IMG/VR virus record: IMGVR_UViG_2547132077_000004
Coordinates: 1-43,781 of that record
Length of the DNA: 43,781 nucleotides
Direction: 5' to 3' (one strand)
DNA from: a virus
Taxonomy: Duplodnaviria > Heunggongvirae > Uroviricota > Caudoviricetes
Shown: piece after piece, positions 1 through 43,781 of the stretch
Position numbering within the stretch: the stretch's first letter is position 1
How the letters are laid out: each line of letters opens with the position of its first letter
Program-made: the position numbers and the translations under genes
Notes under the pieces: model-generated
The model's input: the letters and a program-made list of their open reading frames with translations, nothing else
Database searches by the model: none
Told to the model about the DNA's origin: nothing

Positions 1-799
1 CTGGCTTAAACGTTCCATCCCAGATACCGCTGTATTGCCGCGTCTGCGGGTTATAGTTCGACGGCACCTGCAGAATGCGCCCGCGCAGATGATAATTACG
101 GCTCACCTGCTGGCTGCCGAACTGCTCCGAATCCACCTGCACGCCGACCAGTGCCGTGTTCGGGTAGCCCTGTTTCACATCGATGATTTCGGTGTATGAC
201 GACCAGAGCGTTTTGTTCTGCAGCTGGTCTGTGGTGCTGTCCGGCGTCATCCTGCGCATCCGGATATTGAACGGGCGCGGCGGCAGGTTACCCACCACCA
301 CCGAGGCCAGATACTGCGAGGTGGTTTTGCCCTTAATGGTGATGTCTTTTTCCGTCACCCAGCCACCATTACGCTGGATCTGAACCAGCAGGCGGACTTC
401 CGACGGATTCCTGTCCCCCTTTGAGGTGGTTTCCACCAGTGCCTGCACGCCGAAGGTAAAACGCAGTCGGTCAATGTTTGCCGACGTGATGGTCCGGGTG
501 ATCGGCGTGTCGTATTTCACTTCCGTACCCAGCACCGTCTCGGAGCCGGAGGATTCAAATCCCTCCGGCGGTGTCTGCTCCTGCTCACCGGCCCGGAACA
601 CCACCGTGACGCCGGAGATATTGGTATTCCCCTCACTGTCCAGCACCGGCGTACTGTTCAGCAGCACGCTTTTTAATCCATCCACCGGACCTTCAACCGG
701 CCCTTCGCTGATGGCATCGATCACACTCAGCAACTGCGTGGACTTCAGGTTGTCCTTCGCTTCGCGCGGAGTATGCCCCTTACTGCTGCCTTTACCCAT
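1..799 (-). CDS. J: Tail tip/host-specificity protein J, N-terminal part only (gene runs off the window start)
   Basis: Reverse complement of 776-799 reads ATG GGT AAA GGC AGC AGT AAG G = MGKGSSKG, the lambda J N-terminus; sits directly after gene I in lambda order. No minus ORF in the track because it is open at the window edge; the plus-strand ORFs 183..383 and 426..815 are antisense artefacts. Confidence 0.8.
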   Translation of the reverse strand, partial: MGKGSSKGHTPREAKDNLKSTQLLSVIDAISEGPVEGPVDGLKSVLLNSTPVLDSEGNTNISGVTVVFRAGEQEQTPPEGFESSGSETVLGTEVKYDTPITRTITSANIDRLRFTFGVQALVETTSKGDRNPSEVRLLVQIQRNGGWVTEKDITIKGKTTSQYLASVVVGNLPPRPFNIRMRRMTPDSTTDQLQNKTLWSSYTEIIDVKQGYPNTALVGVQVDSEQFGSQQVSRNYHLRGRILQVPSNYNPQTRQYSGIWDGTFKP

Positions 800-858
800 T
801 CCTCACGCTCCATAAACGACAAAACCGCCCGGAGGCGGTTTCACATAAACGTTTTTCA

Positions 859-1530
859 TCAGCGACCAATCACCACAACCTGACCACCATCCCCTTCGTC
901 TGCCGTGCTGATCTCCTGAGAGACCACCCGCGACCCCACGCGCATTTCACCGTACAGAACCGGCAGAACATTGCCCTGGGCAACCATGTTATCCAGTGAG
1001 GAGAAATAGGTGTTCTGTTTGCCGTTATCCGTTGTCTGTGTACGGGGAGTTCTGGCTTTCGGTGCCAGCATCTGCGCCACACCACCGAGCACCATACTGG
1101 CACCGAGAGAAAACAGGATGCCGGTCATACCACCGGCCCCAATGGCTGCCCCCCATGCTGCAAGGGTGGCTCCGGCGGTAAAGAATGATCCGGCAATGGC
1201 GGCAGCCCCCAGGACAATCTGGAATACGCCACCTGACTTGGCCCCGGCGACTCTGGGAACAATATGAATCACAGCGCCATCAGGCAGAGTCTCATGTAAC
1301 TGCGCCGTTAACCCGGACGTGCTGACGTCCCGCCCGGCAATCCGTACCTGATACCAGCCGTCGCTCAGTTTCTGACGAAACACCGGGAGCTGTGTGGCCA
1401 GTGCGCGGATGGCTTCAGCCCCCGTTTTCACACGAAGGTCGATGCGGCGGCCAAATCGTTGCAAATCCCCGTAAAGGCAGATGCGCGCCATGCCCGGTGA
1501 CGCCAGAGGGAGTGTGTGCGTCGCTGCCAT
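859..1530 (-). CDS. I: Tail assembly protein I
   Basis: 223 aa, same length as lambda gpI; Gly/Ala-rich hydrophobic C-terminal half; position between K and J. Confidence 0.85.
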   Translation of the reverse strand: MAATHTLPLASPGMARICLYGDLQRFGRRIDLRVKTGAEAIRALATQLPVFRQKLSDGWYQVRIAGRDVSTSGLTAQLHETLPDGAVIHIVPRVAGAKSGGVFQIVLGAAAIAGSFFTAGATLAAWGAAIGAGGMTGILFSLGASMVLGGVAQMLAPKARTPRTQTTDNGKQNTYFSSLDNMVAQGNVLPVLYGEMRVGSRVVSQEISTADEGDGGQVVVIGR

Positions 1531-2171
1531 TTGTCGGTATACCTCTCTCGTTTGCTCAGTTGTTCAGGAATATGGTGCAGCAGCTCGCCATCACCACAGT
1601 AAATGGCGGCATGATTCGGCACCGATGAACCAAAACAGCACAGCAGCACATCGCCCGGTTGTGCTGATGACAACGGCACCTGATACAGCCCTGTGGCCTC
1701 CAGATTATCCAGATAGAGATTCTGACCGTGACGCCACCAGTCATCCTCGCGATGAAAATCCGGCATCTCAATCCCCGCCAGATGATAAGCATCCCGGAAC
1801 AGCGTGTAACAGTCCGTCACCCCGTGTTCAAAGCGCCGCCCGGTGAGATGCGGCACACAGCGGAACTTATGAATCGTCCCCCGGCAGACCAGCCACCACG
1901 GCAAATCACTCTGCACCTGCAGCCGCCGGTCAGCCTCACTCAGCCAGGGCAGACCACCGGGGTGACTGTGGACCAGCGCCACAATCTCACCCTGCATCTC
2001 TGCCCGCAGCCAGTCCTCCGGCGACATCCGGAAATACGCCTCCGGCTCACCGGAGATATTCACGCAGGGAAAATATCTTTCCCCTTCCGGCGTTCTCACC
2101 ACGAAGCCGCACGACTCCGCTGGCGCACATCGCCGGGCGTGCGCCAGAATCGCTGATTCTGTCTGTGTCAT
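1428..2171 (-). CDS. K: Tail tip assembly protein K (NlpC/P60-like plus JAMM/MPN-like domain)
   Basis: 247-aa ORF with HSHP metal-binding motif and a Cys/His pair; overlaps I as in lambda; start may be internal. Confidence 0.8.
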   Translation of the reverse strand: MTQTESAILAHARRCAPAESCGFVVRTPEGERYFPCVNISGEPEAYFRMSPEDWLRAEMQGEIVALVHSHPGGLPWLSEADRRLQVQSDLPWWLVCRGTIHKFRCVPHLTGRRFEHGVTDCYTLFRDAYHLAGIEMPDFHREDDWWRHGQNLYLDNLEATGLYQVPLSSAQPGDVLLCCFGSSVPNHAAIYCGDGELLHHIPEQLSKRERYTDKWQRRTHSLWRHRAWRASAFTGICNDLAAASTFV

Positions 2172-2176
2172 GGTAT

Positions 2177-2875
2177 TTACTGCGAAAGTTTGTTAATGGA
2201 AAGGAAGCCGCCAAAGTTGCCGACGTTATTGCGGAACTTACAACCGCTCAGGCATTTGCTGCATTTATCCTTCGTGATATCGGACGTTGGCTGGTCATAT
2301 TCATCCGCGACCGCCGGGCCTTGATAACCGCACTCATCGCCGCGATAGGTCCAGGTGCAGGTGTTGGCCAGCATGATACGTCCCGGAAAAACAGCGCCGT
2401 CCGTTTCCGTCGGCGTGGACAGTACAAAAGAGGCACTCACCGCGCTCAGTTCGCTGCACTGCTCAATGCGCCAGCGGCTGATCACCTCCTGCTCCGGATC
2501 GGCGTCACTGTTTCCGTTGACGAAGTTCACCGCATCCAGAAAACGGGCGTAAACCTTACGCCGGACCACCGTTCCGCCGACCAGACTCTGCAGATCTTCC
2601 GCCATCCCGGTGACCATACCGTACAGGTTAGAAACCGTCAGCGTGGGGCGCGTACTGGTGCCTTTGCCATTCAGTTCAAAACCACTCCCCTGAATGGGAT
2701 ACGGCTGATACTGTCGCCCCTGCCAGGTGACCGGCTCACCTTTTTCGTTCTGCTCATTACAGAAAAAATAACGTTCTCCACCGACCTCTGTCAGATCGAT
2801 TTCCCAGAGCACCACGCTGGCCGACTGCTCCGCACGGGTGCATTCATTCAATGTTTCCTGCCGGATATCCTGCAT
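2177..2875 (-). CDS. L: Minor tail protein L
   Basis: 232 aa, same length and position as lambda gpL; C-terminal Cys cluster (CSKCLSGC). Confidence 0.85.
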   Translation of the reverse strand: MQDIRQETLNECTRAEQSASVVLWEIDLTEVGGERYFFCNEQNEKGEPVTWQGRQYQPYPIQGSGFELNGKGTSTRPTLTVSNLYGMVTGMAEDLQSLVGGTVVRRKVYARFLDAVNFVNGNSDADPEQEVISRWRIEQCSELSAVSASFVLSTPTETDGAVFPGRIMLANTCTWTYRGDECGYQGPAVADEYDQPTSDITKDKCSKCLSGCKFRNNVGNFGGFLSINKLSQ

Positions 2876-3204
2876 CAGTTCACCACCTGTTCAAACTCTG
2901 CGCTGAACTCAACACGCAGCATACTGACCCGCGACGACCATTTTGCGCAGGTCACCTTTATCTGCCGCCACTCATAAGGCGGCGTCCACAGAAAGGATTT
3001 CCAGCCACCGTGCTCAGCCAGAAACGACTCCAGCGCCGTGGCCTCCCAACGGGGAACAGAAAGCGTCACACTGTACGTTTTCAGGTCGGCATTCAGCCCG
3101 GCAGGCGCTCGCTGGGAATAGCCATCACCAAAGCGCACCTTTCTTACGGAAGGGGCCGAAGCCACATCCATACCGGGTTTCACTTTCCAGCGGAAGGTTT
3201 TCAT
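2875..3204 (-). CDS. M: Minor tail protein M
   Basis: 109 aa, same length and position as lambda gpM; overlaps H stop and L start. Confidence 0.85.
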   Translation of the reverse strand: MKTFRWKVKPGMDVASAPSVRKVRFGDGYSQRAPAGLNADLKTYSVTLSVPRWEATALESFLAEHGGWKSFLWTPPYEWRQIKVTCAKWSSRVSMLRVEFSAEFEQVVN

Positions 3205-5762
3205 CGTCCACCTCCGGAGAACAGACCACCATCGCGCATCTGCCCGGTCACAACATCCATTGCCGCCTTACGGGCTACGTCATAAACCGCCTTCAGCGCC
3301 TGTGGCCCTATCTGACCGTTCGTGCCGTCGTTGTTAATCACCACATGGTTATTCTGCTCAAACTTCCCGGACGCCTGCGAGCGGCTGTCCGCCATGCTGC
3401 CCGGTGTACCGACATAACCGCCGGTGGCATAGCCGCGCATCAGCCGGTAGAGATTCCCCACGCCAATCCGGCTGGTTGCCTCCTTAGTGAAGACAAATTC
3501 ACCACGGTGAACAATCCCCGCTGGCTCATATTTGCCGCCGGTTCCCGTAAATCCTCCGGTCGCAAAATGGAATTTCGCCGCAGCTGCCTGAATGGCTGTA
3601 CCGCCTGACGCTGATGCGCCGCCACCAACAGCCCCGCCAATGGCGCTGCCAATACTCCCGACAATCCCCACCATTGCCTGCTTAAGCAGAATTTCTGTCA
3701 TCATGGACAGCACGGAGCGGGTGAAGCTGCGCCAGTTCTGTTCACTGCCGGTCAGCATCGCCGCCATATTCTGCGCAATACCATCAAAGGTCTGCGTGGC
3801 TGCACTTTTAACCTGCGACATACTGCCCGTGGCGCTCTCTTCCCACTCACTCCAGCCGGACTTGAGGCCTGCCATCCAGCTCCCGCGAAGCTGGTCTTCA
3901 GCCGCCCAGGTCTTTTTCTGCTCTGACATGACGTTATTCAGCGCCAGCGAATTATCGCCATACTGTTCCTTCAGGCGCTGTTCTGTGGCTTCCCGCGCTG
4001 CCTGCCGGTCAGTAAGCCCCCGGTTTTTCGCCTCAATGGCTGCCCGTTTTGCCCGTTGCTGCTGTGCGAATTTATCCGCCTGCTGCGCCAGCGCATTCAG
4101 GTGCTCCTGATACGTAACCTTGTCGCCCAGTGCAGCCAGCTGACGTTTGTACTCCAGCGTCTCGTCTTTATGCGCCAGCAGGGATTTCTCCTGTGCGGAC
4201 AGCTGGCGACGTTGTGCCGCCGCCTCCAGTACCGCAAACTGACTTTCCGCCTTCCACAAATCCCGGCGCTGCTGGCTGATTTTCTCATTCGCTCCGGTAT
4301 GCTTTTCCAGTGTCCGGAGTTCTGCCTGAAGCGCCAGCAGGGCAGCATGAGCACCATCTTCCTGACGATCGCCCGCAGACACCTTCACGCCGGACTGTTT
4401 CGGCTTTTTCAGCGTCGCTTCATAGTCCTTTTTCGCTGCCGCCATCAGCGTGTTGTAATCTGCCTGCAGGATTTTTCCGTCCTTCAGTGCCTTGTTCAGT
4501 TCTTCCTGACGGGCGGTATATTTCTCCAGCGGCGTCTGCAGCCGTTCGTAAGCTTTCTGCGCCTCTTCGGTATATTTCAGCCGTGACGCTTCGGTATCGC
4601 TCTGCTGCTGCGCATTTTTGTCCTGTTGAGTCTGCTGTTCAGCCTTCTTTCTGGCGGCTTCAAGCGCAAGACGGGCCTTTTCACGATCATCCCAGTAACG
4701 CGCCCGTGCTTCATCGTTAACAAAATAATCATCCTTGCGCAGACTCCAGATGTCGTCCGCTTTCTTAAACGCAGCCTCTGCCTTAATTAGCATCTCCTGA
4801 GCGGTATCAGGACGACCAATATCCAGCACTGCATCCCACATGGATTTGAATGCCCGTGCTGTCCTGTCTGCCCAGGTTTCCAGCGTGCCCATATTCTCTT
4901 TCAGGCGGCGGGTCTGGTCATCAAATCCCTTCGTGGCGGCCTCGTTCGCAGCCTGTAGTGCCCCGGCTTCATCGCCGGAACGCTGCAACTGAGCAACATA
5001 CGCAATCTGCTCCGCCGTCACGTTATGGAACTGGCGCGCCATCGCCGTCAGTCCCGACGTCGGGTCAGTGGTCAGCTTCCCGAAGGCTTCAGCAACTTTA
5101 TCCACCTCCACGCCCGATGCAGAGGAAAAACGCGCCACACTCTGGCTGATGGATGCAATCTGAGCCTCACCGCGTACCCCCGCCTTAACCAGTGCACTGA
5201 GTGATTCGCTGGTCTGGTTAAACGTCAGCCCTGCTGCCTGCCCCGCTCTGGACAGGACCATCATACGATCTGCCGTCAGACCTGACTGATGACCAGAAAG
5301 GACCAGCGTTTTGTTGAAATCAGACAGGGTTGAGTTGCCCTGGTACCAGGCATACGTCAGCGCACCGGTTGCCACCGCCAGCGAGGTGGCACCGACCATC
5401 GGCAGGGTGATCGCACCGGCAAGCCCCCTGAACATGGGGATCATCCCGCCGAAGGAGTCCTTCACCTGACCACCCTGTTGCAGCAGGATGAGCCACGGGT
5501 TCTGCCCGCCTGCAAGCTGCGTGGCCACATCGGTGAACTGCGCAGGCAACATACGCATGGCAGCTTTATACTGCCCGACGGAAATCCCCGCTTTCTGTGC
5601 AGCCAGCGCCTGTCGGCTCAGCGACTGTTCAACGATTGTCGCTGTTTTTTTCGCATCACTTTCCGTACCGGAAAAATGACGCCTGACTCTGGCCATCTGC
5701 TCGTCAAACCTGGCCGCATCCAGACTTAAATCAACGACCAGATCGCCTACCGGTTCAGCCAT
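3201..5762 (-). CDS. H: Tail tape measure protein H
   Basis: 853 aa, same as lambda gpH; long coiled-coil Ala/Gln/Lys-rich centre and Gly-rich C-terminus; downstream of G-T. Confidence 0.9.
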   Translation of the reverse strand: MAEPVGDLVVDLSLDAARFDEQMARVRRHFSGTESDAKKTATIVEQSLSRQALAAQKAGISVGQYKAAMRMLPAQFTDVATQLAGGQNPWLILLQQGGQVKDSFGGMIPMFRGLAGAITLPMVGATSLAVATGALTYAWYQGNSTLSDFNKTLVLSGHQSGLTADRMMVLSRAGQAAGLTFNQTSESLSALVKAGVRGEAQIASISQSVARFSSASGVEVDKVAEAFGKLTTDPTSGLTAMARQFHNVTAEQIAYVAQLQRSGDEAGALQAANEAATKGFDDQTRRLKENMGTLETWADRTARAFKSMWDAVLDIGRPDTAQEMLIKAEAAFKKADDIWSLRKDDYFVNDEARARYWDDREKARLALEAARKKAEQQTQQDKNAQQQSDTEASRLKYTEEAQKAYERLQTPLEKYTARQEELNKALKDGKILQADYNTLMAAAKKDYEATLKKPKQSGVKVSAGDRQEDGAHAALLALQAELRTLEKHTGANEKISQQRRDLWKAESQFAVLEAAAQRRQLSAQEKSLLAHKDETLEYKRQLAALGDKVTYQEHLNALAQQADKFAQQQRAKRAAIEAKNRGLTDRQAAREATEQRLKEQYGDNSLALNNVMSEQKKTWAAEDQLRGSWMAGLKSGWSEWEESATGSMSQVKSAATQTFDGIAQNMAAMLTGSEQNWRSFTRSVLSMMTEILLKQAMVGIVGSIGSAIGGAVGGGASASGGTAIQAAAAKFHFATGGFTGTGGKYEPAGIVHRGEFVFTKEATSRIGVGNLYRLMRGYATGGYVGTPGSMADSRSQASGKFEQNNHVVINNDGTNGQIGPQALKAVYDVARKAAMDVVTGQMRDGGLFSGGGR

Positions 5763-6189
5763 ACCGGACTCCTCCTGCGATCCCTTCTGAGACTGTCATC
5801 AGCATTACGTCATCCTCTGTCATATCCACCACATCCGGGGAAACGGTGATAACCTCATTCCCGTCCGGGCCAAAGCGGACGCCTCCGGCAAGCCCTGCCG
5901 CTTTCTGCATCAGCACATCATCTTCAGGCTCTTCGTCAGCCTCGCGCCGGTTCAGCAGACTGAAATCCAGCGGATGCATATCCGGATCGCTGAAAAACAG
6001 GCTGAGCACGGTATATGTCAGCCCGGAAAAGTGCATATCCAGCAGAACATCATGAAAATAATGGGTACTGTAAAAGCGGTGCCAGTCGGCATACTCCGTG
6101 GATGACATCCCGGCAAGCATGGCGCGCCAGTCGGGTCGCCCCATCTCACGCGCCAGTTTCAGGGCAAAACTCAGCTCACCGTCGAACAC
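5755..6189 (-). CDS. T: T segment of the G-T tail assembly chaperone, expressed by -1 frameshift from G
   Basis: 144-aa ORF in the -1 frame overlapping the end of G; slippery heptamer present at the junction. Confidence 0.75.
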   Translation of the reverse strand: MFDGELSFALKLAREMGRPDWRAMLAGMSSTEYADWHRFYSTHYFHDVLLDMHFSGLTYTVLSLFFSDPDMHPLDFSLLNRREADEEPEDDVLMQKAAGLAGGVRFGPDGNEVITVSPDVVDMTEDDVMLMTVSEGIAGGVRYG

Positions 6190-6593
6190 TTTCCCGCAGA
6201 AACAGGCTCTGCTGGCCCGGCGTCATCTGCCTGTTCAGGTGCATCATTCACAACAAACTCAGACATACCGGACAGACGCATTACCACATTTTCAGCCTGA
6301 GCAATTGCCTCTGTGGGCCAGGTGGTAAGCACTTCCTGCTCAATTTGTTTAACGGCTTCATTCATGGACGGCATCTTTGTCTTCTGCGGATGGCTATGCC
6401 ACAGGGACATCGCCACCAGAAAAGCACCGGTTCTGACGAGATCTTCCACGCTCACCTGTCGATTGAGACTGGATCCCGCCTGTTCTGCCTGTCGTTTCAG
6501 CAGGGCGAGATGCTCAATTCGCTGCAGGGCTGACAGTTCAGAAAGCGTGACGCTCACACCGTTATATTCAAATGATTCGGTTTTCAGGAACAT
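6171..6593 (-). CDS. G: Tail assembly chaperone G
   Basis: 140 aa, same as lambda gpG; immediately downstream of V. Confidence 0.85.
   Translation of the reverse strand: MFLKTESFEYNGVSVTLSELSALQRIEHLALLKRQAEQAGSSLNRQVSVEDLVRTGAFLVAMSLWHSHPQKTKMPSMNEAVKQIEQEVLTTWPTEAIAQAENVVMRLSGMSEFVVNDAPEQADDAGPAEPVSAGKCSTVS
6189..6195 (-). other. Programmed -1 ribosomal frameshift site (slippery heptamer GGGAAAG) joining G to T
   Basis: Reverse complement of 6189-6196 is CGGGAAAG, the canonical lambda G-T slip site, located in the G/T overlap. Confidence 0.7.
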
Positions 6594-6608
6594 CTCTGAC
6601 TCTCCGGA

Positions 6609-7379
6609 TTAACTGTCGGTGACGGTGATTTCTGCAACCACAGCAAGTTCACCATTACCGGATACAACCGGAATGTTGACCTTGCCTGCAGCAACACCTT
6701 TCACGGTGATGGTCATACCACTGACCGACACGGTGGCTTTTGTTTTATCCGCAGACACCGCACGGAAGCTCTTGTCGGTTGCGCCTTCCGGCTGGAATGC
6801 CACGGTCAGCGTGGTGCTCTGCCCTTTCACCACCGAAGTGCTGGCAGGCGTCACGGTCATGCCGGTTGCCGCTGTTACCGTGCTGCGATCTTCTGCCATC
6901 GACGGACGTCCCACGTTGGTGACTTTCACCGTGCGGGTGATCACTTCCTTCGCCGTCACCGCCTTACCGATACTGCTGACCCAGCCGCGGAACACATCGA
7001 CCGTGCCGTTCGGGAAGCGGATTTTATAGGCACGGGTATCCCCTTCATTAAACCACGCCAGCAGCGCCTGCTGCCCCTGCTCTCCGGGCATCCACGCCAG
7101 CGTGAAGCTGGTATCTCCGGCAGATTTCTGCCCCTGCCCGGTCGCAGTCCAGTCCGCATCTTCATCATCGAGATAGCTGTCGTCATAGGACTCAGCGGTC
7201 AGTTCGCCGGGCGTCAGGTCTTTAACTTTAGCCAGACGCGACCAGTCAACGTCTGAAAGCGGGTTCGCATAAGGGTCACCGTTCCCCTTATAAACCCACA
7301 GTGTGGTCCCGGCACCTTTCACCGGCATTGTTGGATTTGGTACAGGCATAGCGTCCTCACATTTCATAGGTAATGACAT
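6609..7379 (-). CDS. V: Major tail protein V with C-terminal Ig-like (Big_2-type) domain
   Basis: 256 aa; C-terminal Thr/Val-rich beta-strand segment typical of an Ig-like decoration domain; lambda position. Confidence 0.9.
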
Positions 7380-7752
7380 AAGTCAGATCAGCTGAACTCC
7401 ACAGGCCCGCATCATCATCGCGCCGGTAGTCATAACCGCTGGCCACCATACTGGTGATCAAATCTGACAGTGCCGGGATATCGCTCATCACCGGATAAAT
7501 CCGGGACTCCATCCACGCATCCAGCTCTGAATCCTGCACCTGAGCAGGCAGGAAAACTTCAATATGCAGCTCTGCCTGCCAGGTATCGCTGTCCAGCTCT
7601 TCGCCCGTGTATTCAGCGCCGGTGAGATAAACGGCAACTGCCGGAAAATCCGCCTCACCAAAAACAGCGGGGCGACCATCAAAAAGCGTCGCCCCGGTGT
7701 CATGCTTCTCCAGTGCATCCAGTACGGCTGCACGGAGTTCAGTATGTTTCAT
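7357..7752 (-). CDS. U: Tail terminator protein U
   Basis: 131 aa, same as lambda gpU; position. Confidence 0.85.
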
Positions 7753-8327
7753 CGCTTTATTACCATTCTCAGTTGATGCTGCGGCGCATAGCCCAGCTCT
7801 TTCGGAAGACGTTCACGCCGTATCCGCTCAATATTCTGTTTAAACGCCGTGGTCAGCGGCACCGCCATCGGGATTTTCACCACATCAATGGGGTAACGGT
7901 TTTTTCCGGCCACACGCTGCATAACATGCCACCAGCCATTTTTCAGTTGCTGAATAAACGCGCCGGGAATACGACGATTGCCCACCACAAGCACGCTGCC
8001 GCCACCTTTCAGGGATGAACGCTGCCCCTTTTTGCGTCGCCTGCGTCGGGACAGGACAACCCGCGCATTACCCAGCTTGATTACGGGCAAATCCCCCCGG
8101 TTAACTTTGATTCTGGCCTGCGGATTTTTGACCGTGGCCCTTTTCAGTCTGGCCCTTTCCTTTACCAGTTTCCGGCGTACCTTTGTCTCACGGGCAACCT
8201 GTGACGCCGACTGCGATATCGCGGATGAAGCAACGCGGTTAATGGCCATTGCGGTGGCACCGGGCACCGCCGTTTTGCTGATACGGCTGAGATTTTCAAC
8301 GGCCTGCTCAAGACCTTTTATGGACAT
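7749..8327 (-). CDS. Z: Tail completion protein Z
   Basis: 192 aa, same as lambda gpZ; basic Arg/Lys-rich segment; position. Confidence 0.85.
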   Translation of the reverse strand: MSIKGLEQAVENLSRISKTAVPGATAMAINRVASSAISQSASQVARETKVRRKLVKERARLKRATVKNPQARIKVNRGDLPVIKLGNARVVLSRRRRRKKGQRSSLKGGGSVLVVGNRRIPGAFIQQLKNGWWHVMQRVAGKNRYPIDVVKIPMAVPLTTAFKQNIERIRRERLPKELGYAPQHQLRMVIKR

Positions 8328-8338
8328 ACATCCCCCTT

Positions 8339-8692
8339 TCAGCGGCGACGGTTAACGGCAGGGGGCACACCCCGCCCCAGCCAGAGATGACAGCTTCCGC
8401 CATCATCCGGCGAAACCCGGTCTACCCAGAAGTTTTCCTCACCGATGGTCAGCGTGTCTCCGCGCCGCAGCTGCCGCACATCATCAGTCCGGACAAACAG
8501 GGACGGGCTGGAGCCTTCAACACGCACGCCAGGTCCGGCATAGCTGATATTTTCAGGGTCATCAAAAACACCACGTATTACTGCGCCGGACTGTTCACCG
8601 GATGTAATGGTGGCTGACGTTCCCATGTACCCGCGTATCGTTTCATCGGCGCGGGCAATGGCAGCATCGAACAGGTTATCGAAATCAGCCAC
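8339..8692 (-). CDS. FII: Head-tail joining protein FII
   Basis: 117 aa, same as lambda gpFII; position. Confidence 0.85.
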   Translation of the reverse strand: MADFDNLFDAAIARADETIRGYMGTSATITSGEQSGAVIRGVFDDPENISYAGPGVRVEGSSPSLFVRTDDVRQLRRGDTLTIGEENFWVDRVSPDDGGSCHLWLGRGVPPAVNRRR

Positions 8693-8703
8693 AGTGCCTC
8701 CCG

Positions 8704-9102
8704 TTATTGCATTCTGGCCAGGCCGCGCTCTGTCATTTCAGCTGCCACACCGGCAGAGACACGGAACGCCGTTCCCGGCAGCACAAAATCCACAGGCTCA
8801 TCCCGTGTGGCGTGAAGTGCATCGGTATGCAGCGTCACCAGTGCCACGACCGTGACCAGATCAGCCGTATCCTGAATTACGGTATCCGGCGGCTCTGATA
8901 CCACCTCATTTTCATGCCCGGTCAGCGCATTTTCCGGGCTGACAGGCGTGTCCTGGCCGGAAGTGTCATCCGAGTCATCAAGCTCCTCTTCCAGCTCTGC
9001 CACACGGAGCGCCAGTTCTTCCTTCGTCCCCGTCAGGCTGACATCACGGTTCAGTTGCTCACCCAGCACCTGAAGACGGGAAATCAGTTCATCTTTCGTC
9101 AT
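8704..9102 (-). CDS. FI: DNA packaging/head assembly protein FI
   Basis: ORF is 145 aa; an internal start at MTKDELISRLQ gives 132 aa, matching lambda gpFI; acidic linker. Confidence 0.75.
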   Translation of the reverse strand: MTKDELISRLQVLGEQLNRDVSLTGTKEELALRVAELEEELDDSDDTSGQDTPVSPENALTGHENEVVSEPPDTVIQDTADLVTVVALVTLHTDALHATRDEPVDFVLPGTAFRVSAGVAAEMTERGLARMQ

Positions 9103-9143
9103 GGACTCCTCCACAGAGAGAAAATGGCCCCGAAGGGCCATGA

Positions 9144-10169
9144 TTACGCCAGTTGTACGGACACGAACGCATCAGGGTCAGCCAGCAGCATCAGCGGTGC
9201 TGACTGAATCATGGTGAACTCACGCGCCGGATCGCCGGTGGTCACCCAGTTTTTCGGGTAGCGGGCAGAGGCGTTAATGCCTTCGCGCTGTGCGTCCGCA
9301 TCCTGAATGCAGCCATAGGTGCGCAGACCGCGTGCCTGAGTGTTCCCCAGCACCATCGTGTTGTCCGGCAGGAAGTTCTTTTTGACGTCGTTTTCCACGT
9401 ACTGTCCGGAATACACGACGATCGCCGTATCGCCATACATCCCCTTATAGGACACCGCTTCGCCCAGGTCTTTTACCGCTGTCTCCAGCTCGGAATTAGA
9501 TCCGCGACGGGTATCCAGCTTCTCCTTGACGGCTTTGAAGGAACGGAACAGCGCCCAGCCTTTCGGATCAAACACGATGATATTCACCACACCGCTGGCG
9601 TTCAGCGCATAGGCTTCGATATCGTCGGTCGGATCATACGTGGACTTGTCACGCTTGCTCCACTCCGTGCCGCCAGACTGCGTGATGTTATTCGCCGCAC
9701 TGCGGCCCATATCCACCTCAACCGGATCGAAGGCTTCACCGGTCATGGTGTATTTGCCCTTAAGCACAGCAGAAACTGCCTGCATCTCTTCGACCTGAGC
9801 AATGGCCAGCTCTTCATCACGCATGTTCTGCATGATGATGCGACGGCGGCGGTAAGCCGGGTCCGCCAGATTCTGCGGATCTTCATCCGGCAGGCGACGC
9901 AGGGTCATCTGCGGATTCACCTCATGCTTCGGCTTGACATAACCCGGCGTAAATTCAGAGGTGGAGCCGCCACGGGAACGGATAACCTCACCGGAAACAA
10001 TTGGCGAAACGTACAGCGCCATGTTTACCAGTCCAGGAATTTGTGAGAGATAGACTTTCTCCGTGGTGAAGGGATAGCTCTCACGGAAAAAGAGACGCAG
10101 AAACAGCGGATCAAACTTAAATTTCTTCTCATTTGCCGCCAGCAGCTGGGCGGTTGTGTACATCGACAT
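9144..10169 (-). CDS. E: Major capsid protein E
   Basis: From MSMYTTAQLLAANE the product is 341 aa and matches the lambda gpE sequence as I recall it; ORF track start at 10196 is an upstream extension. Confidence 0.9.
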   Translation of the reverse strand: MSMYTTAQLLAANEKKFKFDPLFLRLFFRESYPFTTEKVYLSQIPGLVNMALYVSPIVSGEVIRSRGGSTSEFTPGYVKPKHEVNPQMTLRRLPDEDPQNLADPAYRRRRIIMQNMRDEELAIAQVEEMQAVSAVLKGKYTMTGEAFDPVEVDMGRSAANNITQSGGTEWSKRDKSTYDPTDDIEAYALNASGVVNIIVFDPKGWALFRSFKAVKEKLDTRRGSNSELETAVKDLGEAVSYKGMYGDTAIVVYSGQYVENDVKKNFLPDNTMVLGNTQARGLRTYGCIQDADAQREGINASARYPKNWVTTGDPAREFTMIQSAPLMLLADPDAFVSVQLA

Positions 10170-10224
10170 AAAAAAATCCCGTAAAAAAAGCCGCACAGGC
10201 GGCCTTTAGTGATGAAGGGTCAGG

Positions 10225-10557
10225 TTAAACGATGCTGATTGCCGTTCCGGCAAACGCGGTCCGTTTTTTCGTCTCGTCGCTGGCAGCCTCCGGCCAGAGC
10301 ACATCCTCATAACGGAACGTGCCGGACTTGTAGAACGTCAGCGTGGTGCTGGTCTGGTCAGCAGCAACCGCCAGAATGCCAACGGCAGCACCGTCGGTGG
10401 TGCCATCCCACGCAACCAGCTTACGGGTGGCGGTGTCCGGCATCAGCGGGGTCATTGCAGGCGCTTTCGCACTCAATCCGCCAGGCGCGGTTGCAGTATG
10501 AGCCGGGTCACTGTTGCCCAGCGGCTGGTAATGGGTAAAGGTTTCTTTGCTCATCAT
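10225..10557 (-). CDS. D: Head decoration protein D
   Basis: 110 aa from the third Met ([12 protein letters not shown]...), near-identical to lambda gpD as I recall it. Confidence 0.9.
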
Positions 10558-10566
10558 AAACATCCC

Positions 10567-11866
10567 TTACACTGGTGTGTTCAGCAAATCGTTAACGGCA
10601 TCAGATGCAGGGTTACCTGCAGCCAGCGGTGCCGGTGCCCCCTGCATCAGACGATCCAGCGCAGTGTCACTGCGCGCCTGTGCACTCTGTGGTGCTGCGG
10701 CCAGAATGCGGCGTGCCGTTTCCACGGTCATACCGGGGGTTTCTGCCAGCACGCGTGCCTGTTCTTCGCGTCCGTGGGCCTCCTCACAATTGAGGATCCC
10801 CATGATGCGGCTGTTTTCTGCCGCAACCGCTGCGGTGATCTGCGCGTTCACGTCCGGCTGCGCCGCGCTGGCGTTTTCGCCCTCCGTCGCTGACACCACA
10901 TCAGTAACATCAGCCTGCGAAGCAGTGGCTGAAACAGTTGTTGATTGAGTCTCTTTGGTCATTCGCCCTCCTGAGAGTCGGGATTTACGTGCATCCAGTG
11001 CCTCACGCATAACGGTGATCGCATCGGTGCTGTTAACAAGTTCATCAGCCAGTCCGGCATCAATGGCCTCCTGACCGCTGTACACTGCAGCCTCGGTATC
11101 CAGAACAGCCTGCACGGACAGGCCGGTATATGCCGATACCTTCTGCGCAAACATCTGGCGGGTTGCATCCATCCGGGATTGCAGTGTTTCCCGGACGTCA
11201 TCCGGAAGATGGCTGTAGGGGTTGCCATCCACCTTATGGCTGCCGCTGTAAATCAGCGTGATTTCCACGCCCTGTTTCTCCAGCGCAGCACCGTAATTAC
11301 TGTGAGCCATCATGACGCCGATGGAGCCTGTCCGGGCGGTCTGTGTGACCAGACGCCGGGAGGCGGCACTGGCAAGCAGCTGACCTGCACTACAGTTCAT
11401 GTCGTTGGCCAGCGCCCATACCGGTTTTATGTCACGCACACGGGCGATGATGTCAGCGCAATCAAATGCCCCCGCCACCATCCCGCCTGGCGTGTCCATA
11501 TCGAGCAGAATGCCGTCCACCATCGGATCGCTGGCAGCCTGTTGCAGACGGGCGATAATGCCGTTGTAACCGGTCATCCCCGAATACGGCTGCAGCGCCC
11601 GCGTCCGGCTGACCAGCGTGCCGGACACCGGCAGCACGGCGATGCCATTCATGACCTGATAACTGCGGGCCTGTCGTGGCCCGTCATCATCACCGGATAA
11701 CGCCAGCGTCGCGGGTGACTCTCCGGCAGTCAGGCTGTCACCTGACACCGCATCCGTCAGGCGGCTTATCCCAATTTGGCCTGCAAGCGCACAAAAGAAA
11801 ACCCGCGCATAGGCGGGTTCAAGCATCAGCGGCTCATTAAAGGCCATGCTGGCAATATGCGGGAGA

Positions 11867-11886
<20 letters not shown>
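10567..11886 (-). CDS. C: Head protease/scaffold C (ClpP/S49-like) with nested Nu3 scaffold frame
   Basis: Matches lambda gpC over its length; start inferred at a GTG (V-TAELRNLPHIASMAF...) giving 439 aa; the ORF track ATG at 12021 is an in-frame upstream extension overlapping B. Confidence 0.85.
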
Positions 11887-15567
<3,681 letters not shown>

Positions 15568-15593
<26 letters not shown>

Positions 15594-16113
15594 TCAGCAA
15601 CCCCGGTATCAGTTCATCCAGCGCGGCTGCTTTGTTCATGGCTTTGATGATATCCCGTTTCAGGAAATCAACATGTCGGTTTTCCAGTTCCGGAAAACGC
15701 CGCTGTACCGAGAGAGGGATCCCGTCAAGAATACTGGCAATTTCACCTGCGATCCGTGACAGCACGAAAGTACAGAATGCGGTTTCCACCACTTCTGCGG
15801 AGTCTCTGGCATTCTTCAGCTCCTGGGCGTCAGCCTGCGCACGCGTAAGTCGATGGCGTTCGTACTCAATAGTCCCAGGCTGGAGATCTGCCTCGCTGGC
15901 AGCCCTGTAATCCTCAACCTCTTTACGGAGTTTTTCATTTTCGATATCAGCTTCCCTCTGCGCATACCACTGAATTGCCATGGCGGTATCAAATACAGAT
16001 TCAACGCCCTTACCACCTCCGGAGACGCAAGGGAGTCCCTGAGACTGCCAGCGTTCAATCGTTCGCGGATCCACGTTGAAAATTTCGGCAAGTTTCTTTT
16101 TATTAACCTTCAT
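15568..16113 (-). CDS. nu1: Terminase small subunit Nu1
   Basis: 181 aa, same as lambda gpNu1; N-terminal HTH ([23 protein letters not shown]); cos lies immediately upstream. Confidence 0.9.
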
Positions 16114-16139
16114 GAAACAGTCTCACAATAAATACAGGG

Positions 16140-16300
16140 TCCGACATGAAAGTGCCCGAAAATGACTTTTTTAGGCGTTTTCATGTCGGACCTTTACGGA
16201 TTCGATATTAGAAAAAACAAATAGTTATGTTCGAGAAGTACCGACATGATTTTCCCCGGAAAATTTTCATAAATAGCGAAAACCCGCGAGGTCGCCGCCC
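16140..16300 (-). other. cos site: cosN cohesive-end sequence (16289-16300) and cosB-like terminase-binding repeats (about 16140-16200)
   Basis: Reverse complement of 16256-16300 reads GGGCGGCGACCTCGCGGGTTTTCGCTATTTATGAAAATTTTCCGG, the left end of lambda DNA including the 12-nt cohesive end; inverted CCGACATGAAA...TTTCATGTCGG repeats lie between it and the nu1 start. Confidence 0.8.
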
Positions 16301-16499
16301 CGTAACCTGTCGGATCGCCGGAAAGGACCCGAAAAATGATAATAATTATCATCTACATATCACAACGTGCATCTACGCCATCAAACCACGTCAAATAATC
16401 AATTATGACGCAGATATCGTATTAATTGATCTGCATCAACTTAACGTAAAAACAACTTCAGACAATACAAATCAGTGACACTGAATACAGGGCAACCTC

Positions 16500-16733
16500 A
16501 TGTCAACGAAGAACAGAACCCGCAGAACAACAACCCGCAACATCCGCTTTCCTAACCCAATGATTGAACAAATTAACATCGCTCTTGATCAAAAAGGGTC
16601 TGGGAATTTCTCAGCCTGGGTCATTGAAGCCTGCCGCCGAAGACTGTGCTCAGAAAAAAGAGTTTCGCCTGAAGCAAACAAAGAAAAGAGTGACATTACT
16701 GAATTGCTCAGAAAGCAGGTCAGACCAGATTGA
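16500..16733 (+). CDS. Small DNA-binding-like protein (ribbon-helix-helix/DUF3950-like, YlcI-like position)
   Basis: 77-aa ORF with basic N-terminus and IRFPNPMIEQINIAL beta-strand/helix pattern; sits where DLP12 has small genes between bor and the nu1 homologue. Family assignment from memory. Confidence 0.4.
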   Translation: MSTKNRTRRTTTRNIRFPNPMIEQINIALDQKGSGNFSAWVIEACRRRLCSEKRVSPEANKEKSDITELLRKQVRPD

Positions 16734-16790
16734 AGCAATTTAGATAATCGTGCAGACTAGGTACCCTCATATCACATGGAAGGTACTACA

Positions 16791-17201
16791 ATGGCTCAGG
16801 TTGCCATTTTTAAACAAATATTCGATAAAGTGCGAAATAATTTAAACTATCACTGGTTTTATTCTGAACTAAAACGTCACAATGTCTCACATTACATTTA
16901 CTATTTAGCCACAGAGAATATTCATCTTGTTCTTGAAAACGATAATACGGTTTTAATAAAAGGACAGGGTAAGGTTGTAAATGTAAGATTTTCAAAAAAT
17001 AAATGCCTTATAGAAGCCACATTAAAAGGATTCAAATCAGGAGAGTTATCATTTTACGAATACAGGAAAAATCTTGCTACAGCAGGGGTTTTCAGATGGA
17101 TTACAAATATCCACAAAAACAAAAGGTATTACTATACCTTTGATAATTCATTACTCTTTACTGAGAACATTCAGAACACTACACAAATATTTCCGCACTA
17201 A
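16791..17201 (+). CDS. DUF1398-like protein (YbcV-like)
   Basis: 136 aa from [11 protein letters not shown]; AT-rich; same relative position as ybcV in DLP12. Assignment from memory, not searched. Confidence 0.45.
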
Positions 17202-17821
17202 ATCATAACGTCCGGTTTCTTCCGTGCCAGAACCGGACTCGCTGGCATGATGAAATATGTGTACCCGGTAACCCCGGTGTGCATCGTTTTTGATTATTCC
17301 CGCACACTCGCGCAGAAGGAGTTCCCCGTCGGGCTACGGTCTCTGTTAATACGGGAATACGGCGACGATACAGCGCATGATGTGTCAGGCTTGAATACCT
17401 TTATCCTTTAAAAGGGATATCAGTTAAGTTATCCCGTGTAGGGTATAAGCCATTATCAAAGCCACTCTGTAGGGAATGGCTTTTGTGATGGCATCACTTA
17501 CTCTTTACGCTGCTATCCCACTCATCCCGGAATTTTGATGGGTTATTGAAACCTTCTGCTGACATAACAACTCCTTCAATGTTTGGCTGAAATTAGGATG
17601 TCTTTCCATCAGTCCGCCACCACAAAGAATCTTTTTTGCCATAAGGCAGGAGGTTCATCTTTCAGTGGCTGCCGGTGTTATTTCCCCACTTACTGGCTTG
17701 GGTTGTTTCGTGGTACTGCCGTTAACTGGTGGCCCAGAATAAATTCCGGTTTCATTATCAAGCCCACCCGTAAATGGGCTTTGCAATGAAGAGCTGTTAT
17801 GAAAATTGCTCTAAACAAGCA

Positions 17822-18346
17822 TTAATAGCCATCAGAAGTAAGCGCTACAGATTTCAACCCCTCAATGTCATCCTTGGACAGGGCGAACCATTCACCGTGC
17901 TTTCTCTTTGCGGCAAATTTGCGATGAAGCATGTTTTCAGTTTCTCTTCCACCAGGGATCAGGCACTCAAGCTTCAAACAGTCTGGTCCAGAGTTGCCAA
18001 GCGATTTGATGCGTTGTGGAATGTTGGATGAATACCCAATTTTGGTTAGCCCAGTTTTCTTCGATGACAAAACGTATACCTGAGGAGGTTCTTTTCTCTG
18101 GTCTTCCATTACACGTCTCATTGTTGCCATAAGTCCGCCGTGCATCAGCATTTCAACAAAGAACGCTGACCGAACACCTGACGACTTAAGCATGCCAGAA
18201 AATTCACTTGCCAATTCCATTAACTCTGCGATGTTTTCAGGAACTTTTTGGCAGTTATCTTCCTTGTATAAGGAAATCATTCTTTGAAGCTTTTCTTCTA
18301 ATTGGTTCATAGCGTCTTTACCTTTTAGAAAGTGAGCCTGTCTCAC
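17822..18346 (-). CDS. T5orf172/GIY-YIG-like domain protein
   Basis: C-terminal half has VYVLSS..GLTKIGYSSN....R....E....GEWF, resembling the T5orf172 (GIY-YIG superfamily) signature; N-terminal 90 aa unassigned; start may be the internal Met at MNQLEEK. Confidence 0.5.
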   Translation of the reverse strand: MRQAHFLKGKDAMNQLEEKLQRMISLYKEDNCQKVPENIAELMELASEFSGMLKSSGVRSAFFVEMLMHGGLMATMRRVMEDQRKEPPQVYVLSSKKTGLTKIGYSSNIPQRIKSLGNSGPDCLKLECLIPGGRETENMLHRKFAAKRKHGEWFALSKDDIEGLKSVALTSDGY

Positions 18347-18519
18347 AGAAAAGCCGCCCGAGAGAGGTCGCCACCTATAACGGCAATTCTCAGGCCCGCT
18401 TACTGAAAGGCTCTCGTTAATATGCGCGTGAGATGCGCGTTTACTGCGGACATAAAAAAGCCCCGCTTCTGCGAGGCATTTTCCTGAAAGTCACTTGTTA
18501 AATTTCAGTGCAATTAAAA

Positions 18520-18978
18520 TTATTTTAAGCACTGCGTCCTAATGTACTCCTGCAGGTAGTTAACCTGCGCGGTTATCCTGTCGATTCCACTTCGGAGACG
18601 GTAATAATTGAGTTCAGCATCTGCTGTAAGTCCTGGGCTTTCTCCATCGCCCATGCCGCTGGCTCCGGTCGTTGACTTTGCACAGGTGGCGGCGACTTGC
18701 AGGCGCTTACGCCCAGCAGAAACATCAGCACGGAGACTTTCGATAGTCGCGTTAGCATCAGCAAGCTCCTTTGTGTATCTTGCGTCGAGTTCTGCTACAT
18801 CACGTTGACGCTTCCGCATGTCAGCGATGGTGGCGTTCGCCTTCTCCAGTTCACTGGCCTTGTTATCGCGCTGCTCTTTGTAGGCGATTGCGTTATCACG
18901 GTAATGATTAACAGCCCATGACAGGCAGACGATGATGCAGATAACCAGAGCGGAGATAATCGCGGTTACTCTGTTCAT
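18520..18978 (-). CDS. Rz: Spanin inner-membrane subunit Rz
   Basis: N-terminal TM helix ([20 protein letters not shown]), coiled-coil periplasmic domain, directly downstream of the endolysin; start taken at MNRVTAI. Confidence 0.8.
18573..18764 (-). CDS. Rz1: Spanin outer-membrane lipoprotein Rz1, embedded in the +1 frame of Rz
   Basis: 63-aa ORF wholly inside Rz with a signal peptide, lipobox Cys (LLGVSAC) and Pro-rich mature segment. Confidence 0.6.
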
Positions 18979-19472
18979 TGCTGACCCCACAAACAGATTT
19001 CACGCTCAATCTCACGACGAGTCATGAGACCTTTCCATTGCTTACCGCCAGCGTATGTCCAGCGCCGTAGCTGATCACATGCGCCTTTGATATCACCCTG
19101 GTTTATTTTGCGAAGAAGCGTCGATGTTCTGAAATTGCCAGCACCCACGTTGTAGACGAACGAGTAAAGAGCGCCGTGCGTTGTTTCCGGTATATCGACT
19201 TTGATGTACGGGTTAATTTGTCTGGCGACAGTGGCAAGGTCTTTATTCAGGAGGGCTTTGCATTCTGCTTCGGTATACGTTTTACCGAGCATAATGTCTT
19301 TTCCGGTGTGTCCGTAACATACAGTCCATACACCAACTATGTCTTTGTAAGGATTATGTCTCACACCTTCCAGACCATCGTTACCACTTGGGCCAGTGAT
19401 TAACACAGATGCTATAGCAATAGCCCCGCCACCAATAGCAGCAGCAACAGCTTTTCGTAATGATGGAGGCAT
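18975..19472 (-). CDS. R: SAR endolysin (phage-21 R-type lysozyme)
   Basis: 165 aa; N-terminal Gly/Ala-rich signal-anchor-release segment ([18 protein letters not shown]) followed by a T4-lysozyme-like core; overlaps the holin stop. Confidence 0.85.
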
Positions 19473-19687
19473 TATTCACCTCTCGCAGCCTTGCGCTTAT
19501 CTTCTTTAATCTTGAAATAAAGGTTTGTCAGGTACGTCAGCAGGCCAAATACCAAGCTACCCAGCACACCTATTGCTGCCCACTGTGAGGGCGTGACTTT
19601 ATCGAGCAGCTGTAAAAACCAGTAGCCAGCACTGCCTGCGGAGGTGCCGTAGGCAATGCCCGTTGTTAACTTATCCATGGATTTCAT
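19472..19687 (-). CDS. S: Pinholin (phage-21 S-type holin)
   Basis: 71 aa; two TM segments and charged C-terminus; matches S21 in length and pattern. Confidence 0.8.
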
Positions 19688-19782
19688 AGCCTCACCTCCG
19701 CAAATAACGGATGGTGTACACGGTTCGGAACGAAGAGGAAAGGTATAGAAGTTACATTAGCGTAAGGCTTGAACATCTATTC

Positions 19783-19812
19783 AAAAAGAAAAACGCCAGC
19801 GATTATTCTGGC
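19783..19812 (-). terminator. Rho-independent terminator downstream of the AraC-type gene
   Basis: Minus strand reads CGCCAGAATAATCGCTGGCG followed by TTTTTCTTTTT (stem at 19793-19812, T-run at 19783-19792). Confidence 0.5.
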
Positions 19813-19860
19813 GTAGCTGAAAGCATCATACAATTATCAAATACGAAAATTACAAAATCA

Positions 19861-20616
19861 TTAAAACGTATCACGTGACATCATGTCTTTTTCTAAAAAA
19901 AATCTTGATGAATATTGATGGGGAGGAACACCAAAATATCTTCTGAAAACACTTACAAAATATGACGTATTTTCATAACCGCATATCTCAGCAACTTTTC
20001 CAACAGAATATAAATTGTAGCTTAATAACCTTTCCGCCATCACCATTCGCTCTTCAAGAATTAACTTACTAAATGATAAGCCTTCGTGCTTTAATTTTCT
20101 TTTTAACAGACTTTCACTCAGATACAGTCTTGAAGATATATCACAAAGTCTCCATGCTGCAGATATATCCGTGTGAATAATAGCCTTAACTTTACTTCCT
20201 AAACTATTAAGACATCCAAATAAAAAACTTTGCACTATTTTCTCTGAAGATAAGATAGCAAGACATGCAAGTGATATTTGATTTCTAACAAAATCCACAG
20301 TTCTGCCATCACAATTCAAGCATGCAATCAAGTTCTTTAACAATGAAAAATCTTCACATTCCACCATCAAGTATGCCGGATAAAACCTTCTTACAGAAAA
20401 AGGTGAGAGTGTGTTGCTTTTAAAGAAATCATTAACTGTTTTCTCTTCAACATCTACGATCATTACATGATCTATATTTGATGAAAAAAAATCTTTTAAA
20501 TTGTAATCAATGAGAACAGCACTTCCTTTTTTAAACAAAATATCTTCTTTACCAATTCGGGCATCAAACGAGTTCAACACCAAAATGATAGAACATATGT
20601 ATGGCATATTATCCAC
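19861..20616 (-). CDS. AraC/XylS-family transcriptional regulator
   Basis: 251 aa; C-terminal AraC-type double HTH (GKVAEICGYENTSYFVSVFRRYFGVPPHQY); strongly AT-rich. Confidence 0.75.
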   Translation of the reverse strand: MDNMPYICSIILVLNSFDARIGKEDILFKKGSAVLIDYNLKDFFSSNIDHVMIVDVEEKTVNDFFKSNTLSPFSVRRFYPAYLMVECEDFSLLKNLIACLNCDGRTVDFVRNQISLACLAILSSEKIVQSFLFGCLNSLGSKVKAIIHTDISAAWRLCDISSRLYLSESLLKRKLKHEGLSFSKLILEERMVMAERLLSYNLYSVGKVAEICGYENTSYFVSVFRRYFGVPPHQYSSRFFLEKDMMSRDTF

Positions 20617-20956
20617 CTGATATCATTGAGGTTACACCAGGTAAGTATAGGTGGAAAATCAATATTCGCCAGTTCAACAATAAGGAAAATCTCATTGCAT
20701 CACAAGTATAAAATTATGTATTTAACTCACAAAGACAAATTATTAAACCAATCTGTTATATTATATATAGCTGCGTGGAATCATAATATTATATTTTGAC
20801 TGGCATGTTTACCAACTTTAAGTTGCATCTCAATGGTTTCTTCAGCGTAAACAGAGTTTTTATACAAACTGACACTCTGGGTATCATAGTGTAGTTTTTA
20901 CGATTGTAAATATCCTGCATGCAGGAACTCATCCTTTTGGATGATATCGCATACAA

Positions 20957-21916
20957 TTAATTTACCATCAGTCTTAGAGCCAGTTCGTCCGGATAGGGAT
21001 CGAAGTAATTCTGTGTAAGCAAGTAATCATTAGGATACTCACCCAGATAATGCTTCAGCAGAGTCAACGGCGCAAGAAGAGGTAATGTGCCAGAACGATA
21101 GTTAAGTATAACCTCGCTCAACTCTTTACGCTGGCGTGTACTTAAGTAGTTACTAAAATACCCCTGTATATGCATCAGCACATTCGTGTGATTTTTACGT
21201 GATGCAGGTTTTCTGAGAATCGCCATCAGCTTATCACGATACACCTCAAAGTATGATTCAAGGTCCGCCCACTCGTGTATTGCAGCCACAAATGGTCCCA
21301 TATCTTTATAGCCTGCCTGACTATGCGCCAACAACTGAAGCTTATAACGACTATGAAAAGCTAATAACTCTCTTCTTGATAATTTCTCCTTGTAAAGGTG
21401 ATTGAGCTCATGCAAAGCAAAAACTCTTTCAACAAAATTCTCACGAAGCACTGGATCATGTAATCGCCCATCCTCTTCAACCGGTAGCCAGGAAAACTTT
21501 TCCATCAAAGTGCTCGTAAATAGTCCCACTCCATCTTTACGACCTCGATTACCATTTTCATCATAGACACGCACGCGCTCCATACCACAGCTGGGAGATT
21601 TAGCACAAACCACAAACCCCGATACATCCTTTAATTTGTCCATATAAGAACGACTAAACTCTGTCATTCTCTCTGTCACATCCTCATTCTGGTCGTGGCT
21701 GAAACACATCCGTATATTTCCTTGCGTCGAGCGCACAAGACGTAGAGCAGGACGCGGAACTGGCAGCCCTATAGCCATTTCTGGACATACTGGTCTGAAT
21801 GTTACCCATTCCACTAATTTGTCCATTAAAAAGTCAGCTCTTTTGTGACCACCATCAAAACGAACAGCAGAACCGGCCAAACAACCGCTGATTCCAATCA
21901 CAGGTTTTTTTATCAT
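20957..21916 (-). CDS. DUF523/DUF1722 two-domain protein (YbgA-like)
   Basis: 319 aa; N-terminal IGISGCLAG...CPE and C-terminal helical region as in the YbgA family. Family assignment from memory. Confidence 0.55.
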   Translation of the reverse strand: MIKKPVIGISGCLAGSAVRFDGGHKRADFLMDKLVEWVTFRPVCPEMAIGLPVPRPALRLVRSTQGNIRMCFSHDQNEDVTERMTEFSRSYMDKLKDVSGFVVCAKSPSCGMERVRVYDENGNRGRKDGVGLFTSTLMEKFSWLPVEEDGRLHDPVLRENFVERVFALHELNHLYKEKLSRRELLAFHSRYKLQLLAHSQAGYKDMGPFVAAIHEWADLESYFEVYRDKLMAILRKPASRKNHTNVLMHIQGYFSNYLSTRQRKELSEVILNYRSGTLPLLAPLTLLKHYLGEYPNDYLLTQNYFDPYPDELALRLMVN

Positions 21917-22108
21917 ATTCTCCCCCTTGACTAATTCATTAACACATAAACTGTGTAGTGCACGGAATAAATTGCCTTTCTGGCGTCATCACTGACAATT
22001 TTTCTGTTATGGACTATTCCTAATATAGTATGAAAGTTCTTTAAGTGAACGGTCGTAATCATCTATCTTTCATACTTACTCTCAACTATCAAAAGTACAG
22101 GATTTATT

Positions 22109-22633
22109 ATGAAGTTATGGCCTGTGTTGACTGGCATTGCACTCTCTTTCACTCTTATAGCATGTAAGGCCCCGACACCACCTAAAGGTGTGCAGCCGAT
22201 TACAAATTTTGACGCCAACCGCTACCTCGGAAAGTGGTATGAAATAGCTCGCCTCGAGAACCGGTTCGAACGTGGTCTGGAACAGGTCAGCGCTACTTAT
22301 GGAAAACGGAACGACGGAGGGATTCGTGTACTTAACCGTGGATACGATCCAACGAAAAATAAATGGAGCGAGAGCGAAGGTAAAGCATACTTTACTGGAG
22401 ATACTAAAACTGCAGCGTTGAAGGTTTCGTTTTTTGGCCCCTTCTATGGTGGCTATAATGTAATCAAACTGGATGATGAGTATAAGTATGCTCTTGTCAG
22501 TGGTCCGAACAGAGAATATCTATGGATTCTGGCAAGGACCCCAACTATTCCAGATAAAGTAAAAGCAGACTATGTGCGAACCGCTCAAAAGTTGGGATTC
22601 AATGTCAATGAATTATTATGGGTTAAACAATAA
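22109..22633 (+). CDS. blc: Outer-membrane lipocalin (Blc-like lipoprotein)
   Basis: 174 aa; signal peptide with lipobox (LIAC); NFDANRYLGKWYEIARLENRFERGLE and KVSFFGPFYGGYNVI match the bacterial lipocalin Blc signature closely. Confidence 0.85.
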   Translation: MKLWPVLTGIALSFTLIACKAPTPPKGVQPITNFDANRYLGKWYEIARLENRFERGLEQVSATYGKRNDGGIRVLNRGYDPTKNKWSESEGKAYFTGDTKTAALKVSFFGPFYGGYNVIKLDDEYKYALVSGPNREYLWILARTPTIPDKVKADYVRTAQKLGFNVNELLWVKQ

Positions 22634-22659
22634 AATCCCTACTCGAAATAATACTTATT

Positions 22660-22688
22660 AGAAAAAACCAGCCTTTGGGGAGGCTGGC
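22660..22688 (-). terminator. Rho-independent terminator downstream of Q (tR'-like); the hairpin also follows blc on the other strand
   Basis: Stem CCAGCC(22668-22673)/GGCTGG(22682-22687); on the minus strand it is followed by TTTTTT (22662-22667). Confidence 0.55.
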
Positions 22689-22787
22689 TAAATCAGGAAA
22701 CAAGCTGTTATATGATAATAACTACGTTGCGATTCCAACATTTAAAATGTTAGACTAATGACAATCAGACAGCAACTTTTCCTTTAA

Positions 22788-23180
22788 TTATTTCGAACAA
22801 TCAGTATCCATCTCCAATCGGAGATCCAACACCATCAGCATACCCTCCACTACGCCCTCAGCTTTCTGGAGCATCCTGCCAACCCAACAATCAGATCGCC
22901 CATGCTTACGTGCAAGCGCCATAAAAGTCATGCCGCCGACATAATAGTCCACCAATAAATCATGCAAATCGCTGTTGTTCTTTTTCAGACGGGCCATGCA
23001 CCCGCAAATGATCATCGCGTCATCGTCACAACATTGTGGGCGAGATTTTACTTTTGAAGGAATTAATCCCTTAAAACCGGCGGCAATGGACGACCAGGTC
23101 ACATCTTCATGATTATTAGCCGCCCACGCTCCCCAACGCTCAAGAACCATCTGAATATCACGCATCAACTTACTCCACAA
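22788..23180 (-). CDS. Late-gene antiterminator Q (DLP12/phage-82 QuuD type)
   Basis: About 125-130 aa with Cys cluster ([13 protein letters not shown]) typical of short Q proteins; downstream of rusA as in DLP12; start may be the internal MRDIQMV. Confidence 0.7.
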
Positions 23181-23387
23181 AAATCAGACCAGAACGCCAA
23201 TTACAAGCAAAAATCAACAAAACAGTATTAGTTGATTGTTATCTCTGACTTCATACTCCTGCTCCTGTCAGGGTTTTGGCGTAATTCTTCAGTATCCGGT
23301 AATCGGTCAAAACAGAACCGGGGAAACGATATAAGCGCAGGCGCATCCAGCGGTGGCGAAGACGTTCTGCCACATAAAACTCAAACA

Positions 23388-23750
23388 TCATTCATTCCCC
23401 ATTTCGGTGATGGTCAGTTCCAGCCTCCCACCTTTGGTAACTGGCATCTTCACAACGCGGTAATCAACGACCTGAGCATCATCCAGCCAGAAACCTGCTT
23501 TGGTGAGTGCGTCAAAAGCGGCTTTTTGTAGATTATCCAGGTCACGGCGACGGCGATCCGGCATGTGGCACTCAATGCGGATTTTCACAGGCATAGCCAG
23601 ACCGATATCCAGCATTGCGTTTTTAATGATTCGGGCGACGTTATCGCGGTATGCCTGCCCTTCTGCGCTGATGTGCGTGCGCCCTCGATTATGGCGGTAG
23701 TAGCGGTTATTGCTCGGCGGCCAGGGTAGTGTGATGTGGTAAGTATTCAC
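23388..23750 (-). CDS. rusA: Holliday-junction resolvase RusA
   Basis: 120 aa; acidic catalytic residues in RRRRDLDN and FWLDDAQV; 4-nt overlap with the upstream gene. Confidence 0.85.
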
Positions 23751-24037
23751 GCCTTAATTACTCCCTCTTTCAGCCAGATAACCTGCGTTCTCGCCATACC
23801 TTCCAGCGCGCATTCTTTTGCATATGCAGCATCGACAAAATGTGTGCGGCGGTCGATTTCGTCGTGGCAGGCAGAACATGCAATGGTGGCAATCAGGTCT
23901 GGCGGTTTGGTACCGGTGCCGCACAATCCAGTCAGCCGGATATGTGCCAGTACAGACGTTTCAGGGTTGCCATTACATACGCCAGGGATTCTTACCTGGC
24001 ATTCCCGACTACGCGCTGCTTTTCTCAAATCAGCCAT
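23747..24037 (-). CDS. YbcO-like DUF1364 putative nuclease
   Basis: 96 aa from [10 protein letters not shown], preceded by AGGAGG; Cys/His metal-binding pattern (C..C...H...CSAC). Confidence 0.6.
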
Positions 24038-24200
24038 GATTCCTCCTTGCTGCCAGTCGCAACCATTTTTTATCAACCAGGCTGGCGGTATATCCGAGCA
24101 GTGTTGGTATTTCGGAAGGCTTCAGCTCCGGTTTACGCTTACGACGATCTGGTACTCTGTAGATGTGTCCGTTCATGACACGAATAAGCGGTGTAGCCAT
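24030..24200 (-). CDS. ninE: NinE-like small protein
   Basis: Hand-translated 56-aa ORF ([30 protein letters not shown]...[13 protein letters not shown]), below the ORF-track cutoff; start overlaps the upstream stop (TAATG) and stop overlaps the ybcO-like start. Confidence 0.5.
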   Translation of the reverse strand: MATPLIRVMNGHIYRVPDRRKRKPELKPSEIPTLLGYTASLVDKKWLRLAARRNHG

Positions 24201-24655
24201 TACGCCTCCTGCTTGTCGCGGAGCAGCTGGAACTCGCAGCTCTGCGGAATAGTCAGGTGGCAGCCAATATTCACCGCCCAGGCTTCAACCTTACACAGGA
24301 AGACATACATCTCTCCGGTATCAAGATCGGAGGTATGGCGTAACGACTGGATAGTGGTGATATCACCGGTTACGACATCAACCAGGTCTTTGGTTTCATA
24401 ACCGAGATATGTGTGTTTGAGAGCATCTTTTACCCAAGCTGGAGTAGCGAACGTTTTACCCCTGCTGATGAGGTATTCACTGATTTCGCTGTACCACATG
24501 TGGCTGAGTGCATTCTGGGAAAGACTGCGTTTCTCACGCCACGGTTTAAGCACCATGCGAAAGCATTTGCCCTCCTCCAGATAAGGCTGGATCTGCCGAC
24601 CGATAGCGGTGAAGTTACCGCGATGTAATTTGATGCCATCTTGTGGGAGATTCAC
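24200..24655 (-). CDS. NinB/YbcN-like recombination protein
   Basis: 151 aa; position and size match the first gene of the DLP12 nin-like block. Assignment by synteny and length. Confidence 0.5.
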
Positions 24656-24842
24656 GCTTCACCTCCGCAGAGGTCAAACGCTGGATACAATATATCGCAG
24701 GTGCATTTCTGCATCTGTGGAGGGAGAAGAGAGTTTGGATTGTGTGTGCGCATAAACGTCCCCGTTTAGCGCAGAAGTCACCGGAGTTGTTCAGGCTCCG
24801 ATGACATGATTATGGCGAGTTGATTATCGCAAATCAAAGGTT

Positions 24843-25199
24843 TTAATTGTGCTTTATTCCTTCAAGCGTTGCCTTCATACCAACCAAAGAAATGTTTAGC
24901 TCTCCAACTTTCTCAGGGCTATATAATTCAGAATGAAGCCAATATTCTGATTTATCTAAACATCTTTTAGCCAGCTCTCGATCAAAGTCTATGACTTGGG
25001 AAGACGCTTCATACCAAAGCCTATAAAGTTTTTCTTCTTCGTTTGGGTTATTAGGCTCACCACGTTTTAATTTTTCAGTATATAAAATTGTTGAATAAAT
25101 CGCAGGAGTTAATCCAGTGATTGCCCTCTGCCGCAGATCGGATTTGTTTGTTATCCACCCCAACAGACGATCTCCCATCCATGTGATAATTGTATCCAT
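24843..25199 (-). CDS. Hypothetical protein, AT-rich, no recognisable domain
   Basis: 118-aa ORF with a 460-bp ORF-free upstream region; composition differs from the lambda core. Confidence 0.4.
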   Translation of the reverse strand: MDTIITWMGDRLLGWITNKSDLRQRAITGLTPAIYSTILYTEKLKRGEPNNPNEEEKLYRLWYEASSQVIDFDRELAKRCLDKSEYWLHSELYSPEKVGELNISLVGMKATLEGIKHN

Positions 25200-25660
25200 G
25201 CTTTAGCCCTTCTTAGTAAATAGTGTGTAGGGCGACTGAAGGACCGAGTTTATGCTTTTTCGCATTGCTTTCAGTTAGTACACCGGTATCGCACCGGAAA
25301 CAATCCTACGGCAAATTGGTTGTCTGACCTCTCGGTTTTTCGTGCATTAACCGATACCCACTACAGTCTCGGCGAAAGCTGCACACCCCCAGGGTGTACT
25401 GGTAGCACTCGGCACAGCCTAGCACGCCACTTTCTTCTCACTATCCAGTCTAATTTTATCCCCTAGTCAGACACTCAGATGTAGTGCTCCGCAGCGGCAT
25501 GCGGGGGAATACAAAAACTCGGACAAAATTGGGCCCTCCTTTTTGAATCACTCGCGGGGATGTAGTTATTAATACATGGAAAAAGATCTGTTTTCAAATC
25601 CAACATTATATGGTTTCAATACCACGGGGTGGCTATGTGTTTCTCATTGTTAATTGGAAT

Positions 25661-25984
25661 CTACTGTAATCGATCCGAACGTAAATGCGGCAAAACTCGA
25701 CTCCACTTATCATCCTGCCACGGCCGGAATTTTACATGTGCCGTTTCTCTGGCAAGGATTGCCTGTGCCTTATTGAGTATCTGGGGATATTCTTGCTCGA
25801 TAGAAGTGAAGCGACCAGCTTCACGATGCTCCGCAACCTGAAGAAGAGGAGTAACGTTCTGGTAGGTAATTAACATCACATTCCCTGCTCGCCATAACCA
25901 GGCGAGTGTGCAAAGTTCGTTATCAGTGAATTGTTTTGTGATTGGGTATTGTTGAACTGCTAGAACGAGAACGCCAGCATCCAT
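25661..25984 (-). CDS. Hypothetical protein, possibly a gene remnant
   Basis: 107-aa ORF with no recognisable motif beside a stretch with no ORF of 60 aa or more. Confidence 0.3.
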   Translation of the reverse strand: MDAGVLVLAVQQYPITKQFTDNELCTLAWLWRAGNVMLITYQNVTPLLQVAEHREAGRFTSIEQEYPQILNKAQAILARETAHVKFRPWQDDKWSRVLPHLRSDRLQ

Positions 25985-26095
25985 TGGCAGTCTCTATAGT
26001 AAAACCATAGCTCAGGACGCTTCGTTCAGGATAGATAATTTTATTGTACTTACCTAACTTTCTTACTATAGCACGGTTGAAAAAGTGATTATTAC

Positions 26096-27622
26096 TCAAA
26101 AATAAACCTCACCATCAACCATATATTTGAGAGTACTTATCGCCTGCTGGGCGGATATTGTTTTCATTAAAGGATAGTGTTTAAAAACAATGCCATTCAT
26201 AAAATAGATATCACAGGTTTTATTATCTGTATTGATTATGATTTTTTCGAATGTTTTATAGGCAAGTGTACGACATAGCTCTCGCCCATTTTTACTGGTT
26301 AAGTCAATAGCATGAAAATCACCAAGTGAACTCACCGCTTTACTCTTCAAAGTTTTTAATGATACAGAAGCCCTTCGTAATTCCTTATCTAATACTCTGA
26401 TTTTTTCTGCTATAGCGGTAACTTCAGGCGCAACAGATAATGCAGCAATTAAATTATTAATTTTCATCTGGAGCTCAATAATTTTCAACTCTAAAGTTTC
26501 ATTAGCATCTTTCTTGTTTTCAACTGGTTGGATTTTACTACAATTAAAAAGCAACTCATTAATGATATTATAATCAACCAAATCTCTCTTTATTGATGGC
26601 CTGTCACATCGATGCAGTCTTCTCATCGGACAAACATAATAGCCATACAAACTTCCAGATACCGCATGAACAATCATGGTATTACCACAAGCCTCGCACT
26701 TCATAACTGTTCGAAGTAGATTTATCAACATAGGATTTTTGCTACTATTGCTAATACCAAAAGGTGCCAACCGAATTTCCTGTACAGCGTAAAACAAATC
26801 ATCTGATATGACTCTGGGATAATAGCCAGCGATTTCACTTATTCCTTTACCTCTTGCACGATATGAAGGTACGCATATACCTATCAGAGCTTTATTCGCT
26901 AATAATTTTTCAATTACAGAAGGTCCCCATGCACTTTCTTTTCCTGAGAAATTCTTTACAGCATGATCATTTAAATACTTGGCTATTGCATTCAATGAGC
27001 GCCTTTCCATCCTGAGTTTAAAAATTAGCTCAATAGTTTTCACCCTGTCGGGGTCTGGAACAAAAGCCGTTCTTTTGTCATCTAAGGAGAGCCATCTCGG
27101 ACAAGACGCCGTCATAATCGTACCTGATTCCAGTGCATCCTGCCGTTTTTTCTTCCATGATAATTTAACCCGACTTGACTTTATCTCGCTTTCTTCATTT
27201 GCCCTTTGTGCTATAAGTATGGCTTTTATTAATGAATATGGCTCATTCAAAGAGTCAATATTATAGACTGTATTGTCGCAAAGAGTTATAACATCAATAC
27301 CGTGATTCAAAATCAATTTCAGACGTTCAATCGCTTCACCGACTTTTTCTCTTGAAAGTCTGTCCAGACTTTCAACTAACAATGTAGTTCCTGGCAATAT
27401 ATAACCATGCTCTATAGCATCTAAAAATTCCGAAAAAGCTCCTGATTGTGCATGCTTTCCTTTGAATGCACTTAATCCTAAATCTTCATATGTTATGGTA
27501 TCAAGATAATAATCACTATTTACCTTTAACCATTCAGCAATAAGTCTTCTCTGTCGGTTTAATGAGTCGCCAGACATCTGACCTGGTGATGAAAATCGCA
27601 TATATGCTATGGCTTTTTTCAT
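26096..27622 (-). CDS. Large serine recombinase (YbcK-like)
   Basis: 508 aa; N-terminal resolvase catalytic domain (IAYMRFSSPGQ, nucleophile Ser), recombinase domain, Cys-rich zinc-ribbon (CEACGN...C..C) and C-terminal coiled coil; AT-rich. Confidence 0.8.
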   Translation of the reverse strand: MKKAIAYMRFSSPGQMSGDSLNRQRRLIAEWLKVNSDYYLDTITYEDLGLSAFKGKHAQSGAFSEFLDAIEHGYILPGTTLLVESLDRLSREKVGEAIERLKLILNHGIDVITLCDNTVYNIDSLNEPYSLIKAILIAQRANEESEIKSSRVKLSWKKKRQDALESGTIMTASCPRWLSLDDKRTAFVPDPDRVKTIELIFKLRMERRSLNAIAKYLNDHAVKNFSGKESAWGPSVIEKLLANKALIGICVPSYRARGKGISEIAGYYPRVISDDLFYAVQEIRLAPFGISNSSKNPMLINLLRTVMKCEACGNTMIVHAVSGSLYGYYVCPMRRLHRCDRPSIKRDLVDYNIINELLFNCSKIQPVENKKDANETLELKIIELQMKINNLIAALSVAPEVTAIAEKIRVLDKELRRASVSLKTLKSKAVSSLGDFHAIDLTSKNGRELCRTLAYKTFEKIIINTDNKTCDIYFMNGIVFKHYPLMKTISAQQAISTLKYMVDGEVYF

Positions 27623-27805
27623 GGTGACACCTGCTAACGTATGCTTTTATAAACCTTAGTGGTGGGATATAATTTTTGTTTAATTTTTATTTAAAAAGAC
27701 AATTAAGGTCACATTATCTTGAATATACAACAATAATCGTATTGCAATTTTCTTACGCCATAATCTTGAAAGCACAAAAGAATACATAAAAAAATAAAGA
27801 CATTA

Positions 27806-27847
27806 ACAAAAAGCATAAAACGAGGCTCATATAAATATAAGAGCCTC
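27806..27847 (-). terminator. Rho-independent terminator downstream of emrE
   Basis: Inverted repeat GAGGCTC(27822-27828)/GAGCCTC(27841-27847); on the minus strand followed by a T-rich tract. Confidence 0.5.
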
Positions 27848-27878
27848 CATATTTTAGTCGTTTAGAAACAAATTATTT

Positions 27879-28211
27879 TTAATGTGGTGTGCTTCGTGAC
27901 AATAAATTAATAACCAACACACCGGCACAAATCAACATCATGCCTATAATGGCTGGCAGGTCCAGCCGTTGGCCGAAAAGTCCCCATGACAGTAAGCTAA
28001 TCAGGACAATACCGACTCCTGACCAGATAGCATAAGCAATCCCTGTAGGAATATAAGCCAGCGTCTGAGCTAATAACCAGAATGATGCACAATAACAAAT
28101 AATTGTACCAACAGATGGCCATAACCGTGTAAAACCTTCTGAAAACTTCATTAAGGTTGTACCAATGACCTCTGCAAGTATTGCACCACCAAGATAAATA
28201 TAAGGGTTCAT
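27879..28211 (-). CDS. emrE: Small multidrug resistance (SMR) efflux protein EmrE
   Basis: 110 aa from MNPYIYLGGAILAEVIGTTLMKFSEGF, with the conserved membrane-embedded Glu; near-identical to E. coli EmrE as I recall it. The ORF-track start at 28265 is an upstream extension. Confidence 0.9.
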   Translation of the reverse strand: MNPYIYLGGAILAEVIGTTLMKFSEGFTRLWPSVGTIICYCASFWLLAQTLAYIPTGIAYAIWSGVGIVLISLLSWGLFGQRLDLPAIIGMMLICAGVLVINLLSRSTPH

Positions 28212-28278
28212 AGAATATTCTTTCCTGTTCAAACTGGAGAGAATTGTACTACAGTTTGAACTCAACTCACCTGTTTCA

Positions 28279-28581
28279 TCATTGTGTACCCATTGATGTT
28301 CTTTTATATACCCTCAATACCCGTTTCATCGCGGCACTCTGGCGACACTCCTTAAAAATCAGATTCGTGCTCACCTTTCCTTCCCGTTCTTCTCTGGTAG
28401 CAAACCGGTAATACACCGTTCGCCAGACCTTACCTTCGATAGCCAGAAGACCTGCCCGTGCCATTTTAGCCGCAGCCTGATTTATGCTGGTTACCGTTGC
28501 GCCTGTTACCGCGGCAACGTCCTGCGCACAGAATTTCTTATGAGTCCCCAGGTAATGAATAATTGCCTCTTTGCCCGTCAT
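28279..28581 (-). CDS. ren: Ren protein
   Basis: 100 aa beginning MTGKEAIIHYLGTH, close to lambda Ren; directly downstream of P. Confidence 0.8.
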   Translation of the reverse strand: MTGKEAIIHYLGTHKKFCAQDVAAVTGATVTSINQAAAKMARAGLLAIEGKVWRTVYYRFATREEREGKVSTNLIFKECRQSAAMKRVLRVYKRTSMGTQ

Positions 28582-29279
28582 ACCCTTGCTCCTTTCAGCC
28601 CAAACTTAGCTTTGATTTCTGCGATCTTCGCCAGAGCCTGTGCACGATTTAGAGGTCTACCGCCCATGACAGGAAGTTGTTTTACTGGTTCAGGTATAGC
28701 CTCACCACGGTTAATTCGTGCGGTCATACAGGACAGTTCATCGGCAGCCTTGCGCCGTAATTCCGCGTCAGTCAACGCATTGGCCCGCATGTTCTGATAC
28801 AGGTTGGTAACCAGCCAGTAGTGCGCGTTTGATTTCCACGGATAAGACTCTGCATCCGGATACAGCCCGCGCTTCCGGCAATACTCGTAAACCATATCAA
28901 CCAGCTCGCTGGCGTTTGGCAGCCCGGCGGTAACGGATGCTTCTTCCCGGCACCAGGCGACAAACTGCCCGGGTGATGGCAGGAATGGTCGATTCTGCCG
29001 ACGGGCTACGCGCATTCCAGCGTTAACCTGTTCCATTGTGGTGATCCCGTTTTCCCGAAAAGCCAGCACCCACTGGCGGCGGATTTCGTTCAGTTCATTC
29101 TGGTCACGGTTAGCCAGGCTCGCCGGGAAAGTTGCCAGTAACTGGCTGAACACACCGTTGATGATCTGCGCTACCTGCTGTACCTGCGGCTTTTCGTCGT
29201 ACTGTTCCGACATGTTGTTGGCGATCCGACGCATCTGCTCACGGTCAAAGTTAACCATCTGTGCGGCGATGTTTTTCAT
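28578..29279 (-). CDS. P: Replication protein P (DnaB helicase loader)
   Basis: 233 aa, near-identical to lambda P as I recall it (MKNIAAQMVNFDREQMRRIANNM...). Confidence 0.9.
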   Translation of the reverse strand: MKNIAAQMVNFDREQMRRIANNMSEQYDEKPQVQQVAQIINGVFSQLLATFPASLANRDQNELNEIRRQWVLAFRENGITTMEQVNAGMRVARRQNRPFLPSPGQFVAWCREEASVTAGLPNASELVDMVYEYCRKRGLYPDAESYPWKSNAHYWLVTNLYQNMRANALTDAELRRKAADELSCMTARINRGEAIPEPVKQLPVMGGRPLNRAQALAKIAEIKAKFGLKGARV

Positions 29280-30295
29280 AAATCCACCCCGTAAATCCAG
29301 TCAGTGTTTGTCAGGTCGAGTTTTGGTTTGCTGGCTATCATGCCTGCCTGTTGCTTGTTACGGTTGATTTCGAGTTGGGTCCACTTGTCGCGGAGTTTGG
29401 CCGGACTTAGCACGTTACCGGACCAGAAGTTGTCCTGGCATGCCCAGCGGAAAAGCACGCACATGTCGCGGTGGTTACGTCCGTCACGTTCACGCATCAG
29501 GCGGATATCGTTAGCCCACCCTGCAAAATTCGGTTTTCTGGCTGATGGTGCGATGGTCTTCACCATGTCAAACATCCACTCTGCGGCGGTCAGGTCTTCT
29601 GCTGTCCCCCACTTGCTGCCGCTCTGAATTGCAGCATCTGGTTTCACCACAGGAAGATCGTTTTCTGGTTGGTCAGAGGATTCGCCAGAATTCTCGGACG
29701 AAAAAGGTTTTATATTGTCTTTTGTTAGTTTGTCTTTTGTGTTTACCTGATTCGGGTAAACGCCTTTACCTGATTTGGGTAAACTTTTCTTACCTGATTC
29801 AGGTAAATTTACCTCTTTCAGGTAAACTTTATTTTTCTTACCTGATTCGGGTAATGTTGACCATTCACTGACCACATTATTAATACCGATATTCCGCCCG
29901 CTCTGAATCAAAATCCCACGCTTTACTAGAACACTTTTTGCAGCAGAACACTTGTGCGGTAATATCCCGGTCAATCCGGACAGTTGCTCGTTGCTCACCC
30001 AATCCAGTTTTTTATTAAAGCCATATGTTTTGCGCATGACAGCCAGGAAGACCAGAAGCTGGTGCTGTGTTAATCCGGCCAGCATCACAGCTTCCAGCAA
30101 CTCATTTGCAATGCGCGTATAACCATCATCGAGATCTGCCACGCGCGGCTCCTTTTGTGCCGCATCCGGCACTGGAAAATTGAATATCTCAGCAGTGTTT
30201 GCCATAATTCCTCCCGCAATGAGTGTGTTACGATTTGCACCTGAAAGTCGGTTCTGTTCCAGCAGACCGGCTTTCGCCATTTCTGAACCTGTCAT
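29276..30295 (-). CDS. O: Replication initiator O with ori iterons inside the coding sequence
   Basis: 339 aa; central LPESGKK repeats encoded by the iterons; C-terminal domain lambda-O-like; gene order cro/cII-position/O/P. Confidence 0.8.
   Translation of the reverse strand: MTGSEMAKAGLLEQNRLSGANRNTLIAGGIMANTAEIFNFPVPDAAQKEPRVADLDDGYTRIANELLEAVMLAGLTQHQLLVFLAVMRKTYGFNKKLDWVSNEQLSGLTGILPHKCSAAKSVLVKRGILIQSGRNIGINNVVSEWSTLPESGKKNKVYLKEVNLPESGKKSLPKSGKGVYPNQVNTKDKLTKDNIKPFSSENSGESSDQPENDLPVVKPDAAIQSGSKWGTAEDLTAAEWMFDMVKTIAPSARKPNFAGWANDIRLMRERDGRNHRDMCVLFRWACQDNFWSGNVLSPAKLRDKWTQLEINRNKQQAGMIASKPKLDLTNTDWIYGVDL
29744..29854. repeat. Replication origin iterons (4-5 copies of TTACCTGATTCGGGTAA-like 17-mers) with an adjacent AT-rich tract (29701-29743)
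   Basis: Direct repeats at about 29744, 29766, 29790, 29808 (variant) and 29838 inside O, the lambda ori architecture. Confidence 0.75.
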
Positions 30296-30831
30296 ATCGC
30301 CCCCAGCATGGTAGTAACCATCGCCATCAATGGACCAGCCAGATCTGGGTCCACACGAAACATCGATACAATACCTTCACTAATTTCCTTCAGTTTCTGG
30401 TGGCGTGGTGCGTTGAGAATGACAGCCTGTTTTGCCTCACTGAGTTCCTTTTCCATTTCAGCCAACCTGGCCATGAAGCTATCCTGCTCAACCAGGTAAC
30501 CGCGATATTCCAGCGGTAGTACCGCCAGAATTGCCGGGGTCAGTTCACGCACGTTATTTCGGTATTTTTCAGAATCGAATTTGTTATCGAGGAAGCGGAA
30601 CAGCTTCTGGCGTGCACGGCTGACATCATCAGGGAAATCGATGGTGCCGCCGCCCTGCTCCCGATACTCATTCACAATGAGTGTGGCAACGACATCCTGA
30701 TTATCTACAGCCGACCAGGCGCGGACGGCATCACGGATTTTTTCGTGGCCTGGCACCTGTTTTGTTTGAGAACGATTTATCACCGCAGTCGGGCTAAATC
30801 CGCTAGTCTGTTGGTATGGAAGTGGTTGCAT
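30292..30831 (-). CDS. Early protein at the cII position, unknown family (not lambda cII)
   Basis: 179 aa between cro-like and O; far longer than the 97-aa lambda cII and no resemblance to it. Confidence 0.4.
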   Translation of the reverse strand: MQPLPYQQTSGFSPTAVINRSQTKQVPGHEKIRDAVRAWSAVDNQDVVATLIVNEYREQGGGTIDFPDDVSRARQKLFRFLDNKFDSEKYRNNVRELTPAILAVLPLEYRGYLVEQDSFMARLAEMEKELSEAKQAVILNAPRHQKLKEISEGIVSMFRVDPDLAGPLMAMVTTMLGAI

Positions 30832-30900
30832 AATTGACTCCTTTAGTTTGAATTGACTGTTAAGTTGATTGCTTATTGTTAAAGAGCGTGAAATGGAAAT

Positions 30901-31131
30901 TTAAGCTGCGTTCTTTTCGGTGTGTGGAAACAACTTCGGAAGATCCGGGCGAATCTGGTATGCCTTCACTACTCCACCAGTAGCCGTAACAATGCTGCCG
31001 ACATGTTCAGGGGATACCTTTGCTTTGTTGTGAAGCCACTTATAGACGGCCTGCTGTGAAACTTCGCAAGCAGCGCCCAGTTTCTTTTGTGAACCAACGA
31101 TATTGATCGCTGTTTTGATAGCTGGGTTCAT
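30901..31131 (-). CDS. Cro-like HTH repressor
   Basis: 76 aa; HTH (LGAACEVSQQAVYKWL); divergent from the cI-like gene across an operator-bearing intergenic region. Confidence 0.6.
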   Translation of the reverse strand: MNPAIKTAINIVGSQKKLGAACEVSQQAVYKWLHNKAKVSPEHVGSIVTATGGVVKAYQIRPDLPKLFPHTEKNAA

Positions 31132-31235
31132 AACAACCTCCGTGGTTAATTTGAATCAAGATTAAAACTATGGTTGTTTTTAGTCAACAACCATTTTCGT
31201 TTGATGGAATAAAACCTTGGTTGTACATTTGGACT
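31132..31235. promoter_or_regulatory. Immunity-region divergent promoter/operator (oR, pR/pRM analogue)
   Basis: Intergenic region with reiterated ATGGTTG/CAACCAT half-sites in inverted orientation (aactATGGTTGtttttagtCAACAACCATttt). Confidence 0.5.
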
Positions 31236-31925
31236 ATGAAAACAACACTCTCAGAAAGACTTAAAGAAGCCAGATTAGCGCGAGGCCTTACACAAAAGGC
31301 GCTTGGGGATTTGGTCGGGGTTAGCCAGGCTGCTATTCAGAAAATCGAAACAGGGAAAGCTAATCAAACAACTAAAATCGTGGAGATCGCGAACGCTTTG
31401 GGTGTGCGCGCAGAATGGTTATCTTCTGGCGTTGGAAATATGTCAGACAGTACAGTGCAACCAATACAATCAACTGTCAGCCATTCCAAATACTTCAAGA
31501 TTGACGTTCTTGATATAGAAGTCAGTGCTGGGCCGGGAGTCATCAACCGTGAGTTTGTAGAAGTTCTACGCTCGGTTGAGTACTCGTTTGACGATGCTCG
31601 TCACATGTTCGATGGTAGGAAGGCGGAAAATATCCGCATCATTAACGTGCGTGGTGACAGCATGTCAGGAACGATCGAACCAGGTGATCTGCTGTTCGTT
31701 GATATCACAGTTAAATCTTTCGACGGTGATGGTATCTATGCGTTTCTGTACGACGACACAGCCCATGTAAAGCGCCTGCAAATGATGAAGGATAAGCTGC
31801 TGGTCATCTCTGATAACAAAAGCTACTCACCGTGGGACCCGATCGAGAAAGACGAGATGAACCGGGTGTTCATCTTCGGTAAGGTTATTGGGAGCATGCC
31901 GCAGACATATAGGAAGCATGGGTAG
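31236..31925 (+). CDS. cI-type prophage repressor (XRE HTH plus S24 LexA-like peptidase domain)
   Basis: From MKTTLSERLKEARL: HTH (LTQKALGDLVGVSQAAIQKIE) and C-terminal Ser/Lys dyad (VRGDSMSG ... HVKRLQ); the ORF-track start at 31170 is an extension. Confidence 0.8.
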   Translation: MKTTLSERLKEARLARGLTQKALGDLVGVSQAAIQKIETGKANQTTKIVEIANALGVRAEWLSSGVGNMSDSTVQPIQSTVSHSKYFKIDVLDIEVSAGPGVINREFVEVLRSVEYSFDDARHMFDGRKAENIRIINVRGDSMSGTIEPGDLLFVDITVKSFDGDGIYAFLYDDTAHVKRLQMMKDKLLVISDNKSYSPWDPIEKDEMNRVFIFGKVIGSMPQTYRKHG

Positions 31926-32046
31926 TACCAATTAAAAATTATCAACTGGGCATTGTGCTCATTCAGTAAAGAACTAATTCCTATCTTTGCTCTAGGTAGT
32001 AATATTAAGCCACCGCAATAATATCTTTACCTAACGGCGTAAGAAT

Positions 32047-32073
32047 CCCGGTCACCGTGCCGGGTTTTCTTTT
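32047..32073 (+). terminator. Rho-independent terminator downstream of the repressor gene
   Basis: CCCGG(32047-32051), loop TCACCGTG, CCGGG(32060-32064), then TTTTCTTTT. Confidence 0.5.
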
Positions 32074-32316
32074 GCCCTCCCCTCATCACACACACCGTTA
32101 AAAAAACCACCATAACCTCGCTTCAGTTATCGCTATGCGATTCAAGTCACAAAATAAATCCATCCTAAATACAACCAGTTATATCTAAAACAACCAATAA
32201 AACAACTTTTGTTGTTGACGATAAAACAACTATAGTTTTAAATAAGTTCATCGCAACAACACAACGATACGGCAACTACCTGATTCACCGTTGCGATGAC
32301 CGCTTAGATCCGCAGT

Positions 32317-32727
32317 TTGAATTTCAGCAGGCTTCGGGGAGTGCGAGGGGTGAAACGGACGCGTGAACGTCGGTGTGACCAGCTGAAATTAACTCAACAT
32401 TTCATACCTCAGTCGCTTCAACGAGGCGGCTTAGTTATGACAACCGGCGGCCATCCACCGCCTGAATATGCGCAGAAGTCTCTATATGTTCAGCAGCCCA
32501 GCTTACGGGCAGGAGTTTTTATGGTTCATCAACATTACGGAACACAGACCGTTAATCGCGGCGCGGTCATGCCAGGAATGCTGGTCAAACACAAAGATGG
32601 TACCTGGACTGCATCAGCTAATTTACGCGGACGGCTTTATCTGCATCGCGGCATCGAGCGCACTTATACCAGTGATTTGCTCGTGGAAGTTTTTCTCGAC
32701 GGACGCGGTAACGGCCTGAATCACTAA
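32317..32727 (+). CDS. ORF at the N (early antiterminator) position with an N-terminal Arg-rich motif; identity uncertain
   Basis: 136-aa ORF downstream of a promoter/operator-like region (TTGACG ... repeats at about 32180-32250); N-terminus RLRGVRGVKRTRERR could be an RNA-binding arginine-rich motif, but nothing else resembles lambda N. Confidence 0.3.
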   Translation: MNFSRLRGVRGVKRTRERRCDQLKLTQHFIPQSLQRGGLVMTTGGHPPPEYAQKSLYVQQPSLRAGVFMVHQHYGTQTVNRGAVMPGMLVKHKDGTWTASANLRGRLYLHRGIERTYTSDLLVEVFLDGRGNGLNH

Positions 32728-32803
32728 CCCCCCTTTCCTGTTTTCCTAATCAGCCTGGCATTTCGCGGGCGATATTTTCACAGCCATTTTCAGGAGTTCA
32801 GCC

Positions 32804-33100
32804 ATGAACGCTTATTACATTCAGGATCGTCTTGAGGCTCAGAGCTGGACGCGTCACTACCAGCAGATCGCCCGTGAAGAGAAAGAGGCAGAACTGGCAG
32901 ACAACATGGAAAAAGGTCTGCCCCAGCACCTGTTTGAATCACTCTGCATCGATCATTTACAACGCCACGGGGCCAGCAAAAAAGCCATTACCCGTGCGTT
33001 TGATGACGATGTTGAGTTTCAGGAGCGCATGGCAGAACACATCCGGTACATGGTTGAAACCATTGCTCACCACCAGGTTGATATTGATTCAGAGGTATAA
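32804..33100 (+). CDS. gam: Gam, host RecBCD inhibitor
   Basis: 98 aa, matches lambda GamS ([32 protein letters not shown]...). Confidence 0.85.
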
Positions 33101-33105
33101 AACGG

Positions 33106-33891
33106 ATGAGTACAGCACTCGCAACGCTGGCTGGGAAGCTGGCTGAACGTGTCGGCATGGATTCTGTCGACCCACAGGAACTGATCACCACTCTTCGCCA
33201 GACGGCATTTAAAGGTGATGCCAGCGATGCGCAGTTCATCGCATTACTGATCGTTGCCAACCAGTACGGCCTTAATCCATGGACGAAAGAAATTTACGCC
33301 TTTCCTGATAAGCAGAATGGCATCGTTCCGGTGGTGGGCGTTGATGGCTGGTCCCGCATCATCAATGAAAACCAGCAGTTTGATGGTATGGACTTTGAGC
33401 AGGACAATGAATCCTGCACATGCCGGATTTACCGCAAGGACCGCAATCATCCGATCTGCGTTACCGAGTGGATGGATGAATGCCGCCGCGAACCATTCAA
33501 AACTCGCGAAGGCAGAGAAATCACGGGGCCGTGGCAGTCGCATCCCAAACGGATGTTACGGCATAAAGCCATGATTCAGTGTGCCCGTCTGGCCTTCGGA
33601 TTTGCTGGTATCTATGACAAGGATGAAGCCGAGCGCATTGTCGAAAATACTGCATACACTGCAGAACGTCAGCCAGAACGCGACATCACTCCGGTTAACG
33701 ATGAAACCATGCAGGAGATTAACACTCTGCTGATCGCCCTGGATAAAACATGGGATGACGACTTATTGCCGCTCTGTTCCCAGATATTTCGCCGCGACAT
33801 TCGTGCATCGTCAGAACTGACACAGGCCGAAGCAGTGAAAGCTCTTGGATTCCTGAAACAGAAAGCCACTGAGCAGAAGGTGGCAGCATGA
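33106..33891 (+). CDS. bet: Bet (Red-beta) single-strand annealing protein
   Basis: 261 aa, matches lambda Bet essentially throughout as I recall it. Confidence 0.9.
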
Positions 33892-34568
33892 CACCGGACA
33901 TTATCCTGCAGCGTACCGGGATCGACGTGAGAGCTGTCGAACAGGGGGATGATGCATGGCACAAATTACGGCTCGGCGTCATCACCGCTTCAGAAGTTCA
34001 CAACGTGATAGCAAAGCCCCGCTCAGGAAAGAAGTGGCCTGACATGAAAATGTCCTACTTCCACACCCTGCTGGCTGAGGTTTGCACCGGTGTGGCTCCG
34101 GAAGTTAATGCTAAGGCGCTGGCCTGGGGAAAACAGTACGAGAACGACGCCAGAACCCTGTTTGAATTCACTTCCGGCGTGAATATTACTGAATCCCCGA
34201 TCATCTATCGCGACGAAAGTATGCGCACCGCCTGCTCTCCCGATGGTTTATGCAGTGACGGCAACGGCCTTGAACTGAAATGCCCGTTTACCTCCCGGGA
34301 TTTCATGAAATTCCGGCTCGGTGGTTTCGAGGCAATAAAATCGGCTTACATGGCCCAGGTGCAGTACAGCATGTGGGTGACGCGAAAAGATGCCTGGTAC
34401 TTTGCCAACTATGACCCGCGCATGAAGCGTGAAGGCCTGCATTATGTCGTGATTGAGCGGAATGAAAAGTATATGGCGAGTTTTGACGAGATGGTGCCGG
34501 AGTTCATCGAAAAAATGGACGAGGCACTGGCTGAAATTGGTTTTGTATTTGGGGAGCAATGGCGATGA
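33888..34568 (+). CDS. exo: Exo (Red-alpha) 5'-3' exonuclease
   Basis: 226 aa, matches lambda Exo; 4-nt overlap with bet. Confidence 0.9.
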
Positions 34569-34719
34569 CGCATCCTCACGATAATATCCGGGTAGGCGCG
34601 ATCACTTTCGTCTACTCCGTTACAAAGCGAGGCTGGGTATTTCCCGGGCTTTCTGTTATCCGAAATCCGCTGAAAGCCCAGCGGCTGGCTGAGGAGATAA
34701 ATAATAAACGGGAGGCGGT

Positions 34720-35964
34720 ATGAACGAGGCAGCAATAATTATTGTCCCAACAGACATCAGCAAGAAAATTCGCGAAATAGAAGAGTCCTACAACAGATAT
34801 ATAAATGAATTTCGCATCCCTAATGATCATAAGATAATCGTGAATTATTCAGCAGGAAAAGACAGCACTGCCACACTCGCAGTGGCGCACACATTATTCG
34901 GCAAACAGGTACATGCTGTTATGGCAGACACGGATAATGAGCATAATCTAACTGTCGAATTCGCCAGGAGCATTCATGAGCAGATCGGTTGTAGCCCTGT
35001 GCAGGTTGTGAAGCGGATTTACACTGAAGAAGATTTTGCCAAACGACGAATTTATCTGCAAAAAAACTGGTCTAAACGACAGATGATCCGCATGGGAGCA
35101 TACCGTGGCATAGTCATGCCTTCCCTCGCACGTTCTGACACCAAATTCGGGCAAGCCTGGAAGCGCACAGCAGAACGCTGGGGAATTGAGTTCGAAACTG
35201 CTCTTGATGCTGCGCTTTCCGTTATGCACCCATCCGGTAATAGCTTTTTGGATTGCTCCCTTCTGCATGGCAAGTTCCCTATGCTGCGCGACCGATTCTG
35301 TACAGACGAACTGAAAATTCAGATAGCTTTCGACGCAGCCATAAAGCCGCTCCTTGATGCTGGCGATGTTATCGTACAATGGTCTGGTGTTCGCGCGGAT
35401 GAGTCCTCTAAGCGCGCTGGATATGAGAGGTTTTCCCGCGATATGCGCGACGCCGATTTTCTCTACAACTTCCTGCCGCTCCACAAATGGACGGCTGAGG
35501 ACGTATTCGCAGTTCACAAATATTTCGGAATTAAGCCAAATCCACTTTATATGCAAGGTGCGTCTCGTGTTGGCTGCATGAATTGCGTGCTATGCAACAA
35601 AGAGGAAATTGCAGAGACGGCTGCGCGCTGGCCAGAGCACATCAAAAAGCACAAACAATGGGAGTTGAAGGTACGCCTTGCTAGTAGATGGGTACACTGG
35701 ATGAGCGTAGGAGAGATAAGCCAACGCTGGATGAAACAGTTCAATCTGCCACTTGGTCGAAATATTCAACTTTTTGGGCTAAAACCTGATGTGCAACACA
35801 TCGACTGGTCAGGATTTTATGGTCCTCGTGGAGATCTTAATTCTCCGGGTGTTTATGAAGTCGTAGAGTGGGCAAAAACAGGGCGCGGTGGCAAGGTCTA
35901 CGATCTTGTAAAAGCAAGTCTCGATATAGAGGTTTGCTCTTCACGCTACGGTCTGTGCGAATAA
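34720..35964 (+). CDS. PAPS-reductase-like (PP-loop ATP-pyrophosphatase superfamily) protein with Cys-rich C-terminal extension
   Basis: 414 aa; PP-loop motif (IIVNYSAGKDSTATLAVAH) near the N-terminus; C-terminal CMNCVLC cluster; same strand as the early-left operon. Confidence 0.65.
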   Translation: MNEAAIIIVPTDISKKIREIEESYNRYINEFRIPNDHKIIVNYSAGKDSTATLAVAHTLFGKQVHAVMADTDNEHNLTVEFARSIHEQIGCSPVQVVKRIYTEEDFAKRRIYLQKNWSKRQMIRMGAYRGIVMPSLARSDTKFGQAWKRTAERWGIEFETALDAALSVMHPSGNSFLDCSLLHGKFPMLRDRFCTDELKIQIAFDAAIKPLLDAGDVIVQWSGVRADESSKRAGYERFSRDMRDADFLYNFLPLHKWTAEDVFAVHKYFGIKPNPLYMQGASRVGCMNCVLCNKEEIAETAARWPEHIKKHKQWELKVRLASRWVHWMSVGEISQRWMKQFNLPLGRNIQLFGLKPDVQHIDWSGFYGPRGDLNSPGVYEVVEWAKTGRGGKVYDLVKASLDIEVCSSRYGLCE

Positions 35965-35975
35965 TACTAAGTTAT

Positions 35976-36578
35976 TTACTCATTATTTTTTGATAATACA
36001 ACTTTCTGCCAAGTTATCTGGTTACGTTGAAAACTATCTTTATTTATTGACGTAACTCGCAATGTTTTCAGACCTAACTGAGACGCTAACTCAAGAAGTT
36101 CCTCAGTATTAACAACGTTAATGTTTCTATCTGGTTCGGGAGGTCCTAAGCGCAATGTAATTATCATTCTCCCATTCAATGTTAAAAGATCAGTTAGCGT
36201 CTCTAGTGAGATTTTTTGCTCTTTTTTTGAAAGATGCATCCATACAGCACTGACTAAAATAAGGTCGAACTTTAGATTCATTGCTTTAACACTATGAAGA
36301 AAAGGCAATGAATCATCTAACCATATAATATGGTTAGATTTATAATATGAAGATGCCAAATTTCGCATCTTTTCACTTGGTTCAACAGCTATTACTTTAT
36401 AACCTAATTCATCTAACGCAGCAGCATCACGGCCGGAACCTGAACCGACATCCAAAGAGACACCCTTAGATTGTAAAATAAACTCTTCAACATCCTGAAA
36501 GATAGAGTAAAAATCAAGTGATATATAATCGGCAAATAAGCGATCAGCATTATTGTCATAAAACTTCCACGAAGTCAC
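35976..36578 (-). CDS. Class I SAM-dependent methyltransferase (small, TehB-like architecture)
   Basis: 200 aa; motif I (LDVGSGSGRDAAALDELGYKVIAVE) and motif post-I/II (FDLILVSAVWMHL); AT-rich; start overlaps the upstream gene by 4 nt. Confidence 0.7.
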   Translation of the reverse strand: MTSWKFYDNNADRLFADYISLDFYSIFQDVEEFILQSKGVSLDVGSGSGRDAAALDELGYKVIAVEPSEKMRNLASSYYKSNHIIWLDDSLPFLHSVKAMNLKFDLILVSAVWMHLSKKEQKISLETLTDLLTLNGRMIITLRLGPPEPDRNINVVNTEELLELASQLGLKTLRVTSINKDSFQRNQITWQKVVLSKNNE

Positions 36579-37207
36579 TTTGATAATCCTGATTTTGCTT
36601 CGATAAATAATCCTGACTCAATATTTTTAATTGTTGCTTTGTATGTATTATGTGAAATGTCTTTTGAAAACAAGTTTGGATGATATACCCCAGCAATATT
36701 AACAAAGAAGCAAACAATAAGCATTACTGCCCAGCACGACACTACTATGTAACCAGTTTCCTTATTATCATAGCTAGAGGGCAATTTAAATCCAGCGTCT
36801 CTAGTAATTTCATTTAAAATATAGTTTTTTGAAGGATCTTCAATGTTTTTTTGTAGTGCTATTTTCGAACCAATTAAAGACCTTAAGCGATAAAGTGTAA
36901 TCATTGTTGTGAAATCAAACAATGCTAACACTGCAAAGATAATCCATAGGGAACTTTCATTTGCCAGTGTTGTTGCATACCACAACCCACCATTGACAGC
37001 AATTACGAAACTAGGGATTTGCCACATGAGCTGATTTAAAGCCCGCATGTGTTGTCCTGCTTCAAGATAAGTAATCTCCTGCAGCTTCTGATACCAACGG
37101 ATTGCCTCAATTTTTAGATTTTCGTTAATCTGTTGCTGTTGCTGATTTACCATGTAATCCCTGCTCAACGAACTGAAACTTTTAATGATGCTATCACAAC
37201 TTATCAA
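36575..37207 (-). CDS. Predicted integral membrane protein (three hydrophobic helices), unknown family
   Basis: 210 aa; soluble N-terminal about 60 aa (poly-Gln QQQQQ) then helices IPSFVIAVNGGLWYATTL, LWIIFAVLALFDFTTMITLY, GYIVVSCWAVMLIVCFFVNIAGVY; translationally coupled to the methyltransferase. Confidence 0.55.
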   Translation of the reverse strand: MISCDSIIKSFSSLSRDYMVNQQQQQINENLKIEAIRWYQKLQEITYLEAGQHMRALNQLMWQIPSFVIAVNGGLWYATTLANESSLWIIFAVLALFDFTTMITLYRLRSLIGSKIALQKNIEDPSKNYILNEITRDAGFKLPSSYDNKETGYIVVSCWAVMLIVCFFVNIAGVYHPNLFSKDISHNTYKATIKNIESGLFIEAKSGLSK

Positions 37208-37521
37208 GAAGATGAATTTCGTTATTTAAATTTAATATATCGGAGGCTTTTATCAGAACTTATACATAATACAAGCCCGATGGCTGTCACCAGACAGGAG
37301 CATCAATAACATTTGCCGTAGCGTACTGAAGAAGCACCGCGAAACGGTAACGCTGAGGGATTCACACCGACTCATTTAAGCCTGGCGATCGGCATGTTAA
37401 ACGGCATCTTTAAGGAGCGATGAACATGAAAAGCAAAATCATCAGGGAGCTACAGGCTCCTTTTTTATTATTCGCATTCACCCTCAAGCGTATTAACCAA
37501 CAATTCAGAGATTAATGGAAG

Positions 37522-37740
37522 ATGGCAGACATCATTGATTCAGCATCAGAAATCGAAGAATTACAGCGCAATACAGCAATAAAAATGCGTCGTCTGAACC
37601 ACCAGGCTATATCTGCCACTCATTGTTGTGAGTGTGGCGATCCGATAGATGAACGAAGACGCCTGGCCGTTCAGGGTTGTCGGACTTGTGCAAGTTGCCA
37701 GGAGGAGATCGAACTTAAGAACAAACAATGGGGACTGTGA
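37522..37740 (+). CDS. DksA/TraR-family C4 zinc-finger protein
   Basis: 72 aa; CCECGDPIDERRR ... CRTCASC four-Cys zinc finger with acidic N-terminus; common upstream of xis in lambdoid phages. Confidence 0.75.
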   Translation: MADIIDSASEIEELQRNTAIKMRRLNHQAISATHCCECGDPIDERRRLAVQGCRTCASCQEEIELKNKQWGL

Positions 37741-37787
37741 TGGCCTCAAAGCAGCAAATTTCAACATCGTCCAATTGAGGTGTAAAA

Positions 37788-38066
37788 ATGTTCAGAATCA
37801 TTTTTCCTAACACCTGGTACGTCGACCACCACGGCACTCCCTGCAAAATCCTGCGTTCTACCCACAACAAAGTTCACTACATCCGAAAAGGCAGAACATG
37901 TATCGCCAGCATGTTCCGCTTTAATCATGACTTTGAACCTGTGAATAAAGCTGATGCAGATCGGATAGCAGAAGAGATCGAAACGGCAGAACACATTAAG
38001 AAGTTACGTGACATGCGTTCAAAAAGCAGAGGTAACCATGGAATCATACAGCCTCACACTCGATGA
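37788..38066 (+). CDS. Hypothetical small phage protein
   Basis: 92-aa ORF between the TraR-like gene and xis; no recognisable motif. Confidence 0.35.
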   Translation: MFRIIFPNTWYVDHHGTPCKILRSTHNKVHYIRKGRTCIASMFRFNHDFEPVNKADADRIAEEIETAEHIKKLRDMRSKSRGNHGIIQPHTR

Positions 38067-38482
38067 GGCCTGCCAGCTTCTCAAGATATCCAGACCTACA
38101 GCAATCATGTCAATCCAATAAATGGAGACTCCAAGTGGAAGAAGAAATCTTCACTCGTGAAGAGGCTGCGTCGTATCTGAAGGTAGACAAAGGCACTATC
38201 ACGCAGTGGATACGAAGTGGACGACTTCAAGCCGCAAAGATAAATCCAGATAAACCTAAAAGCCCATATCGCATTTGCAAGTCAGACTGCATTGCGGCGC
38301 TTAAGTCTGTGAGACACAATAGCGCGGTGAATGCGGTTGATGTGCAGGAGGTTAAAGCATGTCAATCAAACTGCGCGGTGGCACATGGCACTGCGATTTC
38401 GTCGCGCCAGATGGATCAAGAGTTAGACGCTCTCTTGAAACATCGGACAAGAGGCAAGCGCAAGAACTTCACGATCGTCTGA
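38063..38482 (+). CDS. xis: Excisionase/AlpA-like HTH protein (start uncertain; overlaps int)
   Basis: HTH segment FTREEAASYLKVDKGTITQWIRSGRL immediately upstream of int; the ORF overlaps int by 124 nt in another frame, so the true start, or an alternative start codon, is unresolved. Confidence 0.5.
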   Translation: MRPASFSRYPDLQQSCQSNKWRLQVEEEIFTREEAASYLKVDKGTITQWIRSGRLQAAKINPDKPKSPYRICKSDCIAALKSVRHNSAVNAVDVQEVKACQSNCAVAHGTAISSRQMDQELDALLKHRTRGKRKNFTIV

Positions 38483-39519
38483 AAGCAGAAGCGTGGAGAG
38501 TAAAAAATCTCGGTGAATCACCGAAAAAGCTATTCAAGGAAGCCTGCATACGGTGGCTGCGAGAGAAAGCGGATAAGAAGTCCATTGATGATGACAAGAG
38601 CATTATATCGTTCTGGATGTTGCACTTCAGAGAAACCATTCTCTCTGACATAACAACAGAAAAAATAATGGAGGCGGTAGACGGGATGGAAAACCGCCGC
38701 CATCGCCTGAACTGGGAGATGAGCCGGGATAGGTGTTTGCGGCTTGGCAAGCCAGTGCCGGAGTATAAACCAAAGCTGGCAAGCAAAGGAACGAAGACGC
38801 GGCATCTGGCAATACTTCGCGCTATTCTCAATATGGCTGTTGAATGGGGATGGCTTGACAGGGCGCCCAAAATATCAACACCACGCGTTAAGAATGGACG
38901 AATCAGATGGCTTACAGAGGAGGAATCGAAGCGCCTGTTTGCAGAAATTGCTCCTCATTTCTTCCCTGTGGTCATGTTTGCAATCACGACAGGCCTTCGT
39001 CGTTCCAACGTTACAGACCTTGAGTGGTCACAGGTCGATCTGGATAAGAAAATGGCATGGATGCACCCTGATGAAACAAAAGCTGGCAATGCGATCGGAG
39101 TTCCTCTTAACGAAACCGCATGCCAGATATTAAGAAAACAGCAGGGGCTCCATAAGAGATGGGTATTTGTCCACACCAAACCTGCCTACCGAAGCGACGG
39201 AACAAAAACAGCAGCGGTAAGGAAGATGAGAACCGACAGCAACAAGGCATGGAAGGGAGCGTTAAAGCGGGCAGGCATTAGCAACTTCCGCTTCCATGAC
39301 CTGAGGCATACCTGGGCAAGCTGGCTGGTTCAGTCCGGTGTCTCTCTTCTTGCACTTAAAGAGATGGGAGGATGGGAAACTCTCGAAATGGTTCAAAGAT
39401 ACGCCCACCTTTCAGCCGGGCATCTCACCGAGCACGCGAGCAAAATCGATGCGATTATAAGTCGCAATGGCACAAATACGGCACAAGAGGAGAACGTAGT
39501 TTACTTAAATGCGAGGTAA
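38359..39519 (+). CDS. int: Tyrosine integrase
   Basis: 386 aa; C-terminal catalytic signature (HDLRHTWASWLVQSGVSLLALKEMGGWETLEMVQRYAHL) with R..HxxR..Y; ends 15 bp from the att core. Confidence 0.9.
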   Translation: MSIKLRGGTWHCDFVAPDGSRVRRSLETSDKRQAQELHDRLKAEAWRVKNLGESPKKLFKEACIRWLREKADKKSIDDDKSIISFWMLHFRETILSDITTEKIMEAVDGMENRRHRLNWEMSRDRCLRLGKPVPEYKPKLASKGTKTRHLAILRAILNMAVEWGWLDRAPKISTPRVKNGRIRWLTEEESKRLFAEIAPHFFPVVMFAITTGLRRSNVTDLEWSQVDLDKKMAWMHPDETKAGNAIGVPLNETACQILRKQQGLHKRWVFVHTKPAYRSDGTKTAAVRKMRTDSNKAWKGALKRAGISNFRFHDLRHTWASWLVQSGVSLLALKEMGGWETLEMVQRYAHLSAGHLTEHASKIDAIISRNGTNTAQEENVVYLNAR

Positions 39520-39533
39520 CTTATTGATTTAGA

Positions 39534-39579
39534 TGGTGCCGATAATAGGAGTCGAACCTACGACCTTCGCATTACGAAT
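39534..39579 (-). other. Attachment-site core: 3'-terminal about 46 nt of a tRNA-Thr(CGU) gene (thrW-like), isolated, no 5' half adjacent
   Basis: Minus strand reads TTCGTAATGCGAAGGTCGTAGGTTCGACTCCTATTATCGGCACCA: anticodon loop with CGT, T-arm GTAGG-TTCGACT-CCTAT, acceptor 3' strand and CCA. The sequence to the right does not continue as D-arm or 5' acceptor stem. The thrW match is from memory. Confidence 0.7.
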
Positions 39580-40065
39580 TATAAGAATCCGCTTCTAATT
39601 CAAAGCATTACCCCATCAACACTGCGCTCACACGTCCCACCACATCAAAACATGTAAAGCCTTGCAAGTCATTGCGAGGCCTTATGTGTCTCAGTTTTGT
39701 CCCACCTTGTATTACGACTTGCATAGCCAATGAAGATAAATGTGACAACAAACGGCGCAGCAGTCTTCTTTTCCTTCATACTTTCCCCACCCAGCATGCA
39801 TACCTTCTACCATAACTGTAGTGAATGTGTTATGAGCGAGATGCGGACATTGGCAGCCTCAACAACATGACTGGCATTGAGGCGTATTAATCAGTGGGGA
39901 GCAGGTCACGCCATCTATAATGGAAAACGTGCTGGTGACCTGCCGATACTCAGTCTCAGGCAGCGAATACAATTACACATAGTTCGAAAAATATGTTAGC
40001 GCAACCAGTGATATCCGCGGCTTTCTCTGGAAAAATGTGTTAGTTTCTCTAAGCCATGTCCATTG

Positions 40066-41001
40066 CTAAAATAGGTATTCTTTTATTCTGTAAAAATCGG
40101 ATATTTTCTCAAGCGCTGATGTAGGAATGGTTTTTTTGTTTATACTCAAACCTGTTTGTGTATTTTTTAGTTCTGCGATAATGTATTCATCATCAATATA
40201 ATCCTCTCTCTCTCCAATGAAGTTTATTATGAATTCTTTTGCTTTTAAAGCTTTTGTGATGTGATATTTTTCATTGAATAGAATATACACTTTGAAAATA
40301 GAATTGATGTGCTCATTAAAAATCGGCATTATTGGGAAAGATTCATCCATCTGTGTCAGGTCAGTCTTTACCTGACTCCCCCACTTAGAAAATCCACGAA
40401 TCAATTCATCTCTCATGAAATATACGATTAACTCTACAATTAAAGTACTACTGGTTTCATCAAGTGATTTTGATATCGTGTACGAAAGTGGTGGCATTCC
40501 ACAATGCTGAACAAAATTTCTGAGCTTATACATGAATCTATATGAAAACTTGCTATCAAATTCATTTCCCGTCAGCGTTTTAAACTCGACAAATTCCGTT
40601 GAATTAGCCCCATACCTCCTGTTAATACTGGTTTCCATATGGTCAAGTAAAGTTTTCACTGACATCATATAGTTCAGTATTCTTGTATTTAAAAAGAATT
40701 TGAAGGTTTTGAAGGGATATGAACCAATAAAAGAAGGTTCTTCGGCTACTTTTTTAACCGTTTCATCCAGAAGTTCCATTAGTGACTCATAGTTCAATCT
40801 TACATATTCTACTAAGGCAAAATCATTCACAAACTCCATAAGTATATTTTTTTGTGTATCATACACTTCAATTTCCTCATTACTAAGGGGTCTTATTTCA
40901 TTTATCTCGTTTACTTCACTTCCATCTGAAATTGATTCTTTAGCAAGGATTATAGTGGATTCGCTCAAGCTTATCTCCCTGATTAATTTTCTGTTAATCA
41001 A
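40066..41001 (-). CDS. Hypothetical protein, strongly AT-rich, unknown family
   Basis: 311-aa ORF, Asn/Lys/Ile/Glu/Phe-rich, divergent from the DUF262/DUF1524 gene across a 585-bp intergenic region. Confidence 0.45.
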   Translation of the reverse strand: MINRKLIREISLSESTIILAKESISDGSEVNEINEIRPLSNEEIEVYDTQKNILMEFVNDFALVEYVRLNYESLMELLDETVKKVAEEPSFIGSYPFKTFKFFLNTRILNYMMSVKTLLDHMETSINRRYGANSTEFVEFKTLTGNEFDSKFSYRFMYKLRNFVQHCGMPPLSYTISKSLDETSSTLIVELIVYFMRDELIRGFSKWGSQVKTDLTQMDESFPIMPIFNEHINSIFKVYILFNEKYHITKALKAKEFIINFIGEREDYIDDEYIIAELKNTQTGLSINKKTIPTSALEKISDFYRIKEYLF

Positions 41002-41586
41002 TATGGAACCCTAAAAGAGCACACTTGATCTGTATTATATCGGCTTAAGTTGCCAAGAATAGCCCCATCTTGATCAATATAATAAGTTTTTTATTCCCCT
41101 CTGACCCTGCATACCACCAATGTCTGTTCCTGGCACTTAGCAGCCCTAGAGACAGTGGCGTAAAGTCATGGAGGAGCGGTGGGAGGAGGTGCAAATCCTC
41201 TCATACAAAAAATACGTAAAATCGATAACGGCTTGACATAATTCAATACTAGCACTATCGGAAGTTCACCAGCCAGCCGCAGCTGACTATTGTATACGAC
41301 ATGTCTGCAGCTTCAATACCCGATAGTGCCATCTACAATGATTTAGCAGCGCTTGGATAAAAAAACAGCAGCAACAATGTGCTAACAATCTCGAAAAAAC
41401 ACCGACGCAATGGAGAACAGACAAAAGAGAATATCCAATGAAACCGTAGCACGTCAGCATTCAAAAGCGGGATTTCTCGTTTTTACTTCACCAGCAACAA
41501 ATACACTGTATCATGACTACATAAAAATGATTATTCTGACTCAGATGAATTTCTTACTCTTGTGGAATGTCACTTATAGGTAAACA

Positions 41587-43476
41587 ATGAAATCCGAAAC
41601 GCTAACCATCCAGCAACTTTTCCAAAATCAACGACAATATCGTGTTCCATTCTATCAACGTGCCTACGTATGGACGCAACAAAACCAATGGTCAGCTTTG
41701 CTGGAGGATATCTTCGAAAAAGCACATAGCCGACTTTTGGGAACAAAACCAACTCCCCATTTCCTTGGCGCGGTGGTGCTGGAACCTCAACTCAAAAACA
41801 GCTTGTTAGGTGTAGATACCATACATATTATTGACGGCCAGCAACGTTTAACCACTCTTCAATATATTCTGGCATCCATTCGATTATCATTGCGTGCTAC
41901 AGGCCTTTCTGATTTGGAAGGGTTAGTATTGACTTGCTTGAAAAATACAAACGAAGCAACTATGCGAAATAAAAAGGTAGAATGCTTCAAACTGTGGCCA
42001 ACTTTTCGAGACCAAACTCATTTTATTCAAAGTTTTAATGTTGAAAACATTGACGATCTCCGTGATGTATTTTCTGATAGCTTCACGCAACATGGTACGT
42101 TACGTAAACATTTCAACCACCCGCCGTCACTAGAGGCATTATGGTTTTTTACTGAAGCCTTTATAAAATGGATTAAAATAGAAAAGTACTCACCACATGA
42201 AAATGCTGTAGCACTAATTGAGGCTGTCTTGACGGATCTGAAACTGGTAAGCATATTTCTCGAAGCTGAAGATGATGCCCAAATAATTTTTGAAACATTA
42301 AATGGCCGAGGGGCGGAACTTCATGCCACGGATCTTATTCGCAACTACATCTTTATGTGCGCTGAGCATGAAAATATTAATGCTATTGAATTATATGAAA
42401 ATGAATGGAAGAGCTTTGAAGATACATACTGGTCGGAAAGGCAACGCCGTGGACGTATTAATAAACCACGCATGGAGTGGCTAGTGCATGCGACATTGCA
42501 ATCAGAAAGGCAACGTGAAATTGATCTGTCTCGTCTTTACAATGAGTATCGTGATTATGTAAGTAAGGACTTGCCTTCACAACGAGCTGATCTGCAAGTA
42601 AAGCGCCTCAAACAATATGCATCACAATATAAAGAATTAGTTGGTGGTTTTGGCACAACCCCCATCTCACACTTTGGACATCGCATCGCAGCCTATGATG
42701 TGACGACACTTTATCCGCTTGCTTTGTTCATTTCGATAGCTAATATCGCCGATGATGAGAAAGCAGCCATGTATAATGATCTTGTCTCCTACGTAGTACG
42801 AAGAGCCGTATGTGGCCTGACGCCAAAGAATTACAACAATGTATTTATGAATGTATTGCGGCACTTGTCTAAAACGGAAATTTCCAGTGTTGAGTTACGT
42901 AATATCCTCAATAGCTTAAATGGCGAAGCCTCACGTTGGCCTGGTGACTCAGAATTTCTCAATGCTTGCATCAATGCTCCACTTTATCCTGGCAGGCTCG
43001 ACGCACCGAAAATGCGCTCAATGTTAACGGAACTTGAAAGAGAACTTTGTCGCCAAGTGAAGACAGAGAAGCCTGATGTTCCAAATCTTTCCAATCTCGA
43101 TATCGATCATCTTATGCCTCAAAGTTGGTATTCCTGTTGGCCTCTCGAAAATGGTCATATGGTGACAAATTCAGATGCAACGGTATTGAACCAAATTGTT
43201 CTGTCTGGAACAGATCTTACCCCTGAGCAGCTACTGGTAAGGAAACGGCAACAAGCGATAGCTACGTTGGGAAATCTAACTTTGCTTAACCTTAGCGTAA
43301 ACCGTTCTGTTCAGAATGCTGTATTTCTGAAAAAACGTGATGCTCTCATCGTCCACACCAATCTACGACTGAACATACCACTTATACTTAAGGATAAATG
43401 GGATGAGGGTGAAATCCTGAAGCGGGGTAAAAAGTTGGGGGAAATTGCATTGAAAGTATGGCCAAAACACGATTAA
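41587..43476 (+). CDS. DUF262 (ParB-like NTPase) + DUF1524 (His-Me finger nuclease) protein, GmrSD-family type IV restriction enzyme-like
   Basis: 629 aa; N-terminal YRVPFYQRAYVWT and IIDGQQRLTTLQ (DUF262 DGQQR motif); C-terminal LDIDHLMPQSW ... LGNLTLLNLSVNRSVQN (DUF1524-like). Confidence 0.75.
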   Translation: MKSETLTIQQLFQNQRQYRVPFYQRAYVWTQQNQWSALLEDIFEKAHSRLLGTKPTPHFLGAVVLEPQLKNSLLGVDTIHIIDGQQRLTTLQYILASIRLSLRATGLSDLEGLVLTCLKNTNEATMRNKKVECFKLWPTFRDQTHFIQSFNVENIDDLRDVFSDSFTQHGTLRKHFNHPPSLEALWFFTEAFIKWIKIEKYSPHENAVALIEAVLTDLKLVSIFLEAEDDAQIIFETLNGRGAELHATDLIRNYIFMCAEHENINAIELYENEWKSFEDTYWSERQRRGRINKPRMEWLVHATLQSERQREIDLSRLYNEYRDYVSKDLPSQRADLQVKRLKQYASQYKELVGGFGTTPISHFGHRIAAYDVTTLYPLALFISIANIADDEKAAMYNDLVSYVVRRAVCGLTPKNYNNVFMNVLRHLSKTEISSVELRNILNSLNGEASRWPGDSEFLNACINAPLYPGRLDAPKMRSMLTELERELCRQVKTEKPDVPNLSNLDIDHLMPQSWYSCWPLENGHMVTNSDATVLNQIVLSGTDLTPEQLLVRKRQQAIATLGNLTLLNLSVNRSVQNAVFLKKRDALIVHTNLRLNIPLILKDKWDEGEILKRGKKLGEIALKVWPKHD

Positions 43477-43509
43477 TGCAATTAATAAAATGATTATAGC
43501 GGCCTTACA

Positions 43510-43737
43510 TTAGTAAGGCCACAACTCACTATTAAATCCTTTAATTTGCATCAAGAACAGCAGTGTCAGCCCTAGGCTCTCGGACTTTGTACCGCTTATC
43601 TTGTCTTCAAAAATCAGCTCGCATCCTGCACAGTTCAACGCATTACGTTGTAGATCGATTTTCTGGTCATTTGTTGATACGAAAACATAGCCAATAAGCA
43701 TGGTAGCTCCCTCTGACAAAAGCAGGAATGATGCCAT
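43510..43737 (-). pseudogene. Truncated serine recombinase (resolvase/invertase family), N-terminal fragment
   Basis: MLIGYVFVSTNDQKIDLQRNALNCAGCELIFEDKISG matches the small serine recombinase catalytic N-terminus (nucleophile Ser in VSTNDQ), but the frame ends after 75 aa. Confidence 0.55.
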
Positions 43738-43781
43738 TTTCTCGTTATTTCTGCATTTTCATAAACGTTGGTTTGGGAGAA

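Follow-up and report, generated by a model that had tools for sequence, protein, structure and literature searches.

The sequenced stretch analysed here, referred to as the window, comprises all 43,781 nucleotides of the IMG/VR virus record IMGVR_UViG_2547132077_000004. On its minus strand, between the lysis genes and the lambda-type cos site, it carries a gene for a protein of the GIY-YIG/T5orf172 family. The genes and features of this region are listed below.

19687-19472, minus strand: holin, upstream of the gene
19472-18975, minus strand: endolysin, upstream of the gene
18990-18520, minus strand: Rz/Rz1, upstream of the gene
18460..18477, minus strand: intrinsic terminator (hairpin and T-run) directly after Rz, from a terminator scan
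18311..18459, minus strand: leader of about 150 nt with the Shine-Dalgarno sequence AAAAGG, kept whichever cassette (T5orf172, KilA-N or Rha) comes next
18311..18346, minus strand: in-frame extension upstream of the gene up to a GTG (12 codons, 36 nt), within the common leader
17822..18310, minus strand: CDS of 162 aa plus stop (MNQLEEKL...SDGY), GIY-YIG/T5orf172 family, orthologue of HK106 gp64, phrog_4284
18095..18310, minus strand: N-terminal domain (aa 1-72), predicted three-helix bundle, slightly acidic (pI 5.3), apparent HkbL homologue
17846..18082, minus strand: C-terminal T5orf172/MUG113 domain (aa 77-155), predicted GIY-YIG-like fold
17753..17781, minus strand: hairpin (AAGCCCAUU/GGUGGGCUU) followed by GAUAAUG, about 40 nt past the stop, with no T-run
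17400..17798, minus strand: conserved non-coding downstream flank, 97% identical to HK544 and partly common to HK620, HK106 and P22-like prophages
16256..16300, minus strand: lambda cos (cosN and flank), an exact 45-nt match where none is expected by chance
16113-15568, minus strand: Nu1, after cos and followed by terminase A

Surroundings of the gene

A rho-independent terminator is annotated in HK106 and HK544 at the place equivalent to the one found after Rz, and a promoter scan of the stretch between Rz and the ATG found no sigma-70-like promoter on the gene's strand. On the other side of the gene, the hairpin at 17753..17781 lies inside the conserved flank, about 17-45 nt past the end (17798) of 24 nt specific to the cassette. 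A second hairpin with a UGAUAAUG element, at approximately 17451-17486, closes the flank, which is bracketed in the window by two hairpin-plus-TGATAATG elements and whose fold has a z of -3.3. An Rfam search of the whole window returned nothing at gathering thresholds, with only chance-level matches near the gene. Two candidate elements of the leader were discarded, namely a helix occluding the Shine-Dalgarno sequence (z -0.92, a single compensatory pair) and a cosN-like match at 10 of 12 positions (18365-18376), which was within chance expectation.

The cos site was recognised by its identity to what we take to be the left-end sequence of lambda. The opposite strand carries ylcI (DUF3950) and ybcV (DUF1398), both of DLP12 type, in the interval from the gene to cos. 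No Bor-like ORF was present among those between Rz and cos, in agreement with the earlier note on this DNA, and the bor-carrying DLP12 prophage of K-12 aligned only outside the Rz-cos stretch.

Reading frame, start codon and gene product

The frame at 17822..18346 (minus strand) is open for 174 aa counted from a GTG in the ORF list of the window, and its translation contains the motifs previously quoted for it (QVYVL..(11)..KIGYS..QRIK..ETENMLHRKF..HGEWF), all in the C-terminal half. Although the full frame is open, the GTG is the less likely start. The ATG at 18310, giving 162 aa, is most likely the true start, because the RefSeq CDS, in phage HK106 as well as in E. coli, has 489 nt and begins at the equivalent ATG, because homology to other phages breaks at this codon, and because distant homologues, whose upstream DNA is unrelated, begin at the residue corresponding to this ATG. 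The homology in question, to HK620 (KilA-N, hkbK) and phiv205-1 (Rha), spans the GTG-ATG stretch and stops 4 nt into the CDS. The nucleotides 18311..18346 are probably untranslated. The same GTG has also been taken as the start of Rha by some annotators.

In the PHROGs collection the protein matched phrog_4284 over its full length (E 3.7e-91), a family annotated as of unknown function. A search of NCBIfam with the protein gave no match, and the Pfam models matched anywhere in the protein were restricted to MUG113, T5orf172 and GIY-YIG. The N-terminus (MNQLEEKLQRM) is hydrophilic, and inspection of the sequence together with Pfam revealed neither a lipoprotein signal peptide nor a lipobox or Bor domain in the protein. 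The gene product is a cytoplasmic protein of two domains. The same gene is known as HK106 gp64 (YP_007151734), as the RefSeq 'GIY-YIG nuclease family protein' (WP_214139379 / WP_016245257) and as phrog_4284, with 98.8-99.4% protein identity, a length of 162 aa and the same slot behind the Rz terminator. The background differs: that of HK106 is HK97-like and others are P22-like, whereas the gene here is carried by a prophage of lambda type (cos/Nu1-A) that also has ylcI and ybcV genes resembling those of DLP12.

The gene as an alternative occupant of the rha slot

The genes for Rha (rha of phi80, orf201 of P22) and KilA-N (hkbK of HK620, gp62 of HK544) proteins stand in the same expression context as the gene studied here, behind a common terminator, leader and Shine-Dalgarno sequence and with a common start codon. 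Homology to KilA-N and Rha alleles is lost at the ATG and regained 24 nt past the stop (in HK544, at 17798). The proteins themselves consist of unrelated domains, those of Rha and KilA-N being of DNA-binding or antirepressor type and not nucleases, and BLASTP detected no similarity between the protein and the KilA-N protein of HK544. That the co-occupants of the slot are DNA-binding proteins and not nucleases counts against reading the gene as a nuclease engaged in conflict.

The leader was found, at a coverage of at least 80%, in 625 E. coli genomes, mostly ahead of Rha. In an evenly spread sample of 47 leader-bearing places, the slot gene was annotated as follows.

Rha: 35 (about 74%)
GIY-YIG: 8
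KilA-N: 3 (about 6%)
Truncated GIY-YIG: 1

In DH10B, which carries phi80 DNA, the slot gene is Rha. An empty slot was observed in a DLP12-type prophage of E. coli E2, in which the Rz terminator abuts the second hairpin; the end of Rz is different there and the leader is absent. No empty allele with matching flanks was seen, the sampled slots with those flanks being otherwise filled by Rha or KilA-N.

By these comparisons, the gene appears to be one of three interchangeable cassettes (T5orf172, Rha and KilA-N) of the lambdoid rha slot. The assignment follows from its orientation, which is that of the late operon, and from the terminator and leader ahead of it, which rha and kilA-N have in common with it. 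Lambda bor, by contrast, faces the other way, is driven by a promoter of its own and encodes an outer-membrane lipoprotein expressed in lysogens. Lambda Bor, DLP12 borD and Iss thus share with the present gene the interval between Rz and cos and are dissimilar to it in sequence, domain and topology. The earlier designation 'bor position' is therefore sound as to the interval but expresses only a positional analogy, and rha slot, after the arrangement in phi80, P22 and HK620, would be the better name for this classical site. According to a secondary citation (PMC4936722), the rha genes of phi80 and P22 belong to the late operon, are under IHF control and do harm to the phage in hosts mutated for IHF.

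Distribution and conservation

The CDS was detected in 82 of 5426 complete E. coli genomes, at full length in 80 of them and with at least 99% identity in 78. The gene fills about 13% of the slots and its distribution is sporadic. Among 30 of the 82 E. coli copies that were listed, one contained a 1-nt insertion and another was truncated, the rest being annotated as intact, and the two-domain architecture was kept in homologues from E. coli, Salmonella, Klebsiella and metagenomes at 35-99% identity. The possibility raised before, that the ORF is a fusion artefact of two small genes, is at odds with these observations.

Across HK97-like, P22-like and lambda-like/DLP12-type backgrounds the nucleotide identity of the CDS was 99.2-99.8%, compared with 85-98% for the leader and 89-98% for Rz. 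Uniformity of the CDS was considered as a signal of homing and dropped, because the Rha cassette, used as a control, is equally uniform (228 of 249 copies at 99% or more) and has the same gene-exact boundaries. Values of dN/dS between E. coli copies ranged from 0.13 to 0.4, which is weak evidence, as they rest on 1-5 differences.

More distant relatives appear to lie in comparable places. A 49%-identical homologue follows holin, endolysin and spanin genes and precedes terminase in an unrelated prophage. Two homologues with 33% identity belong to P22-like genomes, gp68 of Epsilon34 at 41.3 of 43.0 kb, near the end of the record, and gp64 of g341c near the end of its genome. Another, 38% identical, lies among co-oriented uncharacterised genes, most of them without a Pfam match, on a 27.5-kb contig. 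The gene occurs alongside packaging machineries of three unrelated types (cos/Nu1-A, P22-type headful and HK97 HNH-dependent cos), and in each case the majority of relatives do without it.

The C-terminal domain resembles GIY-YIG nucleases

The C-terminal T5orf172-type motif noticed earlier was substantiated by Pfam, in which the protein exceeded the cutoffs of MUG113 (PF13455; 55.7 bits versus 22.3, E 7e-15) and T5orf172 (PF10544; 40.8 bits versus 20, E 3e-10), the generic GIY-YIG model being marginal and below threshold (E 0.18). A structure model of the domain predicted a beta-beta-alpha-beta-alpha core, as in GIY-YIG nucleases. Its best structural matches in the PDB were GIY-YIG nucleases, headed by I-TevI, so that the GIY-YIG-like fold suggested by the earlier note was recovered in the prediction. 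The match scores were as follows.

I-TevI catalytic domain: 5.7
SLX1 / HIGLE: 5.4-5.6
UPF0213: 5.4
AtGRXS16: 5.0
PD-T4-3: 4.9
UvrC: 4.4
EndoII: 4.0
Eco29kI: 3.9

Among predicted viral structures, all top matches were T5orf172, MUG113, GIY-YIG or baculovirus BRO proteins. A profile search against PDB sequences gave chance-level matches only. An exhaustive HMM search found the C-terminal domain in 38,245 proteins. InterPro calls T5orf172 'DNA-binding', which counts against a role of the protein as a nuclease in conflict.

An alignment of 37 homologues, down to about 30% identity, showed Y79, K90-I91-G92, R100, E125, H129 and E140-W141-F142 to be invariant. The first Tyr of the GIY-YIG motif is kept (Y79 in VYVL), the second is replaced by Lys (K90-I-G) at the correct spacing of 11 residues, and the position of the metal-site Asn is occupied by the invariant Glu E140. 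Both replacements, Tyr to Lys at the second motif and Asn to Glu, are typical of T5orf172. The motif spacing (Y-11-K-10-R...E-15-E) mirrors that of I-TevI, in which we take the counterparts, mapped by this spacing, to be Y6, Y17 (here Lys), R27, E75 and N90 (here Glu). The predicted core is shared with I-TevI, SLX1, the N-domain of UvrC, Eco29kI and EndoII, with Tyr, Arg and Glu at the expected spacings. Judged from these residues, the domain, whose pI is 9.4, appears to be a GIY-YIG nuclease domain of the T5orf172 class that retains its catalytic residues.

The putative homing endonucleases of vibriophage ICP1 (Barth et al. 2023, PMC10448857) contain this Pfam domain with its catalytic Arg and Glu preserved, as does Odn, a T5orf172 protein of ICP1 experimentally proven to be a nuclease and dependent on the equivalent Glu (PMC8263062). 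The ICP1 T5orf172 nucleases and the protein studied here have in common that they are phage-encoded and dispensable and that their genes lie near packaging or structural genes, at exchange boundaries. T5orf172 genes of other phages likewise cluster near terminase genes and exchange boundaries (PMC10448857). Unlike the ICP1 proteins, that of the window has neither a zinc finger (CapR/DUF723/DUF4397) nor RepA_N, and carries instead a slightly acidic, HkbL-like helical domain; its phage, unlike ICP1, is temperate. Zinc-finger DNA-binding domains are present in 87% of the T5orf172 homing-type genes studied (PMC10448857), and their absence here speaks against a nuclease engaged in conflict. Since no ICP1 relatives of the protein were detected by tblastn at E 1e-3, the analogy holds at the level of the Pfam family only, a further weakness of that reading.

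The N-terminal domain is related to HkbL

The earlier note had regarded the N-terminal part as an unassigned domain. That it is a distinct domain fused to the other was corroborated, but it could be assigned, to HkbL (phrog_875). Pfam contained no match to the N-domain, comparison of its fold gave generic helical-bundle matches only, and neither a DNA-binding nor a target-recognition domain (helix-turn-helix, zinc finger) was found in the protein. A custom HMM of the N-domain matched HkbL of HK620 with 49 bits over positions 4-72, and HkbL in turn matched the phrog_4284 profile with an E of 4.3e-6 over positions 14-84; pairwise BLASTP of the N-domain and HkbL reached an E of only 0.057. On the strength of the profile matches, residues 1-72 are considered homologous to HkbL.

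HkbL of HK620 is a protein of 85 aa whose gene comes directly after the KilA-N gene hkbK, overlapping its stop, in the same slot. HkbL-like proteins (phrog_875) are common in enterobacterial prophages as free-standing proteins of about 85 aa, including HK97p61. Thus, what is free-standing after the KilA-N gene is here fused N-terminally to the nuclease domain. A search of the protein index with HkbL found only free-standing proteins of about 85 aa, and the N-domain profile, run against the index of 5.8 billion proteins, brought up only shortened versions of this protein and no novel domain arrangement. Among the proteins carrying the C-terminal domain, about 15 clusters (at 50% identity) also matched the N-domain in the exhaustive HMM search. 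The gene would accordingly represent an evolutionary fusion of an HkbL-like domain and a nuclease domain, and not a fusion artefact.

The orthologue of HK106 was replaced in a published construct

A published HK106 chimera, strain JP24743, in which AtiEcA was put exactly into this slot, works during infection, and its authors attributed expression from the slot in HK106 to Q antitermination (PMC11364771). The supplementary primers HK106-orf64-3m and HK106-orf64-5m contain CACTTTCTAAAAGGTAAAGACGCTATG and TGCTTGTTTAGAGCAATTTTCATAAC, respectively. These match the HK106 sequence at 1701-1727 and 1189-1214, and the window at 18308-18334 and 17796-17821. As gp64 corresponds to 1215-1703 of that HK106 sequence, the matches end exactly on its start codon and begin exactly past its stop, which indicates that the gp64 coding sequence was precisely replaced. 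HK106 without gp64 still forms plaques, and no defect was reported (PMC11364771). The gene was thus shown, for the HK106 orthologue, to be dispensable for phage growth.

Proposed function and alternatives

Identity and position of the gene are near certain. As to its function, we tentatively favour that of a non-essential late endonuclease used in conflict between mobile elements or in homing-like spread, an explanation that is plausible but far from secure. Given the absence of a promoter, the Rz terminator upstream and the published work on slot genes, the protein would be made only late, by read-through of Q-modified RNA polymerase. Conservation of the residues suggests that it may be an active Mg-dependent endonuclease, and the HK106 orthologue that it would be unneeded for phage growth. 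It would spare the phage's own packaged genome and cleave other DNA instead, most likely that of related phages, prophages or satellites in the same cell, as for the free-standing T5orf172 nucleases of ICP1. Targeting or control may be supplied by the helical N-domain, which does not look like a DNA-binding domain.

It is unlikely, although several traits of the slot would fit, that the protein is instead a non-catalytic or weakly catalytic late regulator, DNA-binding or antirepressor-like and equivalent to Rha and to KilA-N with HkbL, in which T5orf172 would be the DNA-binding head and the HkbL-like domain a shared partner module. Rha, KilA-N and the gene have leader and start codon in common, the N-domain is homologous to a protein whose gene overlaps the stop of hkbK, T5orf172 is 'DNA-binding' in names derived from InterPro, the same fold is found in baculovirus BRO proteins, and CapR shows that a T5orf172 protein can be domesticated as a repressor (PMC10448857). 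However, all the expected GIY-YIG catalytic residues are invariant in distant homologues, which DNA binding alone would not need, and the protein has neither a helix-turn-helix nor a zinc finger.

Quite unlikely is a narrower version of the favoured explanation, in which lambdoid phages with the Rha or KilA-N allele would be cut, in the slot or in an adjacent gene, by a classical free-standing homing endonuclease that is then copied in by repair through the conserved flanks. The boundaries of the cassette, at the ATG and 24 nt past the stop, are those of the CDS, and the identity of the CDS across backgrounds exceeds that of leader and Rz; a sporadic, dispensable gene would also be expected of such an element, and a homing function has been proposed for T5orf172 genes close to terminase genes elsewhere (PMC10448857). 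Yet the Rha cassette, which encodes no nuclease, has the same exact boundaries and uniformity, a DNA-binding or target-recognition domain was not found in the protein, and the sole empty variant observed has a different Rz end, none with matching flanks having been seen. In addition, the position of the family is kept down to 49% identity, which suggests long residence over recent invasion.

Another elaboration of the late endonuclease, equally doubtful, casts the HkbL-like module as an adaptor used throughout the rha slot. Through it, the interchangeable DNA-acting heads, KilA-N in trans or T5orf172 in cis, would be brought to a single common target, which might be a protein or a complex of protein and DNA, and the T5orf172 version would be a protein-guided late endonuclease destroying or gene-converting competing lambdoid phages, prophages or satellites within one cell.

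We regard it as very unlikely that the gene is a protective moron expressed in the lysogen, taking the fitness role of Bor, for example as a prophage anti-phage defence nuclease. It does lie in the same interval as lambda bor; phi80 carries the Tai defence gene and the Ati counter-defence gene in this hotspot, ahead of its packaging genes (PMC11364771); and GIY-YIG nucleases act in defence, as exemplified by SNIPE (PMC13190303) and by the PD-T4-3 structure. A weak PADLOC match to the candidate system PDC-S57 (E 7e-6) was also obtained, but it is confined to the nuclease domain and the partner genes are absent. Moreover, the gene is co-oriented with the late operon, no promoter was found and a strong terminator lies just upstream, so that, with a post-stop hairpin devoid of a T-run, it lacks the promoter and terminator of its own that characterise a moron in the sense of Juhala et al. 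2000. Lacking signal peptide and lipobox, the product is not Bor-like.

A fitness-raising but non-essential helper in the phage's own late DNA transactions (host-DNA breakdown as a nucleotide source, resolving of branched concatemers ahead of packaging, or aid to terminase) would suit a gene that comes just before the packaging genes in every context seen, whose fold matches include structure-specific nucleases of SLX1 type among the best and whose position adjoins, in HK97-like phages, that of the HNH nuclease that assists terminase there, but it is highly improbable, as the gene occurs with three unrelated packaging systems, is missing from most relatives of each, and was replaced in HK106 with no reported defect.

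Relation to previous knowledge and significance

The gene is of a known kind, already annotated as HK106 gp64, in RefSeq and as phrog_4284, and already deleted in a published construct. In the literature and databases consulted, the homology between its N-domain and HkbL was not found annotated, nor was the gene seen described as a third allele at the rha/kilA-N slot, with common terminator, leader and start codon, or connected to the HK106 chimera. These findings are unlikely to surprise a specialist, and their value lies in direct testability in lambdoid genetics. The T5orf172 nucleases discussed to date belong chiefly to lytic phages (ICP1, T5-like) or to defence systems; the present gene sits in lambdoid phages, which lend themselves to genetics, and alternates in its slot with Rha and KilA-N, two further proteins of which little is understood. 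Because a viable HK106 replacement exists, nuclease activity, as well as bias of inheritance or harm to competitors, can be tested directly.

If inactive, the protein would add one more dispensable accessory gene. If it is active and biases inheritance or harms competitors, it would offer a mechanism for the turnover of cassettes at a classic mosaic junction of lambdoid phages, and, should the adaptor role of the HkbL-like module be true, a nuclease-driven input to lambdoid mosaicism in temperate coliphages, paralleling what has been proposed for ICP1.

Flanks of the slot gene

The T5orf172 gene, which encodes a putative GIY-YIG-type nuclease in the slot between Rz and the packaging site, is preceded by a leader that is kept whichever cassette comes after it, T5orf172, KilA-N or Rha. 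The elements surrounding the gene are as follows.

18311-18459, minus strand: leader of about 150 nt, from the Rz terminator to the start codon, conserved across cassettes
17753-17781, minus strand: hairpin 1, followed by (U)GAUAAUG
about 17451-17486, minus strand: hairpin 2, similar to hairpin 1 and also followed by (U)GAUAAUG

On the 3' side of the gene, a conserved non-coding flank of 330 nt is bracketed by both hairpins. In the empty DLP12-type prophage of E. coli E2, the Rz terminator is directly abutted by the second hairpin (about 2150-2200 of that locus, L005), which suggests that module joints are marked by these hairpins. The predicted fold of the flank is more stable than that of shuffled sequences (z -3.3), and searches of Rfam returned no family matching it. 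A 129-nt segment of the flank (17468-17596) was found in the window and in HK544, and was missing in HK106, HK620, phiv205-1 and a P22-like E. coli prophage. The region of this segment holds a 45-aa ORF (17505-17642, minus strand), which is non-conserved.

The leader contains two copies of the direct repeat ACGCGCAT. A long helix was also predicted in it, in which GCCUUU pairs with the Shine-Dalgarno sequence AAAAGG; statistical support for this helix is lacking (z -0.92, one compensatory pair). A candidate cosN-like site, AGGTGGCGACCT (18365-18376, minus strand), identical to lambda cosN GGGCGGCGACCT at 10 of 12 positions, was compatible with chance, shuffles yielding 2.6 such matches per window.

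Carriers in E. coli

Strains 1506 and E2 harbor DLP12-type prophages that are near-identical apart from the following features. In 1506, IS1 lies between ybcV and the T5orf172 gene (2086-2783 of locus L006), and in E2 a truncated tail-fibre gene is abutted by nohD (L005, 1-301); many carriers are therefore decaying prophages, despite which the T5orf172 coding sequence is intact. One copy of the gene (17762-18245) is present on NZ_OY754386.1, a 42,747-bp E. coli record classed as plasmid; this record may represent a phage genome that is extrachromosomal or was assembled as a circle.

Accessory genes and recombinases

Cargo genes occupy 19861-22633, between the Q antiterminator and holin, an interval where Stx phages carry their toxin genes. 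The GmrSD-type gene lies just outside the prophage, past its integrase end.

19861-20616, minus strand: AraC-family regulator
20957-21916, minus strand: DUF523/DUF1722 '2-thiouracil desulfurase'-type protein
22109-22633, plus strand: lipocalin
22788-23180, minus strand: Q antiterminator
26096-27622, minus strand: large serine recombinase with Resolvase, Recombinase and Zn_ribbon_recom domains
30292-30831, minus strand: YdaT-toxin-family protein, adjoining replication gene O
34720-35964, plus strand: PAPS-reductase-domain protein, adjoining the RecT/YqaJ recombination genes
38359-39519: tyrosine integrase
41587-43476, plus strand: GmrSD-type restriction endonuclease (type IV, modification-dependent)

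The serine recombinase, located within the nin/replication region of the same prophage as the tyrosine integrase, may be an element that inserted there or act as a second system of integration.

Follow-up and report, generated by a model that had tools for sequence, protein, structure and literature searches.

Gene content of the interval between Q and S

The window (the whole stretch of 43,781 nucleotides that was analysed) carries a complete and intact DLP12-type lambdoid prophage of E. coli. From the stop codon of its antiterminator gene Q to the start codon of its holin gene S there are 3,100 bp, which hold three intact passenger genes (Table 1). A Blc-type lipocalin gene on the plus strand is followed, on the minus strand, by a gene for a fusion of DUF523 and DUF1722 and by an AT-rich AraC-type gene. 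The original prediction had placed this set of genes in an interval of about 3 kb between Q and the lysis genes, and each of them was found at the expected position or within about 10 nt of it. The strong AT-richness that it ascribed to the AraC-type gene is also real (31.9% GC as compared to 48.5% for the window), and the genes of the block together range from 32 to 44% GC.

Table 1 Features of the Q-S interval and its flanking genes (window coordinates).
Feature	Position	Strand	Characteristics
Holin S, class II (EssD type)	19472-19687	-	PF04971, E 2e-35; first lysis gene, right boundary of the cargo
Intrinsic terminator between AraC-type gene and holin S	19793-19814	-	7-bp stem, 5 GC pairs, T-run
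AraC/XylS-type regulator, prophage PatE/Psr/AppY/YdeO clade (assigned from sequence)	19861-20607	-	248 aa, 31.9% GC; PF12833 (E 1e-14), PF00165
T8 homopolymer, frameshift hot spot	20484-20491	-	codons 39-42 of the AraC-type gene
Sigma-70-like promoter candidate of the AraC-type gene	20883-20910	-	TTTACA-16-TATGAT, 10/12 consensus matches
RudS (predicted), TudS (DUF523)-DUF1722 fusion	20957-21916	-	319 aa; PF04463 and PF08349
Lipocalin/rudS divergent intergenic region	21917-22108		192 bp, 34% GC; divergent promoters presumed
Blc-type lipocalin, predicted outer-membrane lipoprotein	22109-22633	+	174 aa; PF08212, E 7e-44
tR'-like intrinsic terminator	22666-22689	-	9-bp stem, 5 GC pairs, T-run; just 3' of putative pR'
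Putative late promoter (pR') and Q-loading region	22690-22787	-	directly after Q
Q, late-gene antiterminator	22788-23165	-	125 aa, ATG start as annotated in relatives; PF06530, E 2.5e-51

The two flanking genes are of well-known types. Q is 87.5% identical to QuuD from K-12 and 97.6% identical to Q from phage 1H12, with a distant sequence match to the Q21 structures 6P18/6JNX (E 1.9e-8); its mechanically called ORF (22788-23180) was shortened to the start that is annotated in relatives. The holin is 98.6% identical to EssD from K-12. Homology to K-12 stops at window position 22805 and restarts at 19698, which is 11 nt before the ATG of S. It is exactly this slot that is occupied by nmpC in K-12 DLP12, so that nmpC is replaced here with sharp junctions. 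In an Stx2k phage, the same slot is arranged as Q, an AraC-type gene, tRNAs, stx2, and then the holin gene. The proposal that the block occupies the place where DLP12 has its porin and Stx phages have stx is thus borne out. The stx1/stx2 genes of Stx phages and nmpC share with the block the location 3' of Q, pR' and tR' and 5' of S as well as the sharp replacement junctions. The block differs from this other cargo in having three genes of mixed orientation, with the lipocalin gene antisense to the late transcript. The cspB/cspF genes presumably represent the corresponding cargo in the Qin prophage of K-12.

Terminators and promoter candidates

Both of the terminator hairpins that had been predicted exist, but they had to be assigned to the minus strand, on which the late genes are also encoded. 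The tR'-like hairpin (22666-22689; -15.6 kcal/mol, z = -4.2) is followed by U6 and is conserved in the phage alleles. It also folds on the plus strand, but without a U tract, and would therefore terminate lipocalin transcripts weakly at best. The hairpin upstream of the holin gene (19793-19814; -12.1 kcal/mol, z = -2.2) is followed by U5CU5 and is kept in the 1H12, HS and L010 alleles, with alterations in loop and stem. Two terminator-like sites in the region do not exceed the shuffled expectation of 2.9, and their significance therefore rests on their position and on their conservation in related alleles. The scan revealed no such site in the stretch from the tR'-like hairpin to rudS.

The region directly after Q has the motif ATATAACAG in common with the region 3' of quuD from K-12 and is nearly identical in phages 1H12 and IdasGreatGrand. 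A consensus scan of this region returned no strong sigma-70 match, and pR' could not be located with confidence. The divergent intergenic region between the lipocalin gene and rudS is conserved among phage alleles, and on the minus strand it contains promoter-like sites at 22085-22058 and 22049-22022. For the AraC-type gene, both hexamers of the promoter candidate are invariant in three alleles which differ by 6-10% over the block. An AT-rich leader of about 270 nt lies between this candidate and the gene.

RudS and its lipocalin neighbour

Judged from its sequence, the product of the middle gene is RudS, a [4Fe-4S] tRNA 4-thiouridine desulfidase (s4U eraser). The PF04463 domain covers residues 7-149 (E 3e-40) and PF08349 covers residues 192-309 (E 2e-40). 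Cys12, Cys44 and Cys110 are at the positions given for RudS_vir (Table 1 in PMC11417400). Glu46, Ser107, Ser109 and Arg55 are also present and, having equal offsets from the cysteines, would correspond to Glu51, Ser111, Ser113 and Arg60 of RudS_KT.

RudS_vir (H3V29_gp66) is encoded by Escherichia phage 1H12, where it has the same neighbours (Q, lipocalin, AraC-type gene and holin). It likewise has 319 residues with Cys12/44/110 and is 93.4% identical to RudS from the window, from which it differs by 21 amino acids. When overexpressed in E. coli, RudS_vir lowered the s4U content of tRNA (Jamontas et al. 2024, PMC11417400). Although RudS_vir was well expressed, it had a lower tRNA desulfidase activity than other RudS proteins; among the RudS proteins tested, it conferred the shortest lag on 4-thiouracil (PMC11417400). 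The same study treated the gene in isolation and described RudS as absent from E. coli. RudS overexpression has been reported to result in a smaller UVA growth delay.

The lipocalin passes the threshold of the NCBIfam Blc subfamily NF007786 (316 bits, cut-off 267) and matches PDB chains of Blc with an E-value of 3.5e-69. Its N-terminus, MKLWPVLTGIALSFTLIAC followed by K, contains a lipobox-like L-I-A-C at residues 16-19 with Lys at +2, as read by eye. With E. coli Blc (PDB 1QWD, 2ACO, 3MBT) it shares the Lipocalin_2 fold, the length and, as far as the lipobox-like sequence is one, the lipobox, but it is phage-borne and only 64% identical to the chromosomal protein (3MBT). Identity is higher (77-82% for full-length matches) to lipocalins that are neighbours of RudS in Enterobacter, Leclercia and C. 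sedlakii. The protein from the window is identical to WP_000780581.1, which was detected by proteomics in E. coli CCUG 70745, where it was up 2.0- and 3.0-fold after meropenem; that study assigned it to the outer membrane by prediction. 'blc' has already been listed as a frequent moron of lambda-like phages from the infant gut (PMC6969025).

Many chromosomal RudS loci from Enterobacteriaceae have a divergent lipocalin neighbour, as in the phage. A lipocalin match is found 5' of RudS on the opposite strand at 43 of 64 enterobacterial loci, with 69-82% identity (two of the 43 matches are partial). No other gene separates the two in C. sedlakii and in Citrobacter sp. JGM124, just as in the phage. 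In E. cloacae the lipocalin gene is followed by genes for a MerR/MlrA-like regulator, a transthyretin-like protein and RudS. Further RudS loci linked to MerR/LitR-type genes are STM1389/ORF319 from Salmonella and phrB-litR-rudS from Pseudomonas. The phage copy differs from such loci by the lack of the MerR/MlrA-like regulator and of the transthyretin-like gene, and by an intergenic region that bears no relation to the one of the chromosomal Citrobacter loci. Thus, the lipocalin-RudS pair appears to be a divergent chromosomal pair of Enterobacter/Citrobacter which was captured without its MerR regulator. GC3 is about 0.40 in the phage genes and 0.59-0.78 in the chromosomal orthologues, and the capture is not recent.

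It might be argued that RudS, possibly along with the product of the other minus-strand gene, chiefly assists the lytic cycle and is expressed from the late transcript under control of Q, rather than serving lysogenic conversion. During phage growth, RudS would either free host tRNA of s4U or recover thiolated uracil or UMP after tRNA breakdown. Translation could, for example, be sustained after UV, which induces the prophage and cross-links s4U8-C13. While rudS and araC are indeed oriented as late genes, with no terminator-like site found from the tR'-like hairpin up to rudS, a conserved intergenic region with promoter-like sites is located directly 5' of that gene. Loss of the MerR-type regulator, the short lag on 4-thiouracil together with the weaker tRNA activity of RudS_vir (PMC11417400), and the lessened UVA growth delay upon RudS overexpression would all fit a lytic role. 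However, blocks with an intact rudS persist in heavily decayed prophages that are past lytic growth (ES9 and the Qin remnant of E. coli HS). We consider such a role as the main one rather unlikely.

The AraC-type regulator

In the 251-aa ORF of the AraC-type gene, PF12833 covers residues 161-237, and the protein thus has the C-terminal double helix-turn-helix DNA-binding domain. It matches the DNA-binding domain of GadX (3MKL) with an E-value of 1.7e-20, and in a fold search 3MKL was aligned with TM values of 0.86-0.90 at an rmsd of 1.5-1.7 Å. An AF2 model (pLDDT 82.7) matches CsvR, Rns and ToxT over the full length. Over more than 90% of its length, the regulator is 53% identical to ECs_0287 from strain Sakai, 39% to PsrA (ECs_1087, extended ORF) and 32% to AppY. 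ECs_0287 is probably PatE (Z0321), as it is the sole AraC-type gene in Sp1/CP-933H. The best NCBIfam match is YdeO (full length, HMM aligned over 1-237), but assignment as a YdeO ortholog was rejected (130 bits with an equivalog cut-off of 348 for NF007407).

On these similarities, we place the protein, itself uncharacterised, in the prophage PatE/Psr/AppY/YdeO clade of AraC-type proteins. With its closest relatives it forms a distinct and uncharacterised subgroup, and its PHROG family (phrog_1450) carries the label 'unknown function'. PatE, PsrA, PsrB, AppY and the host protein YdeO are small AT-rich AraC/XylS-type activators of the same size (about 240-250 aa) with the same M..CS(V/I)I N-terminus, and PatE, Psr and AppY are prophage-borne like the regulator described here. 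PsrA is encoded just 3' of Q in Sakai Sp4, at a locus which was rearranged by IS elements, and a PsrA-like gene is located between Q and the holin gene in an Stx2k phage, as is the regulator described here. PatE and AppY differ in being encoded beyond the tail-fibre genes. PatE, PsrA/B and AppY activate gadE/hdeA and thus acid resistance (PMC10877973, PMC10057817), so that phage-borne AraC-type regulators which rewire acid-resistance and virulence genes of the host are an established class. Extrapolated from these relatives, the regulon of the protein from the window may also include gadE/hdeA.

Alternatively, the AraC-type protein might be a local regulator, which has replaced the lost MerR-type protein and controls rudS and the lipocalin gene instead of host regulons. 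Of 80 viral contigs, 72 have its gene next to the pair, and the phage pair has neither the chromosomal regulator nor a related intergenic region. However, homologues with 56-64% identity occur directly 3' of other Q families without rudS or a lipocalin gene nearby (in L010 with the holin gene next in line; in L009 the contig breaks off where S begins). In addition, the characterised relatives act on host gadE/hdeA, PatE-like copies are found beyond tail-fibre genes, and in strains where araC has been lost via IS elements rudS and the lipocalin gene are still intact. We therefore give little credit to a purely local function. Rather, the block looks like a composite in which the lipocalin-RudS pair and the AraC-type gene are units that have moved separately.

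Distribution, selection and decay

Twelve isolated coliphages, including IdasGreatGrand, 1H12 and the Lambda_ev series, have the block between Q and S. Among 5426 complete E. coli genomes, 1156 (21%) have matches to it. Matches that cover at least 80% of the block occur in 999 genomes (18% of the 5426), and the annotated examples have all three genes. The order Q, lipocalin gene (opposite strand), rudS, araC, S is found in 72 of 80 IMG/VR contigs, and within E. coli the carriers are DLP12-type and Qin-type prophages alike. Because of this occurrence in isolated phages and in many genomes, the block is phage cargo and not core chromosome. The scenario of chromosomal genes between two phage remnants, which had been considered with the original prediction, can be discarded, as the isolated phages have the block in the same slot.

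In comparisons of alleles with dS values as high as 0.6, dN/dS is 0.21-0.26 for araC, 0.11-0.17 for rudS and 0.06-0.11 for the lipocalin gene; the values for Q and S are 0.05-0.13. All three genes are therefore under purifying selection, which argues against pseudogenes. That the block might consist of silent pseudogenes is also at odds with the detection of the lipocalin protein.

Nevertheless, losses occur. A minority of genomes have lost araC or rudS to IS elements or have one of these genes interrupted by them; E. coli HS has the block while strain REL606 (B) has an IS-disrupted version. The T8 tract within araC is a second source of decay. In related loci its length is 8 in 46 cases, 7 in seven, 6 in two and 9 in one, and at T8 the reading frame is lost in about 18% of the copies of this allele, on several SNP backgrounds. 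Alleles of the 1H12 and HS type do not have the T8 tract. From the frameshifts and the IS-mediated losses it follows that loss is tolerated.

Such losses, with deletions in a minority of genomes and the fact that K-12 and other phages do with different cargo, would be expected if the block were selectively neutral baggage, slowly decaying and held only by its place between two genes that are needed. It is hard to reconcile this with dN/dS values similar to those of Q and S, with the 999 genomes that match most of the block, with its retention in prophage remnants where linkage to Q and S has stopped to matter, and with a lipocalin protein that is made and responds to envelope stress. We consider neutrality to be improbable.

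Proposed operation of the block

We think it fairly probable that the interval represents a composite cassette of two units, which operates as cargo for lysogenic conversion and is in addition read through under control of Q. The first unit would be the divergent lipocalin-RudS pair from an enterobacterial chromosomal locus, where RudS is in an operon behind a MerR/MlrA-type regulator. RudS would strip sulfur from 4-thiouridine in tRNA, and the lipocalin would serve as a Blc-type outer-membrane lipoprotein. The AT-rich AraC-type gene, which may have its own conserved promoter-like site and terminator, would be the second unit, from a clade that activates the gadE/hdeA acid-resistance regulon.

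In the lysogen, the transcript from the late promoter would halt at the tR'-like hairpin, while the lipocalin, which has been detected as a protein, and the regulator would be expressed from promoters of their own, in the sense of lysogenic conversion; the same may hold for RudS. The terminator 3' of the regulator gene would protect the holin gene from transcription at this stage. Upon induction, we infer that Q-modified polymerase passes both terminators before reaching S, R and Rz, so that rudS and the regulator gene would be boosted in sense while the lipocalin gene would be crossed in antisense. The promoters, the timing of expression and the targets of the regulator are thus putative, and any fitness benefit is presumed.

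A more far-reaching version would see the lipocalin-RudS pair as a module against near-UV and photo-oxidative stress, from which the light- or stress-responsive MerR protein has been removed and which has been put 3' of Q. The s4U of tRNA would then be removed at the very time of prophage induction by UV-type damage, and the stringent response (ppGpp) from s4U cross-links, which would otherwise slow lytic growth, would be blunted. From the same genes together with the PatE-like regulator, the lysogen would gain a trait that K-12 lacks, namely escape from the UVA growth delay together with acid and envelope tolerance, and the T8 tract of the regulator gene could serve as an on/off switch. In its entirety, we regard this version as doubtful.

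Implications

The block is an ordinary though instructive moron cassette. Each part is from an already described family, and the current understanding of lambdoid morons is unchanged. As a chromosomal pair of stress genes that apparently lost its regulator and was joined to an independently mobile AraC-type unit, it provides a clean example of how cargo between Q and S is assembled. It also corrects a view that is centred on K-12, as RudS has been described as absent from E. coli and yet about one-fifth of the complete genomes match the block. Therefore, strains may differ in the s4U content of their tRNA and in UVA growth delay by way of a prophage. Given these carriage figures, the uncharacterised subgroup of PatE/Psr/AppY-type regulators could also contribute to strain differences in acid resistance.

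Layout of the interval between Q and the lysis genes

According to the ORF list and Pfam matches, the late genes of this prophage are encoded on the minus strand, and 3,100 bp separate the stop of the antiterminator gene Q from the start of the holin gene S. An interval of about 3 kb holding a lipocalin, a DUF523/DUF1722 protein and an AT-rich AraC-type gene had been predicted originally, and ORFs and Pfam domains agree with this. The hairpin coordinates were right to within about 10 nt, and both hairpins are terminators on the minus strand. With a GC content of 31.9%, the regulator gene is well below the fusion gene (43%), the lipocalin gene (44%) and the window as a whole (48.5%). Terminator-like sites are not in excess (2 found versus 2.9 expected by chance), and thus the weight of both hairpins comes from their position and from their conservation in diverged alleles.

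Table. Features of the interval between Q and the lysis genes
Feature	Position	Strand	Domain or description
Q antiterminator gene	22788-23165	-	PF06530
Spacer after Q			98 nt
Strong hairpin with U-run, tR'-like	22689-22666	-	terminator
Lipocalin gene	22109-22633	+ (opposite to late genes)	PF08212
Divergent region lipocalin/rudS			192 bp, AT-rich
DUF523+DUF1722 fusion gene (rudS)	21916-20957	-	PF04463 + PF08349
Spacer rudS/araC			349 bp, AT-rich
AraC-type gene	20607-19861	-	PF12833
T8 homopolymer	20484-20491	-	araC codons 39-42, gene positions 117-124
Second hairpin with U-run	19814-19793	-	terminator
Lysis genes S, R, Rz (in that order)	19687-19472 (S)	-

Rfam searches returned no credible RNA family, neither at gathering thresholds across the whole window nor at E ≤ 1 for positions 19400-23300, where the sole weak match overlaps the tR' hairpin. 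A tRNA scan of the window found no tRNA genes, and hence none in the slot, which differs in this respect from Stx phages and from the Sakai prophage Sp4. None of the three block proteins matches a PADLOC defence model, and PHROGs places each in a family of its own, all labelled 'unknown function'.

The block is phage cargo

The block occurs in 1156 of 5426 complete E. coli genomes, nearly always on the chromosome, and in 999 of these the match covers at least 80% of the 3-kb block. It is also found in 12 isolated coliphages, including IdasGreatGrand (98.9% identity) and 1H12 with the Lambda_ev series (89.8%), and the annotated genomes of 1H12 and IdasGreatGrand place it with Q on one side and the holin gene on the other. 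The order Q, lipocalin (on the opposite strand), rudS, araC and S is retained in 72 of 80 IMG/VR viral contigs. The closest relatives of the window are complete DLP12-type prophages at argU/intD, and emrE and ybcK are found in these too. E. coli HS and E. coli B REL606 have the block in Qin-type remnants, rudS being split by IS3 in REL606. It had been considered that the block might be core chromosome flanked by two phage remnants. Its presence in isolated phages and in several prophage types excludes this scenario, and the block is phage cargo.

That the slot is the one used by stx and by the DLP12 porin is borne out. In DLP12 of K-12, nmpC occupies the place where the window carries the block; homology to K-12 stops at window position 22805, within the 3' end of Q, and restarts at 19698, 11 nt ahead of the S start. 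In an Stx2k phage, the same slot holds, following Q, an AraC-type gene, three tRNAs and stx2AB, and then comes the holin gene.

Two short contigs of a Saccharibacteria MAG ('Candidatus Nanosynbacter') contain the block of this E. coli phage, with proteins that are 94-100% identical, and this occurrence is almost certainly a binning contaminant.

Two units of separate origin

The block is a composite of a lipocalin-RudS pair and a separate AraC unit. At 43 of 64 enterobacterial chromosomal RudS loci (including 2 with partial lipocalin matches), a lipocalin match is found upstream on the opposite strand, with 69-82% identity for the lipocalin and 66-77% for RudS. C. sedlakii and Citrobacter sp. 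JGM124 share the phage arrangement, with the two genes immediately next to each other. In E. cloacae, the lipocalin gene is followed by a divergent MerR/MlrA-like regulator gene, a transthyretin-like protein gene and rudS, an order that agrees with the control of RudS by MerR noted in the RudS paper (PMC11417400). The phage pair lacks this regulator, and a comparison of the phage and chromosomal lipocalin-rudS intergenic regions found no conserved regulatory DNA. For both genes, GC3 is about 0.40 in the phage copies versus 0.59-0.78 in the chromosomal copies. The capture of the pair from a chromosomal locus appears to be old.

The chromosomal arrangement was also seen as such. On the E. cloacae chromosome (locus L041, 4663-5898), a MerR regulator with MlrA-type helical and C-terminal domains precedes RudS, as does a gene of the transthyretin/HIUase family, and the lipocalin gene is divergent to this operon. 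The same set recurs across genera, in many Enterobacter and Leclercia loci.

The AraC unit is found on its own. Homologues with 56-64% identity lie directly downstream of a Q of another family on phage contigs that have neither rudS nor lipocalin; the holin gene comes next on one contig (L010), and the other (L009) stops at the S start. With one such phage, the alignment is continuous from the 3' half of araC through the terminator and S. PatE-like copies are located past the tail-fibre genes instead, and the same applies to appY in DLP12.

The lipocalin and RudS

The lipocalin scores above the cut-off of the NCBIfam Blc subfamily (316 versus 267 bits), shares 64% identity with the mature portion of E. 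coli Blc and has a lipobox-like L-I-A-C. A moron termed 'blc' occurs in more than half of 19 lambda-like infant-gut phages (PMC6969025). The window protein is identical to WP_000780581.1. Proteomics of E. coli CCUG 70745, published in 2026, detected this protein and placed it, 2.0- and 3.0-fold increased at 15 min of meropenem, among the envelope-stress lipoproteins (PMC13459554). Thus, at least the lipocalin gene of the block is expressed in a lysogen.

The name RudS was given in 2024 to the TudS-DUF1722 fusion, which removes 4-thiouridine (s4U) from tRNA (PMC11417400). The viral protein of that study, RudS_vir, is from phage 1H12, one of the phages with this same block, and the window protein is 93.4% identical to it across all 319 residues. 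Cys12, Cys44 and Cys110, listed as cluster ligands of RudS_vir, are present, and Glu46, Ser107, Ser109 and Arg55 have the same offsets as the catalytic residues in RudS_KT. From its sequence, we assign the middle gene to RudS and predict s4U desulfidase activity by reference to RudS_vir. In E. coli, RudS_vir lowered tRNA s4U less than other RudS proteins did, while the lag during growth with 4-thiouracil was shortest with RudS_vir (PMC11417400). E. coli has been described as lacking RudS (PMC11417400); K-12 fits this description, whereas the 21% of complete genomes with the block do not.

The AraC-type regulator

The top NCBIfam match of the regulator is YdeO, over the full length, with 130 bits, whereas the equivalog cut-off, at 348, is far higher. 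Identity is 32% with AppY of DLP12, 39% with PsrA (ecs1087, Sp4) and 53% with Sakai ECs_0287. As the sole AraC-type gene in prophage Sp1/CP-933H, the latter is taken, on this position, to be PatE (z0321, OI-8). The AlphaFold model (pLDDT 82.7) has a beta-rich N-terminal domain and two helix-turn-helix motifs, and the whole of it aligns with CsvR, Rns and ToxT. The group of close relatives is narrow and centred on E. coli. According to two publications (PMC10877973, PMC10057817), PatE, PsrA/B and AppY increase acid resistance and are activators of gadE and/or hdeA, and PsrA/B and PatE also repress the LEE. By analogy, the regulator would most likely be a host-regulon activator of the PatE/Psr/AppY clade, its targets being extrapolated. 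A 'PatE homologue' overexpressed in E. coli Nissle (CIW80_12240, bioRxiv 2025.08.01.668021) was considered as a possible copy of this regulator, but the numbering of RefSeq loci differs, RS12240 being bcsZ.

For PsrA itself (ECs_1087; positions 18678-19391 of our Sakai Sp4 contig), the annotated ORF of 195 aa begins at an internal Met. An in-frame ATG upstream extends it to about 237 aa, with an N-terminus (MVVVCSVIMV...) like that of the rest of the clade, and the deposited annotation is probably truncated.

Gene intactness and the T8 tract

Among three alleles (window, 1H12 and HS), dN/dS is 0.21-0.26 for araC, 0.11-0.17 for rudS and 0.06-0.11 for the lipocalin gene, with 0.05-0.13 for Q and S. 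Annotated examples of the block list all three genes. Insertions of IS1, IS3 or IS5 and deletions, mostly in araC or rudS, are found in a minority of genomes. That the genes might be silent pseudogenes, as had been considered, conflicts with these ratios and with the detection of the lipocalin, frameshifts and IS insertions being confined to a minority.

The window araC gene is in frame at its T8 tract. Tract length in 56 related loci of the window type is T8 in 46, T7 in 7, T6 in 2 and T9 in one case, and off-frame copies, otherwise near-identical, were found on several SNP backgrounds. The ORF restarted at Met49 (195 aa) makes up a large protein cluster (P0011). Alleles of the 1H12 and HS types lack the tract, yet encode the same residues, and for this reason a conserved contingency locus was rejected and the tract is read as a mutational hot spot. 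The length variation could reflect such a hot spot, phase variation or, in part, sequencing error.

Proposed transcription

In the lysogen, a constitutive late promoter right after Q would yield a short RNA ending at the tR'-like hairpin, while the lipocalin gene, the regulator gene and perhaps rudS would be transcribed from promoters of their own. A candidate promoter on the araC side (TTTACA-16-TATGAT, 20910-20883) is invariant in the three alleles, and the divergent region has weaker promoter-like sites. The second terminator would keep block transcription off the holin gene. Upon induction, Q-modified polymerase would pass both terminators and yield sense RNA of rudS and araC and antisense RNA of the lipocalin gene. 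The late promoter pR' was not located by consensus scan and K-12 alignment; only a short ATATAACAG motif is shared with K-12, and the -35 and the spacing are unconvincing.

Other genes of the window

Inside the nin region, the window carries emrE (SMR efflux pump, 27879-28265, minus strand) and ybcK (large serine recombinase, 26096-27622, minus strand), as does DLP12 of K-12; emrE in lambda-like phages has also been noted by Mathieu et al. 2020 (PMC6969025). Following the exo gene, there is a 414-aa protein with a PAPS-reductase domain (34720-35964, plus strand; weak PADLOC matches to SspD, BrxP and DndC), and then a SAM methyltransferase and a 210-aa protein without Pfam match (35976-36578 and 36575-37207, both minus strand). 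None of these genes is annotated after exo in strain 500111, the closest relative. They may represent a module for DNA modification or anti-defence within the early-left operon. Between Rz and a DUF1398 gene, a 174-aa GIY-YIG/T5orf172 (MUG113) protein (17822-18346, minus strand) weakly matches candidate system PDC-S57 in PADLOC (E 8e-6); strain 500111 has only a small hypothetical gene there. Beyond the integrase gene (38359-39519), a GmrSD-type (type IV) restriction endonuclease with N and C domains is encoded at 41587-43476 (plus strand), and nearby is a 311-aa ORF without Pfam match (40066-41001, minus strand). As the window has no tRNA gene, integration at argU may not apply, and this prophage may thus differ from its closest relatives.

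Known and new aspects

Every component of the block is assigned to a described family, RudS_vir and the blc moron had been noticed in phages before, and the rewiring of host genes by a prophage AraC regulator is an established concept. The new aspects are modest and comprise how widely E. coli carries RudS, the two-unit origin of the block, and a regulator subgroup that is uncharacterised and has a tract prone to frameshifts.

Follow-up and report, generated by a model that had tools for sequence, protein, structure and literature searches.

Within the window, by which we mean the whole 43,781-nucleotide stretch of phage DNA analyzed here, the minus strand very probably encodes a real, selected and structured RNA. 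The best overall explanation, and the one toward which we lean, is that this ~332-nt RNA is the product of a gene that forms a unit of its own, and that it may act in trans. The segment concerned (25200-25660) had been singled out by a sequence-only reading as poor in open reading frames and relatively high in GC, and both descriptions hold: no ORF inside it reaches 60 aa, the three longest measuring 48, 43 and 39 aa, and its GC content is 0.49-0.52, compared with 0.34-0.39 in the adjacent 118-aa gene and ybcK. The features of the region, given in window coordinates (RNA position p corresponds to window position 25562 - p), are as follows.

25230..25561, minus strand: predicted structured non-coding RNA, 332 nt, defined by conservation limits, near-gapless alignments, structure, covariation and strand asymmetry
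25200..25229, minus strand: 30-nt spacer with the ribosome-binding site AAGAAGGG of the 118-aa ORF; no terminator in the window
24843..25199, minus strand: 118-aa ORF ('c1'), small phage protein (PHROG 12412), directly downstream of the RNA and co-oriented with it
25661..25984, minus strand: 107-aa ORF, apparent N-terminally truncated Bro-N + P22_AR_C antirepressor-like remnant (Pfam)
25985..26095, minus strand: 111-nt spacer from the ybcK stop codon to the truncated antirepressor ORF (ORF positions)

Conservation of the region relative to Klebsiella phage Kp4856-1 (79%) and E. coli 3426 (83%) is confined to ~25230-25561, where the alignments (A3 and A4) are nearly without gaps, and the flanks are unrelated. 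The element is present in ~95 phage, prophage and metagenome loci at 76-100% identity, in the nin region every time and on the strand of the surrounding nin-region genes. Its hosts are lambda-like phages of E. coli, Klebsiella and Enterobacter, and the copies include those of the culturable phages Turner and IdasGreatGrand. Its neighbors usually differ between loci, with genes of at least nine unrelated families upstream and at least five downstream, and no protein family within +/-9 kb is common to all RNA-bearing loci. Together, these comparisons indicate that the element is a discrete module with sharp ends embedded in unrelated flanks. It is also a narrow family: the copies fall into ~7 lineages, all at least 76% identical, and pattern scans of IMG/VR, GTDB representatives and metagenomes recovered no remoter relatives below 76% identity. 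Additional matches in those scans were chance hits in which nhmmer found no element, and none of the GTDB species representatives carries it.

The RNA is better conserved than the gene beside it. Within the window clade, copies of the RNA are 98.5-99.1% identical, compared with 75-85% (and 70-131 gap columns) for the adjacent 118-aa gene, and in distant pairs the corresponding values are 80-82% and 70-73%. In ~60 of 160 E. coli genomes the 118-aa gene is only 66% covered and the RNA is kept, at ~99% identity where the gene has been deleted or frameshifted. These data point to selection on the RNA that is independent of its 118-aa neighbor.

Several observations indicate that the element is non-coding. 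Variable columns are distributed 48/48/56 by position modulo 3 (p = 0.66), which is to say without codon periodicity, and all reading frames are interrupted by stops in some variants. The sequence-only reading had offered a decayed gene as one possibility, which we reject given the absence of both a conserved frame and codon periodicity. Only one ORF, of 19 aa, has a Shine-Dalgarno motif, AAAGGAGG, in front of it; it was discarded as a candidate gene, since a TGA interrupts it in the L006 group and its frame is shifted in L068. An mRNA for a hok-like type I toxin was likewise rejected: there is no conserved ORF, and the 19-aa candidate, broken in the L006 and L068 lineages, is non-hydrophobic.

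Comparative analysis of the element yielded a fold with two domains (RNA 1-104 and 112-328), ~17 helices and 85 nested pairs, in which the principal features are the following.

25458..25561, minus strand: 5' domain (RNA 1-104), with closing helix H1 (AUCCCC/GGGGAU, 97% paired) and helices H2-H5, predicted by covariation
25234..25450, minus strand: 3' domain (RNA 112-328), with closing helix 112-117:323-328, predicted from the per-pair table
25481..25486, minus strand: 5' arm of the predicted kissing helix, in the H5 loop (RNA 76-81), found by a scan of all column pairs
25359..25364, minus strand: 3' arm of the predicted kissing helix, in the H11 loop (RNA 198-203), found from inverted repeat I12 and the column-pair scan
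25466..25471, minus strand: 5' arm of a candidate second long-range helix (RNA 91-96, UCUGAC), lying within I8, a perfect inverted repeat of 8 nt
25323..25328, minus strand: 3' arm of the candidate second long-range helix (RNA 234-239, GUCAGA), pairing with 91-96

The fold was evaluated in 22 distinct variants with a set of 91 pairs, consisting of the 85 nested pairs and six from the invariant helix 91-96:234-239. Canonical pairing over this set is 97.0%, compared with 32-46% in controls in which the partners were slid, and double changes occur at 16 pairs (116 cells), compared with 1-7 pairs (4-17 cells) in the slid controls. The covariation score is 0.214 (0.04-0.06 in slid controls), a value reached by none of 500 shuffles, which were uncorrected for relatedness; because the family is narrow, with ~7 lineages, the covariation counts rest on few independent events. 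Two copies held out of the analysis largely preserve the fold: an Obesumbacterium copy (L106) keeps 78 of the 85 pairs, with 10 of 13 changed pairs still paired, and an Enterobacter copy (L108) keeps 83 of 85. The best-covarying helices (128-136:180-188, 138-139:155-156, 189-197:204-212, 226-231:314-319 and 259-269:275-284) all lie in the 3' domain, where, for example, pair 130:186 is AU in 12 variants and GC in 10, and pair 196:205 shows five pair types.

The two domains are linked through a contact between loops that itself covaries. This kissing helix, 76-81:198-203, ranked second in an unbiased scan of all column pairs and is 98.5% paired, with 77:202 occurring as AU (11) or GC (10) and 79:200 as AU (10), CG (6) or UA (6). 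A second long-range helix, 91-96:234-239, may add to this linkage; it is 99% paired, and since it is invariant, covariation is silent for or against it. The pairing data also assign the strand. There are 239 G-U cells and five A-C cells, and canonical pairs make up 97.8% of the total in the sense orientation versus 85.8% in antisense, an asymmetry that identifies the sense strand, the minus strand of the window, as the gene strand.

Although a structured non-coding RNA was among the options put forward by the sequence-only reading, the evidence that strongly backs it is comparative (covarying pairs, the strand asymmetry of G-U cells, conserved ends that are sharply defined, and signals on either side that resemble a promoter and a terminator) and not the short inverted repeats that had been cited. 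Those repeats are present (GGTATCG/CGATACC is our repeat I11), but their number is at chance level, with nine perfect inverted repeats of at least 7 nt versus 6.2 +/- 3.2 in 300 dinucleotide shuffles, 67 of which had as many or more, and both of the repeats that were named are restricted to the window clade and show no covariation in relatives. Fold prediction and an Rfam search had been proposed as checks. The single-sequence folding energy is near that of shuffled sequences (z = -0.79 in sense, a value equalled or bettered by 25 of 100 shuffles; z = -0.19 in antisense). Rfam 15 gave no match at E <= 1 for window positions 24000-27000, none in five variant loci and none at the gathering score across the whole window; this null result places the RNA outside described families and does not imply that the RNA is absent. 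ARAGORN identified neither a tRNA nor a tmRNA.

Sequences flanking the element resemble signals for its expression.

25592..25597, minus strand: -35-like hexamer TTGAAA, located 31-36 nt ahead of the base at which conservation begins, read by eye
25568..25576, minus strand: AT-rich -10-like element TGTATTAAT, with TG at -15/-14, from the flank alignment; it would put +1 at A25561
25598..25620, minus strand: conserved block that precedes the -35-like hexamer (AAACCATAT..TTG..), from the flank alignment

Across variants, the -35-like hexamer reads TTGAAA, TTGAAT, TTGATA or TTGTAT and is followed by a spacer of 17-18 nt with variable sequence, within the 16-18 nt expected of a sigma-70 promoter. 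The -10-like element is TTTAAT or TTAAAT in variants and overall TATTAA(T)/TTTAAT, with 6-7 nt then separating it from the first conserved base, such that the promoter-like motif abuts the 5' conservation boundary of the RNA. From this order of elements we infer that transcription would start at A25561 from a sigma-70-like promoter. A stricter consensus scan, in which the second base of the -10 element must be A and the sixth T, called no promoter in the window, L049 or L003; as the motif read by eye fails this -10 rule, the 5' end could instead be generated when the transcript of the rightward (pR) operon is processed. The conserved upstream block, which in relatives begins directly past the stop codon of any upstream gene, might serve as an UP element or as an operator.

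At the other end, an intrinsic terminator marks the 3' boundary in most relatives. Terminators are predicted directly 3' of the element in L049 and L009, and more are visible in the flank alignment of relatives. No terminator was predicted on the minus strand at this boundary in the window, where the RNA runs into the 118-aa ORF.

The genes on either side of the RNA differ in what can be said of them. The sequence-only reading held that neither flanking ORF has a recognizable family, which is incorrect for the 107-aa ORF. The 107-aa ORF matches Pfam P22_AR_C (PF10548) with E = 1.1e-15 and 57.9 bits (cutoff 22.4), in agreement with its RefSeq name. In L026 the same RNA has a 202-aa Bro-N + P22_AR_C protein encoded upstream, and the 107-aa ORF shares 84% identity with residues 100-202 of that protein. 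The alignment covers those residues only, and the Bro-N/DNA-binding N-terminal domain, which spans residues 17-100 of the L026 protein, is missing from the 107-aa ORF, which is what remains of the C-terminal part of a Bro-N/P22AR antirepressor. Between 25884 and 26100, the DNA matches the ybcK-flanking region of lambda-like phages. The 118-aa protein has no Pfam or PADLOC match and no Foldseek match in the PDB below E = 0.26, but it belongs to PHROG 12412, a family without assigned function; it has only 21 homologues among 5.8 billion proteins, and its AlphaFold model is a generic four-helix bundle (pLDDT 80). The reading was right that DLP12 differs at this position, as K-12 DLP12 has ybcL and ybcM between ybcK and ylcH/ybcN.

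Across the loci, the genes downstream of the RNA encode four-helix, 2TM SLATT-like, HEPN-like, 177-aa, 95-aa and DUF1367 proteins, and the location is a hotspot at which phages swap accessory, toxin-like genes. Homologues of the 118-aa and 2TM genes occur in other lambdoid prophages, often behind a DNA_pol3_theta-like gene, where nhmmer detected no copy of the RNA upstream; on these grounds we rejected the idea that the downstream genes depend on the RNA.

We propose the following model. Transcription would begin at A25561 and, in most relatives, would stop at the intrinsic terminator right past position 332; with promoter-like and terminator signals of its own, the unit looks like an autonomous 'moron' that a prophage could express. 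In the window clade the 118-aa ORF appears to have taken the place of the terminator, so that the RNA would double as the 5' UTR of that ORF. More tentatively, the RNA may act through its folded shape and not as a message or a short antisense seed; the best complementarity to potential antisense targets within the prophage is 12-13 nt, which is the level expected by chance. Most likely it would bind a host or phage protein in trans, as a decoy, sponge or scaffold, in conflict between phage and host or between phages. Argued from architecture and by elimination, such a protein-binding mechanism seems to us evenly balanced between right and wrong.

A cis-acting leader or attenuator, in which a sensor of riboswitch or T-box grade gates the accessory gene through termination or translation, is a less probable alternative but one that we take seriously. 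The gate would be the intrinsic terminator for the 2TM/SLATT-like and HEPN-like genes and translation for the 118-aa ORF. The RNA is always directly upstream of a co-oriented non-backbone gene, the order promoter, RNA, terminator, gene is found in at least eight variants, and four lineages, the window among them, have the RNA joined directly to the 118-aa ORF without a terminator. Kissing loops are typical of riboswitch aptamers, and tight control is plausible for the genes in question, since UniRef names one downstream member (P0043) 'SMODS and SLOG-associating 2TM effector' and another downstream family bears an RHNLLH motif. Against these points, the five downstream families are mutually unrelated, with no common pathway or function; homologues of the 118-aa and 2TM genes do without the RNA elsewhere; and inspection of the flank alignment revealed no alternative terminator/antiterminator pairing conserved across the differing terminators. 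The long 5' leader that the sequence-only reading had listed among its options therefore survives as a minority reading. In the window itself the RNA does form the 5' UTR of the 118-aa ORF and, with no terminator there, might also act as a leader for it; however, most relatives terminate the RNA separately, and the RNA remains intact where the ORF has decayed.

A bolder reading, which we consider rather improbable, is that lambda-like phages of E. coli carry in this element a large RNA of a new class, with tertiary structure of ribozyme or riboswitch grade and a dedicated job in the arms race. Such an RNA might sense an infection signal and gate the toxic effectors encoded behind it (2TM/SLATT-like, HEPN-like), or might disarm a host ribonucleoprotein, for example type I-E Cascade/Cas6e, with a reproduced repeat stem.

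The last of these ideas can be stated as an alternative in its own right, which we judge to be quite unlikely: an RNA anti-CRISPR-like decoy in which stacked H1 and H2 imitate the E. coli type I-E repeat hairpin and 3' handle, such that Cas6e binds or cuts the RNA and Cascade mis-assembles. Phages are documented to encode repeat mimics that act as inhibitors of I-E, I-F, I-C and V-A systems (PMC10651486), and prophage I-E crRNA-like arrays occur in Salmonella (10.1101/2024.10.29.618823). Compared with the K-12 repeat read from the genome, GAGUUCCCCGCGCCAGCGGGGAUAAACCG (crRNA sense), the pairs U2-A103, C3-G102, C4-G101, C5-G100, C6-G99, G7-C61 and C8-G60 are repeat-stem pairs in the same order (seven of seven), after which the RNA reads AUAAA (window clade) or AUGAACC (others) where the repeat handle is AUAAACCG. 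The likeness was spotted post hoc, however, and amounts to ~12 independent bases. A 37-nt insertion splits the 3' strand of the repeat, a multi-helix arm stands in place of the tetraloop, the helix is broken in variants L068 and L092, and the ~220-nt conserved 3' domain is left unexplained. In addition, Klebsiella phage copies have the same sequence, whereas Klebsiella I-E repeats differ. No known acr gene is near the element, and a full CRISPR repeat unit (Racr) was rejected because the match covers no more than the 7-bp stem plus 5-7 nt of handle, with halves 88 nt apart.

A type III-like antitoxin RNA that neutralizes a toxin-like protein encoded downstream is less probable again. The layout of ToxIN is promoter, RNA, terminator, toxin, and the arrangement here, with a promoter, the RNA, a leaky terminator and a putative toxin gene, would correspond to it. 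But one RNA would face at least five unrelated proteins, which occur elsewhere without it and of which PADLOC matches none. ToxI-like repeats (~34-45 nt) were sought and dismissed, as Tandem Repeats Finder returned zero rows at a score of at least 30 and direct repeats within the element do not exceed 8 nt; given the lack of tandem repeats, we reject a type III antitoxin. An element acting as DNA (a packaging signal, an origin, or a sequence that the YbcK serine recombinase would use for recombination or attachment) is close to refuted. It lies ~0.5 kb from ybcK in the window and its sharp boundaries fall at mosaic junctions, but most copies have no ybcK nearby, so the YbcK link is rejected; the 239-to-5 excess of G-U over A-C cells has the single-strand character of RNA, and 332 nt of helices with compensatory changes are unlike a short imperfect palindrome. 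The notion of a decayed protein gene, or of a neutral spacer that is alike through recent shared ancestry, can draw on the youth and narrowness of the family and on one antisense frame that is open across the element in 7 of 22 variants, but is effectively refuted by the 1-4 stops in that frame in other variants, its indel shift in the L004 group, the lack of codon periodicity, conservation exceeding that of the flanking coding DNA, and compensatory changes not expected in neutral DNA.

The RNA is absent from the RNA family catalogues we searched and from the annotation of the E. coli genomes that carry it: it is present in 159 of 5,426 complete genomes and annotated in none. Its signature sequence strings were not found in the literature, and publications on lambdoid, nin-region and prophage RNAs yielded unrelated small RNAs only, with no description of the element found. 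Few genetic systems have been studied as intensively as the lambda-like phages of E. coli, which is why an RNA of 332 nt that had escaped annotation in their nin region, with ~17 predicted helices and a covarying inter-domain kissing loop, would be unexpected. RNAs this large and complex have usually proved to be ribozymes, ligand sensors or ribonucleoprotein scaffolds. Since culturable phages and many sequenced E. coli strains carry the element, its function is directly testable.

The element bears partial similarity to several known systems. Many copies share with type III toxin-antitoxin loci (ToxIN, CptIN, TenpIN) the order promoter, RNA, intrinsic terminator, protein gene, but the element has no tandem array and the downstream proteins are unrelated to ToxN-type endoribonucleases. 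With Racr and phage crRNA-like RNAs it shares the repeat-stem pairs and part of the handle (PMC10651486; 10.1101/2024.10.29.618823). Racrs, however, are contiguous, solitary and tens of nucleotides long, whereas the stem of the element is split inside a 332-nt fold and has no adjacent acr. Riboswitch and T-box leaders likewise combine a complex, aptamer-like fold and loop-loop contact with a terminator and ORF; the genes downstream of the element, in contrast, share no function, the RNA outlasts decay of the ORF, and no switching helices were identified. The small RNAs encoded by morons of lambdoid prophages (DicF of Qin, IpeX of DLP12, the anti-sRNAs AgvB and AsxR, and IsrK of Gifsy-1) are also autonomous non-coding units with promoter-like and terminator signals of their own, inserted between backbone genes. 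The element has no Rfam match to them and, in the window, no target complementarity above chance; it is 3-6 times longer, with ~17 predicted helices and an inter-domain kissing loop instead of a seed and terminator hairpin. GOLLD and ROOL are RNAs of roughly 580-800 nt. Like the element, they are large, highly structured, phage-associated and recognized through covariation (10.1101/2024.12.08.627333). The element does not match their models and, at 332 nt, is smaller, and it resides in lambdoid phages of Enterobacterales as opposed to Firmicutes or lake metagenomes.

A DLP12-like lambdoid prophage of E. coli makes up the window, with its early-right genes on the minus strand. Along transcription they run O, P, a ren-like gene, emrE, ylcJ and ybcK (26096-27622), followed by an ORF-poor segment and, 3' of it, a ylcH-like ORF, ybcN (ninB-like), ninE, ybcO, rusA, ylcG and quuD. 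K-12 DLP12 has ybcL and ybcM at this position, as the sequence-only reading had noted, and that reading was also right that 25200-25660 holds no ORF of 60 aa or more and has a higher GC content (0.49-0.52) than the two AT-rich neighbours (0.34-0.39). The short inverted repeats it singled out are present, but their number (9) is at the level of shuffled sequence (6.2 +/- 3.2), and the predicted folding energy of the element is ordinary (z = -0.79), so nothing in this one sequence by itself points to an RNA. The features concerned are:

25661-25984: 107-aa ORF
25230-25561, minus strand: 332-nt conserved element, the RNA (RNA position p is window position 25562 - p)
24843-25199: 118-aa ORF
24652-24753, minus strand: 33-aa ORF between the 118-aa gene and ybcN, at the position of K-12 ylcH; a hypothetical protein in strain AH65
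22109-22633, plus strand: 174-aa opposite-strand ORF just past the Q-like antiterminator, with a lipoprotein signal and the GKWYEIAR motif of bacterial, Blc-like lipocalins

At the site of the 174-aa ORF, the prophage of strain AH65, near-identical to this one, has an ompC/nmpC-type porin gene. In K-12 DLP12 (locus L121, 4430-4893), an unannotated 465-nt gap separates ybcK from ybcL; nhmmer found no copy of the RNA in it.

Megablast of the locus returned E. coli chromosomes and the phages Turner and IdasGreatGrand with identical copies, and two Klebsiella phages that matched 25226-25561 only (79.6%). When the window was aligned with Kp4856-1 and the E. coli 3426 prophage, the 332-nt block was gapless, with conserved patches alternating with variable ones, and the flanks were completely different. 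The block occurs in 159 of 5,426 complete E. coli genomes, with no annotation beneath it in any of the 159, and no plasmid has it. Pattern scans yielded 66 IMG/VR contigs and 28 metagenome contigs with the element, and neighbours of the 118-aa protein led to two further lineages (Obesumbacterium proteus and Enterobacter bugandensis). Since all copies found share at least 76% identity, GTDB species representatives hold none and every extra pattern-scan hit was a chance match, the family is real but narrow, belonging to lambdoid phages of Enterobacterales.

The variable columns of the block are spread evenly over codon positions (48/48/56, p = 0.66), and no reading frame is free of stops throughout; a single frame is open in 7 variants, but the others interrupt it with 1-4 stops and an indel shifts it in the L004 group of loci. 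Together with conserved pairing, these features rule out a gene remnant, and the decayed-gene option of the sequence-only reading falls. RNAalifold predicted 81 pairs, refined to 85 nested pairs, which we tested with the 6 pairs of an invariant helix (91-96:234-239) in 22 distinct variants. The 91 pairs were canonical in 97.0% of cases, compared with 32-46% in controls with the 3' partners slid by 1-3 columns. Two-sided changes affected 16 pairs and 116 cells (one pair in one variant), where the slid controls gave 1-7 and 4-17, although such counts exceed the number of independent events because the lineages are few and mosaic recombination among the variants is evident. Pairs that switch cleanly include, by RNA position:

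130:186: AU 12, GC 10
138:156: CG 11, AU 10
139:155: CG, GC or GU
196:205: five pair types
269:275: AU, CG or UA

G-U cells outnumber A-C cells 239 to 5, indicating that the folded strand is the minus strand of the window. Two loci held out of the structure derivation agree: L106 keeps 78 of 85 pairs, with 10 of 13 changed pairs still paired, and L108 keeps 83 of 85.

A model-free scan of all column pairs for stacked, covarying helices ranked second a helix joining the loop of H5 (76-81), in the 5' domain, to the loop of H11 (198-203), in the 3' domain. This kissing helix is paired in 98.5% of cases, versus 21-46% in slid controls, with varied pairs at 77:202 (AU 11, GC 10) and 79:200 (AU 10, CG 6, UA 6). 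The candidate second long-range helix, 91-96:234-239, is part of an 8-nt perfect inverted repeat in the window and is invariant, so covariation neither supports nor refutes it. Long-range pairing between the domains makes the RNA a compact two-domain fold rather than a string of hairpins. On these comparative grounds the element is shown to be a selected, strand-specific, tertiary-structured RNA module; covariation and strand asymmetry, not the single sequence, thus bore out the early suggestion of a structured non-coding RNA.

Upstream of the RNA, all lineages have a TTGAAA-like hexamer and an AT-rich hexamer (TATTAA(T), TTTAAT or TTAAAT) separated by a 17-18-nt spacer of unrelated sequence, and the first conserved base, A25561, lies 6-7 nt past the AT-rich hexamer. 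Read by eye, this is the pattern of a putative promoter; a consensus scanner does not call it, because the -10 fails the A2/T6 rule. Another conserved block, of ~20 nt, starts directly after the stop codon of the upstream gene, whichever gene that is. In the window clade, this promoter-like region (25577-25624) contains a 13-nt palindrome around a central AGATCT, overlapping the -35-like hexamer, and a 17-nt direct repeat doubling a TTGAAAC motif, with a perfect TATAAT farther upstream, at about -48; lineages outside the clade have a block of the form ACCATA-N5-TATGGT, an inverted repeat resembling an operator.

Conservation stops downstream at RNA position ~332, and in most lineages a GC-rich hairpin with a T run follows immediately (a scanner call in L049 and L009, visible in the others). 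In some variants the scanner also called H11 followed by UUUUGGUU terminator-like inside the RNA (L049:328-347, L009:2012-2031), a call that may reflect coincidental similarity or a site of pausing or termination within the RNA. The terminator is missing from four lineages, the window among them, and there the 118-aa ORF begins 30-35 nt downstream; the RNA of the window is thus, in physical terms, the 5' UTR of this ORF.

Genes upstream of the RNA belong to at least nine families and those directly downstream to at least five, after which the backbone gene ninB resumes, so that the RNA and ninB flank a swap site for accessory genes. Within +/-9 kb, no protein family accompanies the RNA in all lineages. 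The downstream products are:

118-aa ORF: predicted four-helix protein, no assigned function
178-aa protein: two transmembrane (2TM) helices, N- and C-terminal; UniRef names one homologue 'SMODS and SLOG-associating 2TM effector'
183-aa protein (L003:3400-3951, minus strand of that locus): RHNLLH motif
177-aa protein: no family found
95-aa protein: no family found

The 2TM gene, whose product has 148 homologues, begins ~50-60 nt past the RNA's terminator in seven lineages (L048, L049, L064, L066, L081, L084 and L102). Lambdoid prophages also have diverged, stand-alone copies of it at other sites (L122-L130), frequently preceded by a DNA_pol3_theta-like gene. The 183-aa ORF, also located after the terminator, is found only in the Klebsiella phage records Kp4856-1 and Kp4862-1; it belongs to PHROG 27260, which has no assigned function, and has no Pfam or PADLOC match, and its motif is reminiscent of HEPN ribonucleases.

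The sequence-only reading saw no recognisable family in either flanking ORF. The 107-aa ORF does have one (Pfam P22_AR_C, E = 1e-15): it is 84% identical to residues 100-202 of a 202-aa Bro-N + P22_AR_C protein encoded upstream of the same RNA in other phages, and is a remnant, stripped of its N-terminal domain where it meets the ybcK segment in a mosaic junction. The 118-aa ORF has only PHROG 12412, without assigned function, and a search of 5.8 billion proteins gave just 21 relatives, every one in Enterobacterales; its model (pLDDT 80) has no informative structural neighbour.

RNA-free lambdoid prophages hold homologues of the 118-aa protein (51% identity) and the 2TM protein (33-51%), often behind a DNA_pol3_theta-like gene, so the downstream genes do not need the RNA. 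The RNA, in turn, outlives the 118-aa gene: its identity is 98% or more in all but one of the 159 E. coli genomes, whereas the gene is just 66% covered and 90-95% identical in ~60, and identities are 98.5-99.1% versus 75-85% in close pairs and 80-82% versus 70-73% in distant pairs. In one E. coli sub-clade the gene has a variable G-run (GGGGGG, GGGGGGG or AGGGGG) and an internal deletion that leaves a 66-aa ORF. Such decay, with frameshifting G-runs, is seen in copies of the L011, L025, L058, L087, L096 and L100 groups; the differences in length could stem from true slippage or from noise in the assemblies. At 30 nt upstream of the decayed gene, the RNA is still ~99% identical.

A promoter of its own and, ancestrally, a terminator of its own, both putative, would make the RNA a 'moron' that a lysogen can express. 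By elimination, it would act through its fold and in trans, probably on a protein. The main rival, a leader or attenuator, draws on the suggestive order of RNA, terminator and toxin-like gene and on the RNA directly preceding an ORF in the window; that the RNA persists next to genes that are unrelated or have decayed speaks against a dedicated leader, and this reading is rather unlikely. Much less probable, and a lead rather than a result, is mimicry of a CRISPR repeat. The stacked H1 and H2 pairs (U2-A103, C3-G102, C4-G101, C5-G100, C6-G99, G7-C61 and C8-G60) are the seven of the E. coli type I-E repeat stem, read from K-12, in identical order; past the stem, the place taken in the repeat by the crRNA handle AUAAACCG reads AUAAA or AUGAACC in the RNA. 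Repeat-mimicking phage RNAs that prevent Cascade from assembling have been described (PMC10651486; 10.1101/2024.10.29.618823), but here the likeness was spotted after the fact, is split by insertions and broken in two variants, and leaves the 3' domain unexplained. The elimination also counts against a seed-pairing small RNA, the RNA being too large and too knotted and its complementarity within the prophage not above chance, and against a type III antitoxin, whose repeats it lacks.

No Rfam family matches the RNA, no RefSeq/GenBank record annotates it and literature searches turned up no paper on it; it is a new RNA family. Closest in kind are autonomous prophage RNA genes and the large 'ornate' phage RNAs, from both of which it differs in size, fold and host.

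Follow-up and report, generated by a model that had tools for sequence, protein, structure and literature searches.

The window, the 43,781-nucleotide stretch of viral DNA analysed here, contains part of a prophage in which the genes emrE and ybcK are both located between ren and the nin genes. The replication module consists of O (29276..30295, minus strand), P (28578..29279, minus strand) and, as its last gene, ren (28279..28581, minus strand), all taken from the ORF list; the matching genomes and phages annotate the product of the latter as 'protein ren' or 'Ren-like exclusion protein'. The emrE unit starts at the ren stop codon. The emrE gene itself (27879..28211, minus strand) encodes a 110-aa SMR proton/drug antiporter, and its frame, with the start at 28211, is enclosed in a 128-aa ORF (27879..28265, minus strand). 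It is followed, all on the minus strand, by a terminator-like hairpin just 3' of the gene (27808..27847), by a 256-bp AT-rich leader that holds a small ORF, ylcJ (27623..27878), and by ybcK, a 508-aa ORF encoding a large serine recombinase (26096..27622). The segment 26096-28211 is bounded exactly by the stop codon of ybcK and the start codon of emrE. The ORF list and Pfam thus confirm the arrangement described in an earlier note on this DNA, with emrE right after ren and then a full-length large serine recombinase.

Beyond ybcK lie a 107-aa C-terminal remnant of a Rha/antirepressor-like protein (25661..25984, minus strand; P22AR_C domain, PF10548, 1.1e-15) and, as variable cargo between ybcK and ybcN, a 118-aa ORF (24843..25199, minus strand) with no Pfam or NCBIfam match. 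The nin gene ybcN/ninB (24200..24655, minus strand) and Q (22788..23180, minus strand) complete this part of the ORF list. The G+C content of the emrE-ybcK block is 31-40%, AT-rich compared with about 50-55% in the phage genes on either side. At the prophage end there is a tyrosine integrase gene (38359..39519, plus strand; PF00589, 9e-35), whose presence had been recognised before, and phage homology stops about 220-330 bp past it (window 39743-39850). The tyrosine integrase accounts for the integration of the prophage. Replication, lysis, head and tail genes are retained; the window ends inside the tail region, with most of J and the tail fibres missing from it, and so the apparently complete genome of the earlier note is not established from the window.

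The EmrE protein matches Multi_Drug_Res (PF00893, 3e-35) over residues 3-94 and is identical to the crystallised K-12 EmrE (PDB 3b5d) at 108 of its 110 positions, the differences being at positions 79 and 100. Glu14, the essential membrane-embedded residue of SMR transporters, which are four-helix membrane proteins of about 110 aa, is present. Near-identity to the characterised K-12 protein suggests that the EmrE of the window would export quaternary cations or ethidium. The hairpin behind the gene, GGAGGCUC...GAGCCUC followed by a U-run, folds with -16.3 kcal/mol (z = -2.7 versus shuffles); it is not among the matches of a consensus terminator scan, and sequences resembling promoters occur around emrE no more often than by chance. 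Morons are autonomous prophage accessory genes that have their own promoter and terminator and whose expression in the lysogen does not depend on the phage programme. EmrE is listed as a moron of Perceval, a prophage of strain LF82, and is induced in DMEM medium (PMC9928086). In K-12, ybcK is silenced by a Rho/NusG-dependent terminator in its untranslated leader (PMC4150792) and is therefore not moron-like there. Across this leader the window and K-12 share about 97% identity, and ylcJ is frameshifted in the identical copy of E. coli FDAARGOS_497.

Architecture and conservation of YbcK

The domains of YbcK follow one another in the order catalytic domain, recombinase domain, zinc ribbon, coiled coil and C-terminal beta domain, with Pfam matches to Resolvase (PF00239, 7.7e-19), Recombinase (PF07508, 2.2e-14) and Zn_ribbon_recom (PF13408, 3.8e-08). 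A single-sequence search of solved structures with YbcK found nothing and a family profile was required; the profile match to SprA/YokA of SPbeta (2.5e-19) has an alignment that spans residues 141-472. The AlphaFold model (pLDDT 81) has helices at residues 370-395 and 401-430, and its Foldseek matches include SprA (5e-19) as well as PhiC31, Bxb1 and 4kis. Pfam, profile and predicted fold together bear out the proposal of a full-length large serine recombinase with zinc ribbon and coiled coil.

Residues R9, S11, Q15, D87, R88, R91, R140 and E144 of YbcK are invariant in 26 relatives. Inactivating changes at the catalytic serine had been named in advance as a finding that would count against a functional recombinase; on alignment, Ser11 is intact and invariant. 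The zinc cysteines C309, C312, C331 and C339 are near-invariant, being kept in at least 90% of sequences. The gene is found in 1,424 E. coli genomes and is full-length in 1,398 of them, with occasional deletions and IS insertions, and its dN/dS is 0.06-0.16 at dS up to 0.17. Judged from its sequence, YbcK is a full-length, catalytically intact integrase-type large serine recombinase under strong purifying selection; it is not a decaying remnant, because of this low dN/dS, the invariant catalytic and near-invariant zinc residues and the predicted serine-integrase fold.

The integrases SprA of SPbeta, PhiC31 Int, Bxb1 Int and A118/LI Int share with YbcK the domain order, the catalytic Ser/Arg set, the overall fold and a zinc ribbon that bears an inserted coiled coil, although the identity of YbcK to them is only 13-19%. 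The genes for these integrases adjoin attP, mark prophage ends and have partner directionality factors, whereas ybcK is situated in the middle of a prophage with a tyrosine integrase of its own, and has no recognisable att site. No report of recombination by YbcK between att sites was found in the literature searched.

Spread of the block in E. coli and its phages

The 3-kb region of the block is 100% identical to E. coli FDAARGOS_497, 97% identical to DLP12 of K-12 and 95-98.5% identical to 12 deposited phage genomes. The parallel with the defective prophage DLP12 that had been drawn earlier is correct: positions 26057-28492 of the window are 96.9% identical to it, with the same emrE-ylcJ-ybcK genes in the same order and orientation, the same leader, and the same flanking ren and ybcN-ninE-ybcO-rusA-ylcG-Q genes. 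DLP12 differs in having ybcL-ybcM after ybcK, where the window has the rha remnant and the 118-aa ORF, in the IS3 within its ren, and in the loss of most early and structural genes. The carriers among the complete phage genomes deposited, which include Turner (PP925837), Perceval (OV696612, genus Bievrevirus), 4A7, Lambda_4C10, 1W, 3W, D2 and PhiR phages such as PhiR34_1, have P-ren-emrE-ybcK at 95-98.5% identity, while their immunity and integrase modules partly differ from those of the window. Turner, which was isolated from surface water, has the same downstream cargo as the window, whereas an alpha/beta hydrolase follows ybcK in Perceval and ybcL-ybcM in PhiR34_1.

About a quarter of the complete E. 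coli genomes (~1,397 of 5,426, counted where at least 80% of the 3-kb region is present) carry the block. The gene order P-ren-emrE-ybcK-(variable cargo)-ybcN is kept in fixed orientation in 80 of 80 IMG/VR loci, a few of which are without some markers owing to a contig end or a sub-threshold match; the cargo after YbcK in these loci is a RhaC remnant with or without orf118, YbcL-YbcM or an alpha/beta hydrolase. The ybcK of E. coli is always internal and contiguous with emrE (1,397 versus 1,398 genomes, 80 of 80 viral loci and 7 annotated contexts), and no second location for it is found in the 1,424 genomes. EmrE, the textbook SMR pump of E. coli, is prophage-borne wherever we looked. The emrE-ylcJ-ybcK segment is a standard accessory block of DLP12-type lambdoid E. 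coli phages, already known and already annotated.

The suggestion of the earlier note that a packageable phage may transduce emrE stands as to the existence of infectious carriers but not as to its novelty, since such carriers are on record in the 12 deposited phage genomes and in Perceval, for which virion production has been demonstrated (PMC9928086). Most E. coli already possess emrE, whether within a DLP12-type prophage or within the prophage remnant found at fliE-yedK, so that transduction by a phage would seldom add a new trait, and transfer of this weak efflux determinant would change little.

The boundaries around the block are mosaic. Homology to DLP12, to Perceval and to the fliE island all stops at 24838, giving a sharp boundary at 24838/24839, and homology with the emrE-only island stops at 28288. 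The junctions 3' of ybcK vary by lineage, and at one of them a rha gene is truncated; the full-length 249-aa Rha is found in phage PhiR5_1, without emrE-ybcK. The 107-aa Rha-like remnant of the window marks a non-site-specific junction downstream of ybcK. Lambdoid phages are known to gain DLP12 DNA by recombination (PMC3945230). Capture of the block by PhiR34_1 from the DLP12 of its MG1655 host was considered and set aside; the two sequences have 35 mismatches over 6.4 kb, of which 6 fall in the stretch between ybcK and ren inclusive, and direct capture is not shown.

Relatives outside E. coli and the role of YbcK

Relatives of YbcK with 40-60% identity occur as gene-sized cassettes, with no fixed ends, in other prophages, plasmids and islands; the family numbers 240 genome loci and 234 viral loci. 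The DNA shared between contexts comprises the large serine recombinase gene with 65-425 bp upstream and 0-56 bp downstream. Near-identical genes are found in unrelated contexts, such as a Pantoea lambdoid prophage and the Pluralibacter chromosome; further sets of contexts are plasmid, chromosome and prophage, and an Atlantibacter tail end and a nin region. A search of E. coli for closer relatives of the Atlantibacter allele returned ybcK itself as the only match.

The reading that we favour, at a probability of about 0.7, is that emrE and ybcK form an accessory block of DLP12-type lambdoid phages in the rightward early operon, which is spread by mosaicism and whose YbcK acts during phage development. 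The block would pass from one lambdoid genome to another through the usual mosaic recombination, both homologous and illegitimate, and not by YbcK-mediated insertion. By extrapolation from the K-12 terminator data, YbcK would be made only when N-antiterminated pR transcription crosses its leader, at infection or induction, and would then act as a site-specific recombinase on putative DNA sites. Across the Enterobacterales, ybcK-type genes may be gene-sized cassettes that have been captured repeatedly at hot spots for accessory genes in prophages, plasmids and islands. As a counterpoint to the cassette view, the strong purifying selection and the fixed position in E. coli argue for a benefit to phage or host, which a passive cassette does not explain. 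YbcK is the constant neighbour of EmrE, intact and strongly conserved; identification of its att sites could show why the lambdoid phages retain it and could add a recombinase for genome engineering.

A broader and speculative proposal, which we regard as possible with the odds well against it, treats the YbcK clade as a separate line of serine integrases within the Enterobacterales that has become an independent cassette the size of one gene, which either moves by itself with relaxed ends or is under selection for some function in the phage cycle. It would be carried on unrelated prophages (in the nin region and at the tail-fibre end), plasmids and islands, and expressed only during phage development. 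If this is true, the clade could serve in site-specific exchange between lambdoid genomes or act on a chromosomal target, for example the yedK-fliE hot spot.

It is unlikely that the ybcK unit (gene and short leader, ~1.7-2.1 kb) is a minimal mobile element that inserted itself between emrE and ybcL in an ancestor of DLP12 and now rides in the phage. Such an element could explain why DLP12 has exactly 2,083 bp (ylcJ, ybcK and 310 bp), starting just past the emrE stop codon, that the emrE-ybcL-ybcM remnant at fliE-yedK does not have, why the near-identical genes in unrelated Enterobacterales contexts have only the gene and a short leader in common, and why the plasmid copies are solitary, between metabolic genes. 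However, identity between the DLP12 and fliE-island copies is no more than about 90% and the region of crossover is ill-defined, so that a deletion fits equally well and the 2,083-bp difference was rejected as evidence of insertion. The Pantoea pair with and without the gene was rejected likewise, since there the recombinase gene substitutes for a methylase-RusA segment of a phage that is otherwise 94-96% identical, which is cassette replacement instead of insertion. The ends of the shared segments also differ between contexts, and the solitary plasmid copies, for which no clean empty sites were found, lie at junctions of unrelated segments. End-to-end alignments with shuffles reached p ~0.03-0.05 at single loci (24-nt end motifs, Pantoea L120 and L024); with 1 of 52 tests at p<=0.03, terminal repeats overall are taken as chance, and no conserved non-coding motifs adjoin the gene in seven family members. 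With variable ends, chance-level repeats and one location in E. coli, the unit does not have the properties of an IS-like element. TnpX and TndX (of Tn4451 and Tn5397) and CcrAB (of SCCmec), which are large serine recombinases that move non-phage DNA, are the model for a self-mobile unit; their elements have defined ends, circular intermediates and cargo, whereas neither fixed ends nor circles are apparent for the ybcK unit.

The earlier note had raised a second integration specificity and an inversion switch as possible roles of YbcK, and neither is supported in E. coli. No target repeats above chance flank the block, as judged from shuffled alignments and from a repeat search over 23000-30500, in which the only repeats were the ori iterons of O and pairs at chance level. 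We consider it improbable that YbcK directs integration at an alternative attB when the primary site is occupied. The full serine-integrase architecture including the coiled coil, the inferred expression at infection and the homologues at prophage extremes beside ssrA (Atlantibacter), lepA (Erwinia) and yedK (Citrobacter pasteurii and Enterobacteriaceae G50) are consistent with such a role, but these homologues are candidate integrases only, read within 10-kb flanks with the far prophage ends beyond. In every E. coli context examined ybcK lies inside the prophage, contiguous with emrE and phage DNA and away from any prophage-chromosome junction; none of the prophages seen is permuted at ybcK, and no attP-like dyad adjoins the gene. 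In E. coli, YbcK is not the integrase of the prophage.

A role of YbcK as an exclusion or defence factor, or as another moron that benefits the lysogen, and not as a recombinase for the phage genome, is very improbable. Genes of the family are indeed found in the nin region and at the tail-fibre end, the two classic hot spots for morons, and those on Pantoea and Enterobacter plasmids neighbour NACHT and RelA/SpoT genes. A single report describes ybcK-dependent tolerance to the solvent sabinene (PMC7181518), although this effect is without mechanism and could be indirect. PADLOC gives no match for YbcK, EmrE, Ren or the two downstream ORFs, the gene is silenced by Rho in the lysogen-like state of K-12, and the full set of catalytic residues is retained, which would not be needed for DNA binding alone.

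That ybcK is an inactive leftover of an inserted element, or encodes an invertase for an adjacent segment, is hardly credible: the AT-rich, foreign composition, the truncated neighbour gene and the sporadic disruptions of ybcK would suit a relic, but there are no inverted repeats bracketing a segment as in Hin/Gin/Pin-type systems, the neighbours keep a single orientation in all 80 loci, and the gene is under purifying selection over dS up to 0.17 and intact in 1,398 of 1,424 genomes.

Distribution of the emrE-ybcK block

The emrE-ylcJ-ybcK block between ren and the nin genes is already documented. E. coli FDAARGOS_497 has the 3-kb region in its chromosome at 100% identity, and of 5,426 complete genomes of the species about 1,397 contain at least 80% of it. 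Counted separately, the ybcK gene is found in 1,424 genomes (1,398 full-length), so that in E. coli it is essentially always joined to emrE. From just past the ybcK stop into ren (26057-28492), the window is 96.9% identical to DLP12, the defective prophage of E. coli K-12, whose genes bear the names emrE, ylcJ and ybcK. The parallel drawn in the earlier note is thus borne out, the block being a member of the DLP12 module and not just a lookalike. Twelve deposited phage genomes also carry it at 95-98.5% identity, among them the surface-water phage Turner, Perceval, 4A7, Lambda_4C10, 1W, 3W, D2 and several PhiR phages. For Perceval, which resides as a prophage in strain LF82, particle production has been shown, and the EmrE exporter is listed among its morons, induced in DMEM (PMC9928086). 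The interpretation in the earlier note, that a packageable phage may transduce an efflux determinant, is partly right, but its main point is on record. The gene order P-Ren-EmrE-YbcK-[cargo]-YbcN is kept in all 80 viral-contig loci. The cargo comes in three kinds: the window's kind is a rha remnant, which may or may not be joined by a 118-aa ORF, DLP12 has ybcL-ybcM, and Perceval has an alpha/beta hydrolase.

The genes noted earlier are confirmed at the positions given for them. The ORF list and Pfam place the 508-aa ybcK gene at 26096..27622 (minus strand; Resolvase, Recombinase and Zn_ribbon_recom) and the 110-aa emrE frame at 27879..28211 (Multi_Drug_Res), after ren (28279..28581), which directly follows P and O. 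Downstream lie ybcN/ninB (24200..24655) and Q (22788..23180), and a phage tyrosine integrase is found by Pfam at 38359..39519. The block is AT-rich relative to its phage neighbours (31-40% G+C), with a hairpin and U-run 3' of emrE (27808-27847, z = -2.7); promoter-like matches in the region do not exceed chance. EmrE is identical to the crystallised K-12 protein at 108 of 110 residues, keeps Glu14 and has the sequence features of the SMR family. Deposited phage genomes match the window's late genes at 95-97% identity, and its structural ORFs appear undamaged; the window ends inside the tail region.

Many E. coli genomes have an emrE of about 92% identity without ybcK, in a small island, emrE-ybcL-ybcM-porin (nmpC-like), between fliE and yedK; the part of the window that matches the E. 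coli MS10711 locus (L003) is 27871-28288. The island derives by deletion from a DLP12-like prophage, and E. coli emrE sits in a prophage or prophage remnant in all contexts examined. Since most strains already possess a copy, the practical weight of phage-borne efflux transduction is limited. A YbcK homologue directly follows yedK, at a prophage end, in Citrobacter pasteurii (locus L124) and Enterobacteriaceae G50 (locus L122), and together with the fliE island this makes the yedK-fliE gap look like a shared hot spot.

Junctions of the block and possible mobility of ybcK

A C-terminal third of a rha/antirepressor gene lies just downstream of ybcK, and the same gene is full-length in a phage without the block. 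Downstream of ybcK the position at which homology ends varies by lineage, while the far side of the cargo has a single sharp boundary (24838/24839). The cut rha gene and the variable ends reject arrival by a clean site-specific event, and the junction pattern, as read from sequence comparison, appears to be the usual lambdoid mosaicism. Uptake of DLP12 DNA by lambdoid phages via recombination has been observed experimentally (PMC3945230).

Relatives of YbcK, of the same length and 40-61% identical, form one clade in Enterobacterales and occupy four kinds of location. In further lambdoid prophages, those of Pantoea dispersa, Atlantibacter sp. RC6 and an unassigned contig, the gene is in the nin region. 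The other locations are the tail-fibre end of prophages of unrelated types, adjoining host genes (Atlantibacter at ssrA, Erwinia at lepA, Ewingella, Yersinia, and C. pasteurii and G50 at yedK); plasmids of Pantoea and Duffyella, where the gene stands alone among unrelated chromosomal-type genes, mostly metabolic or regulatory; and a mobilisable island-like region of Citrobacter koseri.

Such a distribution is described as that of a cassette repeatedly captured at accessory hot spots. The rival explanation, that ybcK with short flanks is a minimal self-mobile element, draws on close copies in different contexts, which share only the gene with 65-425 bp upstream and 0-56 bp downstream, and on the fact that DLP12 and the fliE island differ by exactly 2,083 bp. 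However, the ends of the shared segment vary from context to context, and terminal repeats and flank motifs of the family, like the recombinase target repeats sought around the gene at the suggestion of the earlier note, are at chance level. The plasmid copies sit where unrelated segments meet, with no empty site found, and in a Pantoea phage pair with flanks 94-96% identical the recombinase replaces a methylase-RusA segment and is not an addition. For these reasons the captured cassette is preferred and self-mobility is kept as a rival of low probability. That the clade represents a free-standing cassette of the serine-integrase type, either mobile in its own right or serving the phage cycle, is unlikely, with a probability of roughly one in five.

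Tail-end homologues often have two small genes beside them (~80 aa and ~110-130 aa, the latter with a weak Peptidase_S24/UmuD-like match) in loci L006 (7092-7684), L019 (8212-8845), L015 (11207-11772) and L118/L119 (about 8250-8590); in the G50 locus a full umuDC adjoins the homologue. The G50 homologue is out of frame (9997-10020) at a run of A8 that immediately follows the start codon (ATGAAAAAAAAG), where the window has A6; this is due either to an error in sequencing or to a tract prone to slippage. In Candidatus Pantoea alvi (L130, 9055-12859) the homologue is inverted and flanked by two copies of P, a full-length P with a 112-aa ORF on one side and a C-terminal fragment of the second P on the other. 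The recombinase gene there looks as if it marks the point where two replication modules of lambdoid type meet.

Integrity and role of YbcK

By all available tests ybcK appears to be a live gene. The dN/dS is 0.06-0.16 among seven alleles, whose synonymous sites differ by up to 17%. Across 26 aligned relatives, R9, S11, Q15, D87, R88, R91, R140 and E144 are invariant and the four zinc-ribbon cysteines almost so; the inactivated catalytic serine raised as a possible refutation is thus absent. A single-sequence search of solved structures gave no match. A family profile matches SPbeta SprA/YokA (2.5e-19) over the recombinase, zinc and coiled-coil regions, and also the PhiC31 and TP901-1 integrases in their catalytic domains. 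The AlphaFold model (pLDDT 81) matches full-length SprA, PhiC31, Bxb1 and A118-type integrases, and YbcK shows all the sequence and fold features of a large serine recombinase.

Several roles are excluded for E. coli, and none of the rest is established. Unlike SprA, PhiC31 and Bxb1 integrases, YbcK resides inside a prophage having its own tyrosine integrase and has no recognisable att site. In E. coli ybcK is always internal and the prophage end adjoins the tyrosine integrase, so that YbcK lacks the positional feature of prophage integrases; the second integration specificity suggested earlier finds no support in E. coli. An inversion switch fares no better, with no inverted repeats found bracketing a segment near ybcK and a single orientation of its neighbours in 80 loci. 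No PADLOC defence model matches YbcK. The only phenotype found in the literature is a reported, unexplained effect of ybcK on sabinene tolerance (PMC7181518). In K-12 a Rho/NusG-dependent terminator in the untranslated leader silences the gene (PMC4150792). Since the leader in the window is about 97% identical, YbcK would be made when N-modified pR transcription passes the leader, i.e. during infection or induction.

Other features of the window

Just past the integrase end lie genes for a GmrSD-type (DUF262/DUF1524) modification-dependent restriction enzyme (41587-43476, plus strand) and a 311-aa protein with no family match (40066-41001, minus strand). Elsewhere in E. coli, as in strain PT62 (locus L273), the same pair has a different tyrosine integrase on one side and an invertase fragment with Mu-like tail genes on the other, and the lambdoid prophage seems to border directly on a second element. 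The mcrA gene has a comparable setting in e14. Between Q and the lysis genes (19861-22633), an interval holding nmpC in DLP12 and stx in Stx phages, the window carries an AraC-family regulator resembling YdeO/GadX (19861-20616), a YbgA-family protein (20957-21916) and the lipocalin Blc (22109-22633). Beside exo/bet, a segment (34720-37207) missing from the otherwise identical FDAARGOS_497 prophage encodes a 414-aa PAPS-reductase-domain protein with weak DndC-like matches, a 200-aa methyltransferase-like protein and a 210-aa opposite-strand protein without assigned function; it may be a DNA-modification or anti-restriction module. The O gene holds five 20-bp repeats (TTTACCTGATTCGGGTAAAC and variants, 29738-29856), as expected for origin iterons of the lambda type. 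At the cII position, the gene (30292-30831, minus strand) differs from lambda cII in having a YdaT_toxin domain (8.5e-30), which is common in this phage group.

What the first reader, a model, noticed from the sequence alone, without database searches (positions are those of the whole stretch)
34720..35964. PAPS-reductase-like PP-loop enzyme carried in the phage early-left operon
A 414-aa protein with a clear PP-loop (SAGKDS) and a Cys-rich C-terminal extension sits just after exo, on the same strand, so it is probably expressed early from pL. PAPS-reductase-fold proteins are the sulfur or base-modifying components of DNA-modification systems such as DndC, SspD and the 7-deazaguanine pathways. 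A phage-borne orphan at this position could modify phage DNA or nucleotides as anti-restriction, or act in a defence role against other phages. It is orphaned from the usual Dnd/Ssp partners.
Basis: partly seen in the sequence, partly recalled or inferred. Interest (0 to 1): 0.6.

Follow-up and report, generated by a model that had tools for sequence, protein, structure and literature searches.

The report
Phage DndC/SspD-like sulfur enzyme with partners
A lambda-like prophage carries, in its early operon, an enzyme related to those that put sulfur into the DNA backbone, and next to it sits a membrane-anchored methyltransferase pair that also accompanies true bacterial DNA-sulfur systems, so the gene is probably a phage DNA-modification or counter-defence tool rather than a sulfur-metabolism gene.

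Summary
The ORF is real: 34720-35964 (+), 414 aa. It has an intact PP-loop (SAGKDS) and a confidently predicted PAPS-reductase/PP-loop fold. It is translationally coupled to the gam-bet-exo-DUF1317 early-left genes.

It is not a CysH-type sulfate-assimilation enzyme. It shares SGGKDS, [FW]CTxxLK and GCxxC with the DNA phosphorothioation (PT) writers DndC and SspD (hhalign probability 99% to both). It nevertheless forms its own large phage clade, which includes coliphage 186 Orf84 and Burkholderia phiE125 gp57.

Family members sit next to, or are fused with, DNA methyltransferases of several classes. A PAPS-reductase-Dam fusion in a Vibrio phage has been reported to overcome Dnd.

The gene is not an orphan. 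The convergent low-GC pair (200-aa SAM methyltransferase 35976-36578, 192-aa membrane protein 36575-37153) recurs with long- and short-form phage enzymes. The two are fused in distant relatives. In 28 of 38 well-flanked non-redundant loci the pair lies beside dndBCDE-type, sspBCD-type or solo PAPS-reductase genes. I found no description of this partner module.

Most likely function: early-expressed sulfur-inserting DNA modification for counter-defence. No chemistry was demonstrated, and the NTPase partner required in known PT systems is missing.

The parts
34720..35964 (+). 414-aa PAPS-reductase-fold PP-loop enzyme, long form of a phage-specific clade related to DndC/SspD
34849..34866 (+). PP-loop S-A-G-K-D-S (ATP pyrophosphatase motif, intact)
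   Evidence: Invariant S44, G46, K47, D48, S49. CysH structures have the degenerate SSSFGIQ at this position
35296..35316 (+). F-C-T-D-E-L-K motif: C194 is the putative first Fe-S ligand and K199 is invariant
   Evidence: Invariant C194, T195, L198, K199. The same [FW]CTxx[LM]K motif is in DndC, Dnd2-type and SspD sequences
35383..35406 (+). S-G-V-R-A-D-E-S loop typical of the PAPS-reductase family
   Evidence: Invariant G223, V224, R225, E228, S229. Aligns to GLRREQS/GQRRDQS of PAPS/APS reductases
35566..35595 (+). R-V-G-C-M-N-C-V-L-C: C286 and C289 are the putative Fe-S ligands
   Evidence: Invariant R283-C286 and C289. Aligns residue for residue to SIGCEPC / SIGCAPC of the [4Fe-4S] APS reductases 2goy and 7lhr, and to RSGCxFC of SspD and RFGCxVC of DndC
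35935..35961 (+). Extreme C-terminal tail C-S-S-R-Y-G-L-C-E with a conserved Cys pair (C406, C413): candidate mobile sulfur-relay or catalytic tail
   Evidence: S408, G411 and C413 invariant; C406, Y410 and L412 at least 90%. The tail is kept in short-form relatives at 31-35% identity. SspD also ends in a Cys pair
34559..34723 (+). DUF1317 ORF (54 aa) between exo and the enzyme gene; its stop overlaps the enzyme's ATG
   Evidence: Pfam PF07026 8e-34; ATGA overlap
35976..36578 (-). 200-aa class I SAM-dependent methyltransferase (small-molecule type). It converges on the enzyme gene with 11 bp between the stop codons; low GC (0.35)
   Evidence: Pfam Methyltransf_11/25/23, TehB; PDB profile hits TehB, glycine and phosphoethanolamine N-methyltransferases; no [DNS]PP[YFW] motif; PADLOC mad2 C-terminal domain 7e-15; recurs next to PAPS-type genes; GC
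36575..37153 (-). 192-aa membrane protein (RefSeq start; the ORF can extend to a TTG at 37207). Its stop overlaps the methyltransferase start. It forms one unit with the methyltransferase
   Evidence: No Pfam, PADLOC, PHROG or PDB match; hydrophobic segments at about 60-90 and 131-163; invariant R-x-L-N-Q-x-x-W-Q-x-P and GG-x-W motifs; fused to the same methyltransferase family in P0465 and P0467-P0469

Best explanation
The gene encodes an early-expressed phage member of the sulfur-inserting, DNA-phosphorothioation-type branch of PAPS-reductase-fold PP-loop ATP pyrophosphatases. This is the branch that contains DndC, SspD and BrxP.

Proposed mechanism, steps inferred unless marked:
1. The intact SGGKDS loop binds ATP and adenylates the target oxygen. 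(Motif and fold shown; activity inferred.)
2. C194, C286 and C289 hold a [4Fe-4S] cluster with one open iron site, as reported for DndC. (Homology of two of the ligands to APS-reductase cluster ligands shown; cluster inferred.)
3. The conserved C-terminal Cys pair C406/C413 receives sulfur from a host cysteine desulfurase such as IscS and delivers it to the active site. (Inferred.)
4. The substrate is most likely replicating phage DNA, giving a phosphorothioate or related sulfur mark that shields the phage from host restriction, or interferes with PT-based defence. (Inferred from gene neighbourhoods and one published phenotype.)

The gene is read with gam-bet-exo from pL (inferred from layout). 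It belongs to a facultative three-gene module with a convergent, low-GC, membrane-anchored SAM methyltransferase (two genes). This pair is itself a recurrent companion of dndBCDE and sspBCD clusters, and its role is unknown.
For: Fold and motifs. The intact PP-loop contrasts with the degenerate loop of CysH. RVGCxxC aligns to the Fe-S CxxC of APS reductases. The [FW]CTxxLK + GCxxC signature is shared with DndC, Dnd2-type and SspD. hhalign gives Prob 99.1 to SspD and 99.0 to DndC with all motifs in register. PADLOC partial hits: SspD 6e-19, BrxP 4e-16, DndC 6e-9.

Expression layout: ATGA overlap with DUF1317, no promoter-like site upstream, same strand as gam/bet/exo and downstream of the cI-like repressor. 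In phage 186 the homologue Orf84 lies in the early lytic operon, coupled to gene A.

DNA link: a DNA methyltransferase ORF lies within 3.5 kb in 14 of 63 non-redundant groups. In 11 of these it is within 300 bp and on the same strand, and four unrelated classes are represented (binomial P=1.2e-7 against random placement in the neighbourhood). There is an MT-A70 fusion beside Nmad5/DUF4406 genes in an Aeromonas prophage. phiE125 has MTase-PAPS-ParB and Rivra has MTase-PAPS-MTase.

Phenotype precedent: in Vibrio phage 44E38.1, a PAPS-reductase-Dam fusion plus a small neighbouring gene conferred escape from Dnd.

Partner pair: it is convergent to long-form enzymes at different phage positions and to short-form enzymes only 32-33% identical. 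The two partner proteins are fused in distant relatives. The pair lies beside dndBCDE (L151, L157, L188, L195), sspBCD (L149, L190, L191, L224, L235) and related clusters. Of 38 non-redundant loci with at least 8 kb of flank, 28 have a Dnd-type, Ssp-type or solo PAPS-reductase context.
Against: No chemistry or phenotype exists for this protein or its clade. Phage 186 Orf84 is annotated as non-essential.

Known PT writers need an NTPase partner (DndD, SspC or BrxC) and a DNA-recognition subunit. Isolates with a PAPS-reductase gene but no such partner showed no PT by LC-MS. Neither partner is in the window.

The protein fails the curated DndC and PAPS/APS-reductase model cut-offs and scores at most 57 bits by BLAST against SspD or DndC. 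About half of the protein (insertion ~98-160, region ~320-414) has no counterpart in any characterised enzyme.

The tested Vibrio protein has a different architecture, and I could not retrieve it for direct comparison.

Most family members (about 80%) have no adjacent DNA methyltransferase, and about 87% lack the membrane/methyltransferase pair. Part of that pairing could reflect a shared moron hotspot next to int.

Confidence: 0.5

Rival explanations
1. Prophage-encoded defence or exclusion module. The enzyme marks resident DNA with sulfur, and the membrane protein/methyltransferase pair acts as sensor or effector against superinfecting phages. This would be a minimal PT-based immunity system carried by the prophage.
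For: Dnd, Ssp and BREX type 4 are defence systems built around this enzyme type. The partner pair is low-GC, on the opposite strand and has its own promoter-like site, as morons expressed in lysogens do. In bacteria the pair sits in PT defence islands beside PbeA, SspE-like DndB-domain proteins and GHKL ATPases.
Against: The enzyme gene is translationally coupled inside the repressed early lytic operon and has no promoter-like site of its own. In P2-like phages it is coupled to replication gene A. The convergent arrangement, with 11 bp between stops and no terminator, suggests the two units interfere with each other rather than being co-expressed. About 87% of family members lack the pair.
Confidence: 0.15
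2. Sulfur transfer or another PP-loop reaction on a non-DNA substrate. Candidates are tRNA/RNA thiolation (TtuA/TtcA/NcsA-like), or thiolation/adenylation of a free nucleotide or small molecule. In that case the neighbouring small-molecule-type methyltransferase could methylate the product.
Against: No RNA-binding domain was detected. Neighbours are DNA methyltransferases, ParB-like proteins and replication genes rather than tRNA or translation genes. Sequence motifs and profile comparison place it with DndC/SspD. The partner pair tracks DNA PT systems.
Confidence: 0.17
3. Sulfur-independent DNA or nucleotide modification. The enzyme would adenylate a base or phosphate oxygen and substitute nitrogen or another nucleophile, as QueC, TilS or GMP synthase do, acting together with the adjacent DNA methyltransferases.
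For: The PP-loop superfamily is dominated by amidotransferase-type chemistry. There are weak N-terminal hits to QueC and GMP synthase. The family is associated with Nmad5/DUF4406 nucleotide-modification genes in Aeromonas.
Against: The QueC hit covers only the PP-loop and is below threshold (18.2 vs 22 bits). The invariant Cys triad, the C-terminal Cys pair and the DndC/SspD-specific motifs point to Fe-S/sulfur chemistry.
Confidence: 0.08
4. Genuine auxiliary metabolic gene: a CysH-like PAPS/APS reductase that boosts host sulfate assimilation during infection. This is what the database name suggests and what some virome papers assume.
For: The database annotation is 'phosphoadenosine phosphosulfate reductase family protein'. 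The top structural matches are PAPS/APS reductases. One preprint interprets Bifidobacterium prophage homologues this way.
Against: NCBIfam scores are far below the curated cut-offs (50.8 vs 154, 47.1 vs 235, 35.1 vs 165). It has an intact ATP-type PP-loop where CysH has a degenerate one. It has C-T rather than C-C at the cluster motif and no ECGLH motif. Only about 190 of 414 residues align. E. coli already has cysH, and no sulfur-assimilation genes are nearby.
Confidence: 0.03
5. Transcriptional regulator, as annotated in the phi458 genome record.
For: The GenBank product name for phi458 Orf4 is 'putative transcriptional regulator'.
Against: No DNA-binding domain was detected by Pfam, NCBIfam or PHROGs. 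The whole length matches a PAPS-reductase phage family.
Confidence: 0.01

Closest known systems
SspD (PT writer of the SspABCD system)
   Same: PAPS-reductase fold. Shares SGG[KR]DS, WCTKxLK vs FCTDELK, and RSGCxFC vs RVGCMNC. The alignment continues through the helices after GCxxC (hhalign Prob 99.1, E 4e-19, 204 columns). Both end in a Cys pair at the extreme C-terminus. Both can be accompanied by the same membrane-protein/methyltransferase pair.
   Different: At most 57 BLAST bits. The PADLOC SspD model matches only residues 183-328. The phage protein has a ~60-residue insertion, an N-terminal helix and a longer C-terminal region. No SspB (DUF4007), SspC or SspA is nearby.
DndC (PT writer of DndABCDE)
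   Same: PP-loop, WCTDRLK and RFGCxVC motifs in register (hhalign Prob 99.0, E 9e-18). DndC is reported to bind a [4Fe-4S] cluster through three Cys. Also accompanied by the membrane-protein/methyltransferase pair in several loci.
   Different: TIGR03183 scores 32 bits against a cut-off of 290. 23-38 BLAST bits. DndC's C-terminal ~230 residues are unrelated. No DndB/D/E nearby. DndC lacks the C-terminal CxxxxxxC tail.
Vibrio phage 44E38.1 p0018 (PAPS-reductase domain fused to Dam), Piel et al. 2022
   Same: A phage-encoded PAPS-reductase-domain protein physically linked to a DNA adenine methyltransferase. It is the only member of this general kind with a phenotype (escape from host Dnd). This mirrors the methyltransferase adjacency and fusion seen in the present family.
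   Different: 479-aa fusion with the PAPS domain at residues 4-175, so a different architecture. A lytic podophage. The phenotype required transfer of two genes.
Coliphage 186 Orf84, Burkholderia phiE125 gp57 and P2-like 'cysH' genes (short form of the same clade)
   Same: Same clade (31-35% identity over residues 40-414). All motifs are kept, including the C-terminal Cys tail. Early lytic operon position.
   Different: About 320-340 aa. They lack the N-terminal helix and the ~98-160 insertion. Function also unknown: the 186 record says non-essential.
Assimilatory APS/PAPS reductases (CysH; PDB 2goy, 1sur, 6vpu, 7lhr)
   Different: CysH has a degenerate PP-loop, no ATP hydrolysis and a C-terminal ECGLH catalytic motif. 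APS reductase has a Cys-Cys pair where this family has Cys-Thr. Curated model cut-offs are not met.
BrxP (BREX type 4)
   Same: PADLOC BrxP hit 3.9e-16 on residues 219-310. A PT-writing PAPS-reductase domain.
   Different: BrxP is ~780 aa and fused to DUF4007 with extra domains. It works with BrxC/Z/L, none of which is present here.

Membership tests
PAPS_reduct superfamily (Pfam PF01507), PP-loop ATP pyrophosphatase fold | Match to the domain model above the curated cut-off, and the alpha/beta PP-loop fold | tested here: met
PP-loop ATP pyrophosphatases (catalytically competent) | Intact SGGxDS phosphate-binding loop | tested here: met
   SAGKDS at residues 44-49; S44, G46, K47, D48 and S49 invariant in 54 sequences
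CysH / APS reductase (sulfate assimilation) | Score above the curated NCBIfam cut-offs for PAPS/APS reductase | tested here: not met
   NF002537 50.8 vs 154; TIGR02055 47.1 vs 235.3; TIGR00434 35.1 vs 165.1; TIGR02057 23.7 vs 254.2
CysH / APS reductase (sulfate assimilation) | C-terminal ECGLH catalytic cysteine motif and a degenerate PP-loop (feature definitions from established knowledge) | tested here: not met
   No ECGLH in the sequence; the tail is CSSRYGLCE. The PP-loop is intact, whereas 6vpu and 1sur show SSSFGIQ at the aligned position
DndC | Equivalog model TIGR03183 above cut-off | tested here: not met
   32.2 bits vs 290.4; PADLOC DndC models match only residues 187-265
DndC | Three-Cys [4Fe-4S] signature (WCTDRLK ... 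RFGCxxC) | tested here: met
   FCTDELK (193-199) and RVGCMNC (283-289) align in register with the DndC alignment A7. Metal binding itself was not tested
DndC | Operonic partners DndD (SMC-like ATPase) and DndE | tested here: not met
   None in the window, and none among the neighbour clusters of 119 related loci
SspD | Full-length match to SspD models | tested here: not met
   PADLOC SspD 6e-19, but only residues 183-328 vs profile positions 74-211 of 277. hhalign covers 204 columns with a large unaligned insertion
SspD | Partners SspB (DUF4007) and SspC | tested here: not met
   Absent from the window and from phage loci
BrxP (BREX type 4) | Fusion to DUF4007 and neighbours BrxC/BrxZ/BrxL | tested here: not met
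   Only the PAPS_reduct domain was found. The BrxP hit covers 92 residues
QueC (7-deazaguanine pathway) | Pfam/NCBIfam QueC above cut-off | tested here: not met
   PF06508 18.2 vs 22 bits, residues 38-97 only; TIGR00364 17.7 vs 150
IbrA / DUF3440-type PAPS reductases with a ParB-like IbrB partner | DUF3440 C-terminal domain and an adjacent ParB-like gene (feature definitions from my own knowledge) | tested here: not met
   No DUF3440 hit at E<=0.01. A ParB-like neighbour occurs in only 5 of 63 groups and not in the window
Phage PAPS-reductase family phrog_424 | Full-length match to the PHROG profile | tested here: met
   E 7.2e-66; residues 5-413 vs profile positions 121-420 of 460
DNA phosphorothioation writers (functional class) | Produces PT linkages in DNA; binds a [4Fe-4S] cluster; ATP pyrophosphatase activity | not testable with these tools
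   Requires LC-MS/MS of DNA, anaerobic biochemistry and spectroscopy

The most novel reading that the evidence does not exclude
The three genes (PP-loop/Fe-S enzyme, membrane protein, SAM methyltransferase) form a self-contained minimal sulfur-based DNA modification module. It would work without the DndD/SspC-type ATPase that all known phosphorothioation systems require. The membrane-anchored methyltransferase would be a so-far unrecognised general accessory of PT systems (Dnd, Ssp and phage-borne). It might, for example, act on the sulfur itself (S-methylation or turnover of PT, or of the sulfur donor), or couple PT status to the membrane. Thousands of temperate phages, including coliphage 186, would then carry a previously unnoticed DNA-sulfur chemistry.
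Probability: 0.2. Interest if true: 0.85.

Novelty: new variant of a known kind. Interest (0 to 1): 0.62.

Why it matters
Genes named 'PAPS reductase' are among the commonest so-called auxiliary metabolic genes reported in prophages and viromes. They are often read as sulfur-assimilation genes.

This analysis shows that the clade in this window carries the catalytic signature of DNA phosphorothioation writers, not of CysH. It is an early phage gene that tends to sit beside DNA methyltransferases. The clade is very large: more than 4,700 90%-identity clusters for the short form alone, including phage 186 Orf84.

If these enzymes modify phage DNA, they would be a widespread counter-defence mechanism. 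They would also be the first PT-type writers that work without a DndD/SspC partner.

Separately, the membrane-protein/methyltransferase pair beside dndBCDE, sspBCD and phage enzymes is a concrete, testable new component of PT biology. It can be studied in tractable E. coli prophages (SE11, phi458).

Tried and rejected
- The final Piel et al. paper is not held, and no accession for phage 44E38.1 could be found. Direct comparison with the only tested phage protein was therefore impossible.
- JSS1_004, first suspected as the cited anti-Dnd 'PAPS reductase', is a kinase.
- Pfam scanning of 123 family representatives for recurrent fusions found only PAPS_reduct, so the MT-A70 fusion is rare.
- A single-sequence methyltransferase search in viral contigs reached only near-identical copies. 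An alignment was needed.
- Model coordinates are not exposed to scripts, so the spatial clustering of C194/C286/C289 and docking of the C-terminal tail could not be measured.
- The PDB hit 'PptA' (21fy_C) could not be identified in the literature.
- Searches for phage 186 orf84, for accessory-gene screens and for a membrane-protein/methyltransferase partner of Dnd/Ssp found nothing relevant.
- Strict co-divergence of the pair with the enzyme was rejected. Methyltransferase identity is 42-44% whether the partner enzyme is 69% or 32% identical.
- The idea that the pair replaces known restriction partners is not settled: PbeA is present in one locus and absent in others.
Full report
**1. What is there**

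The window is a lambdoid prophage, 96-98% identical over most of its length to the DLP12-site prophage of E. coli SE11. It differs in the lysis/moron region, the immunity region and everything beyond ~38.1 kb.

On the + strand, downstream of a cI-like repressor (31170-31925), lie:
- gam (32804-33100)
- bet (33106-33891)
- exo (33888-34568)
- a DUF1317 ORF (34559-34723)
- the reported ORF, 34720-35964, 414 aa

Its ATG overlaps the DUF1317 stop codon (ATGA), and no promoter-like site precedes it. The layout therefore makes it part of the early-left transcript.

The exact gene is rare in E. coli: 29 of 5,426 complete genomes, always single copy, chromosomal and at least 99% identical. It occurs in one sequenced phage, phi458, where it is labelled 'putative transcriptional regulator' without any supporting domain.

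**2. Fold and catalytic signature**

Pfam gives PAPS_reduct at E=6.8e-21, and phrog_424 covers the whole protein at E=7e-66. An AlphaFold model built on 54 sequences has pLDDT 81.4 and pTM 0.81.

The enzyme is not a CysH:
- Curated NCBIfam cut-offs are missed by a wide margin.
- The PP-loop is intact (SAGKDS; consensus SGGKDS), whereas CysH structures have SSSFGIQ at that position.
- There is no ECGLH motif.

Invariant residues across 54 sequences, down to 36% identity, include the PP-loop, C194/T195/K199 (FCTDELK), G223-S229 (GVRADES), R283-C289 (RVGCMNC) and C413 in the extreme C-terminal tail CSSRYGLCE. C406 is nearly invariant.

RVGCxxC aligns residue for residue with SIGCEPC/SIGCAPC of the Fe-S-containing APS reductases 2goy and 7lhr.

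A direct comparison shows that DndC, a second Dnd-type enzyme, SspD and the phage family all share SGG[KR]DS, [FW]CTxx[LM]K and GCxxC. From my own knowledge, APS reductases have Cys-Cys where these have Cys-Thr. That fits the three-Cys cluster reported for DndC. SspD and the phage family both end in a Cys pair.

Profile-profile comparison gives Prob 99.1 (E 4e-19) to SspD and 99.0 (E 9e-18) to DndC, with all motifs in register. BLAST scores, however, are at most 57 bits, and an insertion (~98-160) and the region ~320-414 are clade-specific.

I therefore treat the protein as working like a DndC/SspD-type enzyme, but not as a member of either family.

**3. The clade**

The long form (414-444 aa) is found in prophages of Enterobacterales, Aeromonas, Vibrio and Oceanisphaera (487 clusters).

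A short form (~320-340 aa, 31-35% identical, all motifs and the C-terminal tail kept) is very abundant, with more than 4,781 clusters in one capped search. It includes coliphage 186 Orf84, P2-like phages, Yersinia P37, Burkholderia phiE125 gp57 and phi644-2 gp56, Stenotrophomonas S1, Pseudomonas Riah and Agrobacterium Rivra.

An exhaustive profile search of 1.84 billion representatives found 247 clusters at E<=1e-30 and 1,056 at E<=1e-10.

The phage 186 record says Orf84 is non-essential and that its translation is needed for translation of the replication protein A. In 9 of 63 non-redundant groups the gene lies directly upstream of a P2-type gene A.

**4. Link to DNA modification**

- In 14 of 63 non-redundant groups a DNA methyltransferase ORF lies within 3.5 kb.
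- In 11 of those 14 it is within 300 bp and on the same strand.
- The enzymes belong to unrelated classes (D12/Dam, MT-A70, N4/N6 beta-class and a further type).
- If placement within the neighbourhood were random, I would expect about 2 of 14 to be adjacent (binomial P=1.2e-7).

Examples are phiE125 (MTase-gp57-ParB-like) and Rivra (MTase-enzyme-MTase). One Aeromonas prophage has an MT-A70::enzyme fusion beside Nmad5 and DUF4406 genes.

The preprint of Piel et al. 2022 reports a relevant phenotype. Moving a PAPS-reductase-Dam fusion gene plus a small neighbour into a sensitive Vibrio podophage gave escape from the host Dnd system. A 2026 paper lists Aca-regulated phage PAPS reductases as candidate anti-defence genes.

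**5. The gene is not an orphan**

Immediately downstream, on the opposite strand, lie two low-GC (0.35) genes whose stop and start overlap:
- a 200-aa class I SAM methyltransferase (35976-36578)
- a 192-aa membrane protein (36575-37153)

Only 11 bp and no terminator separate the methyltransferase stop from the enzyme stop.

The same pair follows homologous enzymes at other phage positions:
- after O/P in the nin region of a Klebsiella prophage
- after a ParB-HTH gene
- after ERF/SSB genes

It also follows short-form enzymes only 32-33% identical. Its own divergence does not track that of the enzyme.

The membrane protein family is small (82 clusters, all 'hypothetical'). Its most distant members are fused to the same methyltransferase family, so the two proteins form one unit.

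Distant unfused and fused members lie beside canonical PT clusters:
- dndB-C-D-E in Microvirgula and in metagenomic contigs
- sspB-C-D in Pseudomonas mediterranea
- a DndB / TusA / DndD-like / PAPS-reductase island with a ScoMcrA-type nuclease on a Rhizobium plasmid

A metagenome scan gave 68 non-redundant loci. Results for the 38 with at least 8 kb of flank:

| Feature | Loci (of 38) |
|---|---|
| Methyltransferase adjacent or fused | 34 |
| PAPS-reductase-type gene in the locus | 24 |
| Dnd-type context | 14 |
| Ssp-type context | 6 |
| Both Dnd and Ssp | 2 |
| Solo PAPS reductase | 6 |
| FtsK/DndE-like marker only | 3 |
| Cysteine desulfurase only | 1 |
| No marker | 6 |

dnd or ssp genes occur in only about 6% of gut genomes (abstract listed). 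By inference, this is an enrichment of orders of magnitude.

Neither the detailed 2024 reappraisal of PT systems nor full-text searches mention such a partner. PADLOC has no model for the membrane protein, and it matches the methyltransferase only to the C-terminal domain of MADS mad2. mad2 is the predicted DNA methyltransferase of that system.

**6. Interpretation**

Shown:
- the ORF, the fold and the conserved motifs
- homology to the PT writers
- early-operon placement
- adjacency to DNA methyltransferases
- the conserved partner pair and its association with Dnd/Ssp clusters

Inferred:
- ATP-dependent activation of the target
- a three-Cys [4Fe-4S] cluster
- sulfur relay through the C-terminal cysteines from a host desulfurase
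- DNA as the substrate
- a counter-defence benefit

The main weakness is that all characterised PT systems need an NTPase and a DNA-recognition subunit. Isolates with a lone PAPS-reductase gene lacked PT. No such partner is present here, unless a host system is hijacked or the clade-specific regions (or an adjacent methyltransferase) take over that role.

Part of the enzyme-pair linkage may also reflect a shared moron hotspot next to int.

Rival readings are listed with their tests: a prophage defence module, RNA or small-molecule thiolation, non-sulfur PP-loop chemistry, a CysH-like metabolic gene, and a regulator. The metabolic-gene and regulator readings are effectively excluded by the sequence evidence.

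**7. Verdict**

- The gene is a new variant within a known enzyme kind.
- The most interesting outcome is the previously undescribed membrane-anchored methyltransferase partner, shared between phage enzymes and bacterial Dnd/Ssp systems.

Noticed in passing
window 20957-21916 (-), with 19861-20616 (-) and 22109-22633 (+): A 319-aa protein with a TudS-type 2-thiouracil desulfurase domain (PF04463, 3e-40) plus DUF1722. It sits in a low-GC moron region beside an AraC-type regulator and a lipocalin. This is a second thio-nucleobase-related gene in the same prophage. The region differs from the SE11 prophage.
   Followed up: no
window 41587-43476 (+) and 40066-41001 (-): Just beyond the integrase lies a 629-aa GmrSD-type (DUF262/DUF1524) enzyme. 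It is a full-length match to a PADLOC type IV methyl-directed restriction enzyme model (1478 bits) and shares its N-terminal domain with SspE. Before it, in 33% GC DNA, is a 311-aa ORF with no family match. So a modification-dependent nuclease sits right next to a prophage that may modify DNA.
   Followed up: partly
window 38359-39519 (+) versus SE11 intD: The integrase is only ~55% identical to that of the otherwise 96-98% identical SE11 and phi458 prophages. Similarity ends at ~38.1 kb. This indicates a swapped integration module, and probably a different attachment site.
   Followed up: no
window 17822-18346 (-): A 174-aa T5orf172/MUG113 (GIY-YIG-like) domain protein in the late/moron region, with a weak PADLOC PDC-S57 hit.
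   Followed up: no
L003 6357-10094 (Aeromonas veronii prophage): A co-directional cluster: DUF4406 (nucleoside deoxyribosyltransferase-like), Nmad5, a 232-aa unknown protein, and an MT-A70::PAPS-reductase fusion. It lies downstream of the repressor and a WYL protein. It looks like a dedicated DNA-modification operon.
   Followed up: partly
L188 1727-4018, L235 9015-11309, L157 3461-5713; L191 1-2271, L147 2313-4766: Bacterial loci with the membrane-protein/methyltransferase pair often also carry one of two kinds of neighbour. One is an unannotated ~750-aa protein with a weak N-terminal DndB-like domain (an SspE-like architecture that PADLOC does not recognise). The other is a GHKL-type ATPase. 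These may be undescribed PT-linked effectors.
   Followed up: partly
L143 3462-4466 (phage 186 orf84): The classic phage 186 early gene orf84 is a short-form member of this clade. Its record says it is non-essential, but that its translation is required for translation of replication protein A. This is a ready genetic system for testing function.
   Followed up: partly
L001 6221-7465 (phi458 Orf4): The GenBank annotation 'putative transcriptional regulator' for the identical protein in phage phi458 has no support from any domain search.
   Followed up: yes
PDB chain 21fy_C ('PptA'): A solved 270-residue chain named PptA matches the NPLY-GCxxC region of the family profile (E 6e-6). I could not find out what it is.
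   Followed up: partly
L002 11520-12020 (SE11 copy of window ~37250-37740): In SE11 the ZapA-like and TraR/DksA genes just downstream of the three-gene module are annotated as frameshifted pseudogenes. In the window the TraR/DksA ORF (37522-37740) is intact.
   Followed up: no

Follow-up and report, generated by a model that had tools for sequence, protein, structure and literature searches.

A lambdoid prophage integrated at the argU site (tRNA-Arg) carries two small genes on the strand opposite to its early-left operon, one for a membrane protein and one for a methyltransferase (MTase), and we asked what such a pair (35976-37207) does in this place. The window, i.e., the whole stretch of 43,781 nucleotides analyzed here, had received a first-pass annotation that described the two genes as AT-rich, located between exo and xis-int, translationally coupled and matched by no named defence system or lambda function, and that took them for a self-contained moron. 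Table 1 shows the features of the region. Both ORFs were recovered at these positions, and the GC content was 0.33 to 0.36 over the segment that contains them (36000-37249), versus 0.50 to 0.53 over 33000-35749. The 4-nt overlap was found as described, with the sequence GTGA, and it makes the membrane-protein gene and the MTase gene a translationally coupled unit.

Table 1. Features of the prophage region around the gene pair (positions in the window)
Feature	Coordinates	Strand	Remarks
gam-bet-exo	bet 33106-33891, exo 33888-34568	+	Left of the pair, early-left operon
DUF1317 gene	Between exo and the PAPS-reductase gene	+	
PAPS-reductase-family gene, 414 aa	34720-35964	+	Convergent neighbour of the pair
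MTase gene, 200 aa, WP_000205067.1	35976-36578	-	GTG start
GTGA overlap, 4 nt	36575-36578	-	TGA stop of the membrane-protein gene and GTG start of the MTase gene
Membrane-protein gene, likely 192 aa, WP_000248037.1	36575-37153	-	ORF reaches TTG at 37207
Non-coding stretch 5' of the pair	37154-37300	-	Where a promoter of the pair's own would be expected
TraR/DksA gene	37522-37740		Beyond the pair, toward int
DUF4222 gene, then HTH/xis-like gene	Between TraR/DksA and integrase		
Integrase gene	38359-39519		Followed by tRNA-Arg

Of 5426 complete E. coli genomes, 29 contained the 1.4 kb that carries the pair, and so did phage phi458, whose description does not discuss these ORFs. Along similar lines, a relative of the membrane protein was detected in only 6 of 185,579 species representatives, so that the pair is rare and not a common operon of the core genome, an alternative that the first-pass annotation had also considered. 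A promoter scan found no strong sigma-70 consensus within 37154-37300, and the number of promoter-like sites overall was three, fewer than the 6.2 obtained in shuffles.

The membrane ORF, counted from its first TTG (36575-37207), would encode the 210 aa previously assigned to it. The start is likely the ATG at 37153, which has AGGG upstream, is the one used by RefSeq and gives a protein of 192 aa beginning with MVNQQQQQ. The poly-Gln stretch is thus real, but it is absent as a conserved feature among the homologues. As for the three helices proposed from the sequence, they were also predicted by AF2 (pLDDT 70), while a Kyte-Doolittle scan gave only two strongly hydrophobic stretches, the first segment being weaker. 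No family match to this protein was obtained in Pfam, NCBIfam, PHROG or PADLOC, in agreement with the view that the pair corresponds to no named system; the sub-threshold Pfam matches were DUF6427 and DUF1512 only.

Conservation of the membrane ORF, on which the first reading had made its proposal depend, was evident in 68 homologue clusters (90% identity) reaching down to 31% identity and sharing invariant motifs, and a remote search retrieved 220 representatives at an E value of ≤0.001 among 1.84 billion. The core conserved among them consists of a polar N-terminal helix (E-A-G-Q-H-x-R-x-L-N-Q-x-M-W-Q-x-P), followed by G-G-L-W-Y, a hydrophobic helix and R-L-R; a linker that varies then leads to the final hydrophobic helix, which contains C-W. 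Residues R37, W44, P47, G55, G56, W58, R89 and R91 were invariant in 47 diverse members, including the protein of the window, which carries the R-x-L-N-Q-x-M-W-Q-x-P, G-G-L-W and R-x-R core. Judging by the charge distribution, the loop that joins helices 2 and 3, which is rich in K/R, would face the cytoplasm. Since homologues are found with an RNase T domain at the N terminus and with the MTase at the C terminus, both of them cytoplasmic enzymes, the number of membrane crossings would have to be even; with both termini inside, one of the hydrophobic segments may not span the membrane. The conservation reaches from Enterobacteriaceae as far as Beta- and Alphaproteobacteria, gene order and fusions included, and judging from these homologues, the invariant motifs and the conserved pairing, both genes are real.

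The second gene, preceded by an AGGA Shine-Dalgarno sequence 8 nt 5' of its GTG start, encodes a protein that was rightly recognized at first pass as a class I SAM-dependent MTase of the small-molecule type. It passed the Pfam cutoffs for Methyltransf_11, 25, 23 and 12, and its fold was predicted with a pLDDT of 95.6. Motif I (LDVGSGSGRD) is followed by E66-P67 and by a SAVWMHL motif, so that the glycine-rich motif and the acidic residue after strand 2 expected for the Rossmann-like fold are both present. Across the family, the SAM-binding residues were fully invariant, as expected for an active enzyme, together with Y7, F23, W86, W113, H115, R143 and W190. The supposed resemblance to TehB was borne out by a marginal match to Pfam TehB (23.0 bits versus a cutoff of 20.4), but the NCBIfam TehB models gave only 18 to 24 bits against cutoffs of 218 to 303, and the UbiG and CpaM equivalogs of NCBIfam were likewise far below their cutoffs. 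Similarity to TehB and to TPMT is weak.

The (D/N/S)PP(Y/F/W) motif, which follows strand 4 and is catalytic in DNA N6-adenine and N4-cytosine MTases (PMC10853773), was not found in the translated MTase sequence. The only PADLOC match of the protein was to mad2 (PDLC04134; 7e-15), covering positions 290 to 446 of the 492 in the model, that is, its Rossmann-fold region. In the MADS preprint, mad2 is part of an operon of eight genes and is described as an N6 DNA methyltransferase, and the system is defined by the mandatory presence of mad6, mad7 and mad8 in one operon. An identity with MADS was ruled out, as a DPPY-type motif and any further mad gene are missing and the neighbours are phage early genes; the match reflects the shared fold only. 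Judged by its sequence, the protein belongs to the class I family and is neither a TehB orthologue nor a DNA amino-MTase. Among the known proteins closest to it are RPA2492 (3e23) and cg3271 (3h2b), uncharacterized MTases from structural genomics with 18 to 19% identity, and no membrane partner is known for either of them. We also found relatives at ca. 40% identity without the membrane module, one in Streptomyces and one in a Vibrio island, where an HNH nuclease gene begins 4 nt later. These relatives, alone or beside the nuclease, rule out that the MTase family is always paired with the membrane protein.

In order to analyze the association between the two proteins, loci with relatives of the membrane protein were gathered from genomes (6 species), IMG/VR (18 contigs), metagenomes (80 loci) and exact-protein look-ups, and all of their ORFs were scored with profiles of the membrane protein and the MTase. 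Grouping of the membrane proteins at a threshold of 70% identity gave 65 nonredundant clusters, in 38 of which the MTase gene lay directly downstream, while in 14 the two were fused and in 13 no MTase was detected. These last were mostly contigs of 1 to 3 kb or had another enzyme in its place. Split genes typically overlapped by 1 to 4 nt or were separated by a gap of ≤16 nt. In the fusions, the membrane module was N-terminal and the C-terminal part belonged to the same MTase family (SAVWMH, LRLG). The fused architecture was seen in P0130 and in 7 of 10 long remote homologues, and RefSeq annotates one such protein on a plasmid of Rhizobium phaseoli; a natural fusion from Rhizobium has the accession WP_081282819.1. 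The co-occurrence that the first-pass annotation had proposed to check holds well beyond this prophage. The obligate pairing and the fusions are strong evidence, at the level of gene content, that the membrane protein and the MTase work together, and the two proteins of the window would thus be one membrane-anchored enzyme. As a separate observation, one IMG/VR copy (L024/L042) had a frameshifted MTase gene.

We then looked at the genes among which this module is found, in those 31 clusters whose two flanks each measured 4 kb or more. The counts are approximate, as single-sequence phmmer queries served to find Dnd and Ssp genes, and PADLOC confirmed the identities of SspB (4e-110), SspC (E=0), SspD (1e-118), DndB (3e-167), DndC (2e-221), DndD (8e-214) and DndE (6e-19). 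Genes of phosphorothioation families were present within 10 kb in 25 of the 31 clusters and within 1.5 kb in 19. Of the 25 linked clusters, 10 had SspBCD, 8 had DndBCDE and 7 had a phage "PAPS reductase" alone. No phosphorothioation gene was near the module in the remaining 6, which were prophages of Klebsiella aerogenes and Citrobacter whose neighbour is HTH_73, the L014 group, next to HipA and a ParB-like gene, and L136. Given that dnd or ssp occurs in only about 6% of gut genomes (PMC12914056), chance adjacency is not credible.

The positions of the module within these gene sets were equally close. It begins 16 to 47 nt after dndBCDE, on the same strand, in L017 and L152, lies 12 nt after sspD in L145 and between sspC and sspD in L162, overlaps the sspD stop codon in L129 and L141, and overlaps a DndB-like gene in L154 and on the Rhizobium plasmid. 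In the RefSeq record of the last, the order is a "DNA phosphorothioation-associated DGQHR protein," the fusion, TusA, an FtsK-like protein, DndD and DndC. The cysteine desulfurases SspA or DndA were near the module in 7 of 18 phosphorothioation-linked loci, and the restriction partners varied (PbeA in 4 and SspH in 2), a distribution that ties the module to the modification side. The pairing or fusion of membrane protein and MTase is obligate, and the module is genomically linked to phosphorothioation genes.

Module homologues are thus found inside or directly beside the Dnd (DndABCDE) and Ssp (SspABCD) gene sets, although neither the membrane protein nor the MTase is a described component of these systems. 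The module is not mentioned in PMC10853773, PMC12707154 or PMC12914056, and the phosphorothioation and BREX literature that was searched contained no description of it. One paper notes in passing that MTases near phosphorothioation genes may act independently. From sequence and context, the pair looks like an undescribed accessory enzyme of phosphorothioation gene sets and of their phage offshoots.

In the window, a DndC/SspD-family gene lies within a few kb of the pair. This is the gene at 34720-35964, whose stop codon is 11 nt from that of the MTase gene in a tail-to-tail arrangement. Its product has a PP-loop with an SAGKDS motif, matched Pfam PAPS_reduct (6.8e-21) and gave PADLOC matches to SspD (6e-19), BrxP (4e-16) and DndC (6e-9), the PP-loop family to which all three belong. 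It corresponds to phrog_424, a distinct phage subfamily of the DndC/SspD family. Queries with DndB, DndD, DndE, SspB and SspC by phmmer found nothing in the window, where the PAPS gene was the only match to any Dnd or Ssp query. With neither DndD/DndE, SspB/SspC nor a cysteine desulfurase, the window contains no complete Dnd or Ssp system and cannot produce phosphorothioate DNA through the known route.

The PAPS gene was found in as many complete E. coli genomes (29) as the pair, and it adjoined the pair in 17 of 18 loci from IMG/VR, among them a clade whose PAPS protein is of another subfamily. The slot occupied by the triad was exo-xis in E. coli and Enterobacter ludwigii and the nin region in Klebsiella pneumoniae, and in Enterobacter soli the pair was also tail-to-tail with a PAPS-reductase-like gene. 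The three genes have diverged together, with identities of 52 to 67% for the membrane protein, 58 to 65% for the MTase and 77 to 85% for the PAPS protein. The adjacent gene had been overlooked as a partner at first pass, and the idea of a self-contained moron gives way, on these comparative data, to that of a phosphorothioation accessory. An obligate three-gene phage module was ruled out as well, since ca. 30 of 38 close PAPS homologues in IMG/VR came without the membrane-MTase pair and some prophages carrying the pair had no PAPS gene. The genes downstream of the pair-less homologues differed from case to case, with TraR or int and replication protein A among them.

According to PMC13551039, which cites Piel et al. 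2022, phage PAPS reductases are homologues of DndC/SspD located in anti-defence hotspots, and one of them aids evasion of the host Dnd system. The gene next to the pair belongs to the same family and occupies a variable early region too, but these reports treat the PAPS reductase alone, whereas here a pair on the opposite strand is added. The pair may serve the same Dnd conflict as the phage PAPS reductases, on either side of it. Given that the pair lies on the strand opposite to the PAPS gene, it is probably not expressed in the same state as that gene. As far as gene order can tell, the pair would be transcribed in the lysogen from its own promoter, while during lytic growth the pL transcript carrying the PAPS-reductase gene would run antisense through it.

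The MTase is not the only enzyme combined with the membrane module. A HIT-domain gene directly follows it in L129 (after sspD) and in L125 (beside dndB), and an RNase T exonuclease is fused to it (P0232) or follows it (L141 and L159). Enzymes of the HINT1 type, within the HIT group, strip sulfur from nucleoside 5'-phosphorothioates (PMC8775712).

Our preferred reading, to which we would assign a probability of roughly 0.55 on the strength of gene content and context, is that the pair encodes a membrane-anchored SAM-dependent MTase, an accessory that travels with the PP-loop sulfurtransferase of phosphorothioation (DndC, SspD or the phage "PAPS reductase"). The small membrane protein would act as anchor or partner, onto which the 200-aa class I enzyme would dock, and in the window the sulfurtransferase partner would be the convergent gene at 34720-35964. 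More tentatively, the MTase could methylate, at the inner face of the membrane, a soft nucleophile bearing sulfur that is made or released by the sulfurtransferase. The substrate might be sulfide, persulfide or thiophosphate, a nucleotide or dinucleotide containing phosphorothioate, or the phosphorothioate linkage as such, and the reaction might serve to dispose of reactive sulfur or phosphorothioate species or to turn them over. The weak similarity to TehB and TPMT, the conserved Arg and His and the HIT or exonuclease alternatives would fit an enzyme that handles sulfur-bearing anions.

No natural modification of the DNA backbone other than phosphorothioation is known, and the sulfur chemistry of phosphorothioation, its turnover and the partial, dynamic occupancy of its sites are still poorly explained. 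Finding one module with Dnd and Ssp, which are unrelated machineries, and with phage homologues of DndC/SspD points to a missing accessory function, which could be the handling of sulfur or phosphorothioate by-products, regulation or erasure. A bolder version of the preferred reading, which we consider unlikely, is that membrane-tethered S-methylation of phosphorothioate linkages or nucleotides is a new enzymatic step that forms, together with the HIT and RNase T partners, a dedicated processing or erasing layer, captured by temperate phages along with a homologue of DndC/SspD as a means of counter-defence or exclusion. The phage PAPS reductases, suspected of anti-Dnd activity, gain in this pair a conserved partner for study, and the module is small (1.2 kb), resides in an E. 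coli prophage that can be cultured (phi458, SE11 and FORC_041) and is directly testable.

Among the alternatives, the one that survives best, although we regard it as doubtful, is an independent two-gene module for anti-phage defence or superinfection exclusion, in which a membrane-damaging effector would be controlled by the MTase as sensor or regulator (e.g., of SAM or SAH) and the proximity to phosphorothioation genes would be a consequence of the clustering of defence genes. The module is indeed housed in prophage cargo slots and defence islands, with neighbours such as NACHT, HATPase_c_3, AbiEi/AbiEii, Tn7-like cargo and PbeA/SspH; its membrane part combines with different enzyme domains (MTase, HIT and RNase T), and in the prophage the pair is AT-rich and on the strand expressed in the lysogen. 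However, the adjacency appears too tight and specific for mere clustering, being found inside ssp and dnd operons, with both types of system and with the phage homologues. The strongly conserved polar motifs of the membrane module also count against an effector of this kind, as do the fully conserved SAM-binding motifs, which fit an active enzyme, and the failure of the membrane protein to match anything in PADLOC.

Less probable than either of the last two proposals is that the enzyme S-methylates the backbone sulfur of phosphorothioate DNA itself, as a way of erasing or turning over the mark or of damaging the DNA, in the service of phage counter-defence or exclusion directed at hosts or phages that carry phosphorothioate. 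The lability of alkylated phosphorothioates, the linkage to modification genes, the similarity of the MTase to MTases acting on soft nucleophiles and the implication of phage PAPS reductases in Dnd evasion are all in its favor. On the other hand, no DNA-binding or target-recognition domain is evident in the 200-aa MTase, there was no DNA MTase among its top structural neighbours, and a membrane anchor would be odd for an enzyme that works genome-wide on DNA.

We consider very improbable a generic detoxification moron, unrelated to phosphorothioation, that would methylate small molecules such as tellurite, selenite, halides or thiols in the manner of TehAB. As in tehA-tehB, a membrane-protein gene precedes that of a small class I SAM-dependent MTase, Pfam TehB was marginally passed, and acetyltransferase and glyoxalase genes surround the MTase relative in Streptomyces. 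TehA is a channel of 10 helices, whereas the membrane protein here is a small one from an unrelated and unnamed family with no Pfam match, the TehB equivalog cutoffs were missed tenfold, and the context is phosphorothioation rather than tellurite resistance, a linkage that detoxification leaves unexplained. What persists of the tellurite and selenite proposal in the first-pass annotation is only the general notion that a soft nucleophile is methylated. Finally, the frameshifted MTase copy and the AT richness of the region could suggest chance ORFs or decayed genes devoid of function, a possibility with practically no weight given the high confidence of the MTase model and its refutation by the conservation of invariant motifs, gene order and fusions from Enterobacteriaceae to Beta- and Alphaproteobacteria.

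HIT-domain proteins and RNase T exonucleases also paired with the membrane module, either replacing the class I SAM methyltransferase (MTase) or added to it, and these combinations likewise adjoined sspD or dndB. The coordinates of these and the other features are collected in the table.

Coordinates of features in the window and at related loci
Location	Coordinates	Strand	Feature
Window	19861-20616	-	AraC-family regulator gene
Window	20957-21916	-	319-aa gene, 2-thiouracil desulfurase (PF04463) and DUF1722 domains
Window	26096-27622	-	Large serine recombinase gene
Window	27879-28265	-	SMR-family (EmrE-like) transporter gene
Window	37240-37430	+	Frameshifted "ZapA" pseudogene between pair and traR (RefSeq annotation of identical FORC_041 sequence)
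Window	37444-37462		Terminator-like hairpin 3' of "ZapA" pseudogene
Window	39750-41250		Low-GC stretch past integrase/tRNA-Arg junction
Window	41587-43476	+	629-aa GmrSD-type (DUF262/DUF1524) type IV restriction enzyme gene past same junction
L129	1032-1862		Membrane module with HIT or RNase T partner
L125	9674-10938		Membrane module with HIT or RNase T partner
L141	1475-3555		Membrane module with HIT or RNase T partner
L159	9959-11387		Membrane module with HIT or RNase T partner
P0232 (protein)			Membrane module with HIT or RNase T partner
L004	7665-7907		Small HTH_73 gene, divergent from pair
L022	7668-7910		Small HTH_73 gene, divergent from pair
L014/L015/L016	8413-9918 and 4149-7852		Pair with HipA-like kinase, ParB-like protein, and helicase genes
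L024 (= L042)	2975-3455		MTase in two ORFs
L010	7001-8689		Stand-alone MTase relative and HNH_2 nuclease gene

The pair was also found in other surroundings. A prophage clade of Klebsiella aerogenes and Citrobacter (L004 and L022) has the pair and lacks the PAPS gene (the PP-loop sulfurtransferase homologue); in L004, the pair adjoins DUF6998 (a weak methyl-directed REase match), NACHT, and HATPase_c_3 genes. At the Polaromonas, Hydrogenophaga, and Rhizobacter loci (L014, L015, and L016), where no Dnd/Ssp genes were detected, the neighbors of the pair are a HipA-like kinase, a ParB-like protein with weak PD-Lambda-5_A matches, and a helicase with weak PbeA matches.

As for the MTase itself, two E. 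coli clusters, P0070 and P0071, hold variants of 194 aa that span 77% of it, and one otherwise identical copy (L024; IMGVR_UViG_2713897055_000011) is broken into two ORFs, apparently by a frameshift. The chromosome of Vibrio sp. YMD68 (L010) carries a stand-alone relative (41% identity), followed after 4 nt by a 356-aa HNH_2 nuclease gene (PADLOC HNH, 7e-25). Flanked by a relaxase on one side and by BrxR and Wadjet genes on the other, these two genes are a candidate two-gene unit of their own.

Among the IMG/VR loci with close PAPS-reductase homologues (L049 to L078), the slot downstream of the phage PAPS-reductase gene varies: some loci have TraR and int there, others have small unrelated genes, and L057 has a replication protein A of the P2 type (1e-126 to Pfam Phage_GPA). 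At several of these loci, the gene just upstream appears Dam-like from its N-terminal sequence.

Within the window, the desulfurase/DUF1722 gene is a second sulfur/nucleobase enzyme besides the PP-loop homologue and the MTase pair, a co-occurrence that is possibly a coincidence. The serine recombinase, transporter, and AraC-family genes recall DLP12-type cargo. Beyond the tRNA, FORC_041, the E. coli strain with the same prophage sequence, continues with fimZ/sfm genes, whereas the window has the GmrSD-type gene.

Follow-up and report, generated by a model that had tools for sequence, protein, structure and literature searches.

A 46-bp thrW core as the probable seam between two different prophages in Escherichia fergusonii ECD227

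Introduction

What does it mean when the 3' part of a tRNA gene is found on its own next to a phage integrase? In a stretch of 43,781 nucleotides from IMG/VR (record IMGVR_UViG_2547132077_000004, here called the window and analysed over its whole length), a 46-nt piece of a tRNA-Thr gene follows directly on the integrase of a lambda-type prophage, with DNA of much lower GC content on its other side. Such a fragment could be the intact attP of a single phage, the product of a faulty assembly, or the junction of two elements that occupy the same tRNA gene.

The record CM001142.1 (GCA_000191665.1) encodes the exact GmrSD restriction protein of the window, in the window's gene order. This record is that of Escherichia fergusonii ECD227 (PMC4424284). 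In it, 100 N follow directly on the window's last base, a scaffold gap that lies 4.2 kb to the right of the core, which makes the window a whole draft contig. It starts inside a lambda-J-like gene and stops at an invertase crossover-type repeat. Since the last 26 nt of the contig are identical to the pinE-side edge of the invertible segment of e14, it is at this crossover-type repeat that the assembly broke. The rmlA/rmlD/rmlB-galF-wca genes that come next in CM001142.1 were considered as right-hand neighbours and rejected, because they lie beyond the 100 N and belong to another locus.

Results and discussion

The 46-bp core

The core occupies positions 39534–39579, and its plus-strand letters are TGGTGCCGATAATAGGAGTCGAACCTACGACCTTCGCATTACGAAT. 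Read as the reverse complement, they are the last 46 nt of thrW (tRNA-Thr CGU) of E. coli K-12. The identity is 46/46 to thrW nt 31–76, on the minus strand, so that a preliminary description of this DNA, made from the letters alone, had read the fragment correctly. The exact match in K-12 lies at 1402–1447 of the extracted locus L003, within an annotated tRNA at 1372–1447. The core spans the last base of the 5' anticodon-stem strand, the CGU anticodon loop, and everything from there through to the CCA. It is present once in the window with up to 3 mismatches allowed, and shuffled sequences gave no match.

The 5' half of the tRNA does not follow. The letters at 39580–39610 (TATAAGAATCCGC...) are unlike the thrW 5' half, GCGCTGCTCTACCAACTGAGCTATATCGGC, which comes after the same core in relatives (alignment A1), among them the comparator L014 and K-12 itself. 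ARAGORN found no complete tRNA gene in the whole window, and in particular none over 39534–39620; there was likewise no match to the tRNA model, or to any other Rfam family, at the gathering score over the same length. The fragment is therefore an isolated one, as had been proposed.

The core adjoins an integrase and an excisionase, and its 46/46 identity places it with the thrW att cores of P22/SfX-family tyrosine-integrase phages. The spacer from the int stop codon to the core is 14 nt. The preliminary description had it right that the two adjoin and was out by one base in the distance, given as 15 bp, which is trivial. The records of phages HK446, mEp213, HK542 and mEpX2, whose int-xis-att region is 98.4–98.8% identical to that of the window, mark an attP or attachment site at the core sequence, and several records of phages of this kind (type A, defined below) describe the attP as 'similar to thrW and ptwF'. 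In E. coli K-12 a second copy of the 46 bases is found at the far end of CP4-6, at the position of ptwF.

The sequences that resemble the window change exactly at the two edges of the core, at 39533/39534 and 39579/39580. Homology to type-A phages on the left ends exactly at 39579 in all the matches listed, and homology on the right to the arms of type-B prophages begins at 39533/39534. The core is thus an isolated copy with a different element on each side, which is what is expected of a tandem array made up of unlike phages.

The left-hand prophage

That the left-hand element is a lambdoid prophage, as first suggested, is borne out by its gene content. The morphogenesis module of a lambda-type siphovirus takes up positions 2–15593 on the minus strand, with PHROGs matches (E-values 1e-83 to 0) to J, I, K, L, tape measure (3201–5762, minus strand), major tail, major head, portal and large terminase genes. 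The central tail fibre gene J (ORF 2–799, minus strand) is cut by the contig end, leaving the N-terminal 266 aa. Positions 1–3339 match the tail genes of phage phi458 at 96% identity. The prophage also has a cI-like repressor and O-/P-like replication genes, which match those called in close relatives, together with Gam/RecT/YqaJ.

At its right-hand end, on the plus strand, an excisionase gene (38063–38482; Pfam HTH_17, 7e-09) overlaps the start of a gene for a 386-aa tyrosine integrase (38359–39519; Pfam Phage_integrase, 9e-35). The equivalent of the first ORF is annotated as excisionase in HK446, mEp213 and HK75. Among the matches listed, the int-xis-att region is 98.4–98.8% identical in nucleotide sequence to those of HK446, mEp213, mEp043, HK542, HK75, mEpX2, ECP1 and SfX, the match to the SfX int record being 98.8%.

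An identical Int protein is encoded in many assemblies. In 8 of the 10 contexts listed it is followed by proA, proB and phoE, and in both of those eight that were scanned (L014 and L016) ARAGORN places an intact thrW 14 nt after int. The order int-thrW-proA-proB is that of the canonical prophage, either single or proximal to the tRNA. For a tRNA on the minus strand, an isolated core had been argued to mark a boundary, and the comparison agrees: int adjoins the intact tRNA in these eight contexts, and foreign DNA in the window. The other two contexts deviate in different ways. One (L023) runs from int and core into a P4-type integrase and a CP4-6-like island. The other (L020, CP057458.1) runs from int and core into an accessory arm, a GmrSD homologue, tail fibres and a Mu-like baseplate.

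Some further features of the left-hand prophage may be recorded here. Its nin region holds a low-GC block (0.35). There a 508-aa large serine recombinase with Resolvase, Recombinase and Zn_ribbon_recom domains is encoded at 26096–27622 on the minus strand; it is intact, and a second recombinase within the prophage. Beside it, at 27879–28265 on the same strand, is a small multidrug pump of the SMR family, and the two resemble the emrE-ybcK pair of the K-12 prophage DLP12. Where close relatives have a Dam methylase, in the interval from the recombination genes to xis, the window's prophage and phi458 carry another cassette. In the window this consists of a 414-aa protein with a PAPS-reductase domain (34720–35964, plus strand; PADLOC similarity to SspD, BrxP and DndC), a SAM methyltransferase (35976–36578, minus strand) and a 210-aa protein without family (36575–37207, minus strand). 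The genes at 34720–37207 may form a DNA-modification or counter-defence cassette.

The right-hand element

To the right of the core the GC content falls to 0.33–0.41 at 40–43 kb, from 0.47–0.48 over 38001–40000 (the two 1-kb bins that contain the integrase) and 0.53–0.60 in the structural genes. The DNA begins with a conserved P' arm of about 270 nt (39580–39853, plus strand), which is 99.5–99.9% identical to those of prophages with Mu-like tails and 89–90% identical to the distal arm of phi458. A hypothetical accessory gene of 311 aa follows on the minus strand (40066–41001; phrog_30874 at 8e-18), the product of which matches no Pfam or PADLOC family. Next comes a 629-aa type IV (modification-dependent) restriction enzyme of the GmrSD family (41587–43476, plus strand), with Pfam matches to GmrSD_N (6e-34) and GmrSD_C (1e-18) and a match to PADLOC mREase_IV over its full length (1479 bits).

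The last gene of the window (43510–43737, minus strand) is a 75-aa ORF that matches positions 2–52 of the 145 in the Pfam Resolvase profile, and the preliminary description had rightly seen in it a decayed serine recombinase with only the N-terminal part of the domain. It is the remnant of a tail-fibre DNA invertase of the Pin/Din family. BLASTP against PinE of K-12 gives 43/61 identities, with similarity lost after residue 42 or so, and the remnant keeps only about the first 42 residues; the RefSeq label of the equivalent gene is 'recombinase family protein, incomplete'. At the very end of the contig (43756–43781, plus strand) is a crossover-type repeat of an invertase, a 26-mer identical to one that in e14 lies 55 nt upstream of pinE. 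The e14 copy is at 5606–5631 of the extracted K-12 e14 locus L032, at the edge of the invertible (P) segment. Because e14, read in the other direction, has a matching gene order (tail fibres, pinE, mcrA, att), the recombinase remnant is a component of a tail-fibre switch and not an integration enzyme. A Pin-type invertase with its crossover repeat next to tail-fibre genes is a mark of e14/SfV-like phages with Mu-like tails, and the right-hand element has the remnant of the one and an exact copy of the other.

The comparator from E. coli PT62 (L001), in which the adjacent Pin gene is truncated, showed no inverted second copy of the 26-nt crossover sequence within 3 mismatches. Either the partner repeat has diverged further than this, or the invertible segment no longer inverts. 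In this prophage family the tail-fibre switch may be frozen, or it may use an invertase supplied in trans.

The whole of 39534–43781 matches, at 99.5–99.9% identity, DNA in the chromosomes of many E. coli strains, where it likewise starts at the thrW core and includes the hypothetical gene, the GmrSD gene and the shortened recombinase. In every other flank that is visible, the arm continues into tail-fibre and tail-fibre-assembly genes, and then, where the contig reaches so far, into a Mu-like module (Mu_Gp48, Baseplate_J, GP46, Gp45, tape measure, tube and sheath). Mu-like tail genes with their own type-B int by thrW are present in the comparators L001, L002/L024, L004 and L006–L012; in ECD227 such genes, and the intact thrW, would lie past the end of the contig. 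From these sequence matches we take the right arm to be the att-proximal accessory arm of another prophage and not an independent island. The idea of a second AT-rich element thus holds for the base composition and not for the separate nature of the element. Its near-identity to many other genomes makes an e14/SfV-like phage with a contractile, Mu-like tail the most likely identity of the right-hand prophage.

The arrangement of the genes does not establish this. We at first read Pin and tail fibres as the mark of a myovirus, and so as a sign of two phages, and dropped that argument, in favour of the arm repeats described below, since phi458, a siphovirus, has such an arm. Phage phi458 has a type-B arm and a Pin remnant, so that the tail type of the right-hand element has to be judged from near-identity. 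It is quite improbable, but should be weighed, that the array is tandem and its right-hand member is a decayed remnant, or a lambda-type phage resembling phi458, in which case thrW might be far nearer than 40 kb. The Pin gene is indeed already shortened, array members commonly decay at thrW (as shown by type-A int genes truncated by insertion sequences, and by a 68-nt fossil discussed below), and type-B arms do occur on siphoviruses, namely phi458. Against this, the same shortened Pin is found in full-length Mu-tailed prophages, and the other contexts with an identical GmrSD and a visible right flank lead to tail fibres and, where the contig is long enough, to a Mu-like tail.

A closely related observation concerns the lambda-like Jouyvirus phages. 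Lambda_2E9 (L026, 6001–7464), ev207, 1H12 and Perceval contain DNA about 89% identical to parts of 39645–41200 of the window, including the gene at 40066–41001. It is situated just beyond their attP, even though their integrase and att core differ. The att-proximal accessory slot would thus appear to swap cargo among phages with different integration sites.

Arm repeats of types A and B

The two sides of the core differ in the short repeats that they carry. On the left, inside the 3' end of int, is a pair GGCACAA-N4-GGCACAA (39469–39486, plus strand), at −65 and −54 from the core. On the right, the P' arm has GTCCCA at 39634–39639 and 39699–39704 (plus strand), that is at +55 and +120. Alignments of att regions (A1 and A2) and a motif map distinguish two types of arm. 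In type A, which includes the window Int, HK446, mEp213, HK75, ECP1, L014 and L023, the repeat is GGCACAA, at −65 and −54 in the P arm and at +66/67 and +118/119 in the P' arm, with a GTCACAA at +107/108. In type B, seen in the Mu-tailed prophage of LH13-b and in phi458, it is GTCCCA, at −65 and −54 in the P arm and +55 and +120 in the P' arm. The GGCACAA pair is at constant positions in all type-A int genes, and type-B int genes have GTCCCA exactly there. The type-B Int of LH13-b is 57% identical to the window Int.

The cognate P' arm of type A was taken from the attP of free phages and from the distal core of the prophage L023. It reads CTGTAGCACCAATCATAAC..., is about 235 nt long, is conserved among the listed free phages that have the window Int, and is unlike the right arm of the window; it contains no GTCCCA. 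Over the whole window, on both strands, GGCACAA occurs 7 times and GTCCCA 9 times. Since the repeats covary with the type of integrase at four positions, in both arms, we take them as arm-type Int-binding sites, a role which this covariation makes probable.

Every cognate attP or pair of prophage ends that we examined is A/A or B/B. The window and L020 have A on the left and B on the right, and the window thus lacks the cognate repeats on both arms that the intact attP of one phage would have. A left arm of type A with a right arm of type B points to a seam between two prophages and not to the attP of one phage. We conclude that the 46-bp fragment is very probably the att core common to two different temperate phages, lying head-to-tail at thrW of E. 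fergusonii ECD227. The tandem array with a shared core that had been suggested for this locus is borne out both by the mismatched arms and by the switch of homology partners at both core edges.

The arms also bear on a serious competing idea, that one lambda-like phage has this junction as its intact attP and is present as an excised or episomal genome or as a tandem double lysogen, with the ends of the contig joined through J, stf and the invertible segment. The order int, att, accessory arm, pin, tail fibres, J follows the vegetative map of lambda/Rac-type phages; phi458, itself of lambda type and related to the left-hand prophage, has a similar arm with a Pin remnant; and the window together with some 5 kb of absent J and fibre genes would make a genome of lambda size. 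Because phi458 combines arm and Pin on a siphovirus, architecture by itself cannot separate two prophages from one attP. Nevertheless, we regard a single phage as extremely unlikely. The arms of the window are non-cognate, whereas the attP sequences and end-pairs examined are all A/A or B/B, and the listed free phages with the window Int share a different P' arm of about 235 nt. The right arm is 99.5–99.9% identical to Mu-tailed prophages as against 89% to phi458. Finally, a double lysogen, or a mixture of attP, attL and attR, would be expected to make the contig branch at the core, but it reads straight through.

The same seam in other genomes

If the junction is real, it might be expected elsewhere. 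The finished chromosome CP057458.1 (L020), compared over +/-10 kb around the seam, has the same hybrid A/B seam, followed by a Mu-like baseplate. It agrees with the window base for base on the left of the junction, and to about 98% over the first 260 nt on the right. The hybrid A/B junction is also present in 5 IMG/VR contigs, all of them short prophage fragments from isolate genomes. Tail-fibre genes lie on the right in all 4 that were examined, and one (L035) reaches Mu-like baseplate genes. In two (L034 and L035) the type-A int is cut off by IS911, and in two others (L033 and L036) it is reduced to its 3' 790 nt, beside sequence that was judged by eye to be IS66-like.

These findings speak to the possibility of an assembly chimera, in which the draft assembly joined the int-core of one prophage to the core-arm of another, non-adjacent one, through the 46-bp repeat. 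The sequence comes from a draft scaffold of 2011 that has 100-N gaps, and such a genome would hold at least 3 copies of the core together with about 18 nt of similar left flank. The identical hybrid seam in a finished chromosome and in five independent IMG/VR contigs makes a chimera very unlikely. In addition, a 46-bp repeat is shorter than the reads of long-read pyrosequencing, the method probably used for the ECD227 genome.

Cognate junctions were found in the same way. The A/A junction occurs in 10 contigs, including all 7 complete reference phage genomes with this Int. The B/B junction occurs in 2, both running on into a Mu-like baseplate, so that a type-B int, a type-B arm and a Mu-like tail belong to one phage genome. 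These two IMG/VR contigs (L048 and L049) are short and come from isolate genomes; they could represent circular or replicating phage DNA in the culture, or double lysogens of the same phage.

The A-then-B pairing is uncommon. The seam, whether that of the window or that of L020, was found in none of 5,426 RefSeq complete E. coli genomes, and in none of the species-representative genomes.

Proposed mechanism

On the basis of these observations, we propose that two prophages meet at the core. The one on the left, a complete lambda-type siphovirus prophage, has a type-A integrase and reaches the core with its int-proximal end. The one on the right would have a type-B integrase and reach it with its int-distal end, which comprises a defence/accessory arm and then a tail-fibre inversion switch. 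Both integrases would exchange strands within the 3' sequence of thrW. Each integration would duplicate the core, regenerating thrW and leaving an isolated core at the opposite end, and any copy of the core, borne on the tRNA or isolated, could then serve as attB for the next phage. Because both integrases are taken to cut the same thrW 3' sequence and the core is duplicated, the seam would read P arm (A), core, P' arm (B).

From such a seam the lambda-type prophage would take its P arm when it excises, and the type-B prophage its P' arm. Loss of the lambda-type prophage would leave flank, core and P' arm (B), and loss of the type-B prophage would restore int next to thrW, as in L014. Each prophage is probably still able to excise alone using its own pair of arms, and the seam itself should be unable to act as attP for either integrase. 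By analogy with the related arrays, an intact thrW or a further core is predicted about 40 kb to the right. Either of the two prophages may have been the first to arrive.

More tentatively, and with rather less than even confidence, we suggest that the two integrase lineages, which are 57% identical, have kept the thrW core and diverged in arm specificity (GGCACAA as against GTCCCA, on equivalent helical positions), so that a mixed seam is inert and each phage excises cleanly by itself, and that the arrays age by decay of their distal members. If this is true, a built-in insulation would let one tRNA site stack several active phages, and the 'chromosomal' flank of CP4-6 in K-12 would be the scar of an ancient type-A prophage.

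Comparison with known systems

The closest parallel is the pair SfI and SfX in Shigella flexneri. SfI entered at the tRNA-bearing junction of a resident SfX, and the att copy between them was sequenced (Sun et al., 2011, BMC Microbiol 11:269, PMC3306764). As in the window, two different temperate phages adjoin at the thrW core; their array is bounded by proA on one side and by the distal flank on the other, and att copies stand at both ends and between the phages (PMC3306764). SfX moreover has essentially the int of the window. SfI and SfX differ from the window pair in being serotype-converting phages combined in the laboratory, with gtr genes in the accessory arm (PMC3306764), whereas the pair in E. 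fergusonii is natural, has GmrSD in its accessory arm, and has a lambda-type siphovirus as its distal member. The seam is thus a further natural example of tandem occupancy of thrW, which has already been documented.

The thrW/CP4-6/ptwF locus of K-12 resembles that of the window in having the same 46-bp core, with an intact thrW and an isolated distal copy that bound the integrated DNA, and 'type CP4-6' is the label given to attP in the records of sequenced phages with the window's int. CP4-6 differs in that it is a decayed island whose distal end carries an integrase of the P4 type (intF), whereas the window has a seam between two prophages of lambdoid organisation with P22/SfX-type integrases.

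The e14 prophage resembles the right arm in the order of its stfE/tfaE inversion switch, pinE, type IV restriction enzyme (mcrA) and att. The 26-nt crossover-type sequence is identical, and the N-terminus of Pin is 70% identical. In contrast to the right arm, e14 integrates in icd with another integrase, has mcrA instead of GmrSD, and has an intact pinE.

Phage phi458 (OP434518.1) has a type-B int and arms, and shares the first 270 nt or so of the P' arm with the window (89–90%). It is related to the left-hand prophage as well, with tail genes 96% and an early region 98.7% identical, and it has its own Pin remnant and tail fibres. It differs from the window in its cognate B/B ends and in being the single occupant between thrW and the chromosomal flank, as follows from its record, which runs from an int-side core to a second core.

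For annotation, the practical point is that an isolated tRNA 3' fragment beside an integrase should be taken as a seam between stacked elements and not as the end of a prophage; tools that call prophages would otherwise merge the two phages or set their bounds wrongly. Comparing the arm repeats (A/A or B/B as against A/B) is a quick test, needing nothing more than sequence, for telling an attP from a prophage–prophage junction at thrW, and it could be extended to other tRNA sites with multiple occupants. GmrSD lies in the att-proximal slot that holds mcrA in e14 and gtr in the Shigella phages, which is consistent with this slot being a swap site for genes that benefit the host. The current understanding of site-specific integration is unchanged; the covariation of the arm repeats and the decay series described below are modest by-products.

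Arrays and relics at thrW

Other genomes have longer arrays, with up to 4 copies of the core in some E. coli genomes. Outer core copies are seen in two analogues of the window, LH13-b and L023. The array of LH13-b consists of a fossil, a core, a type-B prophage, a core and a CP4-6-like island, the prophage being distal to the island. The type-B prophage measures 40,028 bp from its distal core to the core that adjoins its own 372-aa integrase. In E. coli PT62 the order is P4-like satellite, core, type-B prophage.

The P4-like satellite is distal to the core and type-B arm in PT62 (L001, 1–11836) and likewise in L006 and L013. Its genes include a primase of the P4 family, Psu, Ogr/Delta, Ash, AlpA and an integrase of its own. 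The arrays at thrW can therefore stack a satellite, a prophage of the helper type and a CP4-6-like island.

Distal type-A elements can be arranged as a series of increasing decay, from a full prophage through int only and half of int to a 68-nt relic by ptwF. This relic, a degenerate 3' end of a type-A int of about 68 nt, lies just outside the distal thrW core, on the ptwF side, in K-12 (~297,255–297,325), in LH13-b (L002, 12001–12068) and in the host of phi458 (L027, 44314–44381), and can be compared with 39465–39533 of the window. One GGCACAA is left in it, at −64, and it appears to be what remains of an ancient type-A prophage once distal to the present array.
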